Positions 1-64,000 of a stretch of DNA of 64,000 bases are shown here, piece after piece. A program made the position numbers and the translations under genes. The notes under the pieces were generated by a model. The model was not told where the DNA came from and made no database searches. It worked only from the letters and a program-made list of their open reading frames with translations. How positions within the stretch are numbered: position 1 is the stretch's first letter; each line of letters opens with the position of its first letter. Location of the stretch: positions 124,001 through 188,000 of the IMG/VR virus record IMGVR_UViG_3300030503_000315. One strand, written 5' to 3'.

Positions 1-304
1 GAACCTGTTTATCGACCTGAACCATACGAATTTTGAATTCGTTATGGAGGGGGTAATGGATCGCCTGACGTTTCGTTTTCCGAACCGGGAAGTTACCGCC
101 CCACTGAGCCTCACGTCGCAGCTGATACTTGCAAGCACAGTAGAACCCGATAGCCACCGATAGGAGGATCATCAGCGCGCAGATTACCAATGCAGCGATT
201 TGCTGCTCGACTGAGTTCGCGGTGACGAACAGGTAGGACGGAAATGCAATCGCCAGGAGAAGACCCAAGCCGGTGATCTTGCACATAAGTTTGAACGGTG
301 ACAT
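1..304 (-). CDS. Partial membrane protein (runs off window edge)
   Basis: ATG at 304 with AAGGAG SD; translates MSPFKLMCKITGLGLLLAIAFPSYLF..., two hydrophobic segments, open to position 1. Confidence 0.6.
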   Translation of the reverse strand, partial: MSPFKLMCKITGLGLLLAIAFPSYLFVTANSVEQQIAALVICALMILLSVAIGFYCACKYQLRREAQWGGNFPVRKTKRQAIHYPLHNEFKIRMVQVDKQV

Positions 305-314
305 CTTATTCTCC

Positions 315-713
315 TTAATCGTCTTCGCCAGCATCATCACCTACTGTGTAGGTAACGACACCTTGTCGTTGCTTCATCTCAGCCAGCAGGATCTCCAGGC
401 TGGAGATCATGACCGGGCGCTGTTCGTCGTGCGGTTTGGACTTTTCCAAATCCAGCAAACTTTGGATCCAACCCACCTGGGCTGTGGCTAAACCATTGCT
501 GGAAGCACCCACAATGTCTTCCCATAACCCCTGAATCGTGCCACGACAATTGATTAAGGCAGAGAGCGCCCACAGTTCAATAGAACTGTCAGAGTTCGGC
601 TGCGCATGCATATAGTGCTTCTCCAAAAACGCGCGGAGCTCCTTATAGTCTGAGACTTCGCGGGAGTTGCGATGCAGGATCATCGGGTTAACCTTCTTGT
701 CTGCGTCTCTCAT
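315..713 (-). CDS. Hypothetical protein
   Basis: 132 aa ORF tightly packed in minus-strand operon with GGAG SD. Confidence 0.7.
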   Translation of the reverse strand: MRDADKKVNPMILHRNSREVSDYKELRAFLEKHYMHAQPNSDSSIELWALSALINCRGTIQGLWEDIVGASSNGLATAQVGWIQSLLDLEKSKPHDEQRPVMISSLEILLAEMKQRQGVVTYTVGDDAGEDD

Positions 714-716
714 GAT

Positions 717-1043
717 TTACTCCGTAACGTATTTGACTCTGACATTGGTCCACGCCGATTGCTTCATCGGTACCTTCTTGCCCATCTTTGCGTAGAAGCG
801 CCGGACAGCCTCACCATTGATATCCATCCTGGAGCCCGGGACAAAGTCCAACTCCATGAGGAAATCATGCGGATCTGCAAACTGGAAATTCTCTCCAGCT
901 ACTTTTGCTTCGAGGAATTCTTCGAGCGACTGCGCTTCGGTTTTGATTTCCCTCAGACGTGCGGTCAACTTCGCTTGTTCTTCCTGCAGCTTGTGCAGCT
1001 CAAACGCGTAGTCTGAAATCTTCTTGCTCGAGACAAACTTCAT
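717..1043 (-). CDS. Hypothetical protein with N-terminal coiled coil
   Basis: 108 aa ORF, ATGA overlap with upstream gene. Confidence 0.7.
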   Translation of the reverse strand: MKFVSSKKISDYAFELHKLQEEQAKLTARLREIKTEAQSLEEFLEAKVAGENFQFADPHDFLMELDFVPGSRMDINGEAVRRFYAKMGKKVPMKQSAWTNVRVKYVTE

Positions 1044-1495
1044 GATTCATCTCCCTCAAAATCAGTCCAGCCATCGTCTGTTTTCACATCTACGTGATCC
1101 AGCTTTTTCTTCCAAGCTTCGAACTCTTGCAGACGCTGGTCGTACACATTGCACGCAACCATAGCGGCCTTGTTGAGGCTCTCCATAACCTTCTTGAGAG
1201 AAATCGAACAACCACCAAGTAGCCGGTGGTAGTCTTTGACAGTCAAAGTCACACCGCTGTGCATCAATGCGGACTCATATCCACACAAACAGGATCCCGT
1301 GTCAAACGTCATAGCCACTCCATCCGCATCGACCTGAAGAAGTTCAAAGTCGTAGAAGCAGTCGCCTGTGTGTTCGGTCTTGACCAGGAACTCGCCAACA
1401 TGTTTTCTATCCCGACCTTCAGATTGACTGGTGCGGGACATCCCCGAAGGGTTCGCGATAACCCAAACTACATGATCGATTTTACCACGAATCAT
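1040..1495 (-). CDS. Hypothetical protein
   Basis: 151 aa ORF preceded by repeated leader motif ending in GGAG. Confidence 0.7.
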   Translation of the reverse strand: MIRGKIDHVVWVIANPSGMSRTSQSEGRDRKHVGEFLVKTEHTGDCFYDFELLQVDADGVAMTFDTGSCLCGYESALMHSGVTLTVKDYHRLLGGCSISLKKVMESLNKAAMVACNVYDQRLQEFEAWKKKLDHVDVKTDDGWTDFEGDES

Positions 1496-1501
1496 TTTAT
1501 T

Positions 1502-1520
1502 CTCCGTTTCGTTAGGAGGT
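1502..1520 (-). promoter_or_regulatory. Repeated leader/RBS motif ACCTCC(C/T)AACGAAACGGAG, copy 1 of 3
   Basis: Near-identical 19-mers at 1502, 2539 and 4865, each just upstream of a start codon. Confidence 0.75.
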
Positions 1521-1525
1521 TGTGA

Positions 1526-1885
1526 TTACTTACTCAGGCAGATAGCCTTGGCACGACTTACCAATGTTTCTTCGCTGAGCTCAGGATGAGCATACGCGTA
1601 CGTGATTACGCGCATCGTTGCTGCCTTCCCTGCTGCATCTCCCGGTGCCTCGTCCATCTTCTGCTGCACCTGTGCAAGTGTAGGTGCAAGAGGAGGTCCC
1701 GTGCTAACCATTGCATACGCAGCATGCGCCGTGTCGTCCGCATGCTCGTTGCAGAACGAGGGGTCGAGACCACTAGGTGTCGTCCCGATTAAGTAGACAA
1801 TCCACAAAATTGTGGCGACTGTCCCGGCGCAGGCTAGACCCATGAGGGTGTATCCGAGACCCCGACCGAAGGATCTAATGTTCAT
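1526..1885 (-). CDS. Membrane-anchored hypothetical protein
   Basis: Start trimmed to MNIRSFG (AGGAG SD); single TM segment. Confidence 0.6.
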   Translation of the reverse strand: MNIRSFGRGLGYTLMGLACAGTVATILWIVYLIGTTPSGLDPSFCNEHADDTAHAAYAMVSTGPPLAPTLAQVQQKMDEAPGDAAGKAATMRVITYAYAHPELSEETLVSRAKAICLSK

Positions 1886-2082
1886 CCTGAACTCCTGTGG
1901 TAACAGGTCGAGCGTAGGTGAGTGTGACATCCCTGTGGTGAGATGTAGCGAGAAACAATTCTACCACAGCTCGCAGGAAAGATTTCCCTTCCCACCAGAT
2001 CAGGGTGTCCTGTTCCAAGCCATTATCCCACGAAGGATCTTCGTAGTGAAGAACTACTGTGATTACATACGTTCTCTTCATA

Positions 2083-2532
2083 TTAGCCCCGTGCCCGATG
2101 GCCGAACTTTGCTGCCAGAGCTTCGAGCTTCGAAGGTGCAGGAGGCACATGCAGTGGCGTTGTTTTGCCGGACTGCTTGTCCTTGACCTGGAACTGATTC
2201 GTCTCGGACTGAAACGAGGTGATTTGCAGATTGGGATTTGCCTTGACGAGCAAGAGCTTGATCTCCTGATTCACGGCCGCAGTGTATTGCTTCGACCAGG
2301 CCTTCAGGATAACAAGTGCGTGGCGAAGTTTCTCAGCTGCGCGAAAGTCACGGGTGACGTCCATGCGGTACCAACCGAAGCCACGTTTGAAAAGATAGAC
2401 GCCGTGAGGGAAGCCAACATTCTTGCCAGCCTCGGTGTGCATCCAATAACGCAAATGTGCGTGCTCGTCTGCGCTGAGGTGGACAGTGATGTATGCGGTG
2501 TCGTCGTTCGTCAGGTGCGTGAAGTATTTCAT
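2083..2532 (-). CDS. Hypothetical protein
   Basis: 149 aa ORF downstream of leader motif copy 2. Confidence 0.7.
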   Translation of the reverse strand: MKYFTHLTNDDTAYITVHLSADEHAHLRYWMHTEAGKNVGFPHGVYLFKRGFGWYRMDVTRDFRAAEKLRHALVILKAWSKQYTAAVNQEIKLLLVKANPNLQITSFQSETNQFQVKDKQSGKTTPLHVPPAPSKLEALAAKFGHRARG

Positions 2533-2538
2533 GATGCT

Positions 2539-2557
2539 CTCCGTTTCGTTGGGAGGT
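2539..2557 (-). promoter_or_regulatory. Repeated leader/RBS motif, copy 2
   Basis: CTCCGTTTCGTTGGGAGGT on + strand, identical to the 4865 copy. Confidence 0.75.
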
Positions 2558-2584
2558 GGGGAAAACGTTGTTACAGGTTATTTA

Positions 2585-3019
2585 CTACAACCATTCTCTC
2601 TCTTCGTCCTCATCTTCGTCATCACCTTCTTCCCCATCACCTTCGCGTGCATCTCCCATAATGGAGGAAGCGGCTAGGATGGATTCTTCGGTAGGATCCG
2701 AGACGAATTCGAGATTGTCATGTTCATGCCACCAACTACCGCCGACACCATAAGTCGTCCCACTTGGATCGGCCGCTACTTCATGAACAACCTGAGCTAA
2801 CGCATCCGGAGGATCGCTCTTGAATCGCACCATAGTGCCGACTGCATAGATCGCACGGGGGTATTTTTCAACCGCCAAGCGGTAACCTGCGAATGCGCTG
2901 CTGGTGTCCTTCTTCAGGAACCCAACAAATTCGCGCGGCGTGTAGTCGTAGTAGTCGGGGAATTCCTTTTCCGAGTCTAGGATAAATTGCATTTCAAGAA
3001 ATGTGAGTTCACGTGCCAT
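2585..3019 (-). CDS. Hypothetical protein with acidic tail
   Basis: Start trimmed to MARELTF (AAGGAG SD). Confidence 0.65.
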   Translation of the reverse strand: MARELTFLEMQFILDSEKEFPDYYDYTPREFVGFLKKDTSSAFAGYRLAVEKYPRAIYAVGTMVRFKSDPPDALAQVVHEVAADPSGTTYGVGGSWWHEHDNLEFVSDPTEESILAASSIMGDAREGDGEEGDDEDEDEEREWL

Positions 3020-3529
3020 GTTAAATCTCCTTGAGTTTTTCAAGACAAGCCATCTCCGGCGGAGCCTCGTACTTCTGTTGGAACTTTTCGGCAGTTTCGA
3101 GGTCATCAAAATAAGCGATAATGACCACGGCTCGGTCGTACATAGTCTCACCAGGGATATGCCAGAACGATACCGATGCTACAGACGTAGGTAGACGTTT
3201 TAGACTTCCACACTCACTAACAACCATCATGCGATTTGCCATGTCAGTTACCTCCATGCTTGTAGTTAACTTTACGGATGTGCCACCCAATGCCTCGCAC
3301 GTTTTCGTACAGGCACATGCTCTGCCACATATTACTCCAGAACACACAGAAATGCTTCATGTCTTCCATTTGGCACCTCAGATGAGGTCGTTGAGAATAC
3401 GAATCAGGTCGTGCGGTGCCCAGAAGCCGTACAGCGCAATAGCACCAAAAGCTCCAACCGCGCACGCCATCAAAACTTCCGTGAATGTTGTTTCTTTCAT
3501 GATGTTGCTCCTCTATACAACAGTTGAGA

Positions 3530-3916
3530 TTAACGAACGAACTTTCCGGCAATGTCTACTTTTGCCTTCGAACCGCCGGGAGACTTCAGGTTGAACACCG
3601 CGCCCTCGCGACCCACGACGTCGATGCCAGACAACTCCCAGCCCAACTTCGCGGCCTTGAGAATTGTTTGAGCCTGCTCATCGGTCATGCGTTCGGCTGC
3701 ATCAACAAGCGCTTTGATTTGCTTGCTCAGCTTTTCATCCATCTGAATGCCGTAGCCGTTGATCTGACAACCGAGGGCGATCAGTGCCCCGGTGGCGCGC
3801 AGACGTTGCGGGAAGTAATAGGTAACGTTGCCTTCCTTGACTTCGGTCAACCCATCGACCTTGATAAACTTCTCGAACGTCTCCAGCCCTTCTGCTTTGT
3901 TGCTGGGGATCCCCAT
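3530..3916 (-). CDS. Hypothetical protein
   Basis: Start trimmed to MGIPSNK (AAGGAG SD). Confidence 0.65.
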   Translation of the reverse strand: MGIPSNKAEGLETFEKFIKVDGLTEVKEGNVTYYFPQRLRATGALIALGCQINGYGIQMDEKLSKQIKALVDAAERMTDEQAQTILKAAKLGWELSGIDVVGREGAVFNLKSPGGSKAKVDIAGKFVR

Positions 3917-3926
3917 GTCATGCTCC

Positions 3927-4250
3927 TTACGCAAAATACGAACGAATGACGCGGTGCATGTCATTCACGTTGTCAACAATCTCAACATCATGACCTCCGC
4001 ACGCTTCGAACGGTCGAGCGGTCACAAACGACTGAGCACTGAACGTTACCTTGCTTTCCTCAAAGTTGAGGTGCAACTCCAACGTGTGAGTCCACGTAGC
4101 CTGCTGCCGGGCCATCAATATGGTGTATCCACGCTCTTCAAACTTGCCGGCTTGATAGGTTGCGCTGATGCTGGGATAGCATTCAGCGAGCTGTGCGGCG
4201 AACCCACGCACGATCTGCCCCCTCGTAAGTTCAATGACGTCACTCATCAT
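3927..4250 (-). CDS. Hypothetical protein
   Basis: 107 aa ORF within packed operon. Confidence 0.6.
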   Translation of the reverse strand: MMSDVIELTRGQIVRGFAAQLAECYPSISATYQAGKFEERGYTILMARQQATWTHTLELHLNFEESKVTFSAQSFVTARPFEACGGHDVEIVDNVNDMHRVIRSYFA

Positions 4251-4476
4251 TGATAAGCCCCATGTTTACGAGATCGGCACGTACAGCTTCGCGCCATTCG
4301 CGATGTTTCAGCCACCGTTGCAACTGGTACTCTGCAACGTGCGCACAGTGTTCAGTCTGCGCAGCCTGCAGATTTTGCAGGAACAACAAGTTGCTTTCCG
4401 CTGCGAACCCCTGCCACACGCTTAGGCCACGGATTTTGTTCGAAGCGGAAGTCTGAAATGTTTTCGTGAGTTTCAT
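4240..4476 (-). CDS. Hypothetical protein
   Basis: Start trimmed to MKLTKTF (AAGGAG SD). Confidence 0.6.
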   Translation of the reverse strand: MKLTKTFQTSASNKIRGLSVWQGFAAESNLLFLQNLQAAQTEHCAHVAEYQLQRWLKHREWREAVRADLVNMGLINDE

Positions 4477-4501
4477 CGTTTGCTCCTTGAGCAATGTTTG
4501 C

Positions 4502-4858
4502 TTAGACTGCGAACAGTTCGAGCCGCGCCCTGTCATCAATAACGCCAGCACGACGACTCCGAATGTGCGCGATGTATTTGCGCTTGGCGCTGGACGGTAT
4601 CGTGAGCTTACCGTTTGAAACGGTTGCCGGCAGACAGTCTAGATTGAACAGACAACGAATGTCCCACGCGTTCTCTTCACTGACAATAACAACACGATGG
4701 ATCGACGGCTGGAAGTGATCGCGGTGGATCAGAAATGCCTTCGAAACATCCAAAGCATTGTACGTCTTCGCGCGCTGAACAAGCAGCACGTCTTTGCTGA
4801 GACCGATTGTGAATTCGCTTTTCGTGTCGAATACTGCGCGGTTGTTTATGACTTGCAT
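4502..4858 (-). CDS. Hypothetical protein
   Basis: 118 aa ORF downstream of leader motif copy 3. Confidence 0.65.
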   Translation of the reverse strand: MQVINNRAVFDTKSEFTIGLSKDVLLVQRAKTYNALDVSKAFLIHRDHFQPSIHRVVIVSEENAWDIRCLFNLDCLPATVSNGKLTIPSSAKRKYIAHIRSRRAGVIDDRARLELFAV

Positions 4859-4864
4859 GATGAA

Positions 4865-4883
4865 CTCCGTTTCGTTGGGAGGT
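4865..4883 (-). promoter_or_regulatory. Repeated leader/RBS motif, copy 3
   Basis: CTCCGTTTCGTTGGGAGGT on + strand. Confidence 0.75.
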
Positions 4884-4954
4884 ATGAAAACGCGAACAAC
4901 GCGCGAATCGCACCTAGGTGCCGAATTTCGAAGATGCGTTGCCCCTGCAGAACC

Positions 4955-4963
4955 ATTCTAACA
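4955..4963 (-). promoter_or_regulatory. Probable sigma70 extended -10 promoter (TGTTAGAAT) for the early-type operon 1-4858
   Basis: TGnTAGAAT in the intergenic gap just after a terminator; -35 weak. Confidence 0.45.
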
Positions 4964-4990
4964 GAAAAACCACCAACTGTGGCGAAGATG

Positions 4991-5021
4991 GAAAAAGCCG
5001 TTGTTTTTACGCAACGGCTTC
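4991..5021 (-). terminator. Intrinsic terminator
   Basis: AAGCCGTTG/CAACGGCTT stem followed by a U tract on the minus strand. Confidence 0.65.
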
Positions 5022-5060
5022 AAACCACCATCTGAAGCGGGTTTCTGATGGTTTTTCCGC

Positions 5061-5504
5061 TCAAACCACAACGTGTTTCTGCAGGTAACGCAGGTGTTCC
5101 ACAACATGCCACATCTCGTTAAGTTGCTTCACCAAATCGCTGTGGACCGGGCTCGAAAGCACAACATTGCCGAAATATCCGGAGTCTACCGAGACGATGC
5201 TCCCTACTTCAGATTTCTGATCGTACAGATTGTTAGGCATATGAGCACGCATGATTGCTTCGAGGCCACCGACTTCACGGGAAAGTACGCCCACCATCTC
5301 TCCAAGAGTAACCACCGCATTCGATGCGTTCAGACTCGGATCGGTGAACGCATCTTGCGGCGCTCCTTGTACAGGACCATCATTCATCTTCGTCTGTTGC
5401 TGTGCTGCCTGCATCTGTTGCTGTGCCATTGCCCTCATGACTGAGCTGACTGGGCGCACCGAAACTTTCTTTGCAGATGTTGCCTTGACATCACTCATCT
5501 TCAT
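5061..5504 (-). CDS. Hypothetical protein (Gln-rich N-terminus)
   Basis: 147 aa ORF overlapping upstream gene end. Confidence 0.65.
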   Translation of the reverse strand: MKMSDVKATSAKKVSVRPVSSVMRAMAQQQMQAAQQQTKMNDGPVQGAPQDAFTDPSLNASNAVVTLGEMVGVLSREVGGLEAIMRAHMPNNLYDQKSEVGSIVSVDSGYFGNVVLSSPVHSDLVKQLNEMWHVVEHLRYLQKHVVV

Positions 5505-6276
5505 TCTCCTCAGAGCTCGGAACTTCGCCGAGCAAACATTTGACCAACTTTACGCATGCGTGCATCTGATCGATGCGGCGCTGCACACTGGCGCGAGCAA
5601 ACAACATGTGGTAGATTTCATTGGCATCACTATTTCGCTCAGCCATGGTGATTCTCTTCGCCAGCTTGTGGTGATTAAGACCAAACAGAGCATTCGACTT
5701 CCACTTCTGATGCTCTGAAATGGATGAAGCATGGGGAACATACATCAACCATTCCAGCCTCTTAGCCTCACGATTCAGGTACCAGATGGCCTTGTTCAGA
5801 TCCTGCTCGGAATTTCCCTTGTCGCCCCGACGATAGATGTACTTGAAAGCGTTACCCGGGTTGAACTCCATCACCTCAGCGATATCTATACACTCAACCT
5901 CGGAAGGGTGATTGTTGTAATGCTTTGGGTGGTTCACCATCTCTTCGCTATCGAGAGCACGGCGTGCAGGGATCTCCATACTCATCATCGCATCCTTCGT
6001 TGCTTCATCTAACTGATGACATGTCCCGCACTGACCCCAGGTCAAACTCTGCAGGTCATTAGATTTCTGACAGACGATACAGTCTGCTTTCGCCTTTCCA
6101 AACCCATCGACCTCTGCTTCAGCCATCTTATCAATGGTGGTATTGAAGTCTCCTATTGCCTTGTCTACAACAACCTTCGCTTTCTTAGCCATACCAAGAG
6201 CCTGATCTACAAGCTGGTTGGCATACGCGAATGCTAGAGAAGGTTCTTCCTTTTTCTCTTTTCCATCTTCCATCAT
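5491..6276 (-). CDS. DUF3310-domain protein
   Basis: VNHPKHY...ECID...GNAFKY..R...K....QDL.KA.WYL signature. Confidence 0.85.
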   Translation of the reverse strand: MMEDGKEKKEEPSLAFAYANQLVDQALGMAKKAKVVVDKAIGDFNTTIDKMAEAEVDGFGKAKADCIVCQKSNDLQSLTWGQCGTCHQLDEATKDAMMSMEIPARRALDSEEMVNHPKHYNNHPSEVECIDIAEVMEFNPGNAFKYIYRRGDKGNSEQDLNKAIWYLNREAKRLEWLMYVPHASSISEHQKWKSNALFGLNHHKLAKRITMAERNSDANEIYHMLFARASVQRRIDQMHACVKLVKCLLGEVPSSEENEDE

Positions 6277-6324
6277 GTTTTCCTTTTCATCAATGCTAGG
6301 GTAAAGTAAACCTCACAACATTGC

Positions 6325-6660
6325 TTACTCGTCTACATACTCAGATGCTTCAACCTCGGCATGCTCAACCTCGAGATCGTCACCATCCATGTCTTCAACT
6401 TCAGGGAAGTTTACGATCAGGAAGTTTTCTATATCTTCGATAGCACCGAGATGCCGCGAAGGTACACCACAGGTCATCAAACATTGCTTCAGACCTTCTT
6501 CTCGGATCAAAGCTAGAGCATCGTACGCGTGATTCACCAGGTTCTGCCTGTGTGCAAAGTTCAGATTCTGAATAAGAGTTGCATCCGCGTAGACGTTAGC
6601 TCTAAGGACATTCATGATCTTCTCTTTATTAGACAGGGTTTCTTCACCAGTGTTGTCCAT
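6325..6660 (-). CDS. Hypothetical protein
   Basis: 111 aa, GAGGTG SD. Confidence 0.7.
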   Translation of the reverse strand: MDNTGEETLSNKEKIMNVLRANVYADATLIQNLNFAHRQNLVNHAYDALALIREEGLKQCLMTCGVPSRHLGAIEDIENFLIVNFPEVEDMDGDDLEVEHAEVEASEYVDE

Positions 6661-6670
6661 GGCTCACCTC

Positions 6671-7387
6671 TTACTCAGCAGCGGCTTCAGCAGCCTTGCG
6701 CAACTCAATCAAACGACTCTTGATGAGCTTGACCGTGCGCGGATGTGCCGGAAGATTGTCACGCAGATAACGGAGCTCCTTGCGACTCAACTTAGCCTTG
6801 CCCTGAACCAGACCAAGCGTGTTGGTGTCCGGTTGTTGTTTAAGGCGCTGGAAGAACGCTTCGAAGTTTGCACTTAGGCCACCTACTCCTGTCGTCACAC
6901 CTGCCTTGACCTGAGCGGTGACATTATCGTTATGCACCGAAACAGACGGAGCATTGCCTTCGCGGCCAGACAGCTCACGAGAGTTGACCACGTCAACATT
7001 TGCATCACTGATTTTACGAACCGAACCGGCTTCGCGGATTTGCTGTGACAGGTTTTGCATGCGCAGTTGTTCCTCACGGGCACCCGGCGACTTCAGAATC
7101 TTGGAAGCCGTAGGTTCGTCAATGAGAGTGACCAACTCTTCAACCACTGCGTTACGAAACTCTGTTGACTCAAGCAAACGCTTCTTTGTAAAACGTCCGG
7201 TAGCATTGTAGGGGAGCCATGACTGCGGAACGCGCATGAGCTCTGCACGACCTTGTGCAGTGGGAATGTTGATGAGAAGTTCACCTTCCATCTGCAGCTT
7301 CGAATCTGCCGCAGAGTTAAGAAGCCATATCGACTTCTTGTCTTCGTTTGCTTCCAGTTCATCCAGGGAAATTGCGATTATACTCAC
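6671..7387 (-). CDS. Hypothetical protein
   Basis: 238 aa, GTG start with AGGAG SD. Confidence 0.75.
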   Translation of the reverse strand: MSIIAISLDELEANEDKKSIWLLNSAADSKLQMEGELLINIPTAQGRAELMRVPQSWLPYNATGRFTKKRLLESTEFRNAVVEELVTLIDEPTASKILKSPGAREEQLRMQNLSQQIREAGSVRKISDANVDVVNSRELSGREGNAPSVSVHNDNVTAQVKAGVTTGVGGLSANFEAFFQRLKQQPDTNTLGLVQGKAKLSRKELRYLRDNLPAHPRTVKLIKSRLIELRKAAEAAAE

Positions 7388-7472
7388 TTTGAAACTCCTA
7401 ACTGTTTTACGCTTATTAGCGCGAGTTGTGATGTCAGGTATGTTAGGGAAGGGTTTACCTGCGGCTTCGCTG

Positions 7473-7736
7473 TTAGGTAGCGAGCTCTTTTTTGAGTCTC
7501 TTCTTAAGACTTCTACGTCCTATATTTACTACATCTACGGGTAGGACGGGGAGTCCGACACGCCTTGCATACTCATGGGATGGAATTGGGGTTTGTGCGA
7601 ACGTACAACCTCCGTGCAAACGATGTTGCCACATACAACTTCCCTTAGCTAAGGGACATCGCGAAACTGCCAATTGCTGTTGAATCACACCACAGAATGT
7701 TCCTCCTTCCTTGGGTAACTGGTCATCATGATCCAT
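7473..7736 (-). CDS. Small Cys-containing hypothetical protein
   Basis: 87 aa, four spaced Cys. Confidence 0.55.
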   Translation of the reverse strand: MDHDDQLPKEGGTFCGVIQQQLAVSRCPLAKGSCMWQHRLHGGCTFAQTPIPSHEYARRVGLPVLPVDVVNIGRRSLKKRLKKELAT

Positions 7737-8049
7737 CTTTTAAGTCCTTGGGTTTCATTGTTACTTTATAAGGCTTGCCAAGATCGTATCGAGAATTTTC
7801 TGTCTCCACCCTTACTGCATCCCCTTCTTCATTGTACCCAATAGCTACAACAAGACTTGTTCGGATCCACTCGCCCGAACGAATAGCCCAGTCTGGATAG
7901 TCATAGATATCGCCCATCACTACAAAGTCAAGACTGTTGTCCATGGGCTTATGGAATGTCCAATTCTCTATCCGGCCCTTATGGGGTTTCAGGTCTTGGG
8001 CTGAGTTTTGCGAGGAGTCGCCTTCCGTCTTCTGCGTTTCGTTGCTCAT
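7726..8049 (-). CDS. Hypothetical phage protein
   Basis: Start trimmed to MSNETQK; G.I.TS.VV...ETENSRY pattern typical of small phage proteins. Confidence 0.65.
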   Translation of the reverse strand: MSNETQKTEGDSSQNSAQDLKPHKGRIENWTFHKPMDNSLDFVVMGDIYDYPDWAIRSGEWIRTSLVVAIGYNEEGDAVRVETENSRYDLGKPYKVTMKPKDLKDGS

Positions 8050-8542
8050 CTGTTTCTCCTTCTTTATCAGATTTGTTAGCCATGCGTTCCCTAAATCCTT
8101 CCATCTCTTTGTCAACGTGTTCCCGTGCCATGTCGAATGCCTCGTAGTGTGCAAACACCAATTCATCCTTTTCTTCTGGTTGTTCCTCAGGATCTTTCTT
8201 GCCAAGAAATAACTTGATAACGTCCTCACGACGAACCCAATCACCTTGCTGCATACGGAAAGACTCACCATCGAAGTGATCGTAGTTCTCAATGGTTGCC
8301 AATATCCTCTCCAGGTGGTTCCTGTTGAACCTATTATTCCTCAGGATGTCCTCGGTCATCCATTCCGGATATTGCGTGCGGATCATCAAGATACGTTCCA
8401 TTCTATCCGTTATGCAAGGATAGTCCAAACCACCTATGGGACCCCACTGAATTTGCATCTCAGGATGATCGGACCAAACTTCATCCTCGTCAAACATCTC
8501 AGGGATGTCAGCGACGAATCTCTTAAGTTCTTTAACGTTCAT
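7979..8542 (-). CDS. Hypothetical protein
   Basis: 187 aa ORF. Confidence 0.65.
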   Translation of the reverse strand: MNVKELKRFVADIPEMFDEDEVWSDHPEMQIQWGPIGGLDYPCITDRMERILMIRTQYPEWMTEDILRNNRFNRNHLERILATIENYDHFDGESFRMQQGDWVRREDVIKLFLGKKDPEEQPEEKDELVFAHYEAFDMAREHVDKEMEGFRERMANKSDKEGETDEQRNAEDGRRLLAKLSPRPETP

Positions 8543-8729
8543 CCGAGCTTTCCTCCAGCTTTGATATGCTTAGAAAGTATTCAAACAGGATTGCCATTTC
8601 TGAACAATCTCTTCCCGAGAAGAAAGGTCTGCCTTCGTCAAGATAGACATAAGCTCGACGAAGGTCCACAATGTATTCCTGTACAATTTCTTTGAGTTCC
8701 CAAGGCTCCATCTCTGACGGATGCATCAT
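8532..8729 (-). CDS. Small protein sharing a module with the 14577-15815 protein
   Basis: DLRRAYVYLDEGRPFFSGRDCSEMA vs DLHRAHEYLDAGKPFFTGKDCSELA. Confidence 0.7.
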   Translation of the reverse strand: MMHPSEMEPWELKEIVQEYIVDLRRAYVYLDEGRPFFSGRDCSEMAILFEYFLSISKLEESSDER

Positions 8730-8731
8730 TT

Positions 8732-10784
8732 CTATAGCTCCAAAAATTTCTTGTAGAAGGACTCGAACTCTTTCTCACACGCTATGATGGCCATCTGTTC
8801 CTCGTCCGGTCTCCCCTTCAGTTGCTTACGTCTGCGGCGTATATCTTCGAAGTCTTGAAGCATGAACTTGTAGAATACAGGATCTATGAATTCCCTGTTC
8901 TGTATCTCATGAGGAGGCTTCTTTTTGTCATCCACCCTATACCTCCACCACTATCAAGAGAGCAAGATGCAGGAAAGTTAAGTATATAGTGATAACAATC
9001 AAGGCAGATATAAGGAGAACTACGAAGGCAAAACTTCTCTTCTCATTCCACTCCATTTTTGCGTAGAAACCTATGAGGCTCAGCTCTAGGATAGTAGCTA
9101 GGGTTAACGTAGCAATTCCACCCCACAACGTATAATCCATAACTACCTCAGTACGATAGAAACATGATGTATGCCATACGCTATAGATTCGAGAAGTACG
9201 GCAACGGCAGCTATGCAGATGAAGAATACAAACGCGATGAACGACCTAGCTGCCTGCTCACCATCTTTTGATGCTCCAGCTATGACCAAGAAGATCATAG
9301 CTATCGCAAAAATTGCTAGAAGAAATTTTGTCACATTTGCTCCTTTAGCTTTCTGAGGTATTCTTTCTGATCGGCATCCCGTCGCTCAAACTCGAGGTCA
9401 AGAATCGGCTCACAGGCCTTGAGGAGTTTGTTAACCTGATTTTCTGCATCCTCAGGACCATCGAGATCATTCATGCAATCATAGATTCCGTTACTGATAA
9501 GAGCGAGGCCTAGAGACGCATGGAACTTGAGTCGGGTGTATGCTTCTTCCCGTTCATCTATAGAATGGCCACAACCATCATCCGATTCTTCGATTGCCTG
9601 TTCGTGCTTGTAGCAAATCGGACAAGGAAAATATAGATCAGTCATGATACTTCCTATGGAGAACAGCTAGTTCCTGATATAGAGCATAAGAATCTTCAAA
9701 CAGTACATCGTAGGAGGATTGAAGATGTGTCATACTGTTGCAAGAATACTTGTGCAAGGTTTCAATCAGTTCGTCTTCTTCCTCAGATGACATCCTCGTA
9801 ATTACCTCAGCCCACTTTTGCCTTTGTGCGGCCTTTCGAACTTTATAATCAAAGTTTTTCTTGGCTTTCTCTGCCCTGACCTCTTTAATATCCCGCTTAA
9901 GTTTCCTGCGAAGCTTTATGGTCTTATAAAGCAACCAACATGCCAGGATAAAACATACTCCACTACATGCAAAGGATATCCAAACATCGATAGGCATTTC
10001 AGTCCTCCGTCCATGCATGTTGCCAAAGCTTGTATTGACCACAACGGAGACACTTCCAACCACAAGCTGCAGGGTAGGCTTCTTTGTTAGACATCTCTTG
10101 CTTGTTATGTCCGAAATACTGACAGACGAGTTGATCGAAAGGATCAACTGGGGTGCGCTCAGGAGGAATGTTCTTGTCTGCTTTCTTGATCTCTTTCCAA
10201 CTCAAGTCACTAAACACTAAAACGATCAACCTGCGGAACAGATACATCGCGAACTTTTTCAGCATCACCCTTCTCCTTGAGTAGGTCGGACAGTTCCTTC
10301 AGACGATAAGCAATCTTAGTACATACTGAACAATTGGCATCCCACAGATGGTGGATCATTTCCTCATCGGTGTTTACTTCATCTCTGTTGAATTGCATTT
10401 TATGATGTTAGTCGATAGAATTTGGGAGGATTAAGAATACACGAAGCACACAGATGTGCGCCTTCCGATCTTTCCTTGCTCCGCTCAGAATTAACATCAC
10501 TGACATAACCGTTAGCTATTGCCTGACACATTTCTGCAGCATCATGCATAGCACCCTTCCATACCCTCTCACAATAAGCCCACTCACTTTCTCCACGCAT
10601 TCTTGCGTGCGTCCTTTCCCACTCTTCAAATGTCATGATAACCTCATGGTAGGCAGTACAGGATGGAACCAATGGCAACACAGATCACACCACACAACAT
10701 CGCTTCAGGCCAGTCACGAGTGCAGACGAACGCTAAAGTAAACACTAGGGCTACAAATAGCAAGAAGATACAGAAAAAGGTCAT
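8732..10784 (-). other. Cluster of ~9 small hypothetical genes, several membrane proteins
   Basis: Abutting short ORFs (8732-8935, 8937-9140, 9143-9334, 9331-9645, 9638-~9997, 9999-~10247, 10210-10398, 10400-~10636, 10644-10784) with SD motifs. Confidence 0.6.
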
Positions 10785-10791
10785 GATAACC

Positions 10792-11820
10792 TCAGGCAGC
10801 CTTCACTGAATTCAGGACACGTCTACGTACGCTCTTTATGTGTTGACGCATCTTGTCCGGTACATCATATGACTCTATCCATGCGGAAAAGAACTCTGCT
10901 ACTTCGAACTTGATCGCTTGCCCATCTGTCAGATCCTCGGTTAACACCGACGCAAGATCCTGCTTCGTTTTGAAGTTCTTGTTCTCAACAATGTTGTTGA
11001 ACTTTGCATAGTCACCCGGGGAGACGTCACAACCATCCTGGATGATAAGCTTCACCAGATCGGTGGGTGAATCAGGGATAAGACTTATGTCATCCCGCGT
11101 CTGTAGAACGATGTTGTGCAGCTTGTATTTCGGATCGTTCTTTACAAGCCGGATCTCGAAGTCTTCCGGTGAGTTGAATTCAATATGGTGAAAGTACTTT
11201 GGAAGGCTCTCTCCAAAATTTGTTTGATATAGTGTTCCTGAGTAATACGTGTTACGTACTCGATGAGCGGTATGCAAATGTCCACCGCAGATGACGGCTT
11301 TGGACTTTGTGAGTCCATCGGATTCAAAAGCTTTGCCATGATCGTTCTTTGAACCATGAGCTTCGAGGTGAAAAACATTCAGAGCTTCCCTATCGAACGA
11401 CGCATGAGGAAACGGCAAAAACCGAACCTTCGCTCCATGCACCTCGACTGTCTTTGGCCTGGTGTAGAAGCGAACGTTCGGCTTATGATAAAGCAACTTC
11501 AAAATCTCAAGACTGTGCCCGGCAGATGCTTCGGTACCGAGCATATCGTGATTACCTAGGATGAAGTCGAACTCGAAGTCATCATTAGTAGAGAGGAAAC
11601 GTGCTAGAGATGTTGTAGCTGGGTAAGACAGCCGATACATGTCTCCAGAGATATCTCCATACTGGAACACACGATTGATACCCCTGTCCCTACCATAGTC
11701 CAACACCTTTGAGAATTCATCGAGCACCATCTTGTCTGGTTCCTCGATGTACTTCGACAAGGCACCGCGCCCTGCCGCATCGGTCATGTGCAAATCCCCG
11801 ACCCCAAGAAACTCAGCCAT
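10792..11820 (-). CDS. Mre11/SbcD-like metallophosphoesterase (recombination nuclease subunit)
   Basis: GDLH, GD, GNHD and GHLH motifs plus YSGT.YQ.NFGE. Confidence 0.9.
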   Translation of the reverse strand: MAEFLGVGDLHMTDAAGRGALSKYIEEPDKMVLDEFSKVLDYGRDRGINRVFQYGDISGDMYRLSYPATTSLARFLSTNDDFEFDFILGNHDMLGTEASAGHSLEILKLLYHKPNVRFYTRPKTVEVHGAKVRFLPFPHASFDREALNVFHLEAHGSKNDHGKAFESDGLTKSKAVICGGHLHTAHRVRNTYYSGTLYQTNFGESLPKYFHHIEFNSPEDFEIRLVKNDPKYKLHNIVLQTRDDISLIPDSPTDLVKLIIQDGCDVSPGDYAKFNNIVENKNFKTKQDLASVLTEDLTDGQAIKFEVAEFFSAWIESYDVPDKMRQHIKSVRRRVLNSVKAA

Positions 11821-11823
11821 TCA

Positions 11824-14620
11824 TTATTCCTTATCCACCAAAGCAACTAGATCTATGTCGGGTTTATTTACTTCATGCCAAACTGCTTTGAGGATCTCAC
11901 TGGAGACGGCGTCCGGATGGTTAGGGTGATGGTCTACACCGCTCAGGATATACGTGATATCGTTGTTTTCATGTGCTTCGAACCAAAGCTGAACCAGAGG
12001 ATTATCTTTTTCCCAAAGACCATAGTGATTGCGGATGTGCATACCAACCGAATGATGGAACTGTCCCATCTTTTCAGCAGTATCAACTTCTTCGCTTCGG
12101 AGGAATTTGATATCATCCTCTTTGAGGTTTGCTACGAGTTCCTTAATGATCTCTTCTTTACTTAGGTACGACATTGCTAGCTCCTTGTTGGTTATCATAC
12201 TTGAAATGCGTGTCCCGCCAATCTTCACAAACAGATTCTACGTGATGCGCGCCATCGATACCTATGTAAGTTAGGTCATGACCTTTGTAGCAATACTGTC
12301 CATCATCGTTGCATCCAGAAATTACAGCAGCTATAAGCAAGAGAGTTATCACAAACAAAGTAGGGGCCCACGCGGGATAAGTGTTCTTCATGTTCGCCTC
12401 TAGTTACAAGTTTGAGTAAGCTTATTTAGCGCCAGAGCTATGAGGATGTTCATTCTTCAACTTCATGCCATCCTTCTGCCGGAGTGTGTTCAATCATTAC
12501 TGGCTTGTGACCCAAAGCTATCAACTCTTCAGCCGTCATCTCATACCAAGGCTTGCTGTTAATCCCGGGAATGGGAAGAGGCGATGATTCGATTTTCATG
12601 TCCAAAGGATCGTAGATAGGATTACCTTTGATGTCATGATCTACGGGATTCATTTCTTCTCCAGTTCATCTCTTATGAGGTTGAGGGCTAGCCGCTCGTA
12701 ACTTCCTTCCTCGGTCATGTCTTCAAGGTACCGTAACGCGTCATCAACGGAAGTAAAGTCAGGCCGTTTGCTGTCAGATGTATCCACTGGGATGCTGTAT
12801 CGGTTTCGGAGGGGATACTTTTTGGGATCGCTCCAAGAAGTAGAGCCGCACTTACGACAAGACCAACAATGAGTGCCACTGCCGGTATAAGAATCCGAGT
12901 ATTCAAACCAATCATGTTTGTCCTCGTCGCACGGAATGACAGGCATGTTAGTGACCCATGTTCTCTAGTTTAGCTAAGGCAGCGAGTCTTTCTCTTTCCC
13001 ACTCATCCCTAGCCTTGGTGATTTCTTCAATGAAGATGTTAAGATTGTAGATGGACATGTGGTCACCCATCATGTCAAGGAAATTCTGTGTAAACTCTCG
13101 TGCATCTTTTGCTGAGATATCTATATCCTGTTCCGCAGCTTCCTCACTTCTCTGTAGACCGAACCCAGCTTCAGAGTGATGCTCATAGATGATGCGAAAA
13201 CGATTCCACGGGTTAAGATACAACGTTTGCTCAGGTTGGTCTGGGTTGCCCGGAAGCCACGTTCCCCAATCAGGATGTACCTCTTTATGATACTCAGCGT
13301 GCCTAGCCATCGACATTGCTGCGAGCTCAAGTTTGATCTTCATTTTGGAAACTCCTTAATTCTGCATTAACGTTCTCGATACTACCATACTTCTTCACAA
13401 TACGATCATGCTCAATCTTAACGAGTTCTCTACGATTCTTCCTCTCTTCGACGGAGAGATTAGGATAGAGATAACGATCCTCTGCAAGCCTCTGGTAATA
13501 GAGATAGATATGTTCGTATGGGTTTCTGATTTTGTATTGCCTAAGAGCCTCGTCGATTTCTTCATCCGATGGCTCGGGTATTTCCTGAACTACCTTCCTA
13601 CCACAGGTCTCGCAGGATGAGACCTTCACTCGGGAAAGTCCGACATCGGACGATTCAAATCCTCTGGATGAATCTGACGTTCTCTATCCAACTGTTCGAT
13701 GGATTTCTTCGCCAAACTTAATCCTTTCTTGATTCCTTCTACTATCACCTTACTGTCAACATCGGCAACAAGATCGTGGAGCTCAGAGTCAACAAATCTC
13801 GCTATGTCAGCATCTATATTTGTAGATGAGATATGAGATTGGTCAACGGGAGAGGATATGTCAACCACGTTTGGATCTTTATCAGCTGCGCATGTCACGG
13901 TAAAACTTTTGCCACACATAAAGTTCTGACACGTCGAGGCCCACGGTGCATTTCCTGTTCCACATACAGGACATTTCCATCCAGTCTGTACCGGTTGTGG
14001 TGCAGGTTCACATCCCTGGAATGGTGCGCACATCCCGGGCGTCGGACACTCAGACATAGTCTTTCTGCAGATCATCATATTCTTACCTCCTGGTGGTCTG
14101 GAGTATTCTAACTCCAAAAAGATACCATGTTGTTACCTGAGCGTATCCGTAGAACTCTCTCGGTCTACCTGGCAGTTCAACCTGGTTCCAGGTTTTGGAA
14201 ATCATCTGGACCTCACACGTAATCTTCGAAGTCAGGCGGAAAGAAAAGGACAGGATCGTCTTCCGGATCACCAGAAAATGGAATGCCTTGGAATTTCTTC
14301 GTAAAGAAACGCCCTTCCTTACCACAACGTTTGAGCAATTTCGTTTCCATCCAACTTGCCGAACGTTGGATGGAACATTCAGTTAGGTAGTCAGAGTGGT
14401 GTTCTCTGTATTTCGTCTTCCCATCTACAAGATCTATGTAGGAAGATTTCTCTATCCTTCTATGCTCCATGGTTACCGCGTACGCACAGGTATCCGGCTT
14501 CCGACCATGAACAGTCATTGCACCTTGTATATGATGGACGCAATCTTTGCACAACGGTATGTTGTTATTTACCATATCATTCTCCACAGAACCCGAAGGA
14601 ACGTTCGACCACAGAGTCAT
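11824..14620 (-). other. Cluster of ~9 small hypothetical genes, some with CxxC motifs
   Basis: Abutting ORFs 11824-~12174, 12158-12391 (lipoprotein-like ISGC), 12450-12653, 12650-12946, 12948-13343, 13327-13629, 13626-~14078, 14213-~14575. Confidence 0.6.
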
Positions 14621-15815
14621 CTACATGCTCGAAACGAGGGATCCACAGACCATCTCGCTTCACGTATTCCCGCCACTCTGAGACAGGACGCAACCAGTCC
14701 GAAAGTTTCGACACTGACTCGTAGTCAACGTAGGATACACCCGTAGCTTCCATCGTGCTGATCTTCGTCACACGATAGAACCCACCATTGTAGTGACGGT
14801 AGTATTCGTTGACCTCAGGCATGGGAGACAGTTCAGGAAACTTCGGCTGTTCCTTTTTAGAATCTAACCCGAGCAAAGATTCGAGGAACTCTGCAAGTTC
14901 GCTACAATCTTTGCCGGTGAAGAATGGTTTACCCGCATCAAGATACTCATGTGCGCGATGAAGATCGTTAATCCATTCGGTCGCATACTGTCTCTTTTCC
15001 TCCTCATCCGCCCACCACATGTTGCCCGGCGCATGTAGAAGGGGTTCTACGGCTAGACGTCTCTTCTCTACCTGTTCTTGAGTGTCGGCCAGCTGACATT
15101 GAAGCGAAAGATCCGACGCAGACTCACGAATCAGGCCATAGGTAGGGTCTGCATCTTCCAAAGGATCACCATAGACTACTTCCGGAAGAATCTCTTCAGG
15201 ATCGTCAATGCTCCAACTCTGCACTTCCTGCCACCAAGGCTTCTGCTCAATTCTTGTCCCCAATGTTTCTTCCAGGCTAGGATTAACTCCGAAAACAGGA
15301 ACCTCTTTTGTGTCTACAGGTTTCTCCTCTTGTTCTATCAGGAAATCTATCAGGAAATCTTTCTTTAGTCCAGACGCTGCCTGGTGTTTGTTGTCCAACC
15401 GAAACCACACCCCGGTAAATTTCCTATGTACATGAAAGTGTCCGACTGCAGGGGCAGGTACACTCAATGGTTTGGACTGTCTGCGAAACCCCGGAAATTC
15501 CATCTGAGCTAACTGACGAAATGCCGAGGCTTCACCTGATATCGTAGAGTCGTATGGCAGAACATGAAGGAGGATACATTCATTAAAAATTCCCTCAGTT
15601 TCCAGCTCACGTTTCAGGTGATTCATTGCCGCGTTGTAGGTGTTCCACAGGAACTGGTTGTAAGGATGAACGGGGTAGAAAATCAGGTAACCTTTCTGTG
15701 ATGGCAACCATCGTGGATCTGAACCTAGGACATCGTGGAGAATTCGAGCCTCATCCACCTGGTAAACCTTCTTCCAGATACGTCCTTCCCGACCTTCCTC
15801 AATCGTAAAATGCAT
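14577..15815 (-). CDS. Multidomain protein with C-terminal DUF1653-like domain
   Basis: True start MHFTIEEG at 15815 (GGAGGGAG SD); C-terminal YRHYNGGFYRV...VDYES...WLRP.SEW. Confidence 0.75.
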   Translation of the reverse strand: MHFTIEEGREGRIWKKVYQVDEARILHDVLGSDPRWLPSQKGYLIFYPVHPYNQFLWNTYNAAMNHLKRELETEGIFNECILLHVLPYDSTISGEASAFRQLAQMEFPGFRRQSKPLSVPAPAVGHFHVHRKFTGVWFRLDNKHQAASGLKKDFLIDFLIEQEEKPVDTKEVPVFGVNPSLEETLGTRIEQKPWWQEVQSWSIDDPEEILPEVVYGDPLEDADPTYGLIRESASDLSLQCQLADTQEQVEKRRLAVEPLLHAPGNMWWADEEEKRQYATEWINDLHRAHEYLDAGKPFFTGKDCSELAEFLESLLGLDSKKEQPKFPELSPMPEVNEYYRHYNGGFYRVTKISTMEATGVSYVDYESVSKLSDWLRPVSEWREYVKRDGLWIPRFEHVDDSVVERSFGFCGE

Positions 15816-15859
15816 AACTCCCTCCTCTGGTTGTTGACCTCCATATTTACTGTTTCTAG

Positions 15860-16073
15860 GTACTGTCAACATCCACTGTAAGTACTTCCTGTACCCCAGG
15901 ATATAACGTAACAATATACTATATGTGACAGTACCTAAATGTCGACAAGTACCCAAGAGTACTGTCAACATCCACTGTAAGTACCACCACCTACTTACAG
16001 TAACCACTGACAGTACATCCTCAAACGTAGGAAATGGTAAATATGAGGTACTTACAACAAATACTGACAGTAC
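15860..16073. repeat. Iteron-like direct and inverted repeats; candidate replication origin at strand switch
   Basis: 26 bp direct repeat GTACTGTCAACATCCACTGTAAGTAC at 15860-15885 and 15959-15984; inverted bipartite copies at 15992-16016 and 16048-16073; extra TGACAGTAC at 15926. Confidence 0.85.
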
Positions 16074-16104
16074 CAAAACGGAGTTTAAGTTGAACAGATA
16101 TGCA

Positions 16105-17430
16105 ATGTTGGATGGGGCAGCAATAGGTACCGAATATGACCCAGCATTAGACTCTGGTCGTGTGGTTTGCAAGAATCCAAAAGCCCTATGGAAAGCGATC
16201 GAGGAATCACGGGAAATCACAATCATAGCCAAGAAAGCTGATGAACTTGTTGCTCGAATGGATCCATGGGATAACGAGAGTGGTCGGGGTTGTCGTGATC
16301 TACCAATCAAACGAACGATCTACCTCGATCTAAAGATGAGTGCGGATAAGAAAGGTAAGAAAAGGTGGCATTTCAACATTCGTACGAATCCTGCGTCGGT
16401 CTTCACTGGGGATAACACATTTGGATCCTTGATGGTTGTTCGGCAAATCAGGGAAGTGTTCAACTTCATCCTGGATTACTTCGAGGACATGGGGGTAAAT
16501 GTCGAGGTGATGAGGAAGCAGGTACAACGAGGGGACATAGTTCTGTCTTCCATAGCATTTGCTGTCTACTCTGACAAGGTGAAAAACTCTGATATAGTTC
16601 GGCGACTGCTGGACAAGTGGTACTTCATGTACGAGACAAGGGTGGAGTACGAAGGACGGTATGTGACTCTGTTGGAAGCTCTTGGTTTGTCCAGGTCATC
16701 TGGGGAACAGTTCGCAGATTCCTTGGGGCTGAATATCTTTGGGTATAACCTGGCGGCAAAGGCGAAGTCGGCTACCGACAGAGGGCACAAGCTGATGCAC
16801 CTTTGCCTGTACGATAAGGCGGCAGAACTTCGTGCCAAGGACAACCTGGCGGATAATGATGATGAACTAGTGGATGATCTTGAACGCAGGATACGGTTTG
16901 ACCTGACGATCTCTCGCTATTACTTCAACACCGCATGGAACATGAAGCACGTAACATTGCGTAACCTCTACATGAAGATGAAGGAAAAGGGGTCGTGGGA
17001 AAATGTTGTGCTGGAACTAATGAACTATGCCATTGATCGTACCTGCCTGCAGTACATGGCGGTGGCTCCGAATGTCTATGCGGCGGAACATTCGGAGATA
17101 CTTGATCTGTGGACCAGGCAGATAGAGCAGAGGAAAGGTAGAGGGTCAGGGAAGTGGGACCCGAAGTTGATTCGATGGGCGGAAGAACTGGGCGTCAAGT
17201 TGAAGGTGAGTCCAATAGCACATCTGATAATGCACCAAGGTAGGCTTGGTCTGCATATGAATCGTATGGATAAGGCGAAGGAATGGTTGTCGTCACCCGA
17301 AGGCGCAAAGAAGTACGGCCTGTCGGTAACCAAGGCGGCGGAGCTTGAGCGTAAGCAGAGCAATTTCGCGAGAGCAGTGTCAAAGCTTGAGCTAGACTTC
17401 TCCAGTCCAACTTACGTGAGGTTAGGATGA
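16105..17430 (+). CDS. Gene II/X-family (Rep_trans-like) rolling-circle replication initiator-like protein
   Basis: Start trimmed to MLDG; TNPASVFTGDNTFGS resembles the NPxK..xGHNxFGS motif; LYDKAAE (catalytic YxK) and RIRFDL. Confidence 0.7.
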   Translation: MLDGAAIGTEYDPALDSGRVVCKNPKALWKAIEESREITIIAKKADELVARMDPWDNESGRGCRDLPIKRTIYLDLKMSADKKGKKRWHFNIRTNPASVFTGDNTFGSLMVVRQIREVFNFILDYFEDMGVNVEVMRKQVQRGDIVLSSIAFAVYSDKVKNSDIVRRLLDKWYFMYETRVEYEGRYVTLLEALGLSRSSGEQFADSLGLNIFGYNLAAKAKSATDRGHKLMHLCLYDKAAELRAKDNLADNDDELVDDLERRIRFDLTISRYYFNTAWNMKHVTLRNLYMKMKEKGSWENVVLELMNYAIDRTCLQYMAVAPNVYAAEHSEILDLWTRQIEQRKGRGSGKWDPKLIRWAEELGVKLKVSPIAHLIMHQGRLGLHMNRMDKAKEWLSSPEGAKKYGLSVTKAAELERKQSNFARAVSKLELDFSSPTYVRLG

Positions 17431-18131
17431 AGGACAATGAAAAATCTTACGTCTACATGTATCGGGTAGATGGCGTACCTATCTATGTTGGAATAGGGAC
17501 CGAAGATAATGGGAACTTTGTACGCGCGCGGAGTCTGGTAGGACATAAGGGTATTAAACCTGACGAATTCGATAAGGTTCAGATAGATGTGATCCAGCGT
17601 AACATTTCTAGAACACAAGCTAGAACATTTGAATCCGTACTTATCCAGGTTCTGGGTCAGGATTTCAGGTTAAGGAATAAGAAGATCTCAGACCGCAAAG
17701 TAAATGTTCGCACCATAGTGGCCGACCCAAATTCGAAAAAGAGAATTGTAAGAGGACAGGTTGCGGATGAGATGATTCGGAAAGAATTAGTCACAGAACA
17801 ATTACAACTATTCTCGAGCGACAGCGGACTAGCTTCTCATAATATATTTTTAGAACCTAGCAAGACTTCTTCGGGTAATTTGGTAGCAGCCTTGTGTACT
17901 GGGTATGATCCGGAATTGGATTCACTCTTGACAAAGTTTCATAAGTGGTGGAGATCCGTCGGGTTCGACCCGATGTATGAGAAAGTAATGATTATAGTAC
18001 CATGGGAATCTCAAGCCGAAAATTTTCGGAAAGCTACCAAAGATATTTGTTTCCATGGATCAGATAGGCCTGCGGTTCTGATTACTTCAGTTGAGCGTTG
18101 GGCAGAGTTTATGTTGGGGCACAAGAAGTGA
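17427..18131 (+). CDS. GIY-YIG nuclease-domain protein
   Basis: YVYMY...IYVGIG, downstream Arg, Glu (ARTFE) and Asn (LRN). Confidence 0.7.
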   Translation: MKDNEKSYVYMYRVDGVPIYVGIGTEDNGNFVRARSLVGHKGIKPDEFDKVQIDVIQRNISRTQARTFESVLIQVLGQDFRLRNKKISDRKVNVRTIVADPNSKKRIVRGQVADEMIRKELVTEQLQLFSSDSGLASHNIFLEPSKTSSGNLVAALCTGYDPELDSLLTKFHKWWRSVGFDPMYEKVMIIVPWESQAENFRKATKDICFHGSDRPAVLITSVERWAEFMLGHKK

Positions 18132-18180
18132 CGTTAGGACAAGTAAATATGAACGATCCCTAAACCTAGAGGAGCAACGA

Positions 18181-18558
18181 ATGACGATACTTTGCAGGAT
18201 ACGGAAGGACAAACAAAACAACTGGTGGGACCTTGATTCGGTTCTCATAAGTGTGGATGGCATCCTGGGCATGCCCTTCGCCCGCGGATTCAAAGATCAG
18301 TTTCATGCAGTGTCGTGGTTAAGTCATCATGTAACGAGATGCTTAGGCATCGATTGCTCACACCTGTTTAATGGATACTCCGTACCTTACGATGATCTGG
18401 ACGTTGAGGTATCATACACTTTTGGTGTAGCTTATCCAACGGTGAGTTTCCATGCGTTCAATATTAGCCTGTCAACCTTTGAAGTGATCTGTGACGAGTC
18501 ACAGACTAAGGAAGACCTGGATCTTCTACAACTCATGAAAGACATTTGTCAGGGATAA
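18181..18558 (+). CDS. DLLQLM-tag family protein 1
   Basis: Start trimmed to MTILCR (AGGAG SD); ends DLDLLQLMKDICQG. Confidence 0.75.
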   Translation: MTILCRIRKDKQNNWWDLDSVLISVDGILGMPFARGFKDQFHAVSWLSHHVTRCLGIDCSHLFNGYSVPYDDLDVEVSYTFGVAYPTVSFHAFNISLSTFEVICDESQTKEDLDLLQLMKDICQG

Positions 18559-18561
18559 CCA

Positions 18562-18948
18562 ATGAATCAATGTAGTGGATGCGTCTACCAGGCCAGAAAG
18601 CAGAATGACCTGTGGCATCTTTTCTATGAGATGTTATACACCGAAAAGTCATCTGGTCTTCGTCATCTTATGAGAGGTCAGTTCACAAGTAGGGATGAAG
18701 CTGAGCGTCATCTTGTTGAAACCTTTGGTCGTTGTACAGACCAACTCGAGGCCGACAGGGTGTCTTGTCTTGTCCTGCTTATTCCACGAGAACAGGAATG
18801 GGATCTTCAAGTGAAATGGGATCCAGTTCCTACCACCAGCATGTTGTGTTATCCAAATATTGCAAACCTAAAGTACAAGATCACCAAACATGCTGCACAA
18901 CCTGATCTTCTGCAACTCATGCACGATATCCTTGGAGATAACCAATGA
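18562..18948 (+). CDS. DLLQLM-tag family protein 2
   Basis: Ends PDLLQLMHDILGDNQ. Confidence 0.75.
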   Translation: MNQCSGCVYQARKQNDLWHLFYEMLYTEKSSGLRHLMRGQFTSRDEAERHLVETFGRCTDQLEADRVSCLVLLIPREQEWDLQVKWDPVPTTSMLCYPNIANLKYKITKHAAQPDLLQLMHDILGDNQ

Positions 18949-19307
18949 CGATCCTTGTTCATTTTCGAAAATCTACGAACCCGCAAAAGTGGAGCGTGAG
19001 TACAACTCTGGTGTCTCGTGATGGCATCCTCGGTATGCCCGAACGCGGTGCCTTCGCGACGCAAGCCGGAGCCTACGAGTGGCTTATAAGTGAGATAGCC
19101 GTGGCGACCAATTATGACGTAAAACAGGTTTTTGAAGAGGCACGTGCCGAGGTGCGTATCGATATCGAAGAGGAGTTCGACATCGTAATTTCTGTACCAA
19201 ACGGGCACAGTACCCTTCCTATAGTGGAGTTCAAAAGACTCAACATGGTGGGAGATGTAACCACCGTGGACCTCCTGCAGTTGATGAACGACATCTGCTC
19301 TAACTGA
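18945..19307 (+). CDS. DLLQLM-tag family protein 3
   Basis: Ends VDLLQLMNDICSN; shares DGILGMP with protein 1. Confidence 0.75.
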   Translation: MTILVHFRKSTNPQKWSVSTTLVSRDGILGMPERGAFATQAGAYEWLISEIAVATNYDVKQVFEEARAEVRIDIEEEFDIVISVPNGHSTLPIVEFKRLNMVGDVTTVDLLQLMNDICSN

Positions 19308-19315
19308 GGTATAGA

Positions 19316-19675
19316 ATGGCAATCAGAAAATGTGAGTGGAGTATAATGCGAGTAGGGAACATCGCTAGCTCTGGGACTTACTCGGGTTATGAAATCTATG
19401 ATGACGCTACACAGAAACTCTTAGATACAGCTCCTCGTGGATTTCTTTCGACGACTTTGCGCCGCTTGATGTTATGTATTGGATATCCTAGAGATCAGAT
19501 AGACGCCCTTGTGGATCCCTTGGTTGTTCAGTTGATGAAAGATGAAACAACACCTCTGTACCTTCACTTCGAAGCAGACCTTGAGATGTGCTGCCGACTT
19601 CTGGATGTACCTTACAAGGGTCCGGTGGTTCCCACTCCAGACCTCCTGCAAATCATGAATGATATCTGTTCCTAA
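19316..19675 (+). CDS. DLLQLM-tag family protein 4
   Basis: Ends PDLLQIMNDICS. Confidence 0.75.
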   Translation: MAIRKCEWSIMRVGNIASSGTYSGYEIYDDATQKLLDTAPRGFLSTTLRRLMLCIGYPRDQIDALVDPLVVQLMKDETTPLYLHFEADLEMCCRLLDVPYKGPVVPTPDLLQIMNDICS

Positions 19676-19685
19676 GGACTAGCAT

Positions 19686-20084
19686 ATGGATCTCATAGGA
19701 TGTATTTTTAAAGTTAGGATGTTACGAAACGCAGCCCATTGGGAAATTCTTAATCAGTACATCTATGAGGATGGATCTCTAACTCGAGAGACTTACTTTA
19801 GTTCGAGTTTAGGCTCAAGGTTACAGGCGGATTCATACCTCGCTGGACATGTCCGAAGCTGTTTTGACGACATTCGCTACTCCATGGCGCTCTCTACTAT
19901 AGATAGAGTAGGGAAAGATCTTGAGTACGACTTTATCCTGAACTGGGATCCTGTACCTCCCATCTTTCCAGGTGGTAATGCCGCATTGAAGAATCTGAGC
20001 ATGAGAGTTGAAGTTCCTGGTGATGATGGACAGCAAACAACACCTGATCTTTTATCCATCATGAATGATGTTTGTAGAGGATGA
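19686..20084 (+). CDS. DLLQLM-tag family protein 5
   Basis: Ends PDLLSIMNDVCRG; shares WDPVP with protein 2. Confidence 0.75.
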   Translation: MDLIGCIFKVRMLRNAAHWEILNQYIYEDGSLTRETYFSSSLGSRLQADSYLAGHVRSCFDDIRYSMALSTIDRVGKDLEYDFILNWDPVPPIFPGGNAALKNLSMRVEVPGDDGQQTTPDLLSIMNDVCRG

Positions 20085-20476
20085 AGATGAAATACGTTAC
20101 ATGCACGTTCAAGGTATTGAAGAACCCAGATGTATCTAGTGCGTCAAAGTGGGTAGTCAAGTACATGTACAAGCAGGAATTCGGTCTTGCTACAGTTCCG
20201 CAAACATTTGGTACTTATCTCACAAGAGGTGAGGCTATGGATAGTCTTGTCTATCATATAGGATCTGTCCTTGGTGATTTGTCGAACCACTACTATGATC
20301 TACCTCCGGATGTTGAATTCAGGATTGACATCAATTTCGACCCTATCGATCCGGACATTCATCCTCTGAATCATACTTCCCTCACAAATGTTCGACTAGA
20401 TCTAACGTGGAAAGATGACAAGAGCCTGGATGGTTCGGCCTTGCTTGATCTCATGTACGACATCTTGGGAAACTGA
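20081..20476 (+). CDS. DLLQLM-tag family protein 6
   Basis: Ends ALLDLMYDILGN. Confidence 0.75.
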   Translation: MKMKYVTCTFKVLKNPDVSSASKWVVKYMYKQEFGLATVPQTFGTYLTRGEAMDSLVYHIGSVLGDLSNHYYDLPPDVEFRIDINFDPIDPDIHPLNHTSLTNVRLDLTWKDDKSLDGSALLDLMYDILGN

Positions 20477-20477
20477 C

Positions 20478-20903
20478 ATGCTAGTGACCAATATGCAGTA
20501 TCTTGTTCAACCTAAGAAATCTGGTATCTGCGATTTTCATGTCGATGCCAAGTGGGTGGATACGAATGGAGTATCCCATCTGTATGATTCTTTCTATCCG
20601 ATTGACCGGGAAAACCTTTTGGTAACCCTTGCATGGTTGTCGCACCACAAGATCGGCAGCAACTGTGGGGCTTCCGATTACGCATGGCGTCAACTCTTTG
20701 ATAACTATGTGCAGCCCAAGGACAATTTCTATACACACGAGTGTTTGATAACCTTGGGTTGGGGTCTCAAAGCTTACGACGAATCGTCTGTCACTCCTAC
20801 CCATGTGCGTATCGATGAAGCTACGTGGACCAAAGTTGGTATCCATGGGGGAAGCTTAAGAACAAATCTCCTCGACCTGGCCAAAGATTTGTGTCAGTTC
20901 TAG
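20478..20903 (+). CDS. DLLQLM-tag family protein 7
   Basis: Start trimmed to MLVTN; ends NLLDLAKDLCQF. Confidence 0.7.
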   Translation: MLVTNMQYLVQPKKSGICDFHVDAKWVDTNGVSHLYDSFYPIDRENLLVTLAWLSHHKIGSNCGASDYAWRQLFDNYVQPKDNFYTHECLITLGWGLKAYDESSVTPTHVRIDEATWTKVGIHGGSLRTNLLDLAKDLCQF

Positions 20904-20933
20904 GAAAGTAAATATTGATGTCGATCTTAGGAG

Positions 20934-21314
20934 GTGCCCGCGGTGAAAGATAACTGTTTCAACATTTACTACAACTCAAGGCTTGATACTTGGGAACTGT
21001 ACGAGTCCAGCGGCCATGCAATCTTGGGTTGGAGCAGGTCTCAAGATCAGGTCGTGTGGTTTGCAAAGAATGCTGCTCAACGAAATAACGGTGGCGAACC
21101 CGTAGAGTTCGATATCGAACGCTATGGCGCCGTGGTTTATATGTCTCCCAAGCCCACCTCGGCTATTTGGCAAGAAATTGTAGACCGGGAAGATGCCGAG
21201 TGGAAGAGGAAGGTTGACGAGATGATAGCGGGTTATGTTCCTGGATCTCTACTGGATCCTACAAAGGTCTGGTCTACTGAGCCAGACCTTTTGCAGTTGA
21301 TGCATGATCTCTAA
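20934..21314 (+). CDS. DLLQLM-tag family protein 8
   Basis: Ends PDLLQLMHDL. Confidence 0.75.
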   Translation: MPAVKDNCFNIYYNSRLDTWELYESSGHAILGWSRSQDQVVWFAKNAAQRNNGGEPVEFDIERYGAVVYMSPKPTSAIWQEIVDREDAEWKRKVDEMIAGYVPGSLLDPTKVWSTEPDLLQLMHDL

Positions 21315-21322
21315 GGAGAACC

Positions 21323-21790
21323 ATGATGGTTTTGGAGAAGCTTGAATTTCGTTTCAATAGAAGTTGGATGGCGCCACACTCAATGTTGTTCATTGATAGT
21401 GGAGGAGGTCAAACTGTTTGGGCTACATTCGATGAAGATCAGATGGAAGCTACCCTCGACACCTTCATTCGCAACCGGTTTGCTGGACTAGACTTTGTCA
21501 AAGAAGCGTTTGATGACTGGTTAACCGATGCTGTCTCGGGTGGTCCTGAAATCTCAGATGAAGAGGCATGGAATTTTGATGTCTATTTTGGACCCCAGCA
21601 GATAGATGGTATGGATCCAAATTTCGATTCCAAGAAATTTGCCATAGCAGAGTGGGATCTTCCTGATGATGAAATAGAACAATTGAGTAGTGTTCGTGGT
21701 TGTACTTTCTCCAAAGACACCATCATCCAGTTTGTAGAAGTCACTTACGGGAGTAAAGTAGTTGATCTCCTTTCCTTAATCCCCTTTTAA
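21323..21790 (+). CDS. Tag family protein 9 (VDLLSLIPF variant)
   Basis: Ends VDLLSLIPF. Confidence 0.75.
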   Translation: MMVLEKLEFRFNRSWMAPHSMLFIDSGGGQTVWATFDEDQMEATLDTFIRNRFAGLDFVKEAFDDWLTDAVSGGPEISDEEAWNFDVYFGPQQIDGMDPNFDSKKFAIAEWDLPDDEIEQLSSVRGCTFSKDTIIQFVEVTYGSKVVDLLSLIPF

Positions 21791-21802
21791 GCTGAGACAT
21801 TT

Positions 21803-22438
21803 ATGGTCGCGTTATTCCTTACCGGGATGTCGTTTGTAGAATCTCTTCTCTTCATACCATTTGTGTTTTATGGTTTGGTGTTGGTTCTCGTTGTCCTATC
21901 TGCTTGGGCAATAGATGAATCACCAGGTAACAAACGTGAAGGTTGGTTTATTGCAACTTTGCTATCTGCGTTGCTTGTTCTACTTATTGGCTGGAAGTTT
22001 GGTGTTCATTTCTCGGGCCTGGTGAACCACCCGGTGTTCTCTATCGAAGCTTTTGTGGTATATCTTGTTGTAGGTGTGCTGTGGAGTTTTGGTAAGTGGT
22101 ATTTCTTTCTCTCTAAGGTCAGAGAGAAATACTTAGAACTCAAGGATGAATATTCATCTAGCTTACAAAGCCTTTATCATGCTGTGGATTCAGAGTTGAA
22201 TTTCTACAAGAGAGTTGACTATAATTCTTTGGATAAAAATCCAAATCAAATCTCTGAAGCGATCAAACCCCAGGTATCGGCGCATAAAGCGAGTATCACC
22301 CGTTGGATCATTTGTTGGCCTTTGAGTTTCGTGTGGACTATGCTTAATGATCCACTGCGCAAACTTGCCGATACAATCTTCTCGCATATCAAAAGTGTAT
22401 TCCAGAAGATGTCTGATAAGATGTTCCATGGAGTATGA
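21803..22438 (+). CDS. Multi-pass membrane protein
   Basis: Three N-terminal TM segments plus a C-terminal hydrophobic stretch. Confidence 0.75.
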   Translation: MVALFLTGMSFVESLLFIPFVFYGLVLVLVVLSAWAIDESPGNKREGWFIATLLSALLVLLIGWKFGVHFSGLVNHPVFSIEAFVVYLVVGVLWSFGKWYFFLSKVREKYLELKDEYSSSLQSLYHAVDSELNFYKRVDYNSLDKNPNQISEAIKPQVSAHKASITRWIICWPLSFVWTMLNDPLRKLADTIFSHIKSVFQKMSDKMFHGV

Positions 22439-22439
22439 G

Positions 22440-22796
22440 ATGGCAATTTCTGACAGATACAAGTTTGTGATGTTTAGGACAGATATTGGTTTTCAGGTGG
22501 ATAAATTTCTAGGATTCAATGATCTTAGCTACGAGAGTGAACCTGTATCCAAAACCTATAGTTCATTTGTCCTGGCATGCGATTCAATCCTGCTTATTAT
22601 TCGTCCGTTCTTGCCGGACACCATGAAGCCAGTTCCAACTTGTATGAAGGGGCTGGATTCATCCAGGAATCATGAGTTCATTGTAATTTATGATACTTTT
22701 AATATAGTTGCTGTCGGTGCCCGATGTTTCAAGGAACATCCATATAACCCAAACCTAATCGAGGAAGTTGATCTGCTTTCTCTCATTCCATTCTAA
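22440..22796 (+). CDS. Tag family protein 10 (VDLLSLIPF variant)
   Basis: Start trimmed to MAISDRY; ends VDLLSLIPF. Confidence 0.7.
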   Translation: MAISDRYKFVMFRTDIGFQVDKFLGFNDLSYESEPVSKTYSSFVLACDSILLIIRPFLPDTMKPVPTCMKGLDSSRNHEFIVIYDTFNIVAVGARCFKEHPYNPNLIEEVDLLSLIPF

Positions 22797-22805
22797 GGAT
22801 AAGAT

Positions 22806-23909
22806 ATGAGTACTCAAGATGTTCAAGACGTTGACTTCAAGGAAGTAACGGAATCAAAGATGATCGATAGCACCAAACAGGAAGTAAAACCAAAGCATCG
22901 AATCCTTCATGTTCAGGTGCAGGGCAATCCCAGTTCGGAAGACTTGTTGAGCACCGCTCAGGCGTTTGAGAAGGCTCTACAATCTGGATCGTCCTCAGTG
23001 GTATCCACGACCCCGAACGTTCAGACGTTCCACATCTATGGCGAAGGTGAAGCTCCGTTCAATGGTGTTCTGGTTCGTGGGGCTATTACCCTCGAAGACA
23101 TCGCAAGGACAATCCATGATGCGGAGATGGCGTACAGCAAGCAAGGCTTCAAATATTGGTTCGATCTTGCGGATGATCGACGCCGCGAGTACGTCAAGTT
23201 GGTTAAGAATGAGCTGCGTGGTATCACAACTACGTCTGACGACCAGGTGAAGAATCAGCTTGTCTATAACATCGTTACCGCATTGAAGTCTTGCCTCCCT
23301 GCTCCGCAACTTACCAACCTTATCCAGGCTAAGGTGTGGAATGGTTCTCAGGATTATGAGAGCGACGATGCTTGGACGACGATCGGGTTCCCTGATCTGA
23401 AGAAGGGTCATGTGTGGATCAACCCTGAAGAATCTCCTGTGGTGTATCGTCACTGCCAGTCTGATTCATATGTCAACTACGATGGTGGAACATCGTTCGT
23501 TACCGTAGATGTACTGGAAGTCGTTCCTTGTACTGGAACCATTGAGGACAAGATCGTTCTTCAATGGAAGCCCAAGGCGTTGATCGAGCACGAAGTTCGT
23601 GAAGCTTTTTCGAAGTCCGAAGAAAGTGCGGACGCTGAATTGCTAGCCCAAGCTAACGAAGCACGCGATGAAGGCTTTGCACCGGATGAAGAAGTACAGG
23701 CACTACAAGATTCATTAGTTTTGTCTGATGAAGATTCCAAACCTGCGGGTGAAGAAGTTCTCAAGCCCTTCAGTGACACTAGCGATGCAGTGGATCAACC
23801 ACAAACTGCTGTTGATACGAATGGTGTAGAACACAAGGTGAATCCTGTTACCGACACCTGGCAGAAAGAATTGAACGTTCAAGGAGAGCAGGATGCGTCT
23901 TCAGTGTAA
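22806..23909 (+). CDS. Hypothetical protein, acidic C-terminus
   Basis: 367 aa ORF. Confidence 0.8.
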   Translation: MSTQDVQDVDFKEVTESKMIDSTKQEVKPKHRILHVQVQGNPSSEDLLSTAQAFEKALQSGSSSVVSTTPNVQTFHIYGEGEAPFNGVLVRGAITLEDIARTIHDAEMAYSKQGFKYWFDLADDRRREYVKLVKNELRGITTTSDDQVKNQLVYNIVTALKSCLPAPQLTNLIQAKVWNGSQDYESDDAWTTIGFPDLKKGHVWINPEESPVVYRHCQSDSYVNYDGGTSFVTVDVLEVVPCTGTIEDKIVLQWKPKALIEHEVREAFSKSEESADAELLAQANEARDEGFAPDEEVQALQDSLVLSDEDSKPAGEEVLKPFSDTSDAVDQPQTAVDTNGVEHKVNPVTDTWQKELNVQGEQDASSV

Positions 23910-25966
23910 AGTCACTTCCTGGAAGGTAGCGGAGTTCGGTGCAGTATCTGGAAACCATTTCCTCCTCGAATTCCAGGCTACCCATCTCGAATGGAAAACC
24001 GTAGTCGTTCCTTTTCCCTCTTCTCCTTCTTCGGCGTTTGAAGAGATGAGGAAGATGTATGAAAAGCACGTCCACACCTCGATGGCTATCCCAGGTCATC
24101 TTCTGACAACCGAAGGAGAAACGCGTGGATTACATTAACAATGCAATAACGTTGGAAGAAATGCAAGTTGAGTATGGTATCCTTCATTCCGATTTGGGAG
24201 AGACGGATCTGTGCGAAATGGTCACCGCAAGGCTGAATGAAGGTTGGGAGCTGCAAGGTGGCGTAGCTTTGATGAGTTTTATGTTACCGCCATCCACTAT
24301 TCCAACGATTCGCTATGCGCAGGCAATCGTTCGTTATGTGCCGTTACCGAAGGAAGATCAACCAGAGCAAATTGAAGCGTAAGAAAACTTAAGGAGTAGT
24401 ATAGCATGCAGAAAAGAATCAAGGTTAGTTCCTTTAACAACACAGTCAAAACTGTTGTAGCAGGCGAGACCGAACGTGAAGTTAAGGTGGGGTGGAAAAA
24501 GATAGATCAGAGTCAGATTTTATTCACTGGAGCACCCACTCTTGGTCGTGTTACGGTTGGGCAGGGCCTTAGCTTCGACAGCACTTACGGTGTGATCGGA
24601 ATCCAAGACAATACTAGTATCACCTCAGCACCTGTTATCTGCAAGGAATATGTTGAGAAAGAAGCGTTCGATCAGTTGAAGATGCAGTGCGACCTCATGA
24701 TGGGACAAATCTCAATGCTTGAAATGGCGCGCCAGCGCTTCGAGATGCTGGAGAGTATATCTGGTGGTTCGTATGTGCTTCAGGAAAAGATCAATAAGAT
24801 CCGTAACCTGGAAACTGAACTACTGAATACTCAACGCAAACTTGAGTGGGACGGCAACAGTGTGATTAATCAACTTCGGGAGGTTCGCGGTGACCAATAT
24901 CGACAAATCTACTAGGCCGAAGGTCAAGGTCACTTCTGTCAATCAGGAAAAGGTTAACAAAGCTTGTGGTGAGATGGTAGATTTCCTTTCGAAGTCTATC
25001 GAATCTTACCTGTCATCCCTACTTGGTTTTTCGGAAGATGAGTTTACAAGGTCGTTAGCTCTCAACATGCTAGCACCTTCGTCTCGGGAACTTGTGGTCG
25101 GTAGTCCTGTTGTCGGGAAAACCTTGGTTGATAATAATCTTAAAGCCATAAACTATTTGACCTACGGTAACCAACTGTGGGTTCAACGTGTGAATCCTGC
25201 GTTCCCGGGCGACATTAACAGCTTTGAACACCAACTGGTTGGTGACGTCATTGAAGACGAAGATTGTGCCAAGGACGAATCTTTCGCCCTGAAACCATAG
25301 GGGTGGGGATGAGTAAGAGAAAGCAGAAGGTACTTCCTCCGGGCATAGTTGCTCAGTCTCAGAAGAACAAATGCCTGGACGGAACTTTCATCGACCACAA
25401 GAAGTACATGAAGTTGTATCGTCACCACACCATGCGGATTATCCGTGACGTTCGCAAGGGCGTGGTGAACGAGGTTGATATGGACAAGCTACAGAACTTC
25501 ATCCAGTTTTCTCTCGCTCTGATGGATCGTGCTAATATGGAGGACATAGACAAGGCATGGCGTAATGCTGAAGCCATGTCCTTCATCCACGCGGACATGG
25601 GAATCGAGATTGTGGAGACCGTGGATGAACGGGAAAACTACGAGGGGATCCTCGACCCAGTGGTTCAAGCGACGGCAACGCAAGAAGGAAAACCAGATGG
25701 CAAACCCTCCCAACCCATTACCACCGAGTAAACAGAATCTGTTGCCGGATTACGCGGTCATCTCCATCGCAAACAAACACTCCGCTGCGTCCCTGTCCGA
25801 CCCATCAAAACCCTCGATCTACACCGAACAGTTCATTGCTGCTATAACAGAAGCTTTGATCGAGGCGGAGATACGCTCAGAAATTCTGATGCAGAATGCT
25901 ACGGCAAGATTTATTTGCGTGTGCGGGCAAAAAGGTCCGCATTCCTGTCAGTACATCAAAACTTAG
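23893..25966 (+). other. Six small hypothetical genes; three begin with the VKV(T/S)S motif
   Basis: ORFs 23893-24138, 24125-24382, 24406-24915, 24890-25300, ~25309-25731, ~25697-25966. Confidence 0.65.
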
Positions 25967-25974
25967 GAACCAAC

Positions 25975-26529
25975 ATGACCCAAGAAATCCCCGCGCACGT
26001 TCAGCGTATGCAAGCTGAATTCTTCGAACTGACGGGCAGGATAGAAAAACTTCTAGACTTCATCCGCAACAATCCTATCTTCCACACCCTCGACGAGGAA
26101 GAGCAAACCGACATGGAATTGCAATGTCACTACATGCAACTGTATAGTTTTCGACTTGAGTCGAGAATTGATCGCGCCAGGTTCAATCTGATAGACGGAA
26201 CAGAGACGGACGATGAGGACGCGAATGAGATCATCGAAAGCTGGGAAAAACCTGTTCCGGATTCCAGGATGCCTGAGTCGTTTGTCTTCGGAGACAACAC
26301 GAAGAACATCGCCAAGATAGTTACTCCAGAGACCATGAAGGCTGCGATGCGCCTGGATGAGATGCAGGAAATGAAACATCCTGACAAAGCTATACCAGAC
26401 TCGTTCAAGATCATAGATGATGGTGAAGTAGCTGGTCATGTTGCCTTAAAAGTAAGTGATCCTACAAAGCTGTGGCCATTTCCTACTGGTTCTCGTGGGT
26501 TTATCGGGAAATCCAAGGATAGTAAATAG
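25975..26529 (+). CDS. crAss001_48-like domain protein
   Basis: PAHVQRMQAE..EL..RI.KL..F.....F..L...EQ..M..Q...M..Y...L..RI pattern. Confidence 0.65.
   Translation: MTQEIPAHVQRMQAEFFELTGRIEKLLDFIRNNPIFHTLDEEEQTDMELQCHYMQLYSFRLESRIDRARFNLIDGTETDDEDANEIIESWEKPVPDSRMPESFVFGDNTKNIAKIVTPETMKAAMRLDEMQEMKHPDKAIPDSFKIIDDGEVAGHVALKVSDPTKLWPFPTGSRGFIGKSKDSK
26521..26528 (+). promoter_or_regulatory. Phage promoter motif (A/G/T)GTAAATA, representative of ~18 copies
   Basis: Minus: 2579, 7523, 11865, 15844; plus: 16036, 18142, 20907, 26521, 26722, 29477, 35548, 38183, 41539, 45057, 45722, 48241, 54501, 61017; these copies lie on the coding strand upstream of gene starts. Confidence 0.75.
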
Positions 26530-26584
26530 TGTTGTCAACAATGACACTAATCCAAACCTGGGCTCACACTCGAGCTTCAGTCAG

Positions 26585-26690
26585 GAATGCCGGTTCATGT
26601 AGACGTTGAAAGCGATGGTGATAGTAGATCGGATGTGAACGCCGGGTCGATCCGGAAAGGTGGGTTCGACTCCCACAATCCATCGTGACA
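26585..26690 (+). ncRNA. Candidate tRNA-like (T-loop) structured RNA
   Basis: Perfect T-arm GTGGG-TTCGACT-CCCAC at 26660-26676, closing helix CGATGG/CCATCG, intergenic between two AGTAAATA motifs; no CCA or canonical anticodon loop. Confidence 0.5.
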
Positions 26691-26850
26691 AAAATTCGTG
26701 GTTCTCTGGATTTTCCAGAATAGTAAATAGTGTGGTAGGGCAGGATGTTGTAGAGGGAAGTATCATGTCTTGTCCGTACAGATTTTTCAAGTAGCACTGG
26801 TGTAACCTTGTTGGTATCATTCACGCAACGACACTACAGAGGGAACTGAA

Positions 26851-28791
26851 ATGTCGAGTATTCTTAATTCTTTCGCATCGGACTTCGACCAATCGCTGAA
26901 CGAAAAGTACAGCGTCCTGGAATATCTGGAAAACTGCCGTACGGACAAATCGTTCTACGCAACGGCAGCGGAACGGATGTTGAAAGCAATCGGTGAACCG
27001 CGCATGCTGGATACGTCGAAAGATGCGCGTCTCGGTCGTATCTTTGACAACCGGACAATCAAGGTGTACCCGGCGTTCGAAGAAGAGTTCTTCGGTATCG
27101 AGGACACAATTGAACGTCTAGTTGGTTTCTTCCGCGCAGCAGCACAGGGTCTGGAAGAACGCAAACAGGTTCTGTACATGCTTGGACCGGTAGGCTCTGC
27201 AAAGTCGAGTCTGGCAGAGAAGTTGAAGTACCTGATGGAACTCAACCCCATCTACGTGCTGAGCTACAAAAATCAGTTGTCCCCGGTGTTCGAATCTCCG
27301 CTCGGCCTCTTCCCGGTTCACAAGTATGGTGAACGTCTGGAAAAGGAATACGGAATTCATCGTCGTTACCTGACGAACCTGATCCCTTCGCCATGGGCTC
27401 TGAAACGTCTGAAGGAAACTAATGGTGATCTGTCTGATTTCAGCGTGGTCAAGATGTACCCGTCCAAGCTGAACCAGCAGGCAATCATGAAGGTCGAACC
27501 GGGGGATGAAAACAATCAGGACATCTCATCCTTGGTTGGTAAGATCAACCTTCGTCGTATCGATGCGCACGACCAGAACGACAGCGATGCATATCTGTAC
27601 TCGGGTGGCCTCTGCCGCTCCAATCAGGGCATGCTCGAATTCGTGGAAATGTTCAAGGCACCTATCAAGGTTCTTCACCCGTTGCTGACGGCGACGCAGG
27701 AAGGTAACTACGTTGGTACCGAAGCGCTTCCTCCTATTCCGTTCAGTGGTGTAGTAGTTGCGCACTCGAACGAAAGCGAATGGGAAACGTTCAAGAACAA
27801 CAAGAACAACGAGGCTTTCCTGGATCGTGTGTCCCTTGTGTCTGTACCGTATTGCAAACGCGTTGATGAAGAAATCAACATCTACAAGAAGATGCTTGGT
27901 GCTTCGTCATTGGCACAGTCGCCGATTGCACCGCAGACCTTGAAGTACCTGGCGCAATGGTCGATCTCTACACGGCTGAAGGAGCCGGAGAATTCCCTGC
28001 TGTTTTCTAAAGTCCGAGTCTACAACGGTGAGAACCTCAAGGACATCGATCCGCGAGCAAAGTCGACGCGTGAGTATCGCGATCACGCAGGTGTAGCTGA
28101 GGGAATGACAGGGATGTCTACCCGCTTCGCATTCAAGATCCTGTCGAAGACATTCAACAACGATGCGGAAGAAGTTGCAGCTGATCCGCTTCAGCTGATG
28201 GTTGTCCTGCAGAATGAGATCAAGCGCGAGCAGATGTCGAAGGAACAGGAAGAGAAGTACGAGTCGTTCGTCAAGGAAATGTCGCAACGTTACCTTGAGG
28301 ATCTGACGAAGGACATCCAGAAGGCATTCATCGAGAATAGCGAAGACTATTGCCAGAACCTGTTCGAACGTTATATCCAGTTGGCAGATGCCTGGTGCCA
28401 GGATTCGACGTTCAAGGACGATAACACCGGTTCGACAATGAACAAGGCAGAGATGGATCAGGAGCTGTCGAAGATCGAAAAGCCGGCGGGTATCGCGAAC
28501 CCGAAGGATTTCCGCCCTGAAGTCGTGCAGTTCGTACTGCGCGTTCAAGCTCGTAATGGTGGCAAGATGCCGCGCTGGAATTCGTATGAAAAGATGAAGC
28601 AGGTCATCGAAAGCAAGATGAGCGCTTCTCTGGACGAACTCCTCCCGGTGATCTCGTTCGAAACGAAGAAGGAAGTGAAGCTGCAGAAGGATCACGACTC
28701 GTTCGTGGAGCGTATGGAGAAGATCGGCTACACCTCACGTCAAGTTCGTCGTGTAGTCGAATGGTTCAGCCGCGCACGCAAGGCTAACTAA
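26851..28791 (+). CDS. prkA: PrkA/YeaG family AAA+ serine protein kinase
   Basis: GLEERKQVLYMLGPVGSAKSSL Walker A; EPGDENNQDISSLVGK; ANPKDFR. Confidence 0.95.
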   Translation: MSSILNSFASDFDQSLNEKYSVLEYLENCRTDKSFYATAAERMLKAIGEPRMLDTSKDARLGRIFDNRTIKVYPAFEEEFFGIEDTIERLVGFFRAAAQGLEERKQVLYMLGPVGSAKSSLAEKLKYLMELNPIYVLSYKNQLSPVFESPLGLFPVHKYGERLEKEYGIHRRYLTNLIPSPWALKRLKETNGDLSDFSVVKMYPSKLNQQAIMKVEPGDENNQDISSLVGKINLRRIDAHDQNDSDAYLYSGGLCRSNQGMLEFVEMFKAPIKVLHPLLTATQEGNYVGTEALPPIPFSGVVVAHSNESEWETFKNNKNNEAFLDRVSLVSVPYCKRVDEEINIYKKMLGASSLAQSPIAPQTLKYLAQWSISTRLKEPENSLLFSKVRVYNGENLKDIDPRAKSTREYRDHAGVAEGMTGMSTRFAFKILSKTFNNDAEEVAADPLQLMVVLQNEIKREQMSKEQEEKYESFVKEMSQRYLEDLTKDIQKAFIENSEDYCQNLFERYIQLADAWCQDSTFKDDNTGSTMNKAEMDQELSKIEKPAGIANPKDFRPEVVQFVLRVQARNGGKMPRWNSYEKMKQVIESKMSASLDELLPVISFETKKEVKLQKDHDSFVERMEKIGYTSRQVRRVVEWFSRARKAN

Positions 28792-28864
28792 GATTGTAGT
28801 TGCACCGGGTAGTTCCCCTGTAGTACCGTGTGAAGTGTAGTACGTAGTCTTGTAAGTTGTGAAG

Positions 28865-28900
28865 GGGGCAGCCTGTTTAAGTTAGGCTGCCCTTTTCCTT
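28865..28900 (+). terminator. Intrinsic terminator
   Basis: GGGCAGCCT/AGGCTGCCC stem followed by T tract. Confidence 0.8.
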
Positions 28901-28928
28901 TTTGTTTTCGAATTTCATAGGTACCACC

Positions 28929-29489
28929 ATGGAAACAATTGATAAGATTTTCAATTGGATGAATCAAGACGGGGCAAGATTCGGAGTAGGAATGTGGATC
29001 ATAGGTGTAGCGTTTGGTCTCTTCCTGTCCTTGATTATCAAGTGGGTCAATCCATGAGTGTTCTTCGCAAAGAAATCTCTCGTCTGAACCATGTTATTGA
29101 GCGCACCGAGCAAGAGATGATTAATCTAGAGGAAGATTTCTGGCAGAATGGTGGCATCTGTTGTCCGGGTTGTGGTGTACCTGGATTCTCAGAGATGGAA
29201 GAGAAGCAAGAGCGTAGGAAAAAGCAACTTAGATATCTTATCAAGAAGTACGAGAAGGACAGTGGGAGGAAATATGAAGATCATCCGGAAGCTCGTAGCC
29301 TGGCCAGCCGCATATTCAATTTTCTTCTTGGGCTTGATCCTGACTAGGTTGGGTTGGTACAAAGGTCAGTGGCATTGGTTTATGGACTTAGCGATGCATA
29401 TCAGGATTGGGGTGGTTGCCCGGGTCCATGGCTTCGCACAGAAGATGTTCATAATGCACGAAAGAACAGGTGATGTAGTAAATATTTGA
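28929..29489 (+). other. Three small genes inserted between prkA and yeaH
   Basis: 28929-29057 (42 aa membrane peptide), 29054-29347 (CCPGC motif), ~29272-29489. Confidence 0.55.
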
Positions 29490-29539
29490 TGGGCGGTATA
29501 AAACCGGGTGACGGGTAGATCGTCACCTCAACTGGAGGG

Positions 29540-30817
29540 TTGAAAATGTTTAGTCGGACTATTGTTGATGCACGACCACAATCGCAGTCTAAGACCTCGG
29601 CAGACCGGCAGAGGTTTGTTCGTCGGGCTAAATCTCAGATTCGTGAAGCAGTTAAGAAGGCAATCTCTACTGGCGATATCAAGTCATTGGAGAAGGGTCG
29701 CATTCGTGTTCCAGTCAAGGACATGAATGAACCCACGTTTGAGAACGACAGGGAATCCGGGTCCCGTGATCGCGTCTACACCGGGAACAAAGAATGGATT
29801 CCAGGTGACACGATTGCACGTCCTGAGGAAGGTGGAGGTAATGGTACTCAAGGATCGGATGATCCAAGCATTGGCAATGATGACTTCGCCTTCATTCTGA
29901 CTCCAGAGGAATTCTACGATATCTTGTTCGAGGATTTGGGTCTTCCTGATCTAATGAAGAAGACGATGAAGGATATCACGAAGGTCACTCGCAAACGCGC
30001 GGGCTTCGTTATCACGGGTAATCCTTCGCAGCTGGATATTCGCCAGACTTACAAGTTCGCATTCGCACGTCACAAGGCATTGGGTCGTCCTTCGAATGTA
30101 GACATCGAAGAAGCTGAAGAGGATCTCAAGGAAGCACAGGAGTGTGGAACACAATTCGATGCAGAACTAGTTGAAGATGCATTGAAGGAAATGAAAATCG
30201 CACAGAAACGTATCCCGCTCATTGATACAATTGATCTGCGATATCGCAACTATCCACCGCGTCCTGAGCCGATCACCAAGGCAGTGATGATTTGCTGTAT
30301 GGATGTTTCTGGGTCGATGGATGAGGATCGAAAGGATCTGGCAAAACGATTCTATCTCTTGCTATATGTCTGGTTGATGAAGCAGTACAATCAAAGGGTT
30401 GATATCGTGTTCATCCGTCATCACACGCGTGCGGAAGAAGTAGACGAACAAAAATTCTTCTACGATCAAGAATCAGGTGGTACAGTCGTAAGTCCAATCT
30501 TTGAACTCGCAGCTAAGATCATCAAAGATCGTTACAATCCTTCTGATTGGAACATCTACATGTGTCATGCATCTGACGGTGACAACTGGACAGATGACAA
30601 CAAGAAGGTTGTCGAGGCATTGGATGGTATGGCGTCTACCTTGCAATACTTTGCATATCTTCAGGTTACGGAAGAAGACGAGGACGAAGGAGATACGTTG
30701 TGGAACGCCTATCAAAAGGTGAGTGAACGACACAACCATATTCGTATGGTGTCCGCGGATGAACCTTCGGAAATCTGGCCGGTGTTTAAAGAGTTGTTCA
30801 CCAAGGATATGGCGTAA
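29540..30817 (+). CDS. yeaH: YeaH/YhbH (DUF444) vWA-like protein
   Basis: RQRFVRR, MDVSGSM, FIRHHT, ESGGT.VS, SDGDNW. Confidence 0.93.
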   Translation: MKMFSRTIVDARPQSQSKTSADRQRFVRRAKSQIREAVKKAISTGDIKSLEKGRIRVPVKDMNEPTFENDRESGSRDRVYTGNKEWIPGDTIARPEEGGGNGTQGSDDPSIGNDDFAFILTPEEFYDILFEDLGLPDLMKKTMKDITKVTRKRAGFVITGNPSQLDIRQTYKFAFARHKALGRPSNVDIEEAEEDLKEAQECGTQFDAELVEDALKEMKIAQKRIPLIDTIDLRYRNYPPRPEPITKAVMICCMDVSGSMDEDRKDLAKRFYLLLYVWLMKQYNQRVDIVFIRHHTRAEEVDEQKFFYDQESGGTVVSPIFELAAKIIKDRYNPSDWNIYMCHASDGDNWTDDNKKVVEALDGMASTLQYFAYLQVTEEDEDEGDTLWNAYQKVSERHNHIRMVSADEPSEIWPVFKELFTKDMA

Positions 30818-30823
30818 GGAGAA

Positions 30824-32347
30824 TTGGAAATGAAATCCGCTATCAAGACAATCAAGCCCGATTACCTGTTCACCACTTCTGAGTGGACATTCGAGATGCT
30901 TGAGAACACCCTTCGTCTTTGTGAAGACATTGGCAAGGAAGAGCTCGGCCTCAAGCTCATGCGTAATCAGGTTGAGATCATCACCAGCGATCAAATGCTT
31001 GAAGCCTACACTTCGGTAGGAATGCCGATTCACTATCATCACTGGTCGAACGGCAAGTCGTATCTTCAGCAAAAGCAAGCGTACAAGGGCGGTAACATGG
31101 GTCTGGCTTATGAGATCGTTATCAATAGCGATCCATGCATCGCCTACTGCATGGAAGAGAACAGCTCTGCTATGCAAACTCTCGTATTGGCCCATGCTTC
31201 GGTTGGACACAACTCAGTTTTCAACATGAATTATCTGTTCAAGCACTGGACGGATGCAACGGCTATTGTCGATTACCTGATCTTTGCGCGCAACTACATT
31301 CGTCAGTGTGAAGAGCGTTATGGTCTGGATGAAGTCGAAGAGATTCTCGACTCAGCTCATGCACTTCGCTACATGTCGTTCGATCGCCGCAAACGTCAGT
31401 CGACTTTGACGGAAGACCAGGAACAAAAGCGTCGCATGGATTTGTTGGAAGCGCTGGAGCGTGAGCGTTCACAGTATGATGATCTCATCCCAGTGGATGA
31501 ACGGGAGGATGAAGCTAAGGACAAGGATCGTGGTGATCTCAAAGAGCCGGAAGAGAACCTCCTGTATTTCCTTGAGAAGAACTCTCCTAATCTGAAGGCG
31601 TGGCAGCGTGAAATCCTTCGGATTGTACGGACAATCCAGCAGTACTTCTACCCGCAGATGCAGACGCAGGTGGTGAATGAAGGATGGGCGACATTCACTC
31701 ACTACTACATTCTCAATCGTCTGTATGAGATGGGAAAGATTACGGAAGGTGCGTTGCTTGAATGCATGACTTCGCATTCGCAGGTCCTTTTTCAACAGCC
31801 AATGAGTCCCAACCTGAATCCGTATGCACTTGGATTTTCTATCTACAAGGATATCAAACGGATGTGCGAGGAACCCACAGATGAAGATCGTGAGTGGTTC
31901 CCTAATCTGGTTGGTAAAGATTGGAAGGAAGAATGCCTGTTCGCCATGATGAACTTCAAGGACGAGTCGTTCATTCTTCAGTACCTTAGCCCAAAGGTTA
32001 TGCGTGACTTCCGCATGTTTGCCTTGACGGATGATGCAGACGAGGATCACTATCTGGTGAATAAGATTCACAACGATCCTGGGTATAAAGAGATTCGTTC
32101 GATGTTGAGTCAGCAGTATCGTATGGAAAACCGCATGCCGAACATGATGGTTGTCCGTGCAGACATGAAAGGCAATCGTCTTCTAACCGTACAGAACAAG
32201 ACGCAGAATAAGATTCTTCTTAAAGACGATCCCGCGAAAGATTCTGTGCAACATCTGGCGTATCTGTGGGGATACGACGTTAGAGTGGAAACCGTGGATG
32301 AGAGTGGTAAGGTCCTGCAATACTACACAGCTGAGGTGGAGAACTAA
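30824..32347 (+). CDS. ycgB: SpoVR/YcgB family protein
   Basis: GMPIHYHHWS.GK, LAYEIVINSDPCIAY, TQVVNEGWATF.HY, NPYALGF. Confidence 0.93.
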   Translation: MEMKSAIKTIKPDYLFTTSEWTFEMLENTLRLCEDIGKEELGLKLMRNQVEIITSDQMLEAYTSVGMPIHYHHWSNGKSYLQQKQAYKGGNMGLAYEIVINSDPCIAYCMEENSSAMQTLVLAHASVGHNSVFNMNYLFKHWTDATAIVDYLIFARNYIRQCEERYGLDEVEEILDSAHALRYMSFDRRKRQSTLTEDQEQKRRMDLLEALERERSQYDDLIPVDEREDEAKDKDRGDLKEPEENLLYFLEKNSPNLKAWQREILRIVRTIQQYFYPQMQTQVVNEGWATFTHYYILNRLYEMGKITEGALLECMTSHSQVLFQQPMSPNLNPYALGFSIYKDIKRMCEEPTDEDREWFPNLVGKDWKEECLFAMMNFKDESFILQYLSPKVMRDFRMFALTDDADEDHYLVNKIHNDPGYKEIRSMLSQQYRMENRMPNMMVVRADMKGNRLLTVQNKTQNKILLKDDPAKDSVQHLAYLWGYDVRVETVDESGKVLQYYTAEVEN

Positions 32348-32555
32348 ATGGGACAAGAATGCAATGATATCCGATGGTCCTTGGATGATATAAAAAGAAC
32401 TGTAGTGAGAATTGAAGAGAGACAAAGAGGACGAAGAGAACAGATGATGGTTAACCTACTAAAGCAGGCTGTGGATAGTAAGGTGGTGCAGGCTGCCCTA
32501 GGTGACACTTGGGTTACTCTAGTCTGCGATTTGCTTAATACCTATTAGGAGTAGA

Positions 32556-33107
32556 GTGATGGATGACGATTCAGGTGAAAGGAAAATAGTCTGGGGTGCG
32601 CTTCCACTAGACGAATTCGTAATTGGTATGACCGCGGAAGAACTTGCTATCAGGAACAAGCCGAGTGCGAAGGGTCTTGCTGGTGAGGAAGCTGTGAGGA
32701 TTGCCTGGCTAACCAGGGAATCTCGGTCTCAGCATGAATGGGTTGAACTGCAGAGTCCGGATTTCACAGGCAGAGTAACCTTTGATCTACACTCGCACCT
32801 GAATCGTCAGTATGAATTCTCTCAACGAATCTTTGGTCCTGGCACAAAGACGGCGAGTGTTCTCGATCATATCAGGAAAGAATTGGTAGAGATCGAAAAG
32901 GATCCTCTTGATCTTGAAGAGTGGGTAGACGTAATTATTCTTGCATTGGATGGGGCAATGCGTACTGGTCGGACTTCACTCGAAGTCATCGAAGCATTGA
33001 TTGCTAAGCAGACCAAGAACGAGAAGCGCAAGTGGCCTGACTGGAGAACGATTGATCCCGATAAGGCAATCGAGCATGACCGTAGTAAGGACGAGGAGGC
33101 TCAGTAA
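32556..33107 (+). CDS. DUF550 dATP/dGTP pyrophosphohydrolase domain protein
   Basis: FS.RIFGPG....VLDHIRKEL.EI...P.DLEEW.D.IILA.DG..R...K..KNE.R.WPDWR. Confidence 0.85.
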   Translation: MMDDDSGERKIVWGALPLDEFVIGMTAEELAIRNKPSAKGLAGEEAVRIAWLTRESRSQHEWVELQSPDFTGRVTFDLHSHLNRQYEFSQRIFGPGTKTASVLDHIRKELVEIEKDPLDLEEWVDVIILALDGAMRTGRTSLEVIEALIAKQTKNEKRKWPDWRTIDPDKAIEHDRSKDEEAQ

Positions 33108-33258
33108 TGGATTTCGATGCGATAATTAAGGATGCCAAGGAGCACATTCGTTCTTTGAAGAAAGTGTCACCTCAAATCTATCCTGAGTATTCGAGATTAC
33201 GTACTGCACAGATTGACTTCGCCAAAGCAAGGTTGGAGTTGCAGGAAGCGGAGGAGGC

Positions 33259-33663
33259 GTGGGAAAAGTTAGGAAATTGAAAGAGAAACGTTTGGCACTA
33301 CGCCTCCTCGTTACTGGAGGTCGCGACTATAACGACGAAGAATTCGTTGCGCTAGTGCTTAAGCGTTACAACCGCAAAGCCAAATCCATTGGAAGAGTTC
33401 TTGTAGTCATAAATGGTGGTGCCCGCGGTTTGGATACCTTGGCCAAGAATTGGTGTTTAAAGCATGGAGTTCCTTGTATCACTATGGATGCTTCGTGGGA
33501 TTACTACAGAAATTCTGCTGGACCAATTCGCAATGGTTGGATGTTAGAATTCTGTGCTCCAACACACTGCTACGTGTTCCCGGGTGGGACGGGAACAAAT
33601 GACATGATGAAACAGGCTAAGGCAGACAATCTTATCATGGCAAGTCATGAAGACGAGGAATAA
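33259..33663 (+). CDS. DUF2493/YspA SLOG-family protein
   Basis: LVTGGRDY, GGARGLD, AGPIRN..M, FPGGTGT.DM. Confidence 0.85.
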   Translation: MGKVRKLKEKRLALRLLVTGGRDYNDEEFVALVLKRYNRKAKSIGRVLVVINGGARGLDTLAKNWCLKHGVPCITMDASWDYYRNSAGPIRNGWMLEFCAPTHCYVFPGGTGTNDMMKQAKADNLIMASHEDEE

Positions 33664-33664
33664 G

Positions 33665-35552
33665 ATGAGTATCGGCGTAGTACAGGAACCAGATGGGAAA
33701 TACACCGTCTACATGGATGAATGTGACTACCTGCTTGGGGTAAATGCCCACAAAAAGGTGACACTAAAAGATTTGATCGATCTCGAGGGTAAGATTCATT
33801 ACCTGGTTTTGAAGCACGAGATGGGTGATAAGTTTGATACGCCGAAAGAACATGTTCCCAGAACTGATTGACATCCATTGGTGTATCAGTCCCACCACCG
33901 GTTTAGGAAAGGTCAGAAATACCACCAGTACCTTTGCTCGATGCATATACCAGGTGATCCTCGTTGCTATGATTCCTGAAGACACGTATGAAGAAGTAAA
34001 AGCAAGGTTGGAGAATCCTCCTGTGAGATTTGGAGAAAGCAATGACTAATAGTCAGGGATTTGCACTCATTTGTTACCTCTTCCTTGTGGCTTCAATCTT
34101 AAGCTCTGGCATTGCCTTAGCCACAATAGTTAGGAACAAAGAGAAGGGGGCCATCCCAGCATCCATTGCAGTACTTTCCTATGGAACCTTCTTCCTATCC
34201 ATAGCAGTAATGTTTATGTTTCTGAAGTTAGCTAAACTTCTTGGGTAAGATTTGGAGATTCAAAATGAACAATCATAACATTGGCGTATTCTTCATCCCG
34301 AACTTCGGAGCCGTTGGTCCTCCTCGGCGAGTTCGGTTGGAGAATCATCATGCGTCAATCGTCAAGGGCGGAGCGTCGCCATCATGTTCAACGCCTTAAA
34401 CATAAACGACGTACTTATTGGGGCTATCCTAATAATTATCACGTTTCATCTTTGGATCATCCTCCTATTTCTCCCGTTGAGATGGATGCACGTCAACTGG
34501 GTCAGGTCGTTTCTACGCCTCAGCTATGTTCATGTCTTGGTTGCGGTAATCCGCGCCATAATACTGCTGGGTGGACGCCAACTATTAAAGAGCTTCGGTG
34601 GCTCCAACAATATCGAGAACAGGTCGAAGAGACCGAGGAAGATTTAAAGGAAAAAGATGAGTGAGACGGATATCGTGAAAAAGAAAACAATAAGAGGGTA
34701 TGAAGAATTTCAGAACCGTATCATGACTCTTCGCAAGGTTACGTTGATCCTTGGAGATCTTGAAGGGCATGTGGCGAAATTCTTCATCAATGATACGTGG
34801 AAGACTGCGTTCCCTAGAGAGCAATATAAACTCTGCTCAATGGTAGTTGTGGCTGATCCTTATAAGGTCGATGTAGGTGTTCTCCTTCCTCTTGAAGAAG
34901 CTACTGCCTTATATGGTATCTATGAGGGATCTGGCCCATTCGTATCACAGGTCAATTATGTCTCTGCAAAGAATGGCTTCAAGCTTAAAGAGAGTGGTCA
35001 AACAACTGGTTTGCAGGAATTCATCAAAGGTAACTAACGTGATCCTCTTCGGTTCAGGACATTGCCGTAGTCCTTCTATAGTATCTCAGTGTCCGATGGT
35101 CTTCTGCAATTGTGATTGTCATCGAGATGGTTCGGGTATGAAGCATTTCATGCAATGTTGTAGCATTGGTACCTGTCCTGTTTGCAACGAAGTGATGGAT
35201 AAGGTCAAGTATATTTTTCCGGTCAACAAGGACGAGAATAATGAGCCTGTGGAAAAGTGATGAAGAGGAACTTGAGTTCGAACGACCCGAACCTTATGGG
35301 TGGTTCACCATCGTGTTCCCAAAGATAGATGACAGGAATACCAACATAGATGTATGGTTCAACACAGCAACAAGTTGGATCAATGGTGAGTGCATGCGTC
35401 AAACTTTCTCGTGCTTCACTCCTTCTGTTAAAAAGAAAAAGGGAATGCCCTTAGCAATCTCTCCCGTGTTCTTCTTCAAAGAATTGATGGACGCCAAGAG
35501 GTTTGAGTGGCGCTTCAGCGGTGAGATTGTCAACAATATAGTTGAACAGTAA
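33665..35552 (+). other. Cluster of small hypothetical genes
   Basis: Abutting ORFs including ~34350-34664 (Arg-rich with CSCxxCGNPR), 34657-35037 and 35241-35552. Confidence 0.6.
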
Positions 35553-35583
35553 ATAAAGTGACACGTATAAGAGTGAGAGACAG

Positions 35584-36015
35584 ATGAGCAATATCAAAAT
35601 CAGACCCCTGCAAGACGACGACAAGCAAGTTTGGACCATGATGCTTCTCGACTACTACCCTCCCCTCAAGGACAAATTGCAGGTGAGTTGGTGGAACGCG
35701 ATGCAAGGCGACGTGCAGTGGAACCTTGCCGAGCTAGATAATACGGTAGTCGGTTTCTCCGCAGTAGTCTTGCACTACACCGCGTTCTCGAGCGGAGAAA
35801 TAGCTTATCTGTCTGACCTCTATACGCATCCAAAATATCGAAGGATGGGAGTTGCGCGCGCCCTGCTTGAAGATGTGATTGCCACGTGCCGCACCCTAAA
35901 GTTGGAACGTGTTTATTGGAACACCGAGCATGACAATCCAGCGCGAAAATTATACGACCAGTACGCTCGAGCAGACTTCACCAGGTATCATCTTGACCTT
36001 TTCGGACCAACATGA
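35584..36015 (+). CDS. GNAT acetyltransferase
   Basis: YLSDLYTHPKYRRMGVARALL motif A; N.PARKLYD. Confidence 0.9.
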   Translation: MSNIKIRPLQDDDKQVWTMMLLDYYPPLKDKLQVSWWNAMQGDVQWNLAELDNTVVGFSAVVLHYTAFSSGEIAYLSDLYTHPKYRRMGVARALLEDVIATCRTLKLERVYWNTEHDNPARKLYDQYARADFTRYHLDLFGPT

Positions 36016-36793
36016 AGCTAGACATCGTTGATGCGTTGAACAGGATAGAGCAGTACAGACAGTTGAATCGCCCGGAACTAGAGGATCTTGAGTTTTACCA
36101 TGATGGGGCGAAGATTGAAATTCCGCCAAACCAATTGCGGGAATTTATATTCCTCGGTTTGAACAACACGGATTTTATCCGATGGTATTTTGGCAAGGAA
36201 GAGTTCTTTACTTCTCTTATGATCTACAAGAAAGGTGAAGATCAACCGGGTGATGAATCTATTGATAGCTGGATGGAGAAGAAGCATGGCGGAAAGAATG
36301 GAGATGGTGGTGAAGATGCAAGTCACAGAAGCACAGGGGCTAGCACTTCAAGCAATGTTCAAGACGTGGAATAGCTTAGCTTCGATGGGATGTTCCCGAA
36401 TGGTAGCGTTCTATGTTGATGGTGATGGAAATTTCAAACCGAAGTGTGAGGTGTCGTTTTCAGAACCGGTGCAGGATCTTACACCTGAATTAGAGAAGGC
36501 CGCCATGGTTATGAGTGAGAACGATAACCCAAGGCGTGATATTCAATTTGACTTTGATCCTATTGCGTGGAATATAAACAAGGGAAAGTAATGTGGATCC
36601 TCATTGTGACAATGATGTTCGATACCTCCGGTCCTCGTCCAGACGTGAGGTTTCAGGAATTCAGTACAGAGCAGTCTTGTAAGGACGCAGCGAATTGGAT
36701 TGCTACGGATATGAAGTACGAGATTTCGAATTCTAGTTACGCCAGTAGCAGCAATGTGCAATTTCACGTTCAGTGCAAAAAGAAATAGAAGAC

Positions 36794-36869
36794 GGTGAGA
36801 TAGCTCAGTTGGTAGAGCACCGTGTTGATAACGCGGTGGTCGCAGGTTCGAGCCCTGCTCTCACTACCA
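36794..36869 (+). tRNA. tRNA-Ile(GAT)
   Basis: Full cloverleaf, anticodon loop TT GAT AA, encoded CCA. Confidence 0.95.
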
Positions 36870-36884
36870 GTTTTATGTTTTATA

Positions 36885-36961
36885 GGGACCGTAGCTCAGT
36901 GTGATAGAGTAGTGGCCTACGAAGCCATTGGTCGGGGGTTCGAATCCCTCCGGTCCCACCA
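36885..36961 (+). tRNA. tRNA-Arg(ACG)
   Basis: Full cloverleaf, loop CT ACG AA, encoded CCA. Confidence 0.95.
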
Positions 36962-37083
36962 AATGTGCAGTTTCCGGATTCTGCCAAGTGTTGATAAAGA
37001 ACACATAAACAACACCGGTTTGATTTAAGGAGATAAGATGAAAAAGATGAGCATGTATGTAACCTCCCGATCGGATAAGATCA

Positions 37084-37548
37084 ATGGAGGTTCGAATGTC
37101 CAGAACAAAACGTTGCAAAAACTATGTCGTGGAAAACAATACGACCTGGGATCGACGGGGTAAGAAGGTAGCTTTGGAGTATACGGAAGACGATACACCG
37201 TACGAAGAAACAGGGCGCATGGTCCAGACTACCTTTTACGAAATGGTGATGAGAGGTGGAGTCACCGATTGGGTTCCCAAGGTTGGACCGAAAAGGCCGG
37301 AACGTGTTGCCCGGACGATCGAGTATCGTCCAATGGATAAGGGTGAACGTTGGTGGAAGGATCGCATGATGCATGGCGAATCTTCAACTGCTAACTCTCG
37401 TTCTCCTAGTCATTGGCATCGTCTCAACCGTCAGAAGCAAAACCGTTCGATCAACAAGCAAGAGATGTTGAAGTGGCTTAAAGCGAACGGTGAGTACGAA
37501 CCCATGTTCGAAGATAATCCCCGTGATTGTTGGTGGGATTGGTCCTGA
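37084..37548 (+). CDS. Basic hypothetical protein
   Basis: MSRT... start, Arg/Trp-rich C-terminus. Confidence 0.7.
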   Translation: MEVRMSRTKRCKNYVVENNTTWDRRGKKVALEYTEDDTPYEETGRMVQTTFYEMVMRGGVTDWVPKVGPKRPERVARTIEYRPMDKGERWWKDRMMHGESSTANSRSPSHWHRLNRQKQNRSINKQEMLKWLKANGEYEPMFEDNPRDCWWDWS

Positions 37549-37602
37549 AAATAAGGAGGCTATCATGAGTACAATCTAATCTCTAAAGAAAGGAGATGTA
37601 CT

Positions 37603-37914
37603 ATGAAAGCAAAAGCGTTTCACCACAAGGTAATAAGCTATGGTCCGGGCGGGTACAAGTGCCCGTGCTGCGGACCACACCCAAAGAAGCGTCAGGAAGA
37701 AAGACGCTTCTTGCGTCGTGCCTTCAATCGTGTCCTGGACGACATTGAGAAGGACGACGAAAGCAATATTGATTGGTATATGTTCCCGGAGTTCGATCAA
37801 CATAACTTGTGGATCGAGGCAGAAGAGAACTATTACCAATGGCTCTTGAAAGAAGGCCTTCTCGAAGACGTGTGGTGGTACAAAGAATGGTTGAAGCAGC
37901 AAGAAGAGAAGTGA
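37603..37914 (+). CDS. Small basic protein with GPGGxxCPCC motif
   Basis: AGGAG SD; YGPGGYKCPCCGP followed by Arg-rich helix. Confidence 0.75.
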   Translation: MKAKAFHHKVISYGPGGYKCPCCGPHPKKRQEERRFLRRAFNRVLDDIEKDDESNIDWYMFPEFDQHNLWIEAEENYYQWLLKEGLLEDVWWYKEWLKQQEEK

Positions 37915-37918
37915 ACGC

Positions 37919-38170
37919 CTTCCCTCCATCAATCTGTGTGGAAATCTCGGCCAGAGCGGGTTGGTGTCAGGGAAACTCCAAAGTTGACGAGCGTTAAGGA
38001 AGGACGCGCCTGATTCCTCGGTCAGGCAAGTAGCGCTGAGAGGTCCACTCGCGCTAAATCGTCAACAGCTCAACGCTGGGTGGTTACAGCCCTCCCTCTG
38101 TTGGCCCAGTGTACAGCCTGCGCTATCTACCCCCCATCAAGATTAGGTAGCGTGGGCTGTACATTTCTTT
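37919..38170 (+). ncRNA. Candidate structured ncRNA ending in terminator hairpin
   Basis: At least six helices, including a four-way junction closed by GTTGACGA/TCGTCAAC and a long terminal hairpin 38110-38163 plus T tract. Confidence 0.6.
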
Positions 38171-38223
38171 TCCATAAGAAACAGTAAATATGTGTTGTTG
38201 TTCAACTTCATAAAGGACGTAGA

Positions 38224-38595
38224 ATGAATGCCAAGCAGGTGAAGAAGATTCGCAAAGACCTCTTCAAGGAAGGTATCGACATTGCGAGTATTGTGTACTG
38301 CCAAATCGGCGGTAAGGTTTCGCAAGGTCGCATGATGTACCAGAAGGCAAAGAAAGATGCCAAGGCCTCGCCGACTATACTATCGCCGTATGCTCCTTCT
38401 CACGGTGTTGGTGTTCCTTCGGAAGGTAAGGCCTCGAAGTTCAAGGGTTTCACGAAGAAGGGTGAGAAGTGGCGCGATAACTACGGCGACACTCACCTAA
38501 TGTACGAGGAACGTCCTTACCGCCGCCTTGTCCGCGAACTCGAAGAATCGCAACGTGTAGCTAATAAGGCATTCTTGCCTAAGCAAGGAGACTAA
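38224..38595 (+). CDS. Basic hypothetical protein
   Basis: 123 aa, downstream of AGTAAATA motif. Confidence 0.7.
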   Translation: MNAKQVKKIRKDLFKEGIDIASIVYCQIGGKVSQGRMMYQKAKKDAKASPTILSPYAPSHGVGVPSEGKASKFKGFTKKGEKWRDNYGDTHLMYEERPYRRLVRELEESQRVANKAFLPKQGD

Positions 38596-38596
38596 G

Positions 38597-38965
38597 ATGC
38601 CCATTATCGCACTGTATGACAACGTAATTATTCGTCGGATAGAATCCCCGAACACGACTGCGTCTGGTCTTATCATTTCTTCTACGTCATCCCCGGATCA
38701 ATGGACAGGTGAAGTAGTTGCAACTGGTGAAGGAAAGATCCTTCAGGACGGATGTTTGTTCCCTCTAACCGTCAAAGAAGGTGATAAGGTTATCATCAGC
38801 ACTAAGTCAGAGTACCGTGCTCCTATATCGGTCGACGGTGAAGAACTTTACGCGTTCAAGGAACATGAACTAGTTGGTATCATCTATCCATATGGAACGG
38901 AATTGAATAATAGTTTCGGGATCGATGAAGAACTGGAAGACGAAGGGGAAGAGGAGGAAGAATGA
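38597..38965 (+). CDS. groES: GroES/Cpn10 co-chaperonin
   Basis: LYDNVIIRR...TASGLII...GEVVATGEG...PLTVKEGDKV. Confidence 0.85.
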   Translation: MPIIALYDNVIIRRIESPNTTASGLIISSTSSPDQWTGEVVATGEGKILQDGCLFPLTVKEGDKVIISTKSEYRAPISVDGEELYAFKEHELVGIIYPYGTELNNSFGIDEELEDEGEEEEE

Positions 38966-39187
38966 CTACTACACAGGTAGTTTGTGATCTGCTAGAAATT
39001 CGTCGATCGCTGTTTATGTGGAAGATGAACCTGGCAGCTGTGGATCGTTTGCTTCGTCACGTCGACTACGATACGACTACACTAGAGCAATACGACTTCA
39101 GCAAAGTCAACTACGAAGGCCAATCTGCGGGTTATCAGCGGGTAATCAAAGTTGACTTACTTGCTTTGTTGACCAAGTAAGTAGTAA

Positions 39188-39263
39188 GGGCCGTTAGCTC
39201 ATTGGTTAAGAGCCGGGTACTCATAATACTCAGGTGAAGGTTCGATTCCTTCACGGCCCACCA
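39188..39263 (+). tRNA. tRNA with CAT anticodon, probably Ile2 (lysidine type)
   Basis: Cloverleaf, loop CT CAT AA; C4:G69 and C5:G68; G1:C72 excludes initiator. Confidence 0.85.
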
Positions 39264-40051
39264 ACGAAGGATTGCTATGCCTTGGATACAAGAACCCTAC
39301 GCTCCTCCTGCAACACAGAAAGTCATATTCAACACCTACGATATAGATCAAGCGAACGTTTGGATGAGAATAATCCAGATGCATATCTGTGATGAGAAGT
39401 TAAGGAATAAGCCAGGAACTTTCGAGTTCGGACATATAACGTTGCACGACGTCATCCTTGTCTCATGCTGTACGGATCAGGAACCTTCTTATTTGGTTTC
39501 CAGATCTCCCAAGACAGAGATTGAACTCGCGTTCATCCACTTCCCGGAAGAAAAGAAGGTTGAGAAGACAAACTTGCTGAGGTTGATCCATGAACCACGA
39601 TAGACATCCTGTTCTTGTTTGGATCGGTGCCTACGCGGTTTGCGTGGTCTTTGCCATAGTAATGATATTCATTCTTGCGGTCATCCGTGGAGATTTTCCT
39701 TTTAAGGATAGGAGGCAGATGAGTATTCTTGCAGGATTTGTATTCACGCCGGGTTTGAATGTTCTGTACGGTATAGCTTGCATCCCATATATGTTCCTGG
39801 CCTTTGACAAGAAGATCAAATCATGATCCCGGTAGAAATTCGATGGAACCATCGAAGGAATATAAACGGTTTGATCTGGGATGGGGAAATTCATACTCTA
39901 CCACTTATCGACCATTTCATCTCAATTGAAGATGATGGTATAACTAAGAGGTATATAGTAGTTGATGTTGAGCATCAGTTGAAGCATGTAGCATTGCACG
40001 AAGAACAGAACGTTTACATTTTTGTCAAATCTCATCCTTAGTAAAACCAAT

Positions 40052-40139
40052 GCCCGGGTGGCGAAAACTGGTAGACGCATCTGGCTTAAGATCAGACGGA
40101 TGAATATCCATGAGGGTTCAAGTCCCTCCTCGGGCACCA
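40052..40139 (+). tRNA. tRNA-Leu(TAA)
   Basis: Cloverleaf with long variable arm, loop CT TAA GA, CCA. Confidence 0.95.
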
Positions 40140-40161
40140 CCTTACCTAACAGGAATTTCAA

Positions 40162-40575
40162 ATGAGCCTTAGCCTTCATTCTCAAACAATCAACATGAAG
40201 CGAACCGAGTTGATCCGTATTCTTGAGACCAACCTGGAGAAACACGTAGAAGAGTATAAGGAGGCGGTCATCAATTACCGTAAGGCATTGATGGTTGACC
40301 TGACGGAAGCTCTTCGCCAGGCTCAAGATGAGTCGTTCAATCTTAAAAAGATAAAGGTGGATTTTGTTCACCCGCAGTCACATGAATCGGATTACACTCG
40401 TGTTCTGAAGATGATGCGCCTTTCGATTGACGACACTATCGAAATAGATAATCAAGCATACGACGCATACATCGAAGATGAATGGCAATGGAAGTCGCAA
40501 TTCCGTCTGATGAACTCAACCTACGCAACTAAGGCTGCAGTGTTTGAGTCAAGCGTAGGTGGAATGATTGAGTAA
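40162..40575 (+). CDS. Conserved helical phage hypothetical protein
   Basis: N..KH..EY.EA...Y...P.SH..DY.R...M.......I.......Y..D.W.W pattern. Confidence 0.75.
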   Translation: MSLSLHSQTINMKRTELIRILETNLEKHVEEYKEAVINYRKALMVDLTEALRQAQDESFNLKKIKVDFVHPQSHESDYTRVLKMMRLSIDDTIEIDNQAYDAYIEDEWQWKSQFRLMNSTYATKAAVFESSVGGMIE

Positions 40576-40631
40576 GTAGCAAAAACATAATTATCATTTG
40601 TGACCCTTCGTTATACCTAATAGGAAAAATC

Positions 40632-41429
40632 ATGGCAAAGCTACATGAAGTGCTGGCATCGGAAAAGACAGTTACAGCCGCACGCGATCATCTGCATGAA
40701 GACACTCAGACAAAGTTTAAGAAAGCCGATCAATACTTTACAGGTATGATTAAATCCCTTAAGATGATCGAAGACTCTCCGGAAGCGGAGGCTATTGAAC
40801 AGGCAGCGAAGCAAGAGAAGGAACTCCCGACTACTCTAGTCACCACGATGGATTATTACCTTAGCTTCTGGGCTAAGGCAGAGAACCTCCTGTTTCAAAA
40901 GAACGTGACGAACACCCAAGCAGTGACCAGTCTATTATTCCGAGGCTCACTGGTTGCTGATAATGTTCCGGTTGATGAGTTGATGGGACTAGAAGTACGC
41001 ATTGGTGAATTGCGCAAACTAATTTTGGAAATGCCAACACTTGATGCTTCTAAGAATTGGGAGTTGGATTTGACTGCGCCGCAGGCTGGCACATGGAAAG
41101 CAACAAGCAATCAGGTAACGACCAAGACGGAGAAGGATGAAGTGACCGCAATTATTGTACCGGCAAATGATAAACATCCGGCACAGGTAAAGACGACCAT
41201 CAAAGACAAGGTAGTTGGTAAGTTCACATTGCAGACTTCGTCAGGCGCGACCACTGCAATTCAGAAGGCAAACATGATTGCTGCGATGGACGATTTCCTT
41301 ATCGAAGTCAAGACGGCTCGTACCCGGGCTAACTCTGTTGAGGTTGTTCCAGTTGACCCCATTGGGAATATCATCAAGGACATCCTCATGGCGTCACTGC
41401 TAGACGCACCCTCGAACAATCAGGTGTGA
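40632..41429 (+). CDS. Conserved hypothetical protein (recalled as DUF7873-like) directly upstream of large RNA
   Basis: MAKL..V.A.EK, VPV..L..LE, P.LD....W, A.DKHPAQV, SGA, VK.AR..AN..EV motifs. Confidence 0.7.
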   Translation: MAKLHEVLASEKTVTAARDHLHEDTQTKFKKADQYFTGMIKSLKMIEDSPEAEAIEQAAKQEKELPTTLVTTMDYYLSFWAKAENLLFQKNVTNTQAVTSLLFRGSLVADNVPVDELMGLEVRIGELRKLILEMPTLDASKNWELDLTAPQAGTWKATSNQVTTKTEKDEVTAIIVPANDKHPAQVKTTIKDKVVGKFTLQTSSGATTAIQKANMIAAMDDFLIEVKTARTRANSVEVVPVDPIGNIIKDILMASLLDAPSNNQV

Positions 41430-41430
41430 C

Positions 41431-41547
41431 ATGAACTGGCCGATGGCTTTTGCAATTGTTGGAGTAGTAGCTGCAGTGATGTTTGGCTCAGCAGCAAACG
41501 ATTATGTGGATAGCCCAAAGATAGCATGTACGCCGAATAGTAAATAA
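41431..41547 (+). CDS. Small membrane peptide
   Basis: 38 aa MNWPMAFAIVGVVAAVMFG... Confidence 0.5.
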   Translation: MNWPMAFAIVGVVAAVMFGSAANDYVDSPKIACTPNSK

Positions 41548-41625
41548 GTGTTGAAGGATTGTTGAAGGATTGTTGTAGCAAAACATACAGGAACAGGAAG
41601 CGTTATCATCCTCGTTAGCATCCTC

Positions 41626-41853
41626 GCCTTACGTTGGTTCGAATCCAGCCAGGCGCGCCAAGAGTTCTGCTGTATGTATACTTCATAAGATTGACATTAT
41701 CTGATTGAAGGAGAGGGCCGACGACTTCCGACAGCTCGCCCCTCATAATCCAGAAAACCTATTATGTTTCATAGCGAGTATGGAGTATGGTAGAATTCTT
41801 GACGCGCCTGTGACCCGAGAGGATAGGGCCCAGATTTCTAATCTGGTGTAGGC
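41626..41853 (+). tRNA. Circularly permuted tRNA-Arg(TCT)-like module: 3' part 41626-41660, 5' part 41804-41853
   Basis: T-arm + CAGGCGC-G-CCA upstream; GCGCCTG + D-arm + CCAGA-TTTCTAA-TCTGG downstream; acceptor strands perfectly complementary. Confidence 0.8.
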
Positions 41854-41955
41854 AATTATCGTTCTTGTATTACCTGTATGAGTTATCATAAGCAACTGCA
41901 GTATGAATCCCGTCGAGTTGCTGGCACACCCTACTGAATAGAGTGCCTAGCTAAA

Positions 41956-42519
41956 AATCAGAAGTCACGGGTTCGAATCCCGTCTCCGCCTCACTGTGTA
42001 TTATGGTATGACAAGAAAAGAGAAACGAAACTTTATCCGAGCCAATATCCAGAAAATTGGTGAATGCTGGATCTGGCAATTGAAGACGGATAGAGATGGT
42101 TACGGTTGGTATTCCTACAAAGGAAAATTGCGCCGGGCTCATAGATCCTCGTTTCACGCTTTCAAGGGAAAGATTCCAAAAGGTCTTTCTGTCTGTCATA
42201 CCTGCGACAATCCAAGCTGTGTGAGACCAAAACATCTGTTTGCGGGTACTCACAAACAAAACATGGAAGACATGGCAAAGAAGGGAAGATCTAATAAAGG
42301 CCGCCATGTTAATACCGGAGAGGCTCACGGTTATTCCGTTCTGACTGAAGAACTAGTTCTGTACATAAGAAAGGTATGTGCGGGAGGTAAATCACAGAAC
42401 TCTGTTGAAAGAGAACTTGGTTTATCCTCTGGACTTGTTAACAAGGTGGTCAGAAGAAAGCTTTGGACGCACATTTAGTATACAGTGAGGCGGAGTATCT
42501 CAGTGGTAGAGGTCTGATT
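41956..42519 (+). tRNA. Circularly permuted Cys-like tRNA module split at the anticodon loop: 3' half 41956-41993, 5' half 42489-42519
   Basis: AA-TCAGA-AGTC-ACGGG-TTCGAAT-CCCGT-CTCCGCC-T upstream; GGCGGAG-TA-TCTC-AGTGGTA-GAGG-TCTGA-TT downstream. Confidence 0.75.
42008..42478 (+). CDS. HNH homing endonuclease
   Basis: CWIW...GYG...AHR....F...IP.GL.VCHTCDNP.CVRP.HL..GT...N..D; C-terminal HTH-like segment. Confidence 0.93.
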   Translation: MTRKEKRNFIRANIQKIGECWIWQLKTDRDGYGWYSYKGKLRRAHRSSFHAFKGKIPKGLSVCHTCDNPSCVRPKHLFAGTHKQNMEDMAKKGRSNKGRHVNTGEAHGYSVLTEELVLYIRKVCAGGKSQNSVERELGLSSGLVNKVVRRKLWTHI

Positions 42520-42664
42520 CTATTCCTTATCGTAACTAACTCGAATGTGGTGGAAAGTGTGGTTGGGATTAATATCCAAAGTTCCAGGCAGGAGTCGGAT
42601 AAGACAAATGTTCTGGAACTTCCTAAAGAGTTTTCCACGAGAGCTCTTTAGAAAGACAAACAAG

Positions 42665-42695
42665 AAGGCTACCAATTTCGGTTGGTAGCCTTTTT
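42665..42695 (+). terminator. Intrinsic terminator
   Basis: AAGGCTACCAA/TTGGTAGCCTT stem plus T tract. Confidence 0.85.
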
Positions 42696-42829
42696 CTATC
42701 TTCGCCTACAGGGTTTTGAGCAAATTTCATGGGGATTGTGTCGAGGACACGACACTGAAACCTAAGGAGCTTTCCATGGCGTTACTCACACGTCTTTGCT
42801 CAACCTTGCTCACCCTGTACAGGAAGATC

Positions 42830-44020
42830 ATGCATCGCTTTGAAACACCTAGCAACAATGCGCCCGTAGTCAAGAGGGACTATCCGCGCGTCCTTTTCGT
42901 ACTTAAGTATCGAGATGGATACAGTCCGTATTCTTACTCTGAGTCATCGGGATCGGGAGACTCCACCGGCTCTGGAGATTGGGGAGACGGCGGACCTAAA
43001 CGTCCTCTTTCATCTGGCTTGTTCAACTCTGCCCGCATGGTTGTTGAAATGCTCGAGCAGAATCGCGTGCCGGTTAAGTTGGTTCATGTTATCGACAACA
43101 ACTTCATCCACCGTGAGATCGTTGCGTTCAAACCTGACATTGTAGTCATCGAAGCCTTCTGGGTTGTTCCGGATAAGTTTGATGAGCTGCGTCGCGTTTG
43201 CCCGAATGTTACCTTCATTATCCGCAACCACTCTGAAGTCCCATTCCTGGCTCAGGAAGGCATCGCATTTGATTGGATGCTTCGCTATATCAAGAAGCCG
43301 AATGTAATCATGAGTGCCAATTCGCAGAGGATGAACAGAGAAACCCGCGAGCTCGCACTAGTTGCTAATCCGGACATGGACATCCTCGAAGTGACGAGGA
43401 AGACTCCGTACCTTCCTAACTACTATCAGATGCCGCAAGCATTGATGGGTGACGGTGGGTGCATTGATCCGGATAGTGACACTATAGATATCGGTTGCTT
43501 CGGTGCAGTTCGCCCCTTGAAGAATCAGTTGCTGCAAGCTATCGCAGCAATCGAATTCGCAAATCATTTGGGTAAGAAATTGCGTTTCCATATAAACGGC
43601 AAACGTATCGAGATGAATGGTGGACAGGTTATCAAGAATCTTGTTTCCCTGTTCTCACACTATCCACAGTATGAATTGGTTAACCACGCATGGATGCAAC
43701 ACTCGGAGTTCAAGGAGCTGATTGCCTCAATGGATATAGTGATGCAGGTGTCTTTCAGTGAGACGTTCAATATCGTTGCTGCGGATGCAATCAGCAATGG
43801 TGTTGTTACTATCACTAGTCCTGAGATTCGTTGGAGCTCGCCACAACTTCAGGCGGATCCCACGAGTTCGGAAAGTATATTCGATACACTGGTCAAGGCT
43901 TGGTTACGTAAGGTCGAAAATCCTGATTGGAATCCTAATCTCGCGGGCTTGGTTCATTACAATAGTAAGTCGGTTGAAGTGTGGCTAGACTACCTGACAA
44001 ATTTTCGAAAATCAAAGTAA
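42830..44020 (+). CDS. Glycosyltransferase (GT-B, GT4-like)
   Basis: FGAVRPLKNQ, QVSFSETFNIVAADA; start trimmed to MHRFE. Confidence 0.8.
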   Translation: MHRFETPSNNAPVVKRDYPRVLFVLKYRDGYSPYSYSESSGSGDSTGSGDWGDGGPKRPLSSGLFNSARMVVEMLEQNRVPVKLVHVIDNNFIHREIVAFKPDIVVIEAFWVVPDKFDELRRVCPNVTFIIRNHSEVPFLAQEGIAFDWMLRYIKKPNVIMSANSQRMNRETRELALVANPDMDILEVTRKTPYLPNYYQMPQALMGDGGCIDPDSDTIDIGCFGAVRPLKNQLLQAIAAIEFANHLGKKLRFHINGKRIEMNGGQVIKNLVSLFSHYPQYELVNHAWMQHSEFKELIASMDIVMQVSFSETFNIVAADAISNGVVTITSPEIRWSSPQLQADPTSSESIFDTLVKAWLRKVENPDWNPNLAGLVHYNSKSVEVWLDYLTNFRKSK

Positions 44021-44041
44021 GGCATAGTAGGGGCAACCGAG

Positions 44042-45058
44042 ATGAAAACAAATTCCAGTACTCGACTTCAGGCTTCAGAAGGTTGGTGGGACGCCTTAAC
44101 TTCCGAACAAAAGAAACTGTACATAAAACAGCACCCGAACTCCAAGTATGCGAAAGATCCTATTGGTGAGGATGAAGAAGCACCGGAAGAAAAAGCTCCT
44201 GAGGAACACGAGGAAAGTCCGACTGAAGATACCCATGAGGAATCGGAAGAGAGTCATGAAGTCGAAGAGGTAAAGGACGAGCATCGCAAATCGGTTGCGG
44301 ATACACTGCGTAAGCTGGGCCCGAAGGTCGCTAAAACCATCAAGCATAAGTTTGCTAAAATCGGTATAGCGGGCGCAGCACTCAAACGCATTGCAGCAGG
44401 ACAAGAGCTAGAAGAGGAACACAAGGAGACACTACGTGAACTAGGTTCCTTCACCCTCAAAACATTGAGCTCTCACGTAACGGGTTCTCCAGAGTTAAGC
44501 AAGGTCATTGCTCGCGTGGGTACTACCGCGGTAGAGCATGCGATTGAGAAGTTCAAAGAACATAAAGAAAAGAGCGGCAAGGATGATATCGATACCTTCG
44601 TGGATGGTGTTGCGGAAGGGCTCGAGAAAGCAGAGGTAAAGAAGGACGACAAGGAAGAGACTTCGATCAAATCGATCGGCAACCATATCAAGAAATCAAC
44701 GAACCATATCGTTGATGTTTTAAACAAGTCGTTCCAACATATAAAACCTGCAACGGAAGGTCTGAAGAACCTGGTGCAGGGTAAGCCACTGGATGATGAG
44801 CATAAGGCCGCAATGAAAGGCTTAGGAAAAATTGCCCTAGCTACATCTGTCGCTACGCTGCCTGGTGGTCTTGCGGTACATATAACAGCTAGCATAGGTG
44901 GTGCCGCACTCATTCATGCATTCAAGAAAATGAAGGCGTTCAAGTCTCAAGGGCATGAGCATGGTATCCTCCACCACTTTGTCGAGTCTATAGGTGAAGG
45001 CCTGGAAGATGCATTACTTGAGCACGCAGCAGAAGGTCCTGAACACCTGCACGAATAG
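44042..45058 (+). CDS. Hypothetical protein (possible virion protein) with internal repeat
   Basis: WWDALT.EQ...YIKQHPNSKYA motif; two similar helical segments (L..GQELEEEHK / L..GKPLDDEHK; FVDGVAEGLE / FVESIGEGLE). Confidence 0.7.
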   Translation: MKTNSSTRLQASEGWWDALTSEQKKLYIKQHPNSKYAKDPIGEDEEAPEEKAPEEHEESPTEDTHEESEESHEVEEVKDEHRKSVADTLRKLGPKVAKTIKHKFAKIGIAGAALKRIAAGQELEEEHKETLRELGSFTLKTLSSHVTGSPELSKVIARVGTTAVEHAIEKFKEHKEKSGKDDIDTFVDGVAEGLEKAEVKKDDKEETSIKSIGNHIKKSTNHIVDVLNKSFQHIKPATEGLKNLVQGKPLDDEHKAAMKGLGKIALATSVATLPGGLAVHITASIGGAALIHAFKKMKAFKSQGHEHGILHHFVESIGEGLEDALLEHAAEGPEHLHE

Positions 45059-45087
45059 TAAATACATAAAAAGGAGGGCCTACCTAC

Positions 45088-45702
45088 ATGACATTTTCTT
45101 CAGAGAAATTACCGGATACGATTTTGGTGTTGATTGATATCGACGATCCGATCACTTATGACAAAGAGTTTCAACGTCAGCTAAGGTATAGCCCTTACAT
45201 AGCTGGCGGATCAGAGATGTCACCTCGCAGTCGAAAGATGATTCGAAGCCGAAAGGAATCACCTGACGAGTTGTTCGTCCATAAGTTCATTGTCGAAGTG
45301 ATGGTTGATAAGCTGGGAGACTTTGCAGTATTCTTTCTCGCCAATCCAATGACCCAACGATCATTGATCTTCCGTAAGCTGCATTGGTCTGGTCCTGACA
45401 TCGAGGATATTCCCGATGAAGTCTTGAAAGAGATGGAAGAACATGGTGCGGACCCAGAAGAATATCTCATGGAAGAACAGGAGTTGACGCATATCTATGA
45501 GTTCACTTCAGGCGCTGCATTGATGCTTCACGACTCAGATGATCTTGATGACTACTCTGGCGATCCGGATGATGAAGATGGTGGATCAGGTCCTGTCAAG
45601 GTTGCAAGAAATAGAAATGTGGATATAGTAGAGTCCGATGAGAACAAAGAAGAGGACGAAGACGATGCATTCGTAGTCCCTACAAACAAAACGGTTCATT
45701 AA
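45088..45702 (+). CDS. Acidic hypothetical protein
   Basis: 204 aa, AGGAGG SD. Confidence 0.75.
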   Translation: MTFSSEKLPDTILVLIDIDDPITYDKEFQRQLRYSPYIAGGSEMSPRSRKMIRSRKESPDELFVHKFIVEVMVDKLGDFAVFFLANPMTQRSLIFRKLHWSGPDIEDIPDEVLKEMEEHGADPEEYLMEEQELTHIYEFTSGAALMLHDSDDLDDYSGDPDDEDGGSGPVKVARNRNVDIVESDENKEEDEDDAFVVPTNKTVH

Positions 45703-45709
45703 GTACTAT

Positions 45710-45750
45710 AGGGTACGACATAGTAAATAATGTCGTACCCTTTTCTTTCT
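45710..45750 (+). terminator. Terminator hairpin whose loop is the AGTAAATA promoter motif
   Basis: AGGGTACGACAT-AGTAAATA-ATGTCGTACCCT-TTTCTTT. Confidence 0.75.
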
Positions 45751-45758
45751 TCGGAGAC

Positions 45759-46334
45759 GTGATGCGAACCTGGTGTGCAATCGATTTAGAAACTCTAAGC
45801 CTTAAGCAATCTACATGTCCGATTCTTAGCCTTGGCGCTGTTTCCTATAGTTTTGAGGAAGGGATAACTGCAGAGTTCCATGAATTCTTTAATGTAGACG
45901 AGCAGTTCAAGTTAGGTCGTCTACCTCAGTGGAAGACCATCCAATGGTGGCTAAAGCAATCGGATGATGCACGCACGCCCATGTCTGGGGAACGGAAAGA
46001 TACGCTTACTGTGGATGAGATGACGGATGAATTCTATGAGTGGTGGGATGAGGAGGTAGGAACTCCAGCCCAACATTGGGCGGAAGATTTCGATTACAAG
46101 CTAGGAGCCCGAGCCATATCGAATGGCTCAAACTTCGACATCGCTATACTCGAATCCCTGTTCGATGAAGTGCCTTGGCATTTCAGGAATACACGTTGCT
46201 ATCGTTCAATGATTGATTGGTTCCCCGCACCAGTTCAACCACGTCAGACAATCAAACACGATGCCTTGCAAGATGCAATATACCAGGCGAAGGTCCATTT
46301 GAATTTAATGGTTTCGAATGAAAATCTGAGGTGA
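45759..46334 (+). CDS. DEDDh 3'-5' exonuclease (Rv2179c-like)
   Basis: IDLETL, NGSNFDIAIL, HDALQDA. Confidence 0.88.
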   Translation: MMRTWCAIDLETLSLKQSTCPILSLGAVSYSFEEGITAEFHEFFNVDEQFKLGRLPQWKTIQWWLKQSDDARTPMSGERKDTLTVDEMTDEFYEWWDEEVGTPAQHWAEDFDYKLGARAISNGSNFDIAILESLFDEVPWHFRNTRCYRSMIDWFPAPVQPRQTIKHDALQDAIYQAKVHLNLMVSNENLR

Positions 46335-46609
46335 TATTATGGAAGAGCTTGCTGTATCGGTCTTGGTTCTTATTCTCCTTCTTGTTCTAGGTCGTTACGT
46401 ACACTATAGACATGAGAAGTGGAAGATAGATGTCTATACCGAAGGTTGGAAGTACGCCAGCTCTTCCCTCAAGAATCACACAGAGACCTATGACTCTCTT
46501 GAAACCAATGTTAAGCTTGCCAAGGGCATTGGAATTTTCGGAGAGTATCATAGAGGGATAGAGAATTACCTGTCCATCACCCCACCATTCAAGAGGCTTC
46601 AAGACTTCG

Positions 46610-47146
46610 ATGAACAACACAATGAGTAAGATCCTATTCATGGATATCGATGGAGTACTTAACTCCAGACGATCCGAGATCGCGCACGCGGCTGGCTTCC
46701 TACCCAGCCCAAACTCTCCTTGGCAGGAACAACTTCCTCGCGCATTCCAGGATATCGATTGGATTGCCGTTGGGATGATTCATGTTCTCTGCACCAGGCT
46801 AGACGCAAAGATTGTCATAAGCTCAAGCTGGCGCGCAAACTACAAGCCGGAACAGTTGGCTAAGTACTTCAACTTACCAATGATTATCGATGCCACGGAT
46901 CAGTTGGAAAGTAATCGTGGTGGCCAGATTCAGCGATGGCTGAATGCCCATCCTGAAGTCACCCAGTATGCAATCGTGGATGACAACTCAGGGATGCTTG
47001 AATCACAGGCAGATCATTTTGTGCAGGTGGATTGGGACGAGGGTTTGACATATAAAGACTGTTCTCGTCTGCGTGATATCCTTCAGGGCATCTTTGCACC
47101 TCAACCTCGTAATCCTGCACGGTTCATTCTCTTTGACGAGATCTAA
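46610..47146 (+). CDS. HAD-family phosphatase (Swiss Army Knife RNA-repair type)
   Basis: FMDIDGVLN, IVISSSWR, RG..I..WL, YAIVDD. Confidence 0.85.
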   Translation: MNNTMSKILFMDIDGVLNSRRSEIAHAAGFLPSPNSPWQEQLPRAFQDIDWIAVGMIHVLCTRLDAKIVISSSWRANYKPEQLAKYFNLPMIIDATDQLESNRGGQIQRWLNAHPEVTQYAIVDDNSGMLESQADHFVQVDWDEGLTYKDCSRLRDILQGIFAPQPRNPARFILFDEI

Positions 47147-47148
47147 TA

Positions 47149-47502
47149 ATGAATATGAATAAAGGTTCTTGGATAGGCGTAGATTTTGACGGGACGCTTG
47201 CCTATTACGACCATTGGCGTGGTAAAGATCATCTAGGAAAACCAATCCCTTTGATGGTCGCCAGAGTAAAACGACTATTAGAAAAAGGTCTAACCGTAAA
47301 GATTTTCACTGCTCGTGCCTACATGGCAACACAAGAAGAGATTGATGCAATCAAGGCGTGGTGTCTAGAGCATATTGGCCAGGAACTTGAAGTAACGTGC
47401 ATCAAAGATATGGGCATGGTTCAACTTTACGATGACCGTGCAACTCAGGTTGTTCTCAACACCGGAAAGATTGTCTACCTAAAGAAGGACAAAGTAAAAT
47501 GA
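47149..47502 (+). CDS. HAD-family phosphatase (PNK phosphatase-like)
   Basis: GVDFDGTLA, IFTAR, LYDDRA. Confidence 0.85.
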   Translation: MNMNKGSWIGVDFDGTLAYYDHWRGKDHLGKPIPLMVARVKRLLEKGLTVKIFTARAYMATQEEIDAIKAWCLEHIGQELEVTCIKDMGMVQLYDDRATQVVLNTGKIVYLKKDKVK

Positions 47503-48245
47503 ATGACTTACATCGATCCCTGAATACCGAAGTGGAGTTCCTGCCTGACGAAGAATTCCGACCTTCAGTTGAAGCACTCAATATTTTGCTTGAGACTTTT
47601 GGTGACACCACCAGAACGGTGCTTAGACTTGCATCGTCGGGTTTCCATCGCCTTAACCCTTACCACAATATTAAACATGAGTTGCAGCATGTGTACTGGT
47701 CTCATGCATGTTTGATGAATGAACCGTACATATCTGCGGATGGTCTTACCCAGGCAGATCAATATCATCTTGCTATAGCATCTATTTTCCACGACCACAA
47801 TCATTCTGGTGGTAAGAAATCGGATGCTGAGAATATTCAAATAGCACTTCAGATCCTTCCGGTGGTGGCTAATGAACTAGCCTTTCTCGATGGCAGCATC
47901 CTCCTAAATCAGGATGTGGTAACGCGATTGATCCAGGTCACTCAATATAACAAGCGTGATGGGTTTGAAAAGGAACCCACGACGTGCCTTGAGCAATGTA
48001 TGCGCGACGCCGATCTCATGTCAATCTACACAGAGGAAGGACGGGATCTTCTCATAGGTCTTTACTCAGAGCTGGGTATGGATCTTCAAGAAATGAAGAC
48101 GAGCGAACTCAATGCAGCTCTTGACGCGAATGCGGAGTTCCTTCGTAATGCCAAAATGTATACTTTCTATGGCATCAAGATGAAGGAGTACTACCTAGAT
48201 GATTGCCTGAAATTCTTCGCAGATCAGGTTCGCGCTTCATTGTAA
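47499..48245 (+). CDS. HD-domain metal-dependent phosphohydrolase
   Basis: PYHN..H, FHDHNH, RDADL. Confidence 0.8.
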   Translation: MNDLHRSLNTEVEFLPDEEFRPSVEALNILLETFGDTTRTVLRLASSGFHRLNPYHNIKHELQHVYWSHACLMNEPYISADGLTQADQYHLAIASIFHDHNHSGGKKSDAENIQIALQILPVVANELAFLDGSILLNQDVVTRLIQVTQYNKRDGFEKEPTTCLEQCMRDADLMSIYTEEGRDLLIGLYSELGMDLQEMKTSELNAALDANAEFLRNAKMYTFYGIKMKEYYLDDCLKFFADQVRASL

Positions 48246-48277
48246 ATAAGGGTATGTAGTTCATAGAAGGATAAGCA

Positions 48278-50602
48278 ATGCTCGAGAGTCAGTTTTCCTT
48301 TAATCCTTCCTACATTTCAGATGATAAGAATCCCTATAATCTGAAGCTCAAGAGGGACGTCAATTGGTCAACATCTAATCGGCGTCTTCTTGTCATCTTC
48401 CAAACCATTGATGGACGAGACCTAAAGTCAGGGGAATTACTGACGGGCGATGTAGGAAAAACATTCCAACGCGTCTATAAGTATGCAAGAAAGATAGCCA
48501 ACAACTACCTAGACAATCAGACGCCTTTGTATTCTGTAGCTGTAGCGAATTTCGGCGCGTATCGTCATCTACACCTTAAGGGTAGCAGGCGTTCGGACGC
48601 AGAAGCGCAATTCGCCGAGCGTGTCCATGATCTCATAAAGAAGATCAAGCCAACGCACATCCTGGTCGCTGGCGACAACGCAATGATCGCACTATACCCT
48701 AAGATAAAGGATCCTCAATATAAGAAGGGTTGGGTCCACAAGATCAAGGTAGATGATGAAGTAGTGAAAGTAGTCTCTACCGTAGACTACTCCCGTCTTC
48801 TCGAGAAGCATGGAGTTTATGCAAATCTTCTTGGACTGTTTAGCCGCCATCTAGCGTTCTTGATGATGGGCCGCAATCCACATAATCTTTCGCAGATCAA
48901 GTTGGATGCGAGGTACATCAAAACGATTGCAGAGTTCGATCAGTTGATGCACAAGTTCGATACGGCGACTGAGGTTGCAATCGATACGGAGACTCGCAAT
49001 CTCTCTGTGCTACACAACAAGATCTATACGATTCAGTTTGCAACAAATCACAACAAGGAAGTCGGATATGTCCTTGTTCTCGATCACCCTCAGGCGCATT
49101 GGGATTCGAAAGAACGAAAGTATATCAAGTCGGAGTTGAGGAAACGATTCGGAGCGAAGACGGGACCAACTCTAATCACCTTCAATGGTTTCATGTTTGA
49201 CCTGCACGTTATCCGGGTGGCTTTGAAGCTTCCCATCATCTGGCTAAAGGTGTGGGAGATCATGTTCGCAGAGCATTTGTTGGATGAGAACGTATCCTTG
49301 CAGAACGATATCTCATCTACTGTGGATCAACGTTCAGGTAAGATGTCAAAGTATGGGGGCTTGAACCCCATCTTCTGCTCATATGGCAACTCGCATTATC
49401 TTGATGCAGTCTTTGGTAAGGAAGAGCGGGGATCTATCGGCGCTATCGATCCCTCGCGCAAGGATGCAGTAGAGTATATGGCAATGGATACGGTGTCTAT
49501 CCTTAACATGCGGGATCAGGAAATTGCCAGAGCAGAGCATATGGATATCGAAGGGAAGAACTACAAGCCTTTCTTTATTCGACATATGAAGCATCAGATG
49601 TCAGATGCAGCGCATGCGATGTCACAAATGCGTCAGGATGGATCCTTCATAGATATCAAATATCTGAGCTATCTGTTGTCGAAGCAATCTCCATTGCGTC
49701 AGGAACTAAAACGCGTTGAGAAGCAGATGTTTGAGTGGAAAGAAGTGCAGCAAGCCAATAAAGAACTTCTAGGAACAACGGGGTTCAAGGCAGGGTCACT
49801 ATTCTCCAGAGCTATTGGGACGGCAACGAATTGGATCTTCAAGCTGAGTAAGCCAGACCATAAGAAGAAGTTGTTTATAGATATCATGGAACTTGAACCC
49901 GTCAACAAGACGGCGACAGGTGAAGATGCAATTGACAAAGACTTCATCGCCCACTACAAGGACACGAACAAAATTGTCGCTCTGTACGGGGATCACCAGG
50001 GTTTATCAAAACTTATCTCGACCTATGTTAAGGGATGGCGTAGGATACTAACAAACAATGTCGATGCTATCACTGATCTCTGTTTACGTGCAGCGTATTT
50101 CATAGTTGATACAGGTCGACTGGGATCCAATAAGCCGAACCTTCAACAGATTCCATCGCGTGGAAAGTCAGCCAAGTCTATAAAACGTTCATTCGTAGCT
50201 GAGCCCGGTCGCATTCCAATCCAGTTCGACTATTCAGCACACGAAGTGCGAATGTGGTCTGTTGCATCAAACGATTTGAATCTTGCAGCGGTGTTCAAGA
50301 TAGGCCAGAAGCTAAGGAAGATGTATGTTAAAAATCCTACAGACGAACTCAAGGCGCGTATCAAAACGGAAGGAGACGTACACATTCTTAACGTTAAACG
50401 AATCTTCGGTAAGATCGTTGACAAGGCGCACCCGCTCCGATACGCGATCAAGGCGGTTATCTTTGGCCTTATCTACGGAAAAAGTGCGAAGTCGCTAGGT
50501 GAAGATACAAAGCAGGCAGAGATCGAAGAAGTTAGAGAGAAGCTCTCGGAACTATACAACGAGAAGCTAGATCTTCAGGCAGCTCTAAAGAAGGCAGCAT
50601 GA
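48278..50602 (+). CDS. polA: Family A DNA polymerase, N-terminal part (UDG-like domain, 3'-5' exonuclease, motifs A and B)
   Basis: AIDTET, FN..FD, Y.A.D exo motifs; TGRLGS..PNLQQIP; DYSAHEVR; RYAIKAVIFGLIYG. Confidence 0.9.
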   Translation: MLESQFSFNPSYISDDKNPYNLKLKRDVNWSTSNRRLLVIFQTIDGRDLKSGELLTGDVGKTFQRVYKYARKIANNYLDNQTPLYSVAVANFGAYRHLHLKGSRRSDAEAQFAERVHDLIKKIKPTHILVAGDNAMIALYPKIKDPQYKKGWVHKIKVDDEVVKVVSTVDYSRLLEKHGVYANLLGLFSRHLAFLMMGRNPHNLSQIKLDARYIKTIAEFDQLMHKFDTATEVAIDTETRNLSVLHNKIYTIQFATNHNKEVGYVLVLDHPQAHWDSKERKYIKSELRKRFGAKTGPTLITFNGFMFDLHVIRVALKLPIIWLKVWEIMFAEHLLDENVSLQNDISSTVDQRSGKMSKYGGLNPIFCSYGNSHYLDAVFGKEERGSIGAIDPSRKDAVEYMAMDTVSILNMRDQEIARAEHMDIEGKNYKPFFIRHMKHQMSDAAHAMSQMRQDGSFIDIKYLSYLLSKQSPLRQELKRVEKQMFEWKEVQQANKELLGTTGFKAGSLFSRAIGTATNWIFKLSKPDHKKKLFIDIMELEPVNKTATGEDAIDKDFIAHYKDTNKIVALYGDHQGLSKLISTYVKGWRRILTNNVDAITDLCLRAAYFIVDTGRLGSNKPNLQQIPSRGKSAKSIKRSFVAEPGRIPIQFDYSAHEVRMWSVASNDLNLAAVFKIGQKLRKMYVKNPTDELKARIKTEGDVHILNVKRIFGKIVDKAHPLRYAIKAVIFGLIYGKSAKSLGEDTKQAEIEEVREKLSELYNEKLDLQAALKKAA

Positions 50603-50603
50603 T

Positions 50604-51521
50604 ATGGCTGAAGTAAAAGAACGCGAATTACCGAAAACGAGAATAGACATAAAGAAGAGGATCGCACATATCGATGCAGAGATGCATAAACTGGACTCAA
50701 GGCTGAACGTATTGTATGGAGAGAACAGATCTGACTATGCTCAAGGCATAATGGACAAAATCTTCAAAGAGTTTGGCAAGGGAAAAAGTTGGCTGGATAG
50801 GATGCGTTCGAATGTAGCTGAGCATCTTCATTCCTACTCACCGAATGGTCGCGTTCGACATCTCTATGGTTATCTCTATACAGACAGAGAGTGTCAAGGT
50901 ACGCAGGAACGTCGAGGCATCAATGCACCTATTCAGGGTTTTGCATCTGAGGTAGGCGTTAAGGCTGACAGGTTGATTGTCGAGTCTTACTATCGTGAGC
51001 TTCCAAAGTTGAAGAAGATGTTGGGTATCGTAGAATCTACGTGGGCCAAGTTTCGATTGAAATGTAGTCGCGCAGTTCACGATGCACTGTACAAACAAAT
51101 CCCGTATGAATTTGTTATCCCATTCATCCACATTCTTCAGTATCAGGCAACGTACGGTGTCGCTCGAGCGTACGAGAAAGCGTTTGGAATTAGATTTACA
51201 GTGGAACCTGAAATAGAAATAGGTATTGGTGCATCTTCTGACAATGAATCAGATTGGGATTGGTCGATGTCAGATCTTGTTCGCATCATTGTCAAGACAG
51301 TAGAGGATATCGACAAGGTTGGTCAGTTGGTAGGTACTAAGAAGGAAGTGTTGGATAAGATCTTCGAGCCTTGGAGGAACAAGGAAGTACGGGACTACCT
51401 TCAAGCAAAATACCCAATTCTGGGAGTCAAGGATCTGGACGATCAGATTGAGATTGCGCTCAAGGTTCTGAAAAAGATGCAAATTGAAATGAAGAAGAAA
51501 GATGCAACCGATTCCAATTGA
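50604..51521 (+). CDS. polA: Family A DNA polymerase, C-terminal part (motif C)
   Basis: GRVRHL, ERRGINAPIQGFAS, VHDA. Confidence 0.9.
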   Translation: MAEVKERELPKTRIDIKKRIAHIDAEMHKLDSRLNVLYGENRSDYAQGIMDKIFKEFGKGKSWLDRMRSNVAEHLHSYSPNGRVRHLYGYLYTDRECQGTQERRGINAPIQGFASEVGVKADRLIVESYYRELPKLKKMLGIVESTWAKFRLKCSRAVHDALYKQIPYEFVIPFIHILQYQATYGVARAYEKAFGIRFTVEPEIEIGIGASSDNESDWDWSMSDLVRIIVKTVEDIDKVGQLVGTKKEVLDKIFEPWRNKEVRDYLQAKYPILGVKDLDDQIEIALKVLKKMQIEMKKKDATDSN

Positions 51522-52721
51522 TCTGGTTATCGACCCAGACGAAGATGAGGACGATGAGTACGAGGAACCTCAGCAGATAGAAAGTGGAGAAAATGTTGTC
51601 TCCAAGAGGTTCGACATAAATAAAATCGGTCCACTTGATTACCTGCTATTAGACTTGCAGGCCGAAGGTGGTCCACTGGTGCATTGGCTATACCTGGTTG
51701 CTATCGAGAACAAATGGTGCAATTGGCAAGTCATTTTGTCTGCATTTGATCCTTCATTGCAGACAGGTAGCATACCGATGCTTGGTCGAGAGATATGGAG
51801 TACATTCCTCTACTCCGACATGGAAGGGTTGGTTCGTCTTTGTCCACGTATAATTTCATTGCTCGAATCACTCGACGTGAATTATCCGGTCGAGTTGACA
51901 TATACGTTCGGCGGACAAGCCAACCCTCCACCTTTTCAGGCAAGCAAAAAGAAACAGGTGGAGGCTACAAACCCCTAGAGGTTACAGTGTCTCACATCTA
52001 CGGCTCCTTGTGCATCTCAGCAACAACGCCTCAGCAACAATTCCCACAGTTCAATGATATTGGTACGCGCTATAACGGTTCCCATACGCCTCATCGCTTT
52101 AGAGGTCAGTATCATATAGCTCGAGAAGGTGAGGATCATGTGGTCAGCACAACACATATCCCTCAGCGCTCAAAGTCTTTTCTTATCACTACATCGTCTG
52201 TTACCGACTTTGCTGAAAAGGCAAACCAGAAAATGATCGAATGGCTACCAGTCATGGAATCTGAGTACGAAGATGCACGTCAGCTGTACAAGTTTAACGA
52301 GATACAGAAGCGCCTGAAGGATTTGCCCGGCGCTCAACCCTTTACAGCCACAATCGTAAATACAGGTGAGCACGGACACTTTGGAATTCTCTCACAGTGG
52401 AAGGACGTCTATACGTACGGAGTTTACGACACACAAAACTTCGGCGTTCGATTTGTCTGGACCACGGATGAATGGTTCATGAATGATGTCAAGGCTGTTG
52501 ACTTTACGCGGTATGTGTTTTATCGGTTCCCTACATTGCAGGATCGTCCCTTGTTTATCTATAGTCAAGCCGTGTGTTCTAAATGGTTTGGCTGGATGAA
52601 GATCTTCAAGGGGCAGCCCGATTGCATTCTTCGGGCATTTTGTAGTCTGGAGAATTATCTTTTCAAAGAAGCTGAGTTGAGGAATCTTCAGGTTAGCCAT
52701 GCCAATCGACCCGCTTACTAA
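51502..52721 (+). other. Two hypothetical genes
   Basis: 51502-51978 and ~51987-52721. Confidence 0.65.
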
Positions 52722-53736
52722 CGCATCGAATTTGGATTTTGTACTTGGTCAGTTATCGCAGTACGCAGGTAAGAAGATAGAGAGCAACGGTCGGGTCATG
52801 GTGATCTGCCCATTCCATTCAGAAAACACACCGTCGGGTGCGATCAACACCGGACCACAATATGCACCTGGGTACTTTACATGCTTTGCATGTGGACACA
52901 AAGCATCTTGGAATGAAGTAGCACCAAAGCTTAGCCTTTTACCTTATGGTAAAATCAAACCTTCCGAACAGAGCTCCATGGATTTGTTGATGGAGAGAAT
53001 GGAAGATGACATGATGGCAGAGCAGCGTTATAAACCTTTCCAAGGTAAACGCTGGGCAGTACCCAAGAATAAGAAGTGGCGTCAAATACCGACCAACCTT
53101 ATGATCGAACTCGACGCCCAAATGTGTCGGAGGAAATTCGATAATGGTTGGGATACTGAGAAGATGTTGTACCTACCTGTCATGGTCAACGGTGAGCAGG
53201 AAGGATATTTCCTCGCGCGGTTGAGGAAGAGTGATGATCCCAATGTACCATCATACCTTTTGGCAAAGAAGACGACAAGTCGTGGATGGTCGAGGACGCA
53301 CGGGCTATGGCCTTTCGATCATAGTATTAAGATGATGCGGGAACTAGAGGTGTCATCGATCGTCCTTGTGGAAGGTCAGAGAGATGCCCTTCGATTGATA
53401 ATGAATGGAATCCCTGCAATGTGTATCTTCGGAACACAAAGCTGGTCAGACTCCAAAGCGCAATTGTTAGAGACTGCTGGGGTCGAACAAATCATTCTAT
53501 TCTTCGATGGTGATGGTGCGGGCATCGGAGCTACAAAGAAGATAAGACCACAGCTGACAAAGTGGTTTGACACACGGGTTTATAAATTGTGGAAGGCTAA
53601 AGGCTCGCCTTACCTCAAGTTTGCGCATCTACCAGAACCCACCAAGGCTGCCAAGAAAGCTGGCGTGCAATTGTGGGACCCTTTCAACTGTCCTCTGCAC
53701 ATTATTGATGGAATTCAACAAGAGTATTTCCTCTAG
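52699..53736 (+). CDS. DNA primase (CHC2 zinc finger + TOPRIM)
   Basis: CPFHSE.TPS...CFAC; LVEGQRD; FFDGDGAG. Confidence 0.9.
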   Translation: MPIDPLTNASNLDFVLGQLSQYAGKKIESNGRVMVICPFHSENTPSGAINTGPQYAPGYFTCFACGHKASWNEVAPKLSLLPYGKIKPSEQSSMDLLMERMEDDMMAEQRYKPFQGKRWAVPKNKKWRQIPTNLMIELDAQMCRRKFDNGWDTEKMLYLPVMVNGEQEGYFLARLRKSDDPNVPSYLLAKKTTSRGWSRTHGLWPFDHSIKMMRELEVSSIVLVEGQRDALRLIMNGIPAMCIFGTQSWSDSKAQLLETAGVEQIILFFDGDGAGIGATKKIRPQLTKWFDTRVYKLWKAKGSPYLKFAHLPEPTKAAKKAGVQLWDPFNCPLHIIDGIQQEYFL

Positions 53737-53745
53737 GAGTTTAGA

Positions 53746-54165
53746 ATGCCCACTGCCTTACTAGGTATAATCTTAAAGTACGTCGTTCCTGTACTTGGAG
53801 TCGTAGCGATTCTTTTTGGTGCGTATGAGTATGGACGCACTGCAGGGTATAATGCAGGCCATCTTGCTGCATGGAATACTCAGCAAGAGACGATCAACAA
53901 GATGGTCACTGCGGAAAACGCACAAGCCGATGCGAACAACAAACAGATAGCCTCGATTGAGCAAGATTCATTTAACGACGCTTTCGCTGCAAAGGCCGCC
54001 CAAGCTAAACTTGATGCCACGCGCACCGATATTGTTCAATCTTATACGAAAGCCAATCCGCAGACCTCACAAACCTGTGGATTCGATATCCCGATGGTTC
54101 AGGCAATCAATGCAATCATTCAAGCCGACCCGTCTAATGCTCAACCTTCAGGAGACACCAAATGA
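53746..54165 (+). CDS. Inner-membrane spanin (Rz-like)
   Basis: N-terminal TM, coiled periplasmic domain, C-terminal Cys; followed by lipoprotein. Confidence 0.7.
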   Translation: MPTALLGIILKYVVPVLGVVAILFGAYEYGRTAGYNAGHLAAWNTQQETINKMVTAENAQADANNKQIASIEQDSFNDAFAAKAAQAKLDATRTDIVQSYTKANPQTSQTCGFDIPMVQAINAIIQADPSNAQPSGDTK

Positions 54166-54509
54166 AGATGAGACCTATAAATGTTCTTTGCATTCTTGTT
54201 GTTGCATTTGCAATATGCGCTTGTGCGACTAAGCCTGTTGTACCAGTCGCACCGCAGCCGACGGTCGAGACGAAACAAACGGTAGACATTGATCCATCCC
54301 TGATTCAAGATTGTCCAAGTCTTAATTCCCTAGACGTACGTAATTACTCTAAGGCGGAGACCCTGCAGGTTATGAATGAGTGGGCTAATCAGTACTCTGT
54401 ATGTAAGCGTAATCATCATAGCCTTTCGGGAATAGTAATTAAAGCCTTTAACATAGATCCCGCATCAGCTCCCGTGGCTGCCTCAACACCGACAACGAAT
54501 AGTAAATAA
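54162..54509 (+). CDS. Outer-membrane spanin lipoprotein (Rz1-like)
   Basis: Lipobox-like AICAC, Pro-rich linker, two further Cys. Confidence 0.7.
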   Translation: MKMRPINVLCILVVAFAICACATKPVVPVAPQPTVETKQTVDIDPSLIQDCPSLNSLDVRNYSKAETLQVMNEWANQYSVCKRNHHSLSGIVIKAFNIDPASAPVAASTPTTNSK

Positions 54510-54553
54510 TACGCACGGTTGCGCAAACCTGTTAATAAAACACTTCCTAGGAA

Positions 54554-55750
54554 ATGAAGATGAACAACGAAGCTTTTGAACTCTTGACCCCGGCTTCTGT
54601 GTGGATCAAAGAGGATGGTAAGCAGGCTAAAGTCCTGTTTGTAACCAACACGACACTGCCGGAACGCCATCAACAAAAACATCCGGTGCAAGTGGTGTAT
54701 CTGAATGAAGAAGCGAATATCTATAGCCGCACTTTGGATTCGTTCTTCAAGATTTATCAGTTCTTTAACATCGATCCTGAACTCGAAGAGCGTCTCGTTA
54801 ATCTAGTCACCTTCTCGGAAGATGATTACGATAATGAAGACGAAGATCAAGAGAACTTGCAGAAGGAAGAAAGTACTGAAGATGATGAGAGCGATGGTCC
54901 TCTGCTTCTGCCTCTAGGTTCTGTAGAAGAAACTGCGGCACAGATTACCGCCGCGGCTCTTAAGATCACGGAAGAAGATACTACCAAGCTGACCAAGCCG
55001 TTGGCGGATTACCTGGCTGAAGAGATTAGCGATGAAACACAATATCCGTATGAAGATGAAGTAGATGATCCGGATGATGAGGTACCCGCGGTTACCTTCA
55101 TCATGTCGCAAGGTTCAGAAGCTGCCGTACCTCTGAAAACTCTTCAGGACAATCTGGTATCGTATGTTCAAGAGCCTAACAAACAGTTGAACCTAACGCA
55201 CCATAAGCTGACTTTCCTGTTGGGTGGCGGTCTGAATATTCCTGCATTGAAGGATTCGTTTATCCCCGACGACATTAGGTCAATTGTTGACGCGTTCCTC
55301 ATCAAGAATGATTACCACGAAGAGCTCGTAGCTTGGACGGATTACATCGGTACTTTCCCTGAGATCGTCTATGGTCGAGCATTTGCATCGGTGATCGTTG
55401 CTACGGAAAATTCCCCGTTGATTAGTGAGGAAGAAGCTCAGGCTCACATCCACGGCACCGCGGTAGAAGCTGTGGAAGATACTGAATTCGAAGAAGTTGA
55501 CTATGCATCCTTGGTAGAGACTATGGAACAGGCTCAGGAAGGATTCTCTGATTTGCCGGATATGCCCGCTGAGTTGTTCATCCCGCAATTGAGTACCCAG
55601 GAAGTTGTTGCCCAACAGATAGAAGAGTTGAATCGACAACAGGCTGGTCCGTTGAACCTCATTGGGAATGAACTTAATTCTGGATTTAGCGTTGTTATGA
55701 TAGACGGCGTTCCTCATGTAATCCAGAACGAGACTCCACAAGCACAGTAA
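54554..55750 (+). CDS. Acidic hypothetical protein
   Basis: 398 aa downstream of AGTAAATA motif. Confidence 0.75.
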   Translation: MKMNNEAFELLTPASVWIKEDGKQAKVLFVTNTTLPERHQQKHPVQVVYLNEEANIYSRTLDSFFKIYQFFNIDPELEERLVNLVTFSEDDYDNEDEDQENLQKEESTEDDESDGPLLLPLGSVEETAAQITAAALKITEEDTTKLTKPLADYLAEEISDETQYPYEDEVDDPDDEVPAVTFIMSQGSEAAVPLKTLQDNLVSYVQEPNKQLNLTHHKLTFLLGGGLNIPALKDSFIPDDIRSIVDAFLIKNDYHEELVAWTDYIGTFPEIVYGRAFASVIVATENSPLISEEEAQAHIHGTAVEAVEDTEFEEVDYASLVETMEQAQEGFSDLPDMPAELFIPQLSTQEVVAQQIEELNRQQAGPLNLIGNELNSGFSVVMIDGVPHVIQNETPQAQ

Positions 55751-55790
55751 GGATCACAACAAATAAAAGGAGCCTACAGGAGCGAATCCC

Positions 55791-56858
55791 GTGGGCTCTA
55801 TCCATATTGGTGGTAGAAGGAGTCTGGTAATGCAGAGTGTATCTCGTGGTGATTACGTCGTGGCACACGACGGATCAGGAAACAAAAAGAAGTCATTTCT
55901 TTTCAAGGTAGAGTCGATTAGCAAAGGTATAGCGGAGGGGACGATAGAGAAGGATTCACATATCAAGTCGCGGAGATTCACAATAGAGGCACCAGTCAAG
56001 AATGTGATAGTCAACCTGGGTGCGGATCCTTATCCGGGAAAAGCATATGGACATGACCTATCCACAATCTATCGTGGACGGAAGACTCATGATTTCTTTG
56101 GCCCAACCTATTGGATGTACTCTCCTAGCAACGAGATTAAAACCGAGTTGTTCAAAGCGATGGATAGGGCGGCGAAGGTATTGAAGACCCATCAGCTAGA
56201 GTTCGTCGTGAATCCCAATACATGCATCTGGGAAATCCAACCGAACAACGGTGAGCTTTATGCGGGAATGTATAAGCGCATGAAGAACCCGGAGAAGAGC
56301 CCGCATCGTTTGCAGATTCGCCCGGAGGTCCTTCCCTCAACCGAGTTCCCCTATGTTATCTACCATGAGCTTGGGCATCATCTTCACTATGAACATGTCA
56401 CTGGTAAGAAATTGAATGCGCAATGGATTGAATTGTTCAACACTACCATTGCAGTCACTTCGATAAAGAAAGAGAAAAGTCAGGAACTTCTTGATGCCCT
56501 TCTAGCGCAGCAGGACGATCTACCGTCTACCTTCAAGTCCAATTTGAGCGAAGAGGATACGTTGGTCTATAAGACTATCCTGAAGACTATAACAACGCAA
56601 CACTCAGTGACCGTCAAGGAATTGGATATCCTGTTCGAAGCAGACTACAAGGATGAGATCAAAGGCGTGTGGCCAGTTCGTGGATTCTCTAAGAAGGATC
56701 TTGCACCTGTTGTTTCGGACTACGCCTGCAAGAACTATAGAGAGTTATTCGCTGAATCCTTCGCGTTCCGTATGTCAGGAAAGAAGCTGCCAAAGGCAGT
56801 AGATGCTCTTCTAGATAAATCCATTAGCTATGCCAAAGCAAATAGGGAGAGGAATTGA
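55791..56858 (+). CDS. Zincin-like metallopeptidase domain protein
   Basis: YHELGHH plus YA..N..E.FAE.F. Confidence 0.7.
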   Translation: MGSIHIGGRRSLVMQSVSRGDYVVAHDGSGNKKKSFLFKVESISKGIAEGTIEKDSHIKSRRFTIEAPVKNVIVNLGADPYPGKAYGHDLSTIYRGRKTHDFFGPTYWMYSPSNEIKTELFKAMDRAAKVLKTHQLEFVVNPNTCIWEIQPNNGELYAGMYKRMKNPEKSPHRLQIRPEVLPSTEFPYVIYHELGHHLHYEHVTGKKLNAQWIELFNTTIAVTSIKKEKSQELLDALLAQQDDLPSTFKSNLSEEDTLVYKTILKTITTQHSVTVKELDILFEADYKDEIKGVWPVRGFSKKDLAPVVSDYACKNYRELFAESFAFRMSGKKLPKAVDALLDKSISYAKANRERN

Positions 56859-57765
56859 TGACTAAACAAGGTGCACCCAATATCTTTACCGCTGAAGATC
56901 TACGCGAATGGAATACTTCTCGGAAGAATGCAAATAACAGGTGGGTCCAAGCACGTCCACTAGGGTGGCAGGGTTGGAAACTTTGGTATCGCCTGAAGTT
57001 AGCGTGGGGTGTATTCACTGCTAAATACGATGTAGTCAAATGGGATGAATCATGAGAGCCAATGTCAAAGTATCAAGCAATAAAGATAACGTTATCAAAG
57101 AATTAGATTTCGATGCAATCATCGAGAATTTCAGGAAGGCTCACATTCCAATCCCACTAAAGCTGTATATGGCAGCCGGTGGCATAGATTTTCAATACCT
57201 TGAACATTCTCTTCTGCAGGAAAAGAATATTAAGGACGTAGCAACGAAAGAAGACCTTTCCTTCTTCGCAACACAGTACAACGGATAAACCATGCGCCCC
57301 ACAGTTAGAGTAACAAGTCACGGTCACCCAAAGAATCAGATTGCTACTACCTCCTTTGTCCACACTGCACTTCGAGGTGAAACAAGGTATTTTGCACATA
57401 TAGATGAGCTAGCATTCTTCCCTACAGCGGAGTCGAAAAGTTTTTGGAAAATGGCTGATCTAGATCTCACAGCACGGAAACTTAGATTGCTCGGGATAAG
57501 TCCTTGTTTTCTTTCCAATGAACCCGAAACCGAAGCACCGCATTACTGGTGAAAAATGAGTAAAGAGATTCGACGCGCATTGAAAGTTAAGTTGGTTGGT
57601 ACGTCGACCACCCTAGAGCTGACCAAGTTTGCCACACCCGCGGTTGAAAAGCAGTTCATTCACTTTGACGAATTGCCAGATGGAACGTGGCGACTCCTCT
57701 TCAACTTGGAGGGGCATGACGTCCAGGACATTGAATCTTTTGAGTTCCTTAGAGATGACGATTGA
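56855..57765 (+). other. Four small genes; two begin with the VKV(T/S)S motif
   Basis: 56855-57055, 57052-57288, 57292-57552, 57556-57765. Confidence 0.65.
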
Positions 57766-59797
57766 TCTTAATATCGAAGCAGTACCTCGCCTCGTTGAAG
57801 ATTCATTCCTGAATGCTTTGATGATAATGGCTGATACCAAGGGCGTAGTGTCGATAGACATGTTCGATACCTTGGTGACTCGCCGAGTGACTAGTCCGGT
57901 AGATGTATTCGCTGAGGTGGAGAAGCGCCTAGGTCTAAAGTATGGTTCCAAGGTAGAAGGGTTTGCCAAAGAGCGTGAGACTGTTGAACGCCAACTCTAC
58001 TCTGAACGTGGGGATACTGGCCATGAAGACGTCACGCTTGACATGATCTATTCTAGACTTACCTCTTACCCTTTAGAGGCTAAGCAGGTTGAGATGGATG
58101 CCGAGTTGGATGTCCTTGTTGCCTCGAAAGATCTTCTTAAGTTCACTCGACAACTCAACGCCCTCGATAAGCCATGGATAGTCGTGTCAGATATGTATCT
58201 GCCTGGCGAATTCCTAGCCAAGGCGCTGACCAAGTGTGGGTTCTCCGGATGGAAAAAGATTTATGTATCTGGAGACCTAGGAGCTACTAAGAATTCAGGA
58301 TCGATTTGGAAGTTGCATATTGGATGGTCCTATCCGTTAAATACTATTCTTCATGTCGGAGATAATGCACACTCTGATCTGAATATCCCATTGAGCTTAG
58401 GTATCGCAGTTCTTCCGTATAATCGGTTGAGGACAGTTACCCGAACTGGAGCACAGTTAGATCCCCATCTTCTTCCTTACTCTTATCTCAACCGTGATCT
58501 AGAGTTGAACATGATAGAGGACGCGACTGAGGATGACCAATGGCAACACCTCGGGCGTACGATGGGCGCGATCTTCATCAGTGCATTTATCAAGTGGATC
58601 GTCGAGAGGGCTAAGGCTACTGGGATAAAGCGTCTATACTTTTGCGCACGAGACGGTCACCTGTTGCACCGGGTGTGGAATTTACCTGGATCGGCTATAA
58701 GGTTCCCAGGTATAGAAGCCCGTTACCTAGATATCTCCCGGGCTCCACTGCAAATAGCGCGCGGGTACCTTGAATCGAATCCGAATTGGTTGTGTCCGCA
58801 GTTGATTGACTTCCTCATCATGGTGGATGAGAAAACTACGGTGGAGACTATCCAACGAAGAATTTCATCGGAGACGAATTCATATCTCGATCAGGATCTT
58901 CGAAAGGAATTCCCGACCATTATAATGGATAGACCTTATGGTGAGGCGATGGCAGCCTTGAGGGTAATCCTAAGTCGTTACTCTGAATGGATTTACGAGG
59001 CTATAAGACCCCTGGCTGAACGAACAAAATCTTATCTTCTCCAGGAAGGACTCGGAGAAGATATCAAGAGTGCTATCGTTGATACCGGATGGCATGCCAA
59101 TCAACAACGCTGCATAAGTACGATTGTTGATCGCCAGATCTCCGGCCTGTACCTTGGACTGTGGCGTAAAGCTTTGGGTGCAATTCCTAAAGCAGGATTC
59201 GCAGAGGGTGCGTACTCATCTCCTTTTGCGCACCAAGGAAAGGAAGAAGTGTCAGAGCTAATGATGTCAGTCAACATTATCGAATCATTGTTCACCTCAT
59301 GTGAAGGTTCGACATTTGACTACAAGCTTGACACCCGTTCCCGATGGATAGCAGTAACGAGAACGAACGATCTTGAGTATCAACAATACTGTACGAAGGT
59401 AAAGTGGTTCCAGCAGGGTGTGATGGATGTCGTTAGTGAGATTTTCAATGGGAGGAAGTATGCTACACTCTCACTTGAAGACTGCACCATCGAGGCAGGA
59501 CGATCGGCATTGAGTTATGTTTGCATGGGACCAACCTGGGATCAGCTACAGTTGATAGGAGGTCTGAATCATGCGTTCCTCTCAGATCACGATAACACTC
59601 AGACTCTAATAGATCAACAGTGGCCAGTAACAGACGATCAAGCAAACGCAGTATTGGCAACAAAGGGATGGGTGTTTGGAGTTCTCCTTAACTGGTATGC
59701 GATGGCTCCGATTCCGCAGAAGGGATGGATTCGTCGCATGGTCAATGAGAGGCTTGGCAACCTTAACGAAAGACGACTACGACCATTTTGGAAATGA
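57755..59797 (+). CDS. HAD-superfamily hydrolase of the polysaccharide-cluster type
   Basis: SIDMFDTLVTR, VSDMYL, HVGDN..SD, FCARDG, VDTGW; start trimmed to MTIDL. Confidence 0.85.
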   Translation: MTIDLNIEAVPRLVEDSFLNALMIMADTKGVVSIDMFDTLVTRRVTSPVDVFAEVEKRLGLKYGSKVEGFAKERETVERQLYSERGDTGHEDVTLDMIYSRLTSYPLEAKQVEMDAELDVLVASKDLLKFTRQLNALDKPWIVVSDMYLPGEFLAKALTKCGFSGWKKIYVSGDLGATKNSGSIWKLHIGWSYPLNTILHVGDNAHSDLNIPLSLGIAVLPYNRLRTVTRTGAQLDPHLLPYSYLNRDLELNMIEDATEDDQWQHLGRTMGAIFISAFIKWIVERAKATGIKRLYFCARDGHLLHRVWNLPGSAIRFPGIEARYLDISRAPLQIARGYLESNPNWLCPQLIDFLIMVDEKTTVETIQRRISSETNSYLDQDLRKEFPTIIMDRPYGEAMAALRVILSRYSEWIYEAIRPLAERTKSYLLQEGLGEDIKSAIVDTGWHANQQRCISTIVDRQISGLYLGLWRKALGAIPKAGFAEGAYSSPFAHQGKEEVSELMMSVNIIESLFTSCEGSTFDYKLDTRSRWIAVTRTNDLEYQQYCTKVKWFQQGVMDVVSEIFNGRKYATLSLEDCTIEAGRSALSYVCMGPTWDQLQLIGGLNHAFLSDHDNTQTLIDQQWPVTDDQANAVLATKGWVFGVLLNWYAMAPIPQKGWIRRMVNERLGNLNERRLRPFWK

Positions 59798-60825
59798 CAA
59801 TGGAACTTTATCCGACCTCAATGAGGAAGGTCTCGCCAGATGGCATGGATGGTGGAAAGGTTGGCATCATAATGCGAACGCAGAATCGCCCTATCCTGTT
59901 ATCTCGCGCACTGGCTTCAGTGTTGCATCAGAAGTACACCAACTGGAATCTCTTCCTCATCAACGATGGTGGCTCTATAGGTGATCTGGAAGCCGTAGTC
60001 GATCCCGTACGTTCTTCCTTGACCAATCGTTTGACGGTGATTCATCACGGAACGGCTAAGGGAATGGAAGCGGCAAGCAACGCAGGGCTGCAGAAAGCTT
60101 TTGATAGTCAGTGTCAATACATTTGCGTACATGATGACGACGATGCCTGGGACCCTGACTTCCTTTTCGAGACGGTGAAGTTCCTCGAAGATGATCCGAC
60201 GATGGCTGCTGTGGTGACAGAGAAGGTGATCATTAGGGAACGTATAGAAGGCGAATACGTCATCGAAGAAGGACAGGAACCAGGATTCGTCCCACCTCGT
60301 ATCACCTTCGCCAATCTGTGTGAGGCTAATCAGTTCCCACCTATCTGTTTGCTATTTCGTTCTTCCGTTGCCAAAAAGATAGGGATGTTCAATGCATCCC
60401 TGCCTGTACTTGGAGACTGGGACTATCACCTGAGAATTTTATTGGAAGGCGATATCGGAGTTATCCCGAAGAAGTTAGCTTACTATCATCACCGTCGTGC
60501 ATCAACTGATGCATACGGCAACACAGTAACTGCAGGTGCTGAAAGGCATGAGACGTATGGTGGATTGTTCATCAACTCTATGGTGCGACAACTAGCTCAG
60601 GAAAATCCTGGCTACATTGGGATACTCCATATCGTCCTGAAACGTCAGGCAGATTTGCATGTCAAGATGCGCGAACGGATCGATTACTATGAGAAGGCGC
60701 TACTTGATCTGCGTCCTATCATCCAGGATCAGAACAAGAAGGTGACGGATCTCACACAGAAGATTGACGCTCTACTGGGTTCACAACCTTGGTGGAAATT
60801 TTGGGACAAGAACAAAGGGAATTGA
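59788..60825 (+). CDS. GT2 glycosyltransferase
   Basis: RAL.SVL.Q.Y....INDGG, HDDDD, DWDY.LR; C-terminal coiled coil and PWWKFW. Confidence 0.9.
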   Translation: MEMTMELYPTSMRKVSPDGMDGGKVGIIMRTQNRPILLSRALASVLHQKYTNWNLFLINDGGSIGDLEAVVDPVRSSLTNRLTVIHHGTAKGMEAASNAGLQKAFDSQCQYICVHDDDDAWDPDFLFETVKFLEDDPTMAAVVTEKVIIRERIEGEYVIEEGQEPGFVPPRITFANLCEANQFPPICLLFRSSVAKKIGMFNASLPVLGDWDYHLRILLEGDIGVIPKKLAYYHHRRASTDAYGNTVTAGAERHETYGGLFINSMVRQLAQENPGYIGILHIVLKRQADLHVKMRERIDYYEKALLDLRPIIQDQNKKVTDLTQKIDALLGSQPWWKFWDKNKGN

Positions 60826-60826
60826 A

Positions 60827-61021
60827 ATGCGAGCTAAAGTTAAGGTAACAAGTAGTATCAAAACAAATCCAATGGACATTCTTGGGATGTATCCCGGTGC
60901 AACAGAAAAGTTCACCATCACGTTCCCCGCATCCCTGTGGCCTAACGTTACCGTACTGAAAGTCTACATGCCAGACGGAACTATCCTATCTCTTGATAAT
61001 GCACAAGTCTCAATGCAGTAA
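60827..61021 (+). CDS. Small protein with N-terminal VKVTS motif
   Basis: MRAKVKVTSS. Confidence 0.6.
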   Translation: MRAKVKVTSSIKTNPMDILGMYPGATEKFTITFPASLWPNVTVLKVYMPDGTILSLDNAQVSMQ

Positions 61022-61046
61022 ATAAGAGTTACATAAAGGAGGATTT

Positions 61047-61529
61047 ATGCCTTGGCAATCAACAAAAACTTTCGGGCATGAGCTTGGCATCTCATGTGCC
61101 TTCCGACAATGGAGAGCCACTCATTCTCATTGTCGCTTCCTCCATGGGTACGCACTAAGCTTCAAGTTTACATTCGAAGCTGATACACTGGACGATAAGA
61201 ATTGGGTCCAGGATTTTGGTTCCATGAAGCGCATCAAGGAAGAACTGCAGTATGACTTTGACCACAAGACAGTAGTGGCTCACGACGATCCGGAGTTTCA
61301 TTGGTTCGAAGAAGCGGCTGCTGCAGGGATTCTTGAGCTTACGGTTCTTCCTGCAGTAGGATGTGAGAAGTTTGCAGAGCACGCATATAATCTGGCCTAT
61401 AAACACCTGATCCAGGAAAAGCTAGATCACCGCATCCGAATTATTTCATGTGAAGTAGCGGAGCATGGTGCTAATTCTGCAATCTATACTCCTCGGCGTG
61501 AGTATAAAGACGCAATGACACAACCATAA
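61047..61529 (+). CDS. queD: 6-carboxytetrahydropterin synthase
   Basis: SHCRFLHGY, DFG, FDHK, GCEKFAE, E...NSA. Confidence 0.9.
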   Translation: MPWQSTKTFGHELGISCAFRQWRATHSHCRFLHGYALSFKFTFEADTLDDKNWVQDFGSMKRIKEELQYDFDHKTVVAHDDPEFHWFEEAAAAGILELTVLPAVGCEKFAEHAYNLAYKHLIQEKLDHRIRIISCEVAEHGANSAIYTPRREYKDAMTQP

Positions 61530-61541
61530 CAAGGATAGTAC

Positions 61542-62855
61542 ATGCCCGCTTACATCTGGGTTCCTGCCGGGTTTGATACCATGGGGCAGTTGAAGAAAGT
61601 AGGCATCAAGAAAGTCCCAAGGAAAAATGGTCGGTTCCAGATGAGTAAGAATGGGCTGACCGTTCAGGTAGAGGACAGAATCATAACGACGGACAAGGCG
61701 CAATTAAAGAAGTGCGACAAGGTTCTGAAGTATGGTCTATGGACTCCAGAGTTGATCGAGGAACATAACCTGAAGTTGGTCATGTTCAATTCAGCAACCG
61801 CAAGTCCAAGGATGCGTCCTCAAGATTTCGGAGTGGATGTCCTGACGGACTCCGGTGGGTATCAGCTAAAGACCGGGGTGAAGAAGTTCCTCGATCCAGC
61901 TGAAGTTGCACAGAAGCATAACAAGATGGGTTCTATAGGAATTTCATTGGACCTCCCGGTGACACCCGGTGAGCAGACGATTCTTCTTGATCGTCTGGCT
62001 CAGATGCAGCGCCGTAATAATGAGGTCTTCAAGAAAGAGTTGACGATCTCAGGGATGAATGTCAGTCACGGGTTCGACCTTATCAATCGTCAAAGATACA
62101 TCGAGCAAGTGTTTGACCCACACTTTGAGCGCATGGCCGTTGCTGGTTTGATTGGTCACCCACCAATTGACATCGTAGCACACCTTATCTGGATGCACGA
62201 CAAATATGGTAAAGGCGGTAAGATCAAGCACTACCATTTCCTTGGTATCTCCGGGTACGGAATCTTCTTCACCTTGTCGTACCTGGCTAAGCTATTGGGT
62301 CCTGAAGTAACGATTAGCTCAGATTCAACAACGTATCTGATGCATTCGAAGAATGTTCTTTTCTTCGACCCATTACGTTATTCAGGTTCACTGGATGTGT
62401 CGTCACGCAAGGTCATTCTGACACCCTCGACCCGTCTCCCCTGTACCTGCAGGCATTGTCGAGATCTCGAATATCTTAAGCCTATTGTTGATGGTCCAAA
62501 GGGGTTGACTATTTGCGTAGCTCACCACAACATGCTTGAGGCGACACGTCGAGTTCGTTCAGTAAATGATATGGTAGATGCTAATGATGCAGCAGGTCTG
62601 GCAAACATTATCAAGTTCATTAACCCCGTTAAAGCAGACGAGATAAATCGCGCACTACGTTTCGCAGACTCATTGATGCAGGCAGGACCTAAAGAGCGGC
62701 AGAGGATGTTGAGGCCTTGGGTTAAGACTAAATCGTTGTTCCAGATAAAGGCACATACGAAGAAAGATGTCGTACCCAAGACGAAGAGTGGGCAGCGATT
62801 CGTAAATATACTGGACGCATACGATGCCTACCATAACGAACATGGAATAAAGTGA
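61542..62855 (+). CDS. TGT-superfamily transglycosylase (DpdA-like)
   Basis: TDSGGYQ, LDLP, HFLG, DSTT, CTCRHC...H zinc site; adjacent to queD. Confidence 0.8.
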   Translation: MPAYIWVPAGFDTMGQLKKVGIKKVPRKNGRFQMSKNGLTVQVEDRIITTDKAQLKKCDKVLKYGLWTPELIEEHNLKLVMFNSATASPRMRPQDFGVDVLTDSGGYQLKTGVKKFLDPAEVAQKHNKMGSIGISLDLPVTPGEQTILLDRLAQMQRRNNEVFKKELTISGMNVSHGFDLINRQRYIEQVFDPHFERMAVAGLIGHPPIDIVAHLIWMHDKYGKGGKIKHYHFLGISGYGIFFTLSYLAKLLGPEVTISSDSTTYLMHSKNVLFFDPLRYSGSLDVSSRKVILTPSTRLPCTCRHCRDLEYLKPIVDGPKGLTICVAHHNMLEATRRVRSVNDMVDANDAAGLANIIKFINPVKADEINRALRFADSLMQAGPKERQRMLRPWVKTKSLFQIKAHTKKDVVPKTKSGQRFVNILDAYDAYHNEHGIK

Positions 62856-62862
62856 GAACACA

Positions 62863-63729
62863 ATGACTATCAATGTAGAGCAAGAGTATCTGAAGGTCGA
62901 AGGGCGTTATGAAGACCAGTATGGCCACTACTTGAAGTTCTTCCAACGGTTGGCTGAAGCTAATTTCAAAGAGCATCTGGCGTTCTGTCCTGCTTCATGG
63001 AAGCCGTTCGCAGAGTACATGGGTCACATGGTTACATCGGTCATTCATCACTTTGATTCCTGCAAAGTAATCGAAGCAATGTATCCGCACTATCATGAGT
63101 TCCCTGACCAACGTCATTTCATCGAAGTAGTATCTACGTTCCGGCCAGAGCTAGTTGATGCTCTGTGGAAATTTGACATGCAATGGGAAGTTCCCGATCA
63201 CATTCTTCTGGAACAACCGAGAGTACCGGCAGGTGAGGAAATCATTATCTCGAACAATGGTTCGTATCACCGCCGAGAGATTCTTGAGTACTTCCCCAAG
63301 CTTGATGACTACGTCCCACAGAAGGATAAGGTAGTACTGGTACCGTGCGCCGCAGATAAGCCTTATCCGGCTCCGCTGCACAAGGCAGTTCTCGAACGCA
63401 TGCCTTCGGATTTTTATCTAGCCAATATTACCGGAGTGATCGGTGTAGTTCCACAAGATCTGTGGTCAGAGATGCCCATGTATGATTCGGGCATCCCGAA
63501 TGAATGGCGTCTGGTGAATGTAGCTACAGAGTATTTCAAGAAGCACCGTCATACGAAGATCATTGTGTACCTTGACTTCTATTCGATTCCACTTAAGACA
63601 GCGTTCGAAAAGGCGGGTGTCGATCTTGATATGGTGACTTGGGTTAACCCTGTAGAATTTTATGCAGACTACCTGGACCTCCTCGATCCGTATCGCCTCC
63701 ACCAACTAGAGCAAGCATTCAAGAACTGA
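62863..63729 (+). CDS. DUF5591 (ArcS-associated) domain protein
   Basis: VLVPCAADKPY...H, G.VP.D.....P.YD. Confidence 0.7.
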   Translation: MTINVEQEYLKVEGRYEDQYGHYLKFFQRLAEANFKEHLAFCPASWKPFAEYMGHMVTSVIHHFDSCKVIEAMYPHYHEFPDQRHFIEVVSTFRPELVDALWKFDMQWEVPDHILLEQPRVPAGEEIIISNNGSYHRREILEYFPKLDDYVPQKDKVVLVPCAADKPYPAPLHKAVLERMPSDFYLANITGVIGVVPQDLWSEMPMYDSGIPNEWRLVNVATEYFKKHRHTKIIVYLDFYSIPLKTAFEKAGVDLDMVTWVNPVEFYADYLDLLDPYRLHQLEQAFKN

Positions 63730-63731
63730 CC

Positions 63732-64000
63732 ATGTATATCCAGTACAAACGAACTCACGAATTCCAAGCGTCGCATTTCAACGAAACAAACTATGGTCGT
63801 TTTGAAGATACCGTAAATTTTCAAAACATCAATGTTGAAAAACGCGTAGCCTGGACTTATGACAACTCCGTAGAATACTACTTGAGTGCAGAACTCCTCA
63901 TTGGTTTGTTACGTGATATCCATGGGCACAACTTCAAAGCTGAAGTCGTGTTGCTGGCGGAAGTGGACGATAGTTACTCATCCTACATCCTAGCAGACGA
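63732..64000 (+). CDS. Partial ORF (runs off window edge)
   Basis: ATG at 63732, open to end. Confidence 0.55.
   Translation, partial: MYIQYKRTHEFQASHFNETNYGRFEDTVNFQNINVEKRVAWTYDNSVEYYLSAELLIGLLRDIHGHNFKAEVVLLAEVDDSYSSYILAD

What the first reader, a model, noticed from the sequence alone, without database searches (positions are those of the whole stretch)
41626..41853. Circularly permuted tRNA-Arg(UCU) split in the variable arm
Seen: T-arm GTTGG-TTCGAAT-CCAGC and acceptor CAGGCGC-G-CCA (41633-41660) lie ~143 nt upstream of GCGCCTG (41804), a D-arm with GGATA and an intact anticodon arm CCAGA-TT TCT AA-TCTGG. The acceptor stem and G73 resemble E. coli argU (GCGCCCT/AGGGCGC-G-CCA). The break is closed by GCCT(T)AC 41626/GTAGGC 41848. 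The intervening segment is clamped by a 16 bp helix with G:U pairs (AAGAGTTCTGCTGTAT 41660/GTATGGTAGAATTCTT 41785), which suggests selection at RNA level. Standard tRNA scanners would miss it. Permuted tRNA genes are established in algae and an archaeon, and to my knowledge not in phages.
Basis: partly seen in the sequence, partly recalled or inferred. Interest (0 to 1): 0.88.

Follow-up and report, generated by a model that had tools for sequence, protein, structure and literature searches.

The report
Permuted tRNA mimic in phage RNA
The two tRNA halves in reversed order are real and conserved, but they are one of two tRNA-shaped modules built into a roughly 0.5-kb structured noncoding RNA of phiRSL1-like and other phages, closest in design to bacterial Y-RNA-like tRNA mimics, so probably not an ordinary decoding tRNA.

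Summary
Observation confirmed. 41626-41660 (variable-arm strand, T arm, 3' acceptor, G-CCA) and 41804-41853 (5' acceptor, D arm, UCU anticodon arm, variable-arm strand) fold exactly as described, and ARAGORN calls the rejoined sequence tRNA-Arg(tct).

It is not a lone oddity. A second permuted tRNA-like module lies just downstream (41957-41991 and 42489-42518, open in the anticodon loop, with an HNH gene in its acceptor hairpin). The same module pair follows the DUF7873 gene in about 30 related loci, including cultured phages (Ralstonia phiRSL1, Klebsiella FBKp24, Rhizobium TM30, Vibrio D505), with strong covariation.

Both modules sit inside nested long-range helices of one promoter-to-terminator RNA. 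Across relatives the cloverleaf body is kept, but the "anticodon" arm of module A becomes a GNRA- or UUCG-capped hairpin, is absent, or the whole module is lost. CCA is not conserved.

Orthologues of module B hit Rfam YrlA below threshold (30-38 bits). No Ro60 gene or Ro60-binding motif is present.

Best reading: a new Ro60-independent, DUF7873-linked variant of YrlA-type tRNA mimics. A true decoding tRNA-Arg in this clade remains possible (about 15%).

The parts
40632..41429 (+). DUF7873 gene, the only neighbour conserved next to the RNA in all relatives
   Evidence: Pfam PF25283, E = 1.6e-53. The RNA follows its homologues in about 30 loci. Fold searches were uninformative.
41537..41546 (+). 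Phage promoter-like motif ATAGTAAATA upstream of the RNA
   Evidence: 18 matches in the window against 2.7 expected, all oriented with the local genes. The same motif lies right after the DUF7873 stop codon in L003, L004 and phiRSL1.
41584..41625 (+). Leader: 5' strand of long-range helix P_LX (41584-41597), then a junction with CGTTATC/CGTTAGC repeats
   Evidence: P_LX covaries: UACAGG/CCUGUA, UAGAGG/CCUCUA, UUAGGG/CCCUAA, UAUGGG/CCCAUA.
41626..41660 (+). Module A 3' half: variable-arm strand GCCTTAC, T arm, 3' acceptor strand, G73, CCA
41657..41803 (+). Acceptor-capping extension of module A: a clamp helix continuing the acceptor stem (41657-41676 with 41784-41803, several G:U pairs) and a variable distal part
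   Evidence: In most relatives this is a 26-37 nt hairpin, and about 100-150 nt in the window, L003, L034, L036, L010/L011 and L023.
41804..41853 (+). Module A 5' half: acceptor 41804-41810, D arm 41813-41828, anticodon-like arm 41830-41846 (TCT 41837-41839), variable-arm strand 41848-41853
41854..41956 (+). Linker X: TTATCGT 41856-41862; P_LX 3' strand 41873-41880; three strands pairing with Y (41893-41900, 41909-41912, 41914-41919); hairpin 41923-41947
   Evidence: Consensus fold of 8 relatives with compensatory changes in each long-range helix.
41957..41991 (+). Module B 3' half: closing (anticodon-stem) strand ATCAG, variable loop, T arm, 3' acceptor CTCCGCC, U73
   Evidence: Orthologue alignment: 89.6% paired, 26 of 27 pairs with double changes.
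41992..42488 (+). Acceptor-capping hairpin of module B carrying an inserted HNH homing-endonuclease ORF (41996-42478)
   Evidence: Pfam HNH_3, E = 6e-12. The spacer is 25-37 nt in relatives, and about 495 nt only in the window and L008.
42489..42518 (+). Module B 5' half: acceptor GGCGGAG, D arm (TCTC/AGTGGTA/GAGG), closing strand CTGAT
   Evidence: The L003 orthologue hits Rfam YrlA at 30 bits, E = 2e-4.
42519..42622 (+). Region Y: TTATCGTAAC 42527-42536; strands pairing back to X (42538-42543, about 42546-42552, 42558-42565); hairpin 42565-42578; conserved hairpin 42578-42622
42665..42700 (+). Terminator-like hairpin; on the + strand a run of T follows
   Evidence: Hairpin reported (scored there on the minus strand); T-run read.

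Best explanation
The finding is module A of a two-module tRNA-mimic RNA. One transcript runs from the phage promoter motif at 41537 to the hairpin near 42690 and folds into two nested domains. A leader/X helix encloses module A. A three-segment X/Y helix encloses a hairpin and module B. Each module is an L-shaped tRNA body: a 7-bp acceptor stem stacked on a 5-bp T arm, and a D arm whose GG can meet the T loop. The acceptor end is capped by a hairpin, and the anticodon or variable side is plugged into the scaffold. That wiring is what makes the halves look permuted. Shown here: the structure, its conservation and covariation, and its linkage to the DUF7873 gene. Inferred: the RNA works as YrlA-type Y-RNA-like molecules are thought to, presenting tRNA elbows and acceptor helices to tRNA-recognising proteins. 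Candidates are RNase P, TruB and the CCA-adding enzyme, or a host tRNA-targeting factor, probably together with the DUF7873 protein. RNase P may cut at G1 (41804, 42489), leaving pieces held together by the helices. The repeated single-stranded UUAUCGU-type junction motifs are candidate protein-binding sites. The UCU anticodon-like arm of this clade is a peripheral hairpin of the module, possibly inherited or captured from a class II-like tRNA.
For: The module pair is present after DUF7873 in all 25 IMG/VR loci, in 6 further contigs and in 4 cultured phages. Covariation: module B, module A, long-range helices. MFE folds of module A from about a dozen of the 21 relatives tested give the same junction. 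Module B orthologues match the tRNA-like core of Rfam YrlA: FBKp24 37.9 bits, E = 6.5e-7; L003 30 bits; Rhizobium TM30 35.9 bits over the full model. The anticodon arm is not conserved: rejoined module A is tRNA-Arg only in the window, L034 and L004, and is otherwise '???', Ile(aat) or not called. Module A is absent in L037 while the scaffold and module B persist. The acceptor hairpins tolerate a 0.5-kb HNH insertion and 100-150 nt extensions. TTATCRT occurs 4 times on the + strand within this 1-kb locus, out of 25 matches in 64 kb on both strands.
Against: There are no expression, processing or binding data. The YrlA hits are far below the gathering score (69 bits), and module A itself gets none. 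DUF7873 has no recognisable RNA-binding fold. Within the window's clade the 7-nt loop UUUCUAA is identical in three phages whose stems differ by compensatory changes, and the ArgRS identity elements are present. This is what a working tRNA-Arg(UCU) would show.
Confidence: 0.6

Rival explanations
1. A genuine permuted or two-piece tRNA-Arg(UCU). RNase P cuts at G1 (41804), the capping extension is trimmed back to CCA (41660), and the two strands stay paired through the acceptor and variable-arm helices, or are ligated. ArgRS charges it and it reads AGA/AGG for the phage.
For: ARAGORN calls the rejoined sequence tRNA-Arg(tct) in the window, L034 and L004. U33, A37, A38, A20, C35, U36 and G73 are present and a G15:C48 pair is possible. 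CCA is encoded in the window. AGA plus AGG make up 27% of Arg codons in window ORFs, and the only Arg tRNA called in the window is ACG. M. smegmatis YrlA shows that a capped 7-bp acceptor can be opened by RNase P and receive CCA in vivo (PMC4201824).
Against: L003, the closest relative by DUF7873 identity (73%), has an 8-nt loop and no CCA. Other relatives have tetraloops, no arm or no module. The module stays tethered to leader and X, which are themselves paired. The D stem has an A10/C25 mismatch and an extra D-loop base before A14. G73, C75 and A76 are paired within the clamp helix (C74 faces an A). No bulge-helix-bulge junction or ligase is apparent. Sister module B cannot be a tRNA.
Confidence: 0.15
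2. A bona fide Y RNA: the modules bind a Ro60 (TROVE) protein encoded elsewhere in the phage or host and tether it to an exoribonuclease.
For: YrlA covariance-model hits to module B orthologues. Rhizobium phages carry both DUF7873 and a TROVE gene about 6 kb apart. A 3'-5' exoribonuclease and HAD 'RNA repair' genes lie 3-5 kb downstream in this clade.
Against: No TROVE domain appears among the reported Pfam hits for 94 window ORFs, or within 6 kb in L003 and L004. tblastn with phage phiLo Ro60 finds 92 phage records, but not phiRSL1, the Klebsiella/Serratia phages or the Vibrio phages that carry the RNA. The GNCGAAN0-1G motif is absent from the window and has no fixed place elsewhere. In Rhizobium TM30 the Ro60 gene has its own YrlA-like RNAs directly upstream, separate from the DUF7873-linked one.
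Confidence: 0.1
3. Mainly RNA-processing punctuation: the tRNA-like bodies only serve to direct RNase P or RNase Z cuts that separate and stabilise neighbouring transcripts, including the HNH mRNA.
For: Strict 7 + 5 bp acceptor/T minihelix in all copies. Position between genes in a tRNA-rich region. Tolerance of an ORF inside the capping hairpin.
Against: This would not require the elaborate covarying scaffold (P_LX, X/Y helices), the conserved junction motifs or the D arms. The RNA has its own promoter and terminator.
Confidence: 0.1
4. Non-functional debris: leftovers of tandem tRNA duplication and deletion, or of homing-endonuclease-driven rearrangement.
For: An HNH gene lies in the locus and tRNA genes lie nearby.
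Against: The same order is kept across phages whose DUF7873 proteins share only 28-73% identity, with dozens of compensatory changes. The HNH gene is present in only 2 of about 30 loci.
Confidence: 0.02

Closest known systems
YrlA (Y RNA-like A, Rfam RF02553) of bacteria and Ro60-encoding phages
   Same: Same wiring: closing stem, T arm, acceptor stem closed by a loop, D arm, closing stem. tRNA-like T and D loops. Tandem copies. M. smegmatis YrlA has a 7-bp acceptor stem and is cut by RNase P and CCA-tailed (PMC4201824). Module B orthologues give significant sub-threshold YrlA hits.
   Different: Scores are 30-38 bits against a gathering score of 69. Module A gets no hit. There is no Ro60-binding motif and no TROVE gene nearby. 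The modules are embedded in a larger covarying scaffold and linked to DUF7873. Module A opens at the variable arm and keeps an anticodon-position hairpin.
Circularly permuted tRNA genes of the red alga Cyanidioschyzon merolae, some green algae and the archaeon Thermofilum (from my own knowledge)
   Same: The 3' half precedes the 5' half on one transcript, and the rejoined sequence is a cloverleaf.
   Different: Those have a bulge-helix-bulge junction cut by the splicing endonuclease, a circular intermediate and a conserved usable anticodon. Here there is no such junction, no known bacterial or phage enzyme for it, a non-conserved anticodon arm, and flanks that are part of a larger fold.
Two-piece (permuted) tmRNA
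   Same: The T arm and 3' acceptor strand are encoded upstream of the 5' acceptor strand, with an excised spacer between them. There are weak beta_tmRNA tRNA-like-domain hits. A true permuted tmRNA occurs elsewhere in relative L020.
   Different: No G3:U70, no tag reading frame, no tmRNA call by ARAGORN. A full D stem is present.
E. coli argU-type tRNA-Arg(UCU)
   Same: Anticodon loop differs only at position 32. GGATA in the D loop (A20), G73, CCA.
   Different: Permuted. Class II-like long variable arm. Irregular D stem. Acceptor end closed by a long helix.

Membership tests
Circularly permuted tRNA gene | 3' half upstream of 5' half on the same strand; the halves complement into a cloverleaf | tested here: met
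Circularly permuted tRNA gene | Leader and trailer form a bulge-helix-bulge junction for splicing-endonuclease cleavage and circularisation | tested here: not met
   The fold and the consensus fold show a 4-6 bp closing helix. It is followed by a 28/19-nt internal loop and then the P_LX helix, not two 3-nt bulges around a 4-bp helix.
Circularly permuted tRNA gene | Usable 7-nt anticodon loop conserved among orthologues | tested here: not met
   Kept only in the window, L034 and L004. It is 8 nt in L003, 6 nt in L035, a tetraloop in L008, L012, L013 and L016, absent in L018, L025, L026 and L027, and the whole module is missing in L037.
Circularly permuted tRNA gene | Mature aminoacylated tRNA produced | not testable with these tools
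   Needs RNA end mapping and charging assays.
YrlA / Y RNA-like (RF02553) | Order: closing stem - T arm - acceptor stem-loop - D arm - closing stem, with tRNA-like loops | tested here: met
   Module B. Alignments to the YrlA model. Module A is a variant that closes at the variable arm.
YrlA / Y RNA-like (RF02553) | Reaches Rfam gathering score (69 bits) | tested here: not met
   30-37.9 bits for module B orthologues. No YrlA hit in the window locus, where the HNH insert interrupts module B.
YrlA / Y RNA-like (RF02553) | GNCGAAN0-1G Ro60-binding motif near the 5' end | tested here: not met
   No match in the window RNA; sporadic matches at inconsistent places in relatives.
YrlA / Y RNA-like (RF02553) | Encoded within about 4 kb of a Ro60 (TROVE) gene on the same strand | tested here: not met
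   No TROVE among the reported Pfam hits for window ORFs, nor among genes of L003 and L004. phiRSL1, Klebsiella and Vibrio carriers are absent from the TROVE tblastn hits.
Two-piece tmRNA | G3:U70 alanine identity and a tag reading frame | tested here: not met
   Acceptor stems have C3-G70 (module B) and G3-C70 (module A). ARAGORN finds no tmRNA.
tRNA-Arg(UCU) | ArgRS identity set (A20, C35, U36/G36, A/G73) and a canonical cloverleaf | tested here: inconclusive
   The identity bases are present and ARAGORN accepts the rejoined sequence. However, the gene is not contiguous, there is an A10/C25 mismatch, the variable arm is long and open, and charging is untested.

The most novel reading that the evidence does not exclude
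In the window's clade (window, L034, L004), module A has been kept or captured as a working two-piece tRNA-Arg(UCU). It would be matured by RNase P and 3' trimming out of a larger scaffold RNA and used to read AGA/AGG. That would be the first permuted or split decoding tRNA in a bacterial virus, made without a splicing endonuclease.
Probability: 0.15. Interest if true: 0.9.

Novelty: new variant of a known kind. Interest (0 to 1): 0.68.

Why it matters
If this reading holds, many phages carry an unannotated structured RNA of about 0.5 kb. Carriers include cultured jumbo phages of Ralstonia and Klebsiella/Serratia, and phages of Rhizobium and Vibrio. The RNA displays two tRNA look-alikes and always travels with one protein of unknown function (DUF7873). 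That would extend the Y-RNA-like tRNA-mimic principle beyond Ro60 and give DUF7873 a testable RNA partner. It would also explain spurious or missing tRNA calls in these genomes: the 'tRNA-Sup-TTA' annotated in Klebsiella phage FBKp24 overlaps module B. The system is tractable for asking what phages gain by mimicking tRNA shape. The possibilities are processing, decoy or tether, and in one clade perhaps real decoding.

Tried and rejected
1. Nucleotide search of the locus against 50,697 phage records found no match for the 901-nt region or the 50-nt 5' half. The only exact hit in IMG/VR is the source contig itself.

2. Permuted intron-exon (group I) or flanking small-ribozyme circularisation. 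I considered this because conserved sequence flanks both modules. I dropped it because the flanks pair with each other as covarying helices, no intron or ribozyme family appears even at E <= 10, and module B's flanks cannot supply a consistent 7-nt anticodon loop.

3. A tmRNA-like tag frame after module B: the apparent short frame is not kept in L008.

4. The small ORF after an AGGAG...ATG in region Y: the SD and ATG are not kept in L036, so this is more likely an RNA hairpin.

5. DUF7873 structure (pLDDT 81): Foldseek against PDB and BFVD gave nothing with E <= 0.001.

6. A crude 'longest complementary run' statistic for module A's closing helix did not beat shuffles (5.9 against 5.9). Support for that short helix rests on its position, the MFE folds and the GCCU/AGGC to GUCC/GGAC changes.

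7. The T-arm-like hairpin at 26655-26680 is not a significant structure (z = 0.2).

8. PHROGs and NCBIfam gave no RNA ligase among the downstream genes.

Full report
**1. What is in the sequence**

The window is part of IMG/VR contig IMGVR_UViG_3300030503_000315 (215 kb). The loci fetched from that contig cover the finding and its flanks, and where they were read (L001) or matched (L002, L006) they agree with the window. By its DUF7873 protein, the contig's closest relative among the deposited phage records is Ralstonia jumbo phage phiRSL1, at 58% identity.

An unconstrained fold of 41615-41865 returns the permuted cloverleaf. Its parts are:
- a closing helix (41626-41632 with 41848-41853);
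- a T arm;
- a 7-bp acceptor stem (41650-41656 with 41804-41810);
- a long helix that continues the acceptor stem from G73:C-1;
- a 3-bp D stem;
- a 5-bp stem with the loop UUUCUAA.

The fold energy is -84.6 kcal/mol, z = -3.96. The opposite strand folds less well because the G:U pairs become C/A mismatches. ARAGORN and the Rfam tRNA model do not see the locus. After joining 41804-41853 to 41626-41660, ARAGORN reports tRNA-Arg(tct).

**2. A second module and a common transcript**

A search for the complement of a second orphan T arm plus acceptor strand (41967-41990) found GGCGGAG at 42489. This module B has an acceptor stem, T arm, D arm and a 5-bp 'anticodon' stem (ATCAG 41957-41961 with CTGAT 42514-42518). 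It has no anticodon loop: the stem opens into the flanking RNA. An HNH homing-endonuclease ORF (41996-42478) sits in the loop of the hairpin that caps its acceptor stem.

Upstream lies the motif ATAGTAAATA (41537-41546). This motif is enriched in the window (18 matches against 2.7 expected) and is strand-matched to the genes. Downstream lies a terminator-like hairpin near 42665-42692.

**3. Relatives**

Homologues of the upstream DUF7873 gene led to about 30 loci and to cultured phages. Every one of the 25 IMG/VR loci has at least one such module directly after the DUF7873 gene. Most have two modules about 200 nt apart, in the order T arm, 3' acceptor, spacer, 5' acceptor, D arm. The same holds for:
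- phiRSL1;
- Klebsiella phage FBKp24, where an annotated 'tRNA-Sup-TTA' overlaps module B;
- Rhizobium phage TM30 and Vibrio phage D505, in each of which my scan found one module.

The spacer is normally a 25-37 nt hairpin that prolongs the acceptor helix. The 147-nt spacer of module A is shared, at 100-150 nt, with L003, L034, L036, L010/L011 and L023. The HNH insert in module B is shared only with L008.

**4. Covariation**

| Element | Sequences | Cells paired | Pairs with changes on both sides | Covariation score | Shuffled | Slid |
|---|---|---|---|---|---|---|
| Module B | 19 | 89.6% | 26 of 27 | 0.82 | 0.25 | 0.14-0.23 |
| Module A (T stem, acceptor, clamp base) | 9 | 94.7% | 17 of 21 | 0.69 | 0.23 | 0.05-0.14 |
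| Module A acceptor plus clamp, long-spacer relatives | 6 | - | 17 of 26 | - | - | - |

The acceptor and T stems were part of my search criterion. The D stem (94.7% paired) and the closing stem were not.

Within the window's clade the acceptor stem reads GCGCCUG, GCGGCGG or GCGACGG, each with a matching partner strand. The anticodon-like stem is CCAGA/UCUGG or CCGGA/UCCGG. The closing helix is GCCU/AGGC or GUCC/GGAC.

**5. The modules are parts of a larger fold**

I computed a consensus fold of eight relatives with the long spacers trimmed. It gives the following.
- A leader/X helix that encloses module A: UACAGG/CCUGUA, UAGAGG/CCUCUA, UUAGGG/CCCUAA, UAUGGG/CCCAUA.
- Three X/Y helices that enclose a hairpin and module B. 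Examples are CAACUGCA/UGUGGUUG against CAACGGUA/UACUGUUG and CAACAGCG/CGCAGUUG, and CGAGUU/AACUCG against CACCCU/AGGGUG and AAGGUU/AGCCUU.
- Two further hairpins.

Junctions carry repeated UUAUCGU-like motifs. TTATCRT occurs four times on the + strand in this 1-kb locus, out of 25 matches in the 64-kb window on both strands. So the 'permutation' results from plugging a tRNA-shaped body into a scaffold through its variable or anticodon side and closing its acceptor end.

**6. Is module A a decoding tRNA?**

For:
- In the window, L034 and L004 the loop UUUCUAA is identical although the stems differ.
- U33, A37, A38, A20 (GGATA), C35, U36 and G73 are present, and CCA is encoded in the window.
- ARAGORN calls all three rejoined sequences tRNA-Arg(tct).
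- AGA plus AGG are 27% of Arg codons in window ORFs.

Against:
- L003, the closest relative by DUF7873 identity (73%), has an 8-nt loop and AACA instead of GCCA.
- L035 has a 6-nt loop and phiRSL1 has CUAAUCA.
- L008, L012 and L016 have GNRA tetraloops, L013 has UUCG, and L036 has an ATCA cap.
- L018, L025, L026 and L027 have no such arm.
- L037 lacks module A altogether but keeps the scaffold and module B.
- G73, C75 and A76 are base-paired in the clamp (C74 faces an A).
- Both strands of the module continue into paired scaffold.
- There is no bulge-helix-bulge junction, and I found no ligase among the neighbouring genes.

I therefore put a decoding role at about 15% for this clade, and essentially zero for the family as a whole.

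**7. Comparison with known families**

With relaxed thresholds, module B orthologues match the tRNA-like core of Rfam YrlA:

| Orthologue | Bits | E-value | Model positions |
|---|---|---|---|
| FBKp24 | 37.9 | 6.5e-7 | 23-88 of 114 |
| L003 | 30 | 2e-4 | 23-86 of 114 |
| Rhizobium TM30 | 35.9 | 4.8e-5 | 1-114 (full) |

All are below the gathering score of 69. There are also weaker matches to the tRNA-like domain of beta-proteobacterial two-piece tmRNA.

YrlA RNAs have the order V, T, acceptor stem-loop, D. They mimic tRNA, are modified by TruB and DusA, and in M. smegmatis are cut by RNase P and CCA-tailed (PMC4201824).

The defining Ro60 link is missing here:
- No TROVE domain appears among the reported Pfam hits for 94 window ORFs, or near L003 and L004.
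- tblastn with the Ro60 of Thermus phage phiLo (identified through PDB 9KOP) finds 92 phage records. These do not include phiRSL1, the Klebsiella/Serratia phages or the Vibrio phages that carry the RNA.
- The GNCGAAN0-1G motif is not conserved.
- In Rhizobium TM30 the TROVE gene has its own YrlA-like RNAs directly upstream, distinct from the DUF7873-linked one.

No Rfam 15 family reaches threshold on these elements in 18 relatives. Full-text searches found no paper on permuted tRNAs in phages or on DUF7873.

**8. Mechanism**

Shown:
- a promoter-to-terminator unit on the + strand;
- a nested, covarying fold with two L-shaped tRNA bodies whose acceptor ends are capped;
- invariant T-loop and D-loop GG features and a strict 7 + 5 bp minihelix;
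- obligatory linkage to DUF7873.

Inferred:
- The modules engage proteins that read tRNA shape.
- RNase P may open the capped acceptors at 41804 and 42489, which would explain the tolerance of large inserts in the caps.
- DUF7873 and the repeated junction motifs may form the RNP.

DUF7873 gave a confident model (pLDDT 81) but no informative fold match. Downstream in this clade lie a 3'-5' exoribonuclease (Rv2179c-like) and HAD/'Swiss-army-knife RNA repair' type genes. This is compatible with an RNA-metabolism role, but these genes are not conserved in distant carriers.

**9. Verdict**

The object is a new, Ro60-independent, DUF7873-linked variant of YrlA-type tRNA mimics embedded in a larger phage RNA. 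No step had to be referred.

Noticed in passing
window 41957-42518: Second permuted tRNA-like module (B), Gly-like in its D arm and U73, open at the anticodon loop. An HNH homing-endonuclease ORF (41996-42478) is inserted in the loop of its acceptor-capping hairpin. The same kind of insert occurs only in L008.
   Followed up: yes
L005 5066-5189 (phiRSL1 record about 188800-188930); also L010 449-565, L014 4296-4430, L029 1622-1755: Normal-order tRNA genes with a 50-60 nt insert in the anticodon loop. Rfam tRNA scores 41 bits for phiRSL1. ARAGORN does not call them and the one in phiRSL1 is not annotated in the record. The insert is too short for a group I intron, and how it would be removed is unknown.
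   Followed up: partly
L031 3518-3597 (Klebsiella phage FBKp24, record 46041-46120): The annotated 'tRNA-Sup-TTA' overlaps the 3' half of module B and is probably a scanner artefact of the permuted module.
   Followed up: partly
window, 18 sites, e.g. 26519, 26720, 41537, 45055, 45720, 54499: The motif (A/G)TAGTAAATA is enriched (18 against 2.7 expected) and always oriented with the local genes. It is likely a phage-specific promoter.
   Followed up: partly
L020 91-300: A permuted (two-piece) tmRNA gene (Rfam RF04321, 73 bits) about 2 kb upstream of the DUF7873 gene in a related viral contig.
   Followed up: no
window 26851-32344: A PrkA kinase - DUF444 (YeaH-like) - SpoVR operon carried by the phage. 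It is also present in huge uncultured phages, Ralstonia phage RsoM2USA and Thermus phages.
   Followed up: no
window 26655-26680: An isolated T-arm-like hairpin (GTGGG TTCGACT CCCAC) between two promoter motifs. The surrounding fold is not significant (z = 0.2) and there is only a weak tRNA-Sec-like hit (E = 0.64).
   Followed up: partly
window 41550-41572 and 41584-41597: Window-specific additions in the leader: a tandem GTTGAAGGATT repeat and a duplicated ACAGGA that offers two registers for the leader/X helix.
   Followed up: no
window 45759-47499: Rv2179c-like 3'-5' exoribonuclease, a HAD_SAK_2 ('Swiss army knife RNA repair') domain protein and a HAD/polynucleotide-kinase-like protein. They are syntenic in L003 and L004, 3-5 kb downstream of the RNA.
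   Followed up: partly
L041 4876-5410 (Rhizobium phage RHph_TM30, record about 139475-140010): Two YrlA-like RNAs and a partial tRNA-like hit lie in the unannotated 1.2-kb gap directly upstream of the phage's TROVE (Ro60) gene.
   Followed up: partly

What the first reader, a model, noticed from the sequence alone, without database searches (positions are those of the whole stretch)
41984..42495. HNH endonuclease ORF exactly looped out by a 20 bp extended acceptor stem
Seen: CTCCGCCTCACTGTGTATTA (41984-42003) pairs fully (two G:U) with TAGTATACAGTGAGGCGGAG (42476-42495). The HNH ATG (42008) lies just inside the helix and its stop codon (42476-42478) is part of it. Established: homing endonuclease ORFs insert into peripheral loops of self-splicing introns, where they do no harm. 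Inference: this loop is a dispensable/excised segment of a functional RNA, the HNH may mobilise the RNA locus, and its translation start may be exposed only after tRNA-like processing.
Basis: partly seen in the sequence, partly recalled or inferred. Interest (0 to 1): 0.7.

Follow-up and report, generated by a model that had tools for sequence, protein, structure and literature searches.

The report
Homing endonuclease inside a tRNA-like RNA
The 20-bp helix is real: it is the acceptor-type stem of a circularly permuted, tRNA-shaped non-coding RNA that many phages carry next to one unknown gene, and a mobile HNH endonuclease gene has settled in its dispensable tip loop.

Summary
Bases 41984-42003 pair with 42476-42495 over 20 uninterrupted pairs (18 Watson-Crick, 2 G:U), and they bracket the HNH ORF 42008-42478.

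- **What the helix is.** Its outer 7 bp form the acceptor stem of a permuted tRNA-like module: T arm and 3' acceptor strand lie upstream of the HNH gene, 5' acceptor strand and D arm downstream. The other 13 bp extend that stem.
- **A second module.** A similar module lies at 41633-41846, closed by a 147-nt hairpin.
- **Conservation.** The unit T arm, closed acceptor stem-loop, D arm follows DUF7873 genes in about 25 phage loci. These include cultured phages phiRSL1, Klebsiella FBKp24, Rhizobium TM30 and Vibrio D505. Covariation is very strong.
- **HNH-less relatives keep the stem.** phiRSL1 and FBKp24 have 7 bp plus 12-13 bp closed by a 3-4-nt loop. One relative (L006) carries a 62%-identical HNH at the same spot.
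- **Closest known class.** YrlA-type bacterial Y RNAs. The Ro60 gene, the Ro60-binding motif and the Rfam threshold are all missing.

"Intron-like" is not supported. Processing and translational control are untested.

The parts
40632..41429 (+). DUF7873 gene (265 aa), the conserved upstream neighbour of the RNA in all related loci
   Evidence: Pfam PF25283 E 1.6e-53. Homologs in about 30 metagenome loci and 75 phage records. AF2 model pLDDT 86.6 with no informative structural match.
41539..41632 (+). Leader 'X'. It holds the conserved AGTAAATAAG box (41539-41548, possibly a promoter; inference) and tandem repeats 41549-41575 (11 nt x2.5) and 41601-41626 (12 nt x2.2). Part of it pairs with 41855-41881 to close module A.
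   Evidence: TRF, three-phage alignment, MFE fold, coordinates.
41633..41660 (+). Module A, 3' part: T arm GTTGG-TTCGAAT-CCAGC (41633-41649), acceptor 3' strand CAGGCGC (41650-41656), G73 and CCA (41657-41660).
   Evidence: CM R1 partial hit 41621-41722, 17.1 bits.
41661..41803 (+). Module A acceptor-stem extension and long imperfect hairpin. The spacer between the acceptor strands is 147 nt, against 30-37 nt in phiRSL1, L006 and L007.
   Evidence: Inverted repeat I2, 41650-41668 with 41792-41810. Fold. No other copy in the genome.
41804..41846 (+). Module A, 5' part: acceptor 5' strand GCGCCTG (41804-41810), D arm (41813-41829), anticodon-like hairpin CCAGA-TTTCTAA-TCTGG (41830-41846).
   Evidence: The hairpin loop is not conserved in phiRSL1 or L006.
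41847..41956 (+). Linker 'Y', with conserved motifs ATTATCGTTC (41855-41864) and GTATTACC (41867-41874). GAATAGA (41936-41942) pairs with 42519-42525.
   Evidence: Alignment, pattern hits in phiRSL1. The only part of the locus seen in two soil metatranscriptomes is 41817/41832-41982.
41957..41990 (+). Module B, 3' half: closing-helix strand ATCAG (41957-41961), variable AAGTC, T arm ACGGG-TTCGAAT-CCCGT (41967-41983), acceptor 3' strand CTCCGCC (41984-41990).
   Evidence: CM R1 hit 41955-42013, 22.5 bits, E 1e-4. Rfam tRNA partial hit 41933-41983.
41991..42003 (+). 5' arm of the 13-bp extension of the acceptor stem (starts with T73, which pairs with A42488).
   Evidence: I1. Homologous 12-13-bp extensions in phiRSL1 and FBKp24.
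42008..42478 (+). HNH homing endonuclease gene (156 aa) with a C-terminal helix-turn-helix. No Shine-Dalgarno sequence is visible upstream. It fills the whole apical loop.
   Evidence: Pfam HNH_3, PHROGs, 1511 phage records at about 40% identity. Ortholog at the same site in L006: 62% aa identity, dN 0.30, dS saturated, both intact.
42476..42525 (+). Module B, 5' half: 3' arm of the extension (42476-42488, includes the stop codon), acceptor 5' strand GGCGGAG (42489-42495), TA, D arm TCTC-AGTGGTA-GAGG (42498-42512), closing-helix strand (42513-42525).
42527..42696 (+). Trailer 'Z': conserved TTATCGTAACTA (42527-42538); covarying hairpin 42579-42621 holding AGGAG and the ATG (42608) of a 26-codon ORF (to 42688); hairpin followed by a T run at 42665-42696 (terminator-like).
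   Evidence: Alignment, pattern hit in phiRSL1, inverted repeats I3 and I5, coordinates.

Best explanation
The 20-bp helix is the 7-bp acceptor-type stem, plus a 13-bp coaxial extension, of 'module B'. Module B is a circularly permuted tRNA-like domain whose order along the RNA is closing helix, T arm, closed acceptor stem-loop, D arm, closing helix.

Module B and a sister module A (41633-41846) belong to one structured non-coding RNA locus that follows the DUF7873 gene. The locus is ancestral to phiRSL1-like and FBKp24-like jumbo phages. A one-module form is widespread in other phages.

The tip of the acceptor stem-loop is a free expansion site. In this phage and in one relative it is occupied by a free-standing HNH homing endonuclease gene. 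The pre-existing stem brings the two tRNA-like halves together across the 472-nt insert, so the RNA still folds.

What is shown: the structure, its conservation and covariation, the HNH presence/absence polymorphism, and the HNH family.

What is inferred:
- As for Mycobacterium smegmatis YrlA and for two-piece tmRNA, RNase P and 3'-end or CCA enzymes cut at the acceptor ends. This would release the loop with the HNH message and leave base-paired RNA pieces that carry a tRNA-like end.
- HNH translation is probably limited to the time before the 3' arm is transcribed.
- The RNA acts as a tRNA mimic for a partner that is not yet known.
For: Anatomy.

Unbiased anchor test: only the T-arm and D-arm motifs were fixed. 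In 21 modules the 7-mers beside them are 7/7 complementary, while shifted controls give 0-5.

Covariation on 15 modules: the acceptor stem is 100% paired, with double-sided changes at all 7 pairs. The T stem is 100% paired and the D stem 95%. None of 500 shuffles reached the observed values.

CM built from these modules: it finds unseen members in cultured phages (Rhizobium TM30 67.8 bits, Vibrio D505 61.5, Klebsiella FBKp24 61.1). It also finds the two halves of module B in the window.

HNH-less orthologs fold alone into the same cloverleaf, with the acceptor stem plus a 12-13-bp extension (z -5.5 and -6.1).

The loop between the acceptor strands is 10-147 nt without HNH and 493/498 nt with it.

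N73-CCA is encoded after the acceptor 3' strand in 13 of 17 B-type or single modules, and in module A here.

The Rfam YrlA model matches the phiRSL1 ortholog and other members, mostly over its whole length, at E 2e-5 to 2e-3. M. smegmatis YrlA is cut by RNase P and receives CCA (PMC4201824).

HNH.

RNA: across 6 kb, two soil metatranscriptomes hold only 41817/41832-41982. This lies inside the predicted middle fragment 41804-41991.
Against: - No processing site has been mapped. The RNA evidence consists of two low-depth contigs from metatranscriptomes, which may contain DNA.
- Module B here, and in phiRSL1 and L006, lacks an encoded CCA (TCAC, GCCT, TCCT).
- T73 pairs with the base before G1, which is not ideal for RNase P.
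- The YrlA matches are far below Rfam's threshold (32-38 bits against 69).
- The function and the partner of the RNA are unknown.
- The HNH has not been shown to cut anything.
Confidence: 0.7

Rival explanations
1. These are true circularly permuted tRNA genes, as in Cyanidioschyzon merolae. The transcript ends would be joined in the anticodon or variable loop, the acceptor loop (with the HNH gene) would be cut out, and functional tRNAs would result, for example Arg(UCU) from module A.
For: The 3' half lies upstream of the 5' half. ARAGORN calls a tRNA on joined halves. Module A has a canonical anticodon loop TT-TCT-AA, a D loop carrying the GG pair followed by an A at the place of position 20, G73 and CCA. 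CCA is widely conserved.
Against: For module B no junction gives a canonical loop; every 7-nt reading has C at position 33 (my reading). The anticodon-like loop of module A is not conserved in phiRSL1 or L006. In single-module loci the closing helix simply continues. No bulge-helix-bulge motif is present. No RtcB or Rnl2-type ligase is found in the 91%-complete genome (the Rnl1 search was uninformative). First acceptor bases vary freely among A, C, G and T.
Confidence: 0.08
2. After cutting at the acceptor ends, the pieces form an aminoacylatable split tRNA-like RNA. This would be a two-piece tmRNA-like or plant-virus TLS-like device that engages the translation apparatus or protects a 3' end.
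For: The 7-bp acceptor stem and N73-CCA are conserved. The Rfam model of permuted beta-proteobacterial tmRNA matches the T-arm and acceptor hairpin. M. smegmatis YrlA gains CCA in vivo.
Against: There is no G3:U70, no tag reading frame, and ARAGORN finds no tmRNA. Acceptor sequences and discriminators vary, so no single synthetase identity is kept. Module B here has no CCA.
Confidence: 0.1
3. The HNH gene sits in a self-splicing intron or intron-like element, and the helix is an intron or P-type pairing that loops the ORF out.
For: Homing endonuclease ORFs in peripheral intron loops are a well-known arrangement (established knowledge).
Against: No Rfam intron family matches at E up to 10. The flanks are T arm plus acceptor and acceptor plus D arm, not exons of one gene. 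The stem exists in HNH-less orthologs with a 3-4-nt loop.
Confidence: 0.02
4. The arms are terminal inverted repeats of the mobile HNH cassette, or a chance inverted repeat next to decayed tRNA fragments.
For: A helix of 20 bp or more arises somewhere in 2 of 10 shuffled genomes.
Against: The extension sequences differ between this phage, L006 and phiRSL1 yet stay paired. The arms are present without HNH. The permuted arrangement is conserved and covaries in more than 20 loci.
Confidence: 0.01

Closest known systems
YrlA-type bacterial Y RNAs (Rfam RF02553; Chen et al. 2014, PMC4201824)
   Same: Both have a tRNA-like module in the order T arm, closed acceptor-like stem-loop, D arm, entered and left through a long helix made by the 5' and 3' flanks. 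The tRNA tertiary-contact nucleotides are conserved. One member (M. smegmatis) has a 7-bp stem that is cut by RNase P and receives CCA. Some members are phage-encoded.
   Different: No Ro60/TROVE gene occurs in this phage, phiRSL1 or the L006 contig. The Ro60-binding motif GNCGAAN0-1G is absent. Scores are 32-38 bits against a gathering score of 69. The element is linked to DUF7873 and to tRNA clusters. Two modules occur in tandem in the jumbo phages, and in module A the closing helix sits at the variable-arm position. CCA is encoded, and the acceptor-like stem-loop carries a protein gene.
Circularly permuted tRNA genes (Cyanidioschyzon merolae and other algae, Thermofilum; Soma et al. 2007, from my own knowledge)
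   Same: The 3' half is encoded upstream of the 5' half, and the acceptor ends are linked by an intervening sequence that must be removed by RNase P and a 3' nuclease.
   Different: Those genes have a bulge-helix-bulge junction cut by the splicing endonuclease and sealed by a ligase to give a normal tRNA. Here there is no such motif, no reconstitutable anticodon loop in module B, and the element is a bacteriophage one.
Two-piece (permuted) tmRNA of alpha- and beta-proteobacteria and cyanobacteria
   Same: The gene is permuted: T arm, acceptor 3' strand and CCA, then an excised loop, then the acceptor 5' strand. The mature RNA stays in pieces held by base pairing. The Rfam beta_tmRNA model matches this part.
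   Different: There is no G3:U70, no tag ORF and no pseudoknots. A canonical D arm is present.
Homing endonuclease ORFs in loops of group I introns (e.g. I-TevI in T4 td, HNH I-HmuI in SPO1), and the free-standing SegB in the T4 tRNA cluster (from my own knowledge)
   Same: A mobile endonuclease gene is parked where it does not disturb a functional RNA or gene, bracketed by RNA pairing, and has weak translation signals. SegB shows that homing endonuclease genes colonise phage tRNA regions.
   Different: The host RNA here is not a ribozyme and nothing is spliced. Harmlessness comes from an expandable hairpin tip and possibly from tRNA-type end processing.

Membership tests
YrlA / bacterial Y RNA | tRNA-like module in the order T arm, acceptor-like stem-loop, D arm, closed by a helix made of the flanks | tested here: met
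YrlA / bacterial Y RNA | Score at or above the Rfam RF02553 gathering threshold (69 bits) | tested here: not met
   No hit in the window. Orthologs and relatives score 32-38 bits.
YrlA / bacterial Y RNA | Ro60-binding helix with the GNCGAAN0-1G motif | tested here: not met
   The motif is absent from the window and phiRSL1. It is present in 4 of 17 loci, at inconsistent places.
YrlA / bacterial Y RNA | Encoded next to a Ro60 (TROVE) gene, or bound by Ro60 | tested here: not met
   No TROVE in the own genome, phiRSL1 or the L006 contig. Host Ro60 and actual binding cannot be tested here.
Circularly permuted tRNA gene | 3' half upstream of the 5' half, with complementary 7-bp acceptor strands | tested here: met
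Circularly permuted tRNA gene | A junction that restores a canonical anticodon or variable loop (bulge-helix-bulge or another cut-and-ligate signal) | tested here: not met
   Module B gives only loops with C33. The closing helix continues in relatives. No RNA ligase was found.
Circularly permuted tRNA gene | Mature contiguous tRNA detected | not testable with these tools
   Only metatranscriptome contigs were available, and no joints were reported.
Group I/II intron carrying a homing endonuclease ORF | Conserved intron core and flanking exons | tested here: not met
   No intron family at E up to 10. The flanks are tRNA-like arms.
Two-piece tmRNA | G3:U70 alanine identity, tag ORF, ARAGORN or Rfam tmRNA call | tested here: not met
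   Acceptor 3:70 is C:G. ARAGORN with the tmRNA option finds none. Only the tRNA-like hairpin part matches beta_tmRNA in relatives.
HNH homing endonuclease (free-standing) | HNH catalytic motif and family membership | tested here: met
   PF13392 E 5.8e-12, phrog_1872 E 7e-32.
HNH homing endonuclease (free-standing) | Presence/absence polymorphism at one site among related genomes | tested here: met
   Present here and in L006, absent in phiRSL1 and FBKp24 at the same hairpin tip.
HNH homing endonuclease (free-standing) | Cleaves the endonuclease-less allele and is copied into it | not testable with these tools
   Needs enzyme assays or co-infection experiments.

The most novel reading that the evidence does not exclude
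The DUF7873-linked element is a previously undescribed, widespread phage ribonucleoprotein system. Permuted tRNA-like RNAs would be cut by the host's tRNA-maturation enzymes into base-paired pieces with a true N73-CCA end. They would work without Ro60, possibly with DUF7873 bound to the 6-nt-periodic leader, as a charged or chargeable split tRNA mimic or as a decoy for tRNA-directed host factors. The acceptor-loop excision pathway would then double as the way an embedded homing endonuclease message is released.
Probability: 0.2. Interest if true: 0.85.

Novelty: new variant of a known kind. Interest (0 to 1): 0.65.

Why it matters
The finding points to a conserved family of tRNA-shaped RNAs that annotation pipelines do not detect. 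In phiRSL1 the locus is an unannotated gap. In FBKp24 part of it is called a suppressor tRNA. The family is present in cultured Klebsiella, Ralstonia, Rhizobium and Vibrio phages, so it can be studied at the bench.

It extends the Y-RNA-like tRNA mimics to phages that have no Ro60, which raises the question of what these mimics bind.

It also shows a new kind of safe harbour for a homing endonuclease gene: the expandable tip of a tRNA-like acceptor hairpin rather than an intron or an intergenic spacer. If tRNA-type processing releases the loop, RNA maturation and endonuclease expression would be coupled.

Tried and rejected
- **Group I/II intron, riboswitch or other known RNA.** Rfam at E up to 10 gave nothing in 41500-42700 except a partial tRNA hit.
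- **True permuted tRNA.** ARAGORN accepts joined halves at almost any junction, so it cannot place the junction. No canonical loop can be made for module B.
- **Phage RNA ligases or Ro60.** RtcB, Rnl2-type and TROVE are absent. The Rnl1 search had no working control.
- **Function of DUF7873.** There was no PHROG. Foldseek PDB hits all had E above 0.01 and TM about 0.1; the many weak Cas7 rows are not significant. VIA-align gave Z of 6.6 or less on helical proteins. AFDB and ESM Atlas returned only unnamed DUF7873 clusters. No paper mentions DUF7873.
- **Protein-RNA complex prediction.** The job was not folded by the tool and is not evidence either way.
- **Genome-contig scan for DUF7873.** No confirmed hit.
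- **Search for an HNH-less allele of this same phage in metagenome runs.** The contigs were too fragmentary to tell.
- **Literature.** Searches for permuted tRNAs in phages and for tRNA-like RNAs in jumbo phages found no description of this element.
- **Pairing of the HNH start region with 41862-41874** (I8). It is not conserved in L006 and is treated as chance.

Full report
**Observation.** Bases 41984-42003 and 42476-42495 form 20 uninterrupted pairs, 18 Watson-Crick and 2 G:U. This is the strongest inverted repeat of the region. It is one of only three uninterrupted helices of 20 bp or more, spanning up to 1.2 kb, in the 215-kb genome. Markov shuffles of the genome produced such a helix in 2 of 10 runs. 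The ORF between the arms runs from ATG 42008 (or an in-frame GTG at 41996) to TAG 42476-42478. It is an HNH endonuclease: Pfam HNH_3 at E 5.8e-12 and PHROG endonuclease families down to E 7e-32. The description is therefore correct at the stated coordinates.

**What the helix belongs to.** Immediately 5' of the helix lies a canonical T arm, ACGGG-TTCGAAT-CCCGT (41967-41983). Immediately 3' lies TA followed by a canonical D arm, TCTC-AGTGGTA-GAGG (42498-42512).
- The outer 7 bp of the helix (CTCCGCC with GGCGGAG) are thus an acceptor stem whose 3' strand is encoded before its 5' strand.
- The remaining 13 bp extend that stem.
- Beyond the T arm and the D arm, ATCAG(A) 41957-41962 pairs with (T)CTGAT 42513-42518. 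This closes the domain where a tRNA would have its anticodon stem.
- A second unit of the same kind (module A) lies upstream. It has a T arm at 41633-41649; the strand CAGGCGC followed by GCCA; a 147-nt spacer that folds into a long imperfect hairpin; then GCGCCTG, a D arm and a 17-nt hairpin (41804-41846).
- ARAGORN and Rfam see only the four ordinary tRNAs of the window.

**Relatives.** The gene upstream (40632-41429) is a DUF7873 protein. Searching for its homologs brought in phiRSL1, two other viral contigs and 31 metagenome loci, and later cultured Klebsiella, Rhizobium, Vibrio and Gordonia phages.
- Nearly every locus with enough flank has the same unit downstream of DUF7873, often within a tRNA cluster: T arm, 7-nt strand, mostly N-CCA, a loop, the complementary 7-nt strand, then a D arm of the TAGCTCAGTGGTAGAGC type.
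- In a test anchored only on the T-arm and D-arm motifs, the adjoining 7-mers were 7/7 complementary in 21 modules. Windows shifted by 1-3 nt gave 0-5.
- On an alignment of 15 modules, the acceptor stem is 100% paired with double-sided changes at all seven positions. The T stem is 100% paired and the D stem 95%. No shuffle out of 500 reaches these values, and slid controls drop to 31-51% paired.
- A covariance model built from these 15 finds members it had not seen in Rhizobium phage TM30 (67.8 bits), Vibrio phage D505 (61.5), Klebsiella phage FBKp24 (61.1), L028 and L034. It finds the A-type modules of L006, L007 and FBKp24 more weakly. In the window it finds the two separated halves of module B and the start of module A.
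- Its one strong false positive is the junction of two adjacent ordinary tRNAs (36830-36918). This is a known pitfall for this architecture.

**The HNH-less allele and the stem.** phiRSL1 has the orthologous two-module locus in an unannotated gap between ORF270 (DUF7873) and ORF269.
- Its module B folds on its own into the same cloverleaf: a 7-bp acceptor stem, a bulged G73 and a 13-bp extension closed by a 4-nt loop (z -5.5).
- FBKp24's module B has 7 bp plus a 12-bp extension closed by a 3-nt loop (z -6.1).
- L006, a phiRSL1-like contig, has an HNH gene at exactly the same tip. It is 62% identical in protein, with dN 0.30, saturated synonymous change and both reading frames intact. It is flanked by a different but still pairing extension.
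- Across all modules the spacer between the acceptor strands is 10-147 nt without HNH and 493 or 498 nt with it.
- The stem therefore predates the insertion, is kept with or without HNH, and covaries.
- The endonuclease belongs to a family found in more than 1500 phage records at about 40% identity, at many different loci, often annotated as homing endonuclease.

**What kind of RNA this is.** The order T arm, closed acceptor-like stem-loop, D arm, entered through a long helix formed by the flanks, is the architecture described for YrlA-type bacterial Y RNAs (PMC4201824).
- The Rfam YrlA model matches the phiRSL1 ortholog of module B and several single-module loci over its full length, and FBKp24 over its central part. 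Scores are only 32-38 bits (E 2e-5 to 2e-3) against a threshold of 69.
- The other defining YrlA features fail. There is no TROVE/Ro60 gene in this genome, in complete phiRSL1 or in the L006 contig. The Ro60-binding motif GNCGAAN0-1G is not conserved.
- I therefore file the element as working like a YrlA-type tRNA mimic, but not as a member of that family.
- A true permuted tRNA gene is unlikely. Module B cannot yield a canonical anticodon loop. The hairpin loop of module A (TTTCTAA here) is not conserved in phiRSL1 or L006. The closing helix simply continues in single-module loci. First acceptor bases vary freely. No RtcB or Rnl2-type ligase is encoded.
- tmRNA features and intron features are absent.

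**How it most likely works.** The shown parts are the conserved fold and the insertion polymorphism. The rest is inference.
- A 7-bp acceptor stem stacked on a T arm and followed by N73-CCA is encoded in 13 of 17 single or B-type modules and in module A here. That is the determinant set for RNase P and for 3'-end and CCA maintenance.
- M. smegmatis YrlA, the one YrlA with a 7-bp stem, is cut by RNase P in vitro and in vivo, receives CCA, and persists as two halves.
- By analogy, cutting at 41991 and at 42488/42489 would release the loop, here a 0.5-kb RNA carrying the HNH message. It would leave base-paired pieces. With two modules, the middle piece would be 41804-41991.
- Two independent soil metatranscriptomes contain exactly one piece of this phage within a 6-kb test region: 41832-41982 and 41817-41982. 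There is nothing from DUF7873, the HNH gene or the phage's ordinary tRNAs. This fits the model but is thin: depth is about 5, the data are contigs only, and DNA carry-over cannot be excluded.
- On translation, no Shine-Dalgarno sequence precedes the ATG, and positions -24 to -5 are in the helix. Excision at the acceptor ends would leave the 13-bp extension intact, so processing would not by itself free the start. Initiation before the 3' arm is transcribed is the simpler idea. Both are untested.

**Function of the RNA.** This remains open. DUF7873 gave a confident model (pLDDT 86.6) but no informative structural or sequence relative. Its constant position beside the RNA and inside tRNA clusters suggests a link. 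So do the short tandem repeats, often with a 6-nt period, in the leader between the gene and the module. None of this proves one.

**Verdict.** The finding is real. It is better described as a homing endonuclease gene nested in the expandable acceptor-hairpin tip of a conserved, permuted tRNA-like phage RNA. Relative to known systems it is a new variant of the YrlA-type tRNA mimic: no Ro60, linked to DUF7873, often in tandem, with CCA encoded. It is also a new kind of harbour for a homing endonuclease gene.

Noticed in passing
window 41549-41575 and 41601-41626; L030 5801-5835; leaders of L016, L017, L020, L029, phiRSL1 (L002 1420-1450): The leader between the DUF7873 stop codon and the first T arm carries short tandem repeats. 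In many relatives these have a 6-nt period (for example CTCAAG-like x7 in L030, GCGTTA-like x4 in phiRSL1, AAACTG x3 in L029). They are often bracketed by GGG...CCC. This could be a periodic protein-binding platform. The unit sequence differs between phages.
   Followed up: partly
window 41855-41874 and 42527-42538; L002 1569-1578 and 1775-1785: A TTATCGT-type motif follows each tRNA-like module at a similar distance (ATTATCGTTC..GTATTACC after A, TTATCGTAACTA after B). It is conserved in phiRSL1 and L006, and similar ATCGT motifs recur in the leaders of L012, L018 and L025.
   Followed up: partly
L002 2134-2257 (phiRSL1, between ORF269 and ORF268): A tRNA-like gene with a 62-nt insert in the anticodon loop (Rfam tRNA 41.3 bits). 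It is not annotated in the record. It could be an intron-containing or disrupted tRNA.
   Followed up: no
L039 2518-2597 (Klebsiella phage FBKp24): The record annotates a 'tRNA-Sup-TTA' whose 3' part is the T arm and acceptor strand of permuted module B (2570-2597). This is probably a mis-call caused by the permuted element.
   Followed up: partly
window 41817-41982: Two soil metatranscriptome runs from different studies (2017 and 2025) each hold one contig of this segment (100% and 99.4% identical; T41866G in one). Both end at 41982, inside the T arm of module B. No other part of 36700-42800 from this phage is present.
   Followed up: yes
window 42579-42688: A covarying hairpin (also in phiRSL1 and L006) encloses AGGAG and the ATG (42608) of a 26-codon ORF. 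In phiRSL1 the same hairpin holds the ribosome-binding site and start of ORF269 (81 aa). Translation of the downstream small gene may be structure-controlled.
   Followed up: no
window 26648-26712: An isolated canonical T arm (GTGGG-TTCGACT-CCCAC) with no detectable acceptor partner. The covariance model gives a weak hit (14.7 bits, E 0.03). It may be a decayed tRNA or tRNA-like fragment.
   Followed up: no
L042 2536-2612 and 2683-2789 (Gordonia phage Keelan): Two covariance-model hits (37 and 43 bits) for the permuted module. Most of this stretch lies under the region annotated as protein gene 126 (locus 2546-2791), downstream of the DUF7873 homolog and a tRNA-Thr. That CDS call may be spurious.
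   Followed up: no
L039-L042, L016, L020: DUF7873 genes sit inside or next to phage tRNA clusters in unrelated phages (Klebsiella, Rhizobium, Vibrio, Gordonia). An ordinary tRNA sometimes lies between the gene and the permuted module.
   Followed up: partly

What the first reader, a model, noticed from the sequence alone, without database searches (positions are those of the whole stretch)
41956..42519. Second permuted tRNA split at the anticodon, with no clear anticodon
Seen: 3' half AA-TCAGA-AGTC-T arm-CTCCGCC-T (41956-41991) precedes 5' half GGCGGAG-D arm-TCTGA-TT (42489-42519). G1-G2-C3, U73 and GATT/AATC flanks resemble tRNA-Cys (GATT GCA AATC), but GCA is absent and CCA is not encoded. 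Flanking bases could supply CTA (amber), CAA or AAA only if the ends were ligated. The 3'half-insert-5'half layout is the same topology as engineered permuted intron-exon constructs that yield circular RNA. Inference: either an anticodon-less tRNA mimic (decoy for anticodon nucleases or a processing handle) or a substrate for circularisation.
Basis: partly seen in the sequence, partly recalled or inferred. Interest (0 to 1): 0.85.

Follow-up and report, generated by a model that had tools for sequence, protein, structure and literature searches.

The report
tRNA-shaped domain of a phage RNA
The two "tRNA halves" are real, but they form an anticodon-less tRNA-shaped domain inside a large conserved phage non-coding RNA that always follows one gene of unknown function, and in this phage a homing-endonuclease gene has lodged in one of its loops.

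Summary
A tRNA 3' half lies at 41956-41991 and a matching 5' half at 42489-42519, with an intact HNH endonuclease gene between them.

It is not a permuted tRNA gene awaiting circularisation. The acceptor stem continues into a 12-13 bp helix that closes it. The HNH gene sits in the apical loop of that helix. The closest relative (L040) has a 36-nt hairpin there and no HNH gene.

The "anticodon" stem opens into conserved helices of a larger structured RNA, about 41550-42697. That RNA also holds a second acceptor-closed tRNA-like module, X, at 41633-41846.

Six relatives give 64 pairs, 44 with compensatory changes. Of the pair cells, 95.8% are paired, against 73% in shuffles.

The layout (T arm, closed acceptor, D arm, closing stem) matches bacterial Y RNA-like YrlA. 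Rfam scores are 25-38 bits; an authentic mycobacteriophage YrlA scores 32.5. The Ro60-binding motif and a Ro60 gene are absent.

Instead, every phage checked that carries DUF7873 has one or two such modules just downstream of that gene, and none occur elsewhere in 222 kb.

Best reading: a Ro60-independent tRNA-mimic RNA, probably partnered with the DUF7873 protein. This is a new variant of a known kind; its function is unproven.

The parts
40632..41429 (+). DUF7873 gene (265 aa), the conserved upstream neighbour and candidate protein partner of the RNA
   Evidence: Pfam PF25283, E 1.6e-53. Every DUF7873-bearing phage checked has the RNA modules downstream of this gene.
41539..41547 (+). Promoter-like phage motif AGTAAATAA just upstream of the RNA
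   Evidence: The motif occurs 9 times in the window against 0.72 expected, mostly just upstream of ORFs. It is also present upstream of the RNA in phiRSL1 and other relatives (alignment). The role as a promoter is inferred.
41593..41597 (+). Module X closing helix, 5' strand (ACAGG)
   Evidence: Pairs with 41873-77. It covaries across 7 phages (ACAGG/CCUGU, UAGGG/CCCUA, AUGGG/CCCAU, AGAGG/CCUCU).
41633..41649 (+). Module X T arm (GUUGG-UUCGAAU-CCAGC)
   Evidence: T stem paired in 25/25 cells.
41650..41670 (+). Module X acceptor 3' strand (followed by GCCA) plus extension helix, 5' arm
   Evidence: Inverted repeat I2. 20/21 positions paired with 41790-41810. Extension paired in 61/65 cells across 5 phages.
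41671..41789 (+). Module X cap insert (extra domain at the tip of the closed acceptor)
   Evidence: The cap is 142-152 nt in the window, L040, L043 and L029, but 27-32 nt in phiRSL1, L041, L042, L031 and L033.
41790..41810 (+). Module X extension helix 3' arm plus acceptor 5' strand (GCGCCUG)
41811..41846 (+). Module X D arm and anticodon-arm-like hairpin (CCAGA-UUUCUAA-UCUGG)
   Evidence: The hairpin stem covaries (CCGGA/UCCGG in L041). Its loop is not conserved: GCGA in L033, and no hairpin in L029.
41855..41877 (+). Conserved 3'-side motif AUUAUCGUUCUUGUAUUA, then the X closing helix 3' strand (CCUGU, 41873-77)
41893..41900 (+). Module Y outer closing helix, 5' strand (CAACUGCA)
   Evidence: Pairs with 42558-65, 8/8 in the window. 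This is helix 1 of A5, 95.8% paired, with 4 pairs changed on both sides.
41908..41919 (+). Module Y helix P2, 5' strand (..CGAGUU)
   Evidence: Pairs with 42538-51. Covariation: CGAGUU/AACUCG, CAAGUU/AACUUG, UAGGUU/AACCUA, CACCCU/AGGGUG. 10 of 13 pairs are changed on both sides.
41920..41951 (+). Hairpin H on the 5' side of the Y junction (stem GCUGGCAC/GUGCCUAGC with one bulge)
   Evidence: Helix 3 of A5: 8 pairs, 6 with compensatory change. The window pairing was read from the sequence, because the MAFFT register was poor there.
41956..41983 (+). Module Y: 3' strand of the anticodon-type stem (41956-61), variable region AAGUC, T arm (41967-83)
   Evidence: The stem is 6/6 paired with 42514-19, and all 6 pairs covary.
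41984..42003 (+). Module Y acceptor 3' strand (CUCCGCC, then U73, no CCA) plus 12-nt extension helix, 5' arm
   Evidence: Inverted repeat I1, 20 nt at 90%. 19/19 aligned pairs in the window. Helix 6 of A5: 20 pairs, 15 compensatory.
41996..42478 (+). Intact HNH homing-endonuclease ORF (160 aa from GTG; in-frame ATG at 42008), in the apical loop of the Y acceptor-cap hairpin
   Evidence: Pfam HNH_3, E 6e-12. PHROG endonuclease families, up to E 5e-32. Absent from the same loop in all relatives, where the cap is 25-37 nt.
42476..42495 (+). Module Y extension helix 3' arm (includes the HNH stop codon) plus acceptor 5' strand GGCGGAG
42496..42519 (+). Module Y: U8-A9, D arm (42498-512), U26, 5' strand of the anticodon-type stem (42514-19)
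42520..42537 (+). Conserved unpaired 3'-side strand containing UUAUCGUAAC (42527-36)
   Evidence: Conserved in the window, L040-L042, phiRSL1 and L029, slightly changed in L043 (UCUUCGUCAC), and recognisable in Rhizobium phage TM30.
42538..42565 (+). 3' strands of helix P2 (42538-51) and of the outer closing helix (42558-65)
42566..42655 (+). Three conserved 3' hairpins (42566-77; 42578-90/42609-22, with a conserved loop; 42619-35/42639-55)
   Evidence: (I3, I17). The stems covary between phages.
42662..42697 (+). Terminator-like hairpin followed by UUUUUCU; likely 3' end of the RNA
   Evidence: Inverted repeat I5, 14 nt at 93% and the sequence. An equivalent hairpin plus T run is seen in L029.

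Best explanation
SHOWN. The two halves are the two sides of one tRNA-shaped domain, module Y. Its acceptor end is closed by a helix and its anticodon end is open. Module Y is the second of two such domains (X and Y) in one large conserved structured RNA, about 41550-42697 on the + strand, encoded directly downstream of a DUF7873 gene. In this phage alone, a free-standing HNH homing-endonuclease gene has inserted into the apical loop of Y's acceptor-cap hairpin. All helices are left intact.

INFERRED. The RNA is not decoded and not circularised. It works as a tRNA mimic of the bacterial Y RNA (YrlA) type. The D/T-loop elbow and closed acceptor helix present a tRNA-like surface to proteins that recognise tRNA. 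The closing stems and the conserved single-stranded AUCGU-containing strands bind a dedicated partner.

Ro60 and its binding motif are absent, and the RNA is always next to DUF7873. The most likely partner is therefore the DUF7873 protein, forming a phage ribonucleoprotein that acts in tRNA or RNA metabolism, or in tRNA-centred phage-host conflict. The locus sits in the phage's tRNA region, about 3-4 kb upstream of an Rv2179c-like exoribonuclease gene and an RNA-repair-type HAD gene.

The HNH gene is a selfish passenger. It is transcribed with the RNA and tolerated because it occupies a peripheral loop, as homing-endonuclease genes do in group I intron loops.
For: - Anatomy and extended inverted repeats.
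- The same two-module layout without the HNH gene: phiRSL1, four IMG/VR phages and six further contigs. This includes the closest relative, L040 (73% DUF7873 identity), whose Y cap is 36 nt.
- Covariation: acceptors paired in 35/35 cells with 2-3 pair types per position. For the Y unit, 64 pairs, 44 with changes on both sides, 95.8% of cells paired against 73.1% in shuffles (0/500) and 33-45% in slid controls. The window fits all helices.
- G-U pairs are frequent, which indicates pairing in + strand RNA.
- The phiRSL1 RNA folds with a z-score of -7.95.
- Rfam YrlA, with full-length model alignments of identical topology: 35.3 and 33.6 bits (L033 Y and X), 32 (phiRSL1), 37.9 (Klebsiella FBKp24), 35.9 (Rhizobium TM30). 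The authentic Ro60-linked YrlA of mycobacteriophage Bxz1 scores 32.5 bits.
- DUF7873 linkage: 31 modules in the 19 DUF7873 loci scanned, each on the same strand just downstream of the gene, and none elsewhere in 222 kb scanned on both strands. Hosts span Proteobacteria, Actinobacteria and Cyanobacteria.
- HNH ORF intact.
- Neighbouring RNA-metabolism genes.
- Published YrlA properties (tRNA-like T, acceptor and D elements; modification by TruB and DusA; RNase P cleavage of the 7-bp-acceptor form): PMC4201824.
Against: - No expression data. The transcript ends, its unity as a single RNA and its processing are inferred from a promoter-like motif and a terminator-like hairpin.
- DUF7873 binding is inferred from gene linkage only. 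Its AlphaFold model (pLDDT 83.9) matches no known RNA-binding fold. It has no PDB, PHROG or NCBIfam match.
- DUF7873 always lies inside tRNA gene clusters. Part of the linkage could reflect shared genomic neighbourhood rather than physical partnership.
- The YrlA scores are below Rfam's gathering score (69 bits).
- NCCA follows the acceptor 3' strand in about half of all modules (my tally). This hints at processing at the acceptor, which the closed-acceptor picture does not require.
Confidence: 0.7

Rival explanations
1. A two-piece tRNA-like RNA. RNase P cuts at the 5' end of the acceptor and 3' trimming removes the cap (here, the whole HNH segment). This leaves two RNA pieces held together by the acceptor and anticodon-type stems, with a free tRNA-like 3' end. 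Two-piece (permuted) tmRNA and M. smegmatis YrlA are made this way. In this phage, the same cuts would also release the HNH mRNA.
For: - All modules have a 7-bp acceptor, the main RNase P determinant. M. smegmatis YrlA, which has a 7-bp acceptor, is cleaved by RNase P and carries CCA in vivo (PMC4201824).
- NCCA follows the acceptor 3' strand in about 16 of 33 modules, where about 0.5 would be expected by chance. This includes window X (GCCA), FBKp24 X and Y, D505, Y1_11 and GodonK (my tally).
- Rfam beta_tmRNA and permuted-tmRNA models give partial hits to the T arm-acceptor-cap segment.
Against: - In the window's clade, module Y has lost CCA: UCAC, UCCU, UCAG, GCCG, GCCU, GCCC.
- Its acceptor continues without a break into a 12-13 bp covarying helix. 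By general knowledge of RNase P substrates, this would hinder cleavage. It also argues that the closed form is the selected one.
- Nothing here shows cleavage.
Confidence: 0.2
2. A cis-acting mRNA element rather than a trans-acting RNA. It would be a tRNA-like 3' UTR or punctuation structure that stabilises or processes the DUF7873 mRNA, or the transcripts of the tRNA cluster.
For: The RNA is always immediately downstream of DUF7873, on the same strand. tRNA-like structures are known processing signals (general knowledge: the mitochondrial punctuation model; MALAT1 mascRNA).
Against: - The RNA is 450-650 nt, with two modules, closing helices, extra hairpins and conserved single-stranded motifs. 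That is far more than a processing handle needs.
- A hairpin follows the DUF7873 stop codon in phiRSL1 and L033, and a promoter-like motif lies between the gene and the RNA.
- In L029, a homing-endonuclease gene separates DUF7873 from the RNA.
Confidence: 0.08
3. One reading: a circularly permuted tRNA gene, or a natural permuted intron-exon unit. Its ends would be joined at the anticodon loop, by ligation or self-splicing, to give a functional or circular tRNA.
For: The gene order (3' half before 5' half) and the perfect complementarity of the acceptor and anticodon stems. RNA-repair-type genes lie nearby.
Against: - No 7-nt anticodon loop can be assembled.
- The flanks of the stem are strands of conserved covarying helices (P2, hairpin H) and a conserved unpaired strand. 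They are not splice sites.
- No group I intron match at E<=10.
- No bulge-helix-bulge motif.
- The acceptor is closed and lacks CCA.
- Acceptor identity elements are not conserved.
- No RNA ligase was found among the window ORFs scanned.
Confidence: 0.03
4. Non-functional debris or a DNA-level feature. Either degenerate remnants of two tandem tRNA copies rearranged by the homing endonuclease, or terminal inverted repeats of a mobile HNH element.
For: A homing endonuclease lies between the halves. A 10-nt direct repeat, GAAUCCCGUC, occurs at 41905 and 41975. Homing endonucleases are common in these tRNA regions.
Against: The same halves with compensatory changes occur in about 19 phage lineages, almost all without any HNH gene between them. 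G-U pairs and strand-specific occurrence indicate RNA-level selection.
Confidence: 0.02

Closest known systems
YrlA, the bacterial and phage Y RNA-like tRNA mimic (Rfam RF02553; Chen et al. 2014, PMC4201824)
   Same: The order of elements is the same: closing stem, anticodon-type stem, variable region, T arm, acceptor closed as a stem-loop, D arm, closing stem. The tRNA tertiary-contact nucleotides are kept. It occurs in large phages, with two related RNAs in tandem. The Rfam model aligns over its full length, with scores equal to those of an authentic mycobacteriophage YrlA.
   Different: - No GNCGAAN0-1G Ro60-binding motif at a conserved place.
- No Ro60/TROVE gene in the window, and none detectable by tblastn in phiRSL1, FBKp24 or the Rhizobium phages.
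- Linked instead to DUF7873.
- The Y unit is about 230 nt, part of a 450-650 nt multi-domain RNA, against 80-130 nt for YrlA.
- A full 7-bp acceptor extended by a 12-13 bp helix.
- Different conserved single-stranded motifs (AUCGU).
Two-piece (circularly permuted) tmRNA of alpha- and beta-proteobacteria and cyanobacteria
   Same: The gene order is T arm, acceptor 3' strand, (N)CCA, intervening segment, acceptor 5' strand. The Rfam beta_tmRNA and tmRNA_permuted models match that segment.
   Different: No G3-U70 pair, no tag reading frame and no pseudoknots were detected. ARAGORN finds no tmRNA. Our modules have a complete D stem and an anticodon-type stem, which tmRNA lacks. The window's module Y has no CCA.
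Permuted tRNA genes of Cyanidioschyzon merolae and some archaea
   Same: The 3' half is encoded upstream of the 5' half on the same strand.
   Different: Those genes yield complete tRNAs with anticodons. A bulge-helix-bulge motif, the splicing endonuclease and a circular intermediate are involved (general knowledge). Here there is no anticodon loop and no such motif, the acceptor is closed, and the open end is built into a larger RNA.
Homing-endonuclease genes in peripheral loops of group I introns
   Same: A selfish endonuclease ORF sits in a terminal loop of a structured RNA, without disturbing its helices. Its start and stop codons lie inside the closing helix.
   Different: The host RNA is not an intron or a ribozyme, as far as can be seen (no Rfam intron match). 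The HNH gene is of the free-standing HNH_3 type.

Membership tests
Functional or permuted tRNA gene | After joining the halves, a complete cloverleaf with a 7-nt anticodon loop (U33, anticodon, purine 37) | tested here: not met
   No loop is encoded. The bases next to the stem belong to conserved helices and a conserved unpaired strand. ARAGORN and Rfam tRNA do not call it.
Functional or permuted tRNA gene | A junction motif for end-joining (bulge-helix-bulge, or flanking intron halves) | tested here: not met
   The consensus structure shows a multi-helix junction instead. No group I intron hit at E<=10.
Functional or permuted tRNA gene | Free acceptor ends with a single-stranded NCCA 3' end | tested here: inconclusive
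   The window's module Y has UCAC, and the acceptor continues as a helix. About half of the related modules do keep NCCA. Processing cannot be tested in silico.
YrlA / bacterial Y RNA (RF02553) | tRNA-like domain: T arm, acceptor stem-loop and D arm in that order, with tRNA tertiary-contact nucleotides | tested here: met
   Full-length alignments to the Rfam model.
YrlA / bacterial Y RNA (RF02553) | A closing stem formed by sequences 5' and 3' of the tRNA-like domain | tested here: met
   Outer helix and P2: 21 pairs, 14 with compensatory changes. The window fits.
YrlA / bacterial Y RNA (RF02553) | The GNCGAAN0-1G motif near the 5' end (presumed Ro60 contact) | tested here: not met
   A regular-expression scan of 11 homologous RNAs found no occurrence at a conserved position, and none at all in the window or phiRSL1.
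YrlA / bacterial Y RNA (RF02553) | Encoded within about 4 kb of a Ro60/TROVE gene on the same strand | tested here: not met
   No TROVE domain was found in any of the 41 window ORFs scanned. A tblastn search with Bxz1 Ro60 finds 356 phage records, none from Ralstonia, Klebsiella or Rhizobium phages. The rest of this 215-kb genome outside the window was not examined.
YrlA / bacterial Y RNA (RF02553) | Score at or above the Rfam gathering threshold (69 bits) | tested here: inconclusive
   Relatives score 25-38 bits. The published Ro60-linked YrlA of phage Bxz1 scores 32.5 bits, so the threshold does not separate phage members from non-members. Module Y in the window itself cannot be scored, because of the 472-nt insert.
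Two-piece (permuted) tmRNA | A tag reading frame with a resume codon, pseudoknots, and a G3-U70 alanine identity pair | tested here: not met
   No tmRNA from ARAGORN. Rfam tmRNA models match only about 60 nt. The 3:70 pairs are Watson-Crick and variable.
Group I intron (permuted intron-exon) | Catalytic core halves flanking the exons | tested here: not met
   No Intron_gpI match in 36000-46000 at E<=10, or in relatives.
HNH homing endonuclease (the ORF only) | HNH_3 catalytic domain in an intact ORF, sporadically present at a conserved site | tested here: met
   Pfam and PHROG hits. Present only in the window among all homologous loci. Cleavage activity was not tested.

The most novel reading that the evidence does not exclude
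DUF7873 and the downstream acceptor-closed tRNA-like RNA form a previously unrecognised, widespread phage ribonucleoprotein. It would be a Ro60-independent analogue of the Ro60-Y RNA particle, found in phages of Proteobacteria, Actinobacteria and Cyanobacteria. It would use tRNA mimicry to protect, repair or regulate the phage tRNA pool, or to decoy host tRNA-targeting defences.
Probability: 0.35. Interest if true: 0.8.

Novelty: new variant of a known kind. Interest (0 to 1): 0.62.

Why it matters
Phage tRNA regions are usually annotated gene by gene. This RNA is unannotated in every record examined, and sometimes miscalled: as a suppressor tRNA in Klebsiella phage FBKp24, and as tRNA-Asp by ARAGORN in L005.

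If the DUF7873 link reflects a physical complex, three things follow:
- It gives a function to a widespread domain of unknown function.
- It extends tRNA-mimicking Y-like RNAs beyond Ro60.
- It adds a new player to the tRNA-centred conflicts between phages and bacterial defence systems.

The locus also shows a homing endonuclease living in a loop of a non-intron structured RNA. Finally, it warns that apparent "permuted" or "split" tRNAs in phages may be acceptor-closed mimics.

Tried and rejected
- **Group I intron or permuted intron-exon reading.** Rfam scans at E<=10 gave nothing.
- **Pattern GTATTACC..TAAGCAA in viral contigs.** It gave 24 loci, but 18 were chance hits in coding DNA.
- **Metagenome scan with the DUF7873 alignment.** It returned only the same phage. 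blastn of the RNA against 50,697 phage genomes found only phiRSL1 itself.
- **A tmRNA-like tag.** The codons UAU-CGU-AAC-stop are conserved in three close relatives, but the frame is not kept in L031 or L033, and the bases are explained by RNA pairing and a conserved motif.
- **My by-eye pairing GAAUAGA/UCUAUUC (41937-43 with 42519-25).** The comparative consensus does not support it.
- **A sigma-70-like promoter inside the X cap (41768-96).** Such sites are no more frequent than in shuffled sequence.
- **DUF7873 function.** There is no PDB sequence match and no fold match in PDB or BFVD. PHROG, NCBIfam and the literature also give nothing. DUF7873 is absent from the Ro60 region of Bxz1.
- **Not done.** No covariance model of my own was built. 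The strict module finder and Rfam YrlA were sufficient, and the 472-nt insert prevents scoring of the window copy.
Full report
**1. The observation**

The region was read directly. From 41956 the + strand carries, in order:
- AAUCAG (41956-61)
- a five-base variable region, AAGUC
- a canonical T arm, ACGGG-UUCGAAU-CCCGU (41967-83)
- CUCCGCC (41984-90)
- U, with no CCA after it

After an ORF, the strand carries GGCGGAG (42489-95), UA, a canonical D arm UCUC-AGUGGUA-GAGG (42498-512), U, and CUGAUU (42514-19).

The acceptor and anticodon-type stems are perfectly complementary. The nucleotides that make tRNA tertiary contacts are present: U8, A14, G15:C48, G18G19, G46 and the T loop. No anticodon loop exists. 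ARAGORN and Rfam at gathering threshold see only four ordinary tRNAs, at 36794-40139.

The ORF between the halves (41996-42478) is an intact HNH_3 homing endonuclease.

The complementarity continues 12-13 bp beyond the acceptor (41984-42003 with 42476-42495, 20 nt, 90%). A second element upstream has the same property (41650-68 with 41792-810). That element, module X, has a T arm and acceptor 3' strand followed by GCCA (41633-60). After 147 nt come the acceptor 5' strand, a D arm and a complete anticodon-arm-like hairpin (41804-46).

**2. Relatives**

The window is part of IMG/VR contig 3300030503_000315, a 215-kb jumbo phage. Its nearest named relative is Ralstonia phage phiRSL1.

In phiRSL1, the unannotated gap after ORF270 contains the same two modules in the same order. 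ORF270 is the homologue of the DUF7873 gene that lies upstream of our locus. Both phiRSL1 acceptors are closed by hairpins of only 30-31 nt, and there is no HNH gene.

More homologues came from three routes:
- DNA patterns
- a DUF7873 alignment used against viral contigs
- exact-protein look-ups of DUF7873 relatives

All of them have module X, module Y or both. The closest relative, L040 (73% DUF7873 identity), has a 36-nt cap on Y. The HNH gene is therefore an insertion specific to this phage, sitting in the apical loop of the cap hairpin. Its start and stop codons lie within the closing helix.

**3. Structure and covariation**

Across five phages, both T stems (25/25 cells) and both acceptors (35/35 cells) are always paired, although the acceptor sequences are entirely different.

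A seven-sequence alignment with RNAalifold, and the tool's own alignment of six Y units, give one architecture:
- an outer closing helix
- helix P2
- a side hairpin H
- the anticodon-type stem
- the T arm
- the acceptor plus cap helix
- the D arm

Counting pairs on that structure gives the following:

| Measure | Observed | Control |
|---|---|---|
| Cells forming standard pairs | 95.8% | 73.1% in shuffles (0 of 500 reach the observed value); 33-45% when partners are slid |
| Pairs with changes on both sides | 44 of 64 | 21 expected |

Many G-U pairs show that the + strand RNA is what is selected.

The window fits every helix. Module X is likewise enclosed by a covarying helix (41593-97 with 41873-77). 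Downstream of Y lie three more conserved hairpins and a terminator-like hairpin with a U run (42662-97). A phage motif, AGTAAATAR, lies at 41539; it occurs 9 times in the window against 0.72 expected. The phiRSL1 RNA is far more stable than shuffled sequence (z = -7.95).

The two "halves" are therefore one domain of an RNA of about 650 nt, or about 1150 nt with the HNH insert.

**4. What it resembles**

Rfam searched by E-value aligns the YrlA (Y RNA-like) model over its full length to both modules:
- L033 Y 35.3 bits and L033 X 33.6 bits
- phiRSL1 Y 32 bits
- partial alignments in L029 and L031

The model's consensus has exactly this topology: stem, T arm, closed acceptor, D arm, stem.

These scores are below the gathering score of 69. 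However, the published, Ro60-linked YrlA of mycobacteriophage Bxz1 reaches only 32.5 bits in the same test.

According to Chen et al. 2014 (PMC4201824):
- YrlA RNAs mimic the tRNA T arm, acceptor and D arm.
- They are modified by TruB and DusA.
- They carry a GNCGAAN0-1G motif thought to contact Ro60.
- They lie within 4 kb of a Ro60 gene.
- The M. smegmatis member, which has a 7-bp acceptor, is cut by RNase P and carries CCA.

Our RNAs lack the motif at any conserved position. No TROVE protein was found among the window ORFs scanned. A tblastn search with Bxz1 Ro60 finds 356 phage genomes, but none from Ralstonia, Klebsiella or Rhizobium phages.

Partial hits to permuted tmRNA models reflect only the T arm-acceptor-cap segment. 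No tag, pseudoknots or G3-U70 pair are present.

**5. The DUF7873 link**

The RNA follows a DUF7873 gene in every close relative, so I examined distant DUF7873 phages:
- Klebsiella FBKp24
- Rhizobium RHph_TM30 and Y1_11
- Vibrio D505
- Gordonia GodonK and Ronaldo
- Arthrobacter Racecar
- Pseudanabaena Pam2

Each has one or two acceptor-closed modules 100-450 nt downstream, on the same strand. The Rfam YrlA scores there are 37.9 and 35.9 bits.

A strict module finder, run over 222 kb of held sequence on both strands, found 31 modules. All are at that position and none elsewhere, despite many ordinary tRNA genes nearby.

DUF7873 has no PHROG, NCBIfam, PDB or literature match. Its confident AlphaFold model (pLDDT 83.9) has no fold match. 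The partnership is therefore inferred from linkage alone.

About 3-4 kb downstream in the window lie an Rv2179c-like 3'-5' exoribonuclease gene and a HAD domain of the RNA-repair "Swiss Army Knife" type. These are suggestive context only.

**6. Mechanism**

*Shown:*
- a conserved, folded, strand-specific RNA with two tRNA-shaped, acceptor-closed domains
- linkage to DUF7873
- an HNH gene inserted in a peripheral loop

*Inferred:*
- The RNA acts as a tRNA mimic of the Y RNA kind. It offers the tRNA elbow to tRNA-recognising factors.
- Its closing stems and conserved AUCGU-containing strands bind a dedicated protein, most likely DUF7873.
- The HNH gene is a tolerated selfish passenger.

An open sub-question is whether the acceptor is cut. 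NCCA follows the acceptor 3' strand in about half of all modules, including window X. That favours RNase P-type processing in some members. Module Y of the window's clade has lost CCA and has a long covarying cap helix, which favours the closed form there.

**7. Verdict**

The "anticodon-less tRNA mimic" alternative is supported. The permuted-tRNA, circularisation and tRNA-Cys readings are not.

This is a new variant of a known kind (YrlA-like tRNA mimics). It is distinguished by the absence of Ro60, its obligate DUF7873 neighbour, its two-module multi-domain size, and, in this phage, a homing endonuclease nested in the acceptor cap.

Noticed in passing
It consists of a T arm, acceptor 3' strand plus GCCA, a 147-nt cap, the acceptor 5' strand, a D arm and a full anticodon-arm-like hairpin with loop UUUCUAA. 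It is opened at the variable region rather than at the anticodon. In several relatives its D arm looks like that of tRNA-Leu, a class II tRNA with a long variable arm.
   Followed up: yes
L036 4518-4597 (Klebsiella phage FBKp24, NC_061421); L005 4368-4452 (- strand): The annotated 'tRNA-Sup-TTA' of FBKp24 ends in the T arm, acceptor 3' strand and ACCA of module Y. ARAGORN likewise calls a 'tRNA-Asp(atc)' that uses the T arm of module X in L005. Both look like miscalls of the tRNA-like RNA, not real suppressor or decoding tRNAs.
   Followed up: partly
L028 5566-5689 (phiRSL1, unannotated, between ORF269 and ORF268); L031 5796-5930 and 1220-1344: tRNA-like genes that score 35-45 bits on the Rfam tRNA model but span 124-135 nt. 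They appear to carry a 50-60 nt insert in the anticodon loop. They could be intron-containing tRNAs or a further kind of tRNA-scaffolded RNA.
   Followed up: no
window 2578, 11864, 26521, 26722, 35548, 41539, 45722, 54501, 61017: The motif AGTAAATAR occurs 9 times against 0.72 expected by chance, mostly just upstream of ORF starts. It is probably a phage-specific promoter or other expression signal.
   Followed up: partly
window 42578-42622; L002 7258-7299 (phiRSL1): A conserved hairpin downstream of Y. In most relatives its loop reads AGGAG-N6-AUG, like a ribosome-binding site plus start codon. In phiRSL1 it contains the annotated start of ORF269 (81 aa). In the window the AUG is replaced. 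It is unclear whether a small peptide is encoded or only an RNA motif is conserved.
   Followed up: partly
window 41671-41789; L029 5808-5927; also L040 and L043: The cap of module X carries an extra segment of about 120 nt, with conserved ends (CUGUAUG... ...GAGUAUGG) and an internal hairpin, in some phages but not in others (phiRSL1, L041, L042).
   Followed up: partly
window 45759-46334 and 46610-47146: An Rv2179c-like 3'-5' exoribonuclease and a HAD domain of the 'Swiss Army Knife' RNA-repair type lie side by side, 3-4 kb downstream of the RNA. In L033, an ORF whose N-terminus (MEEIKIVGLDIETLS...) looks like a DEDD-type exonuclease starts about 330 nt after the RNA; this was read by eye only.
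   Followed up: no
window 26851-32347: A PrkA kinase, DUF444 (YeaH-like) and SpoVR-like gene trio, normally a bacterial stress or sporulation-associated operon, is encoded by this phage.
   Followed up: no
window 48278-51521: The family A DNA polymerase appears split into two adjacent ORFs (774 aa and 305 aa). The polymerase domain continues from one ORF into the other.
   Followed up: no
L029 5064-5713 (= L005, - strand): A homing-endonuclease-like ORF with repeated NUMOD3-type motifs (recognised by eye) lies between the DUF7873 gene and the RNA in this relative. Homing endonucleases also interrupt the tRNA clusters of Rhizobium phage TM30 and Gordonia phage GodonK.
   Followed up: no
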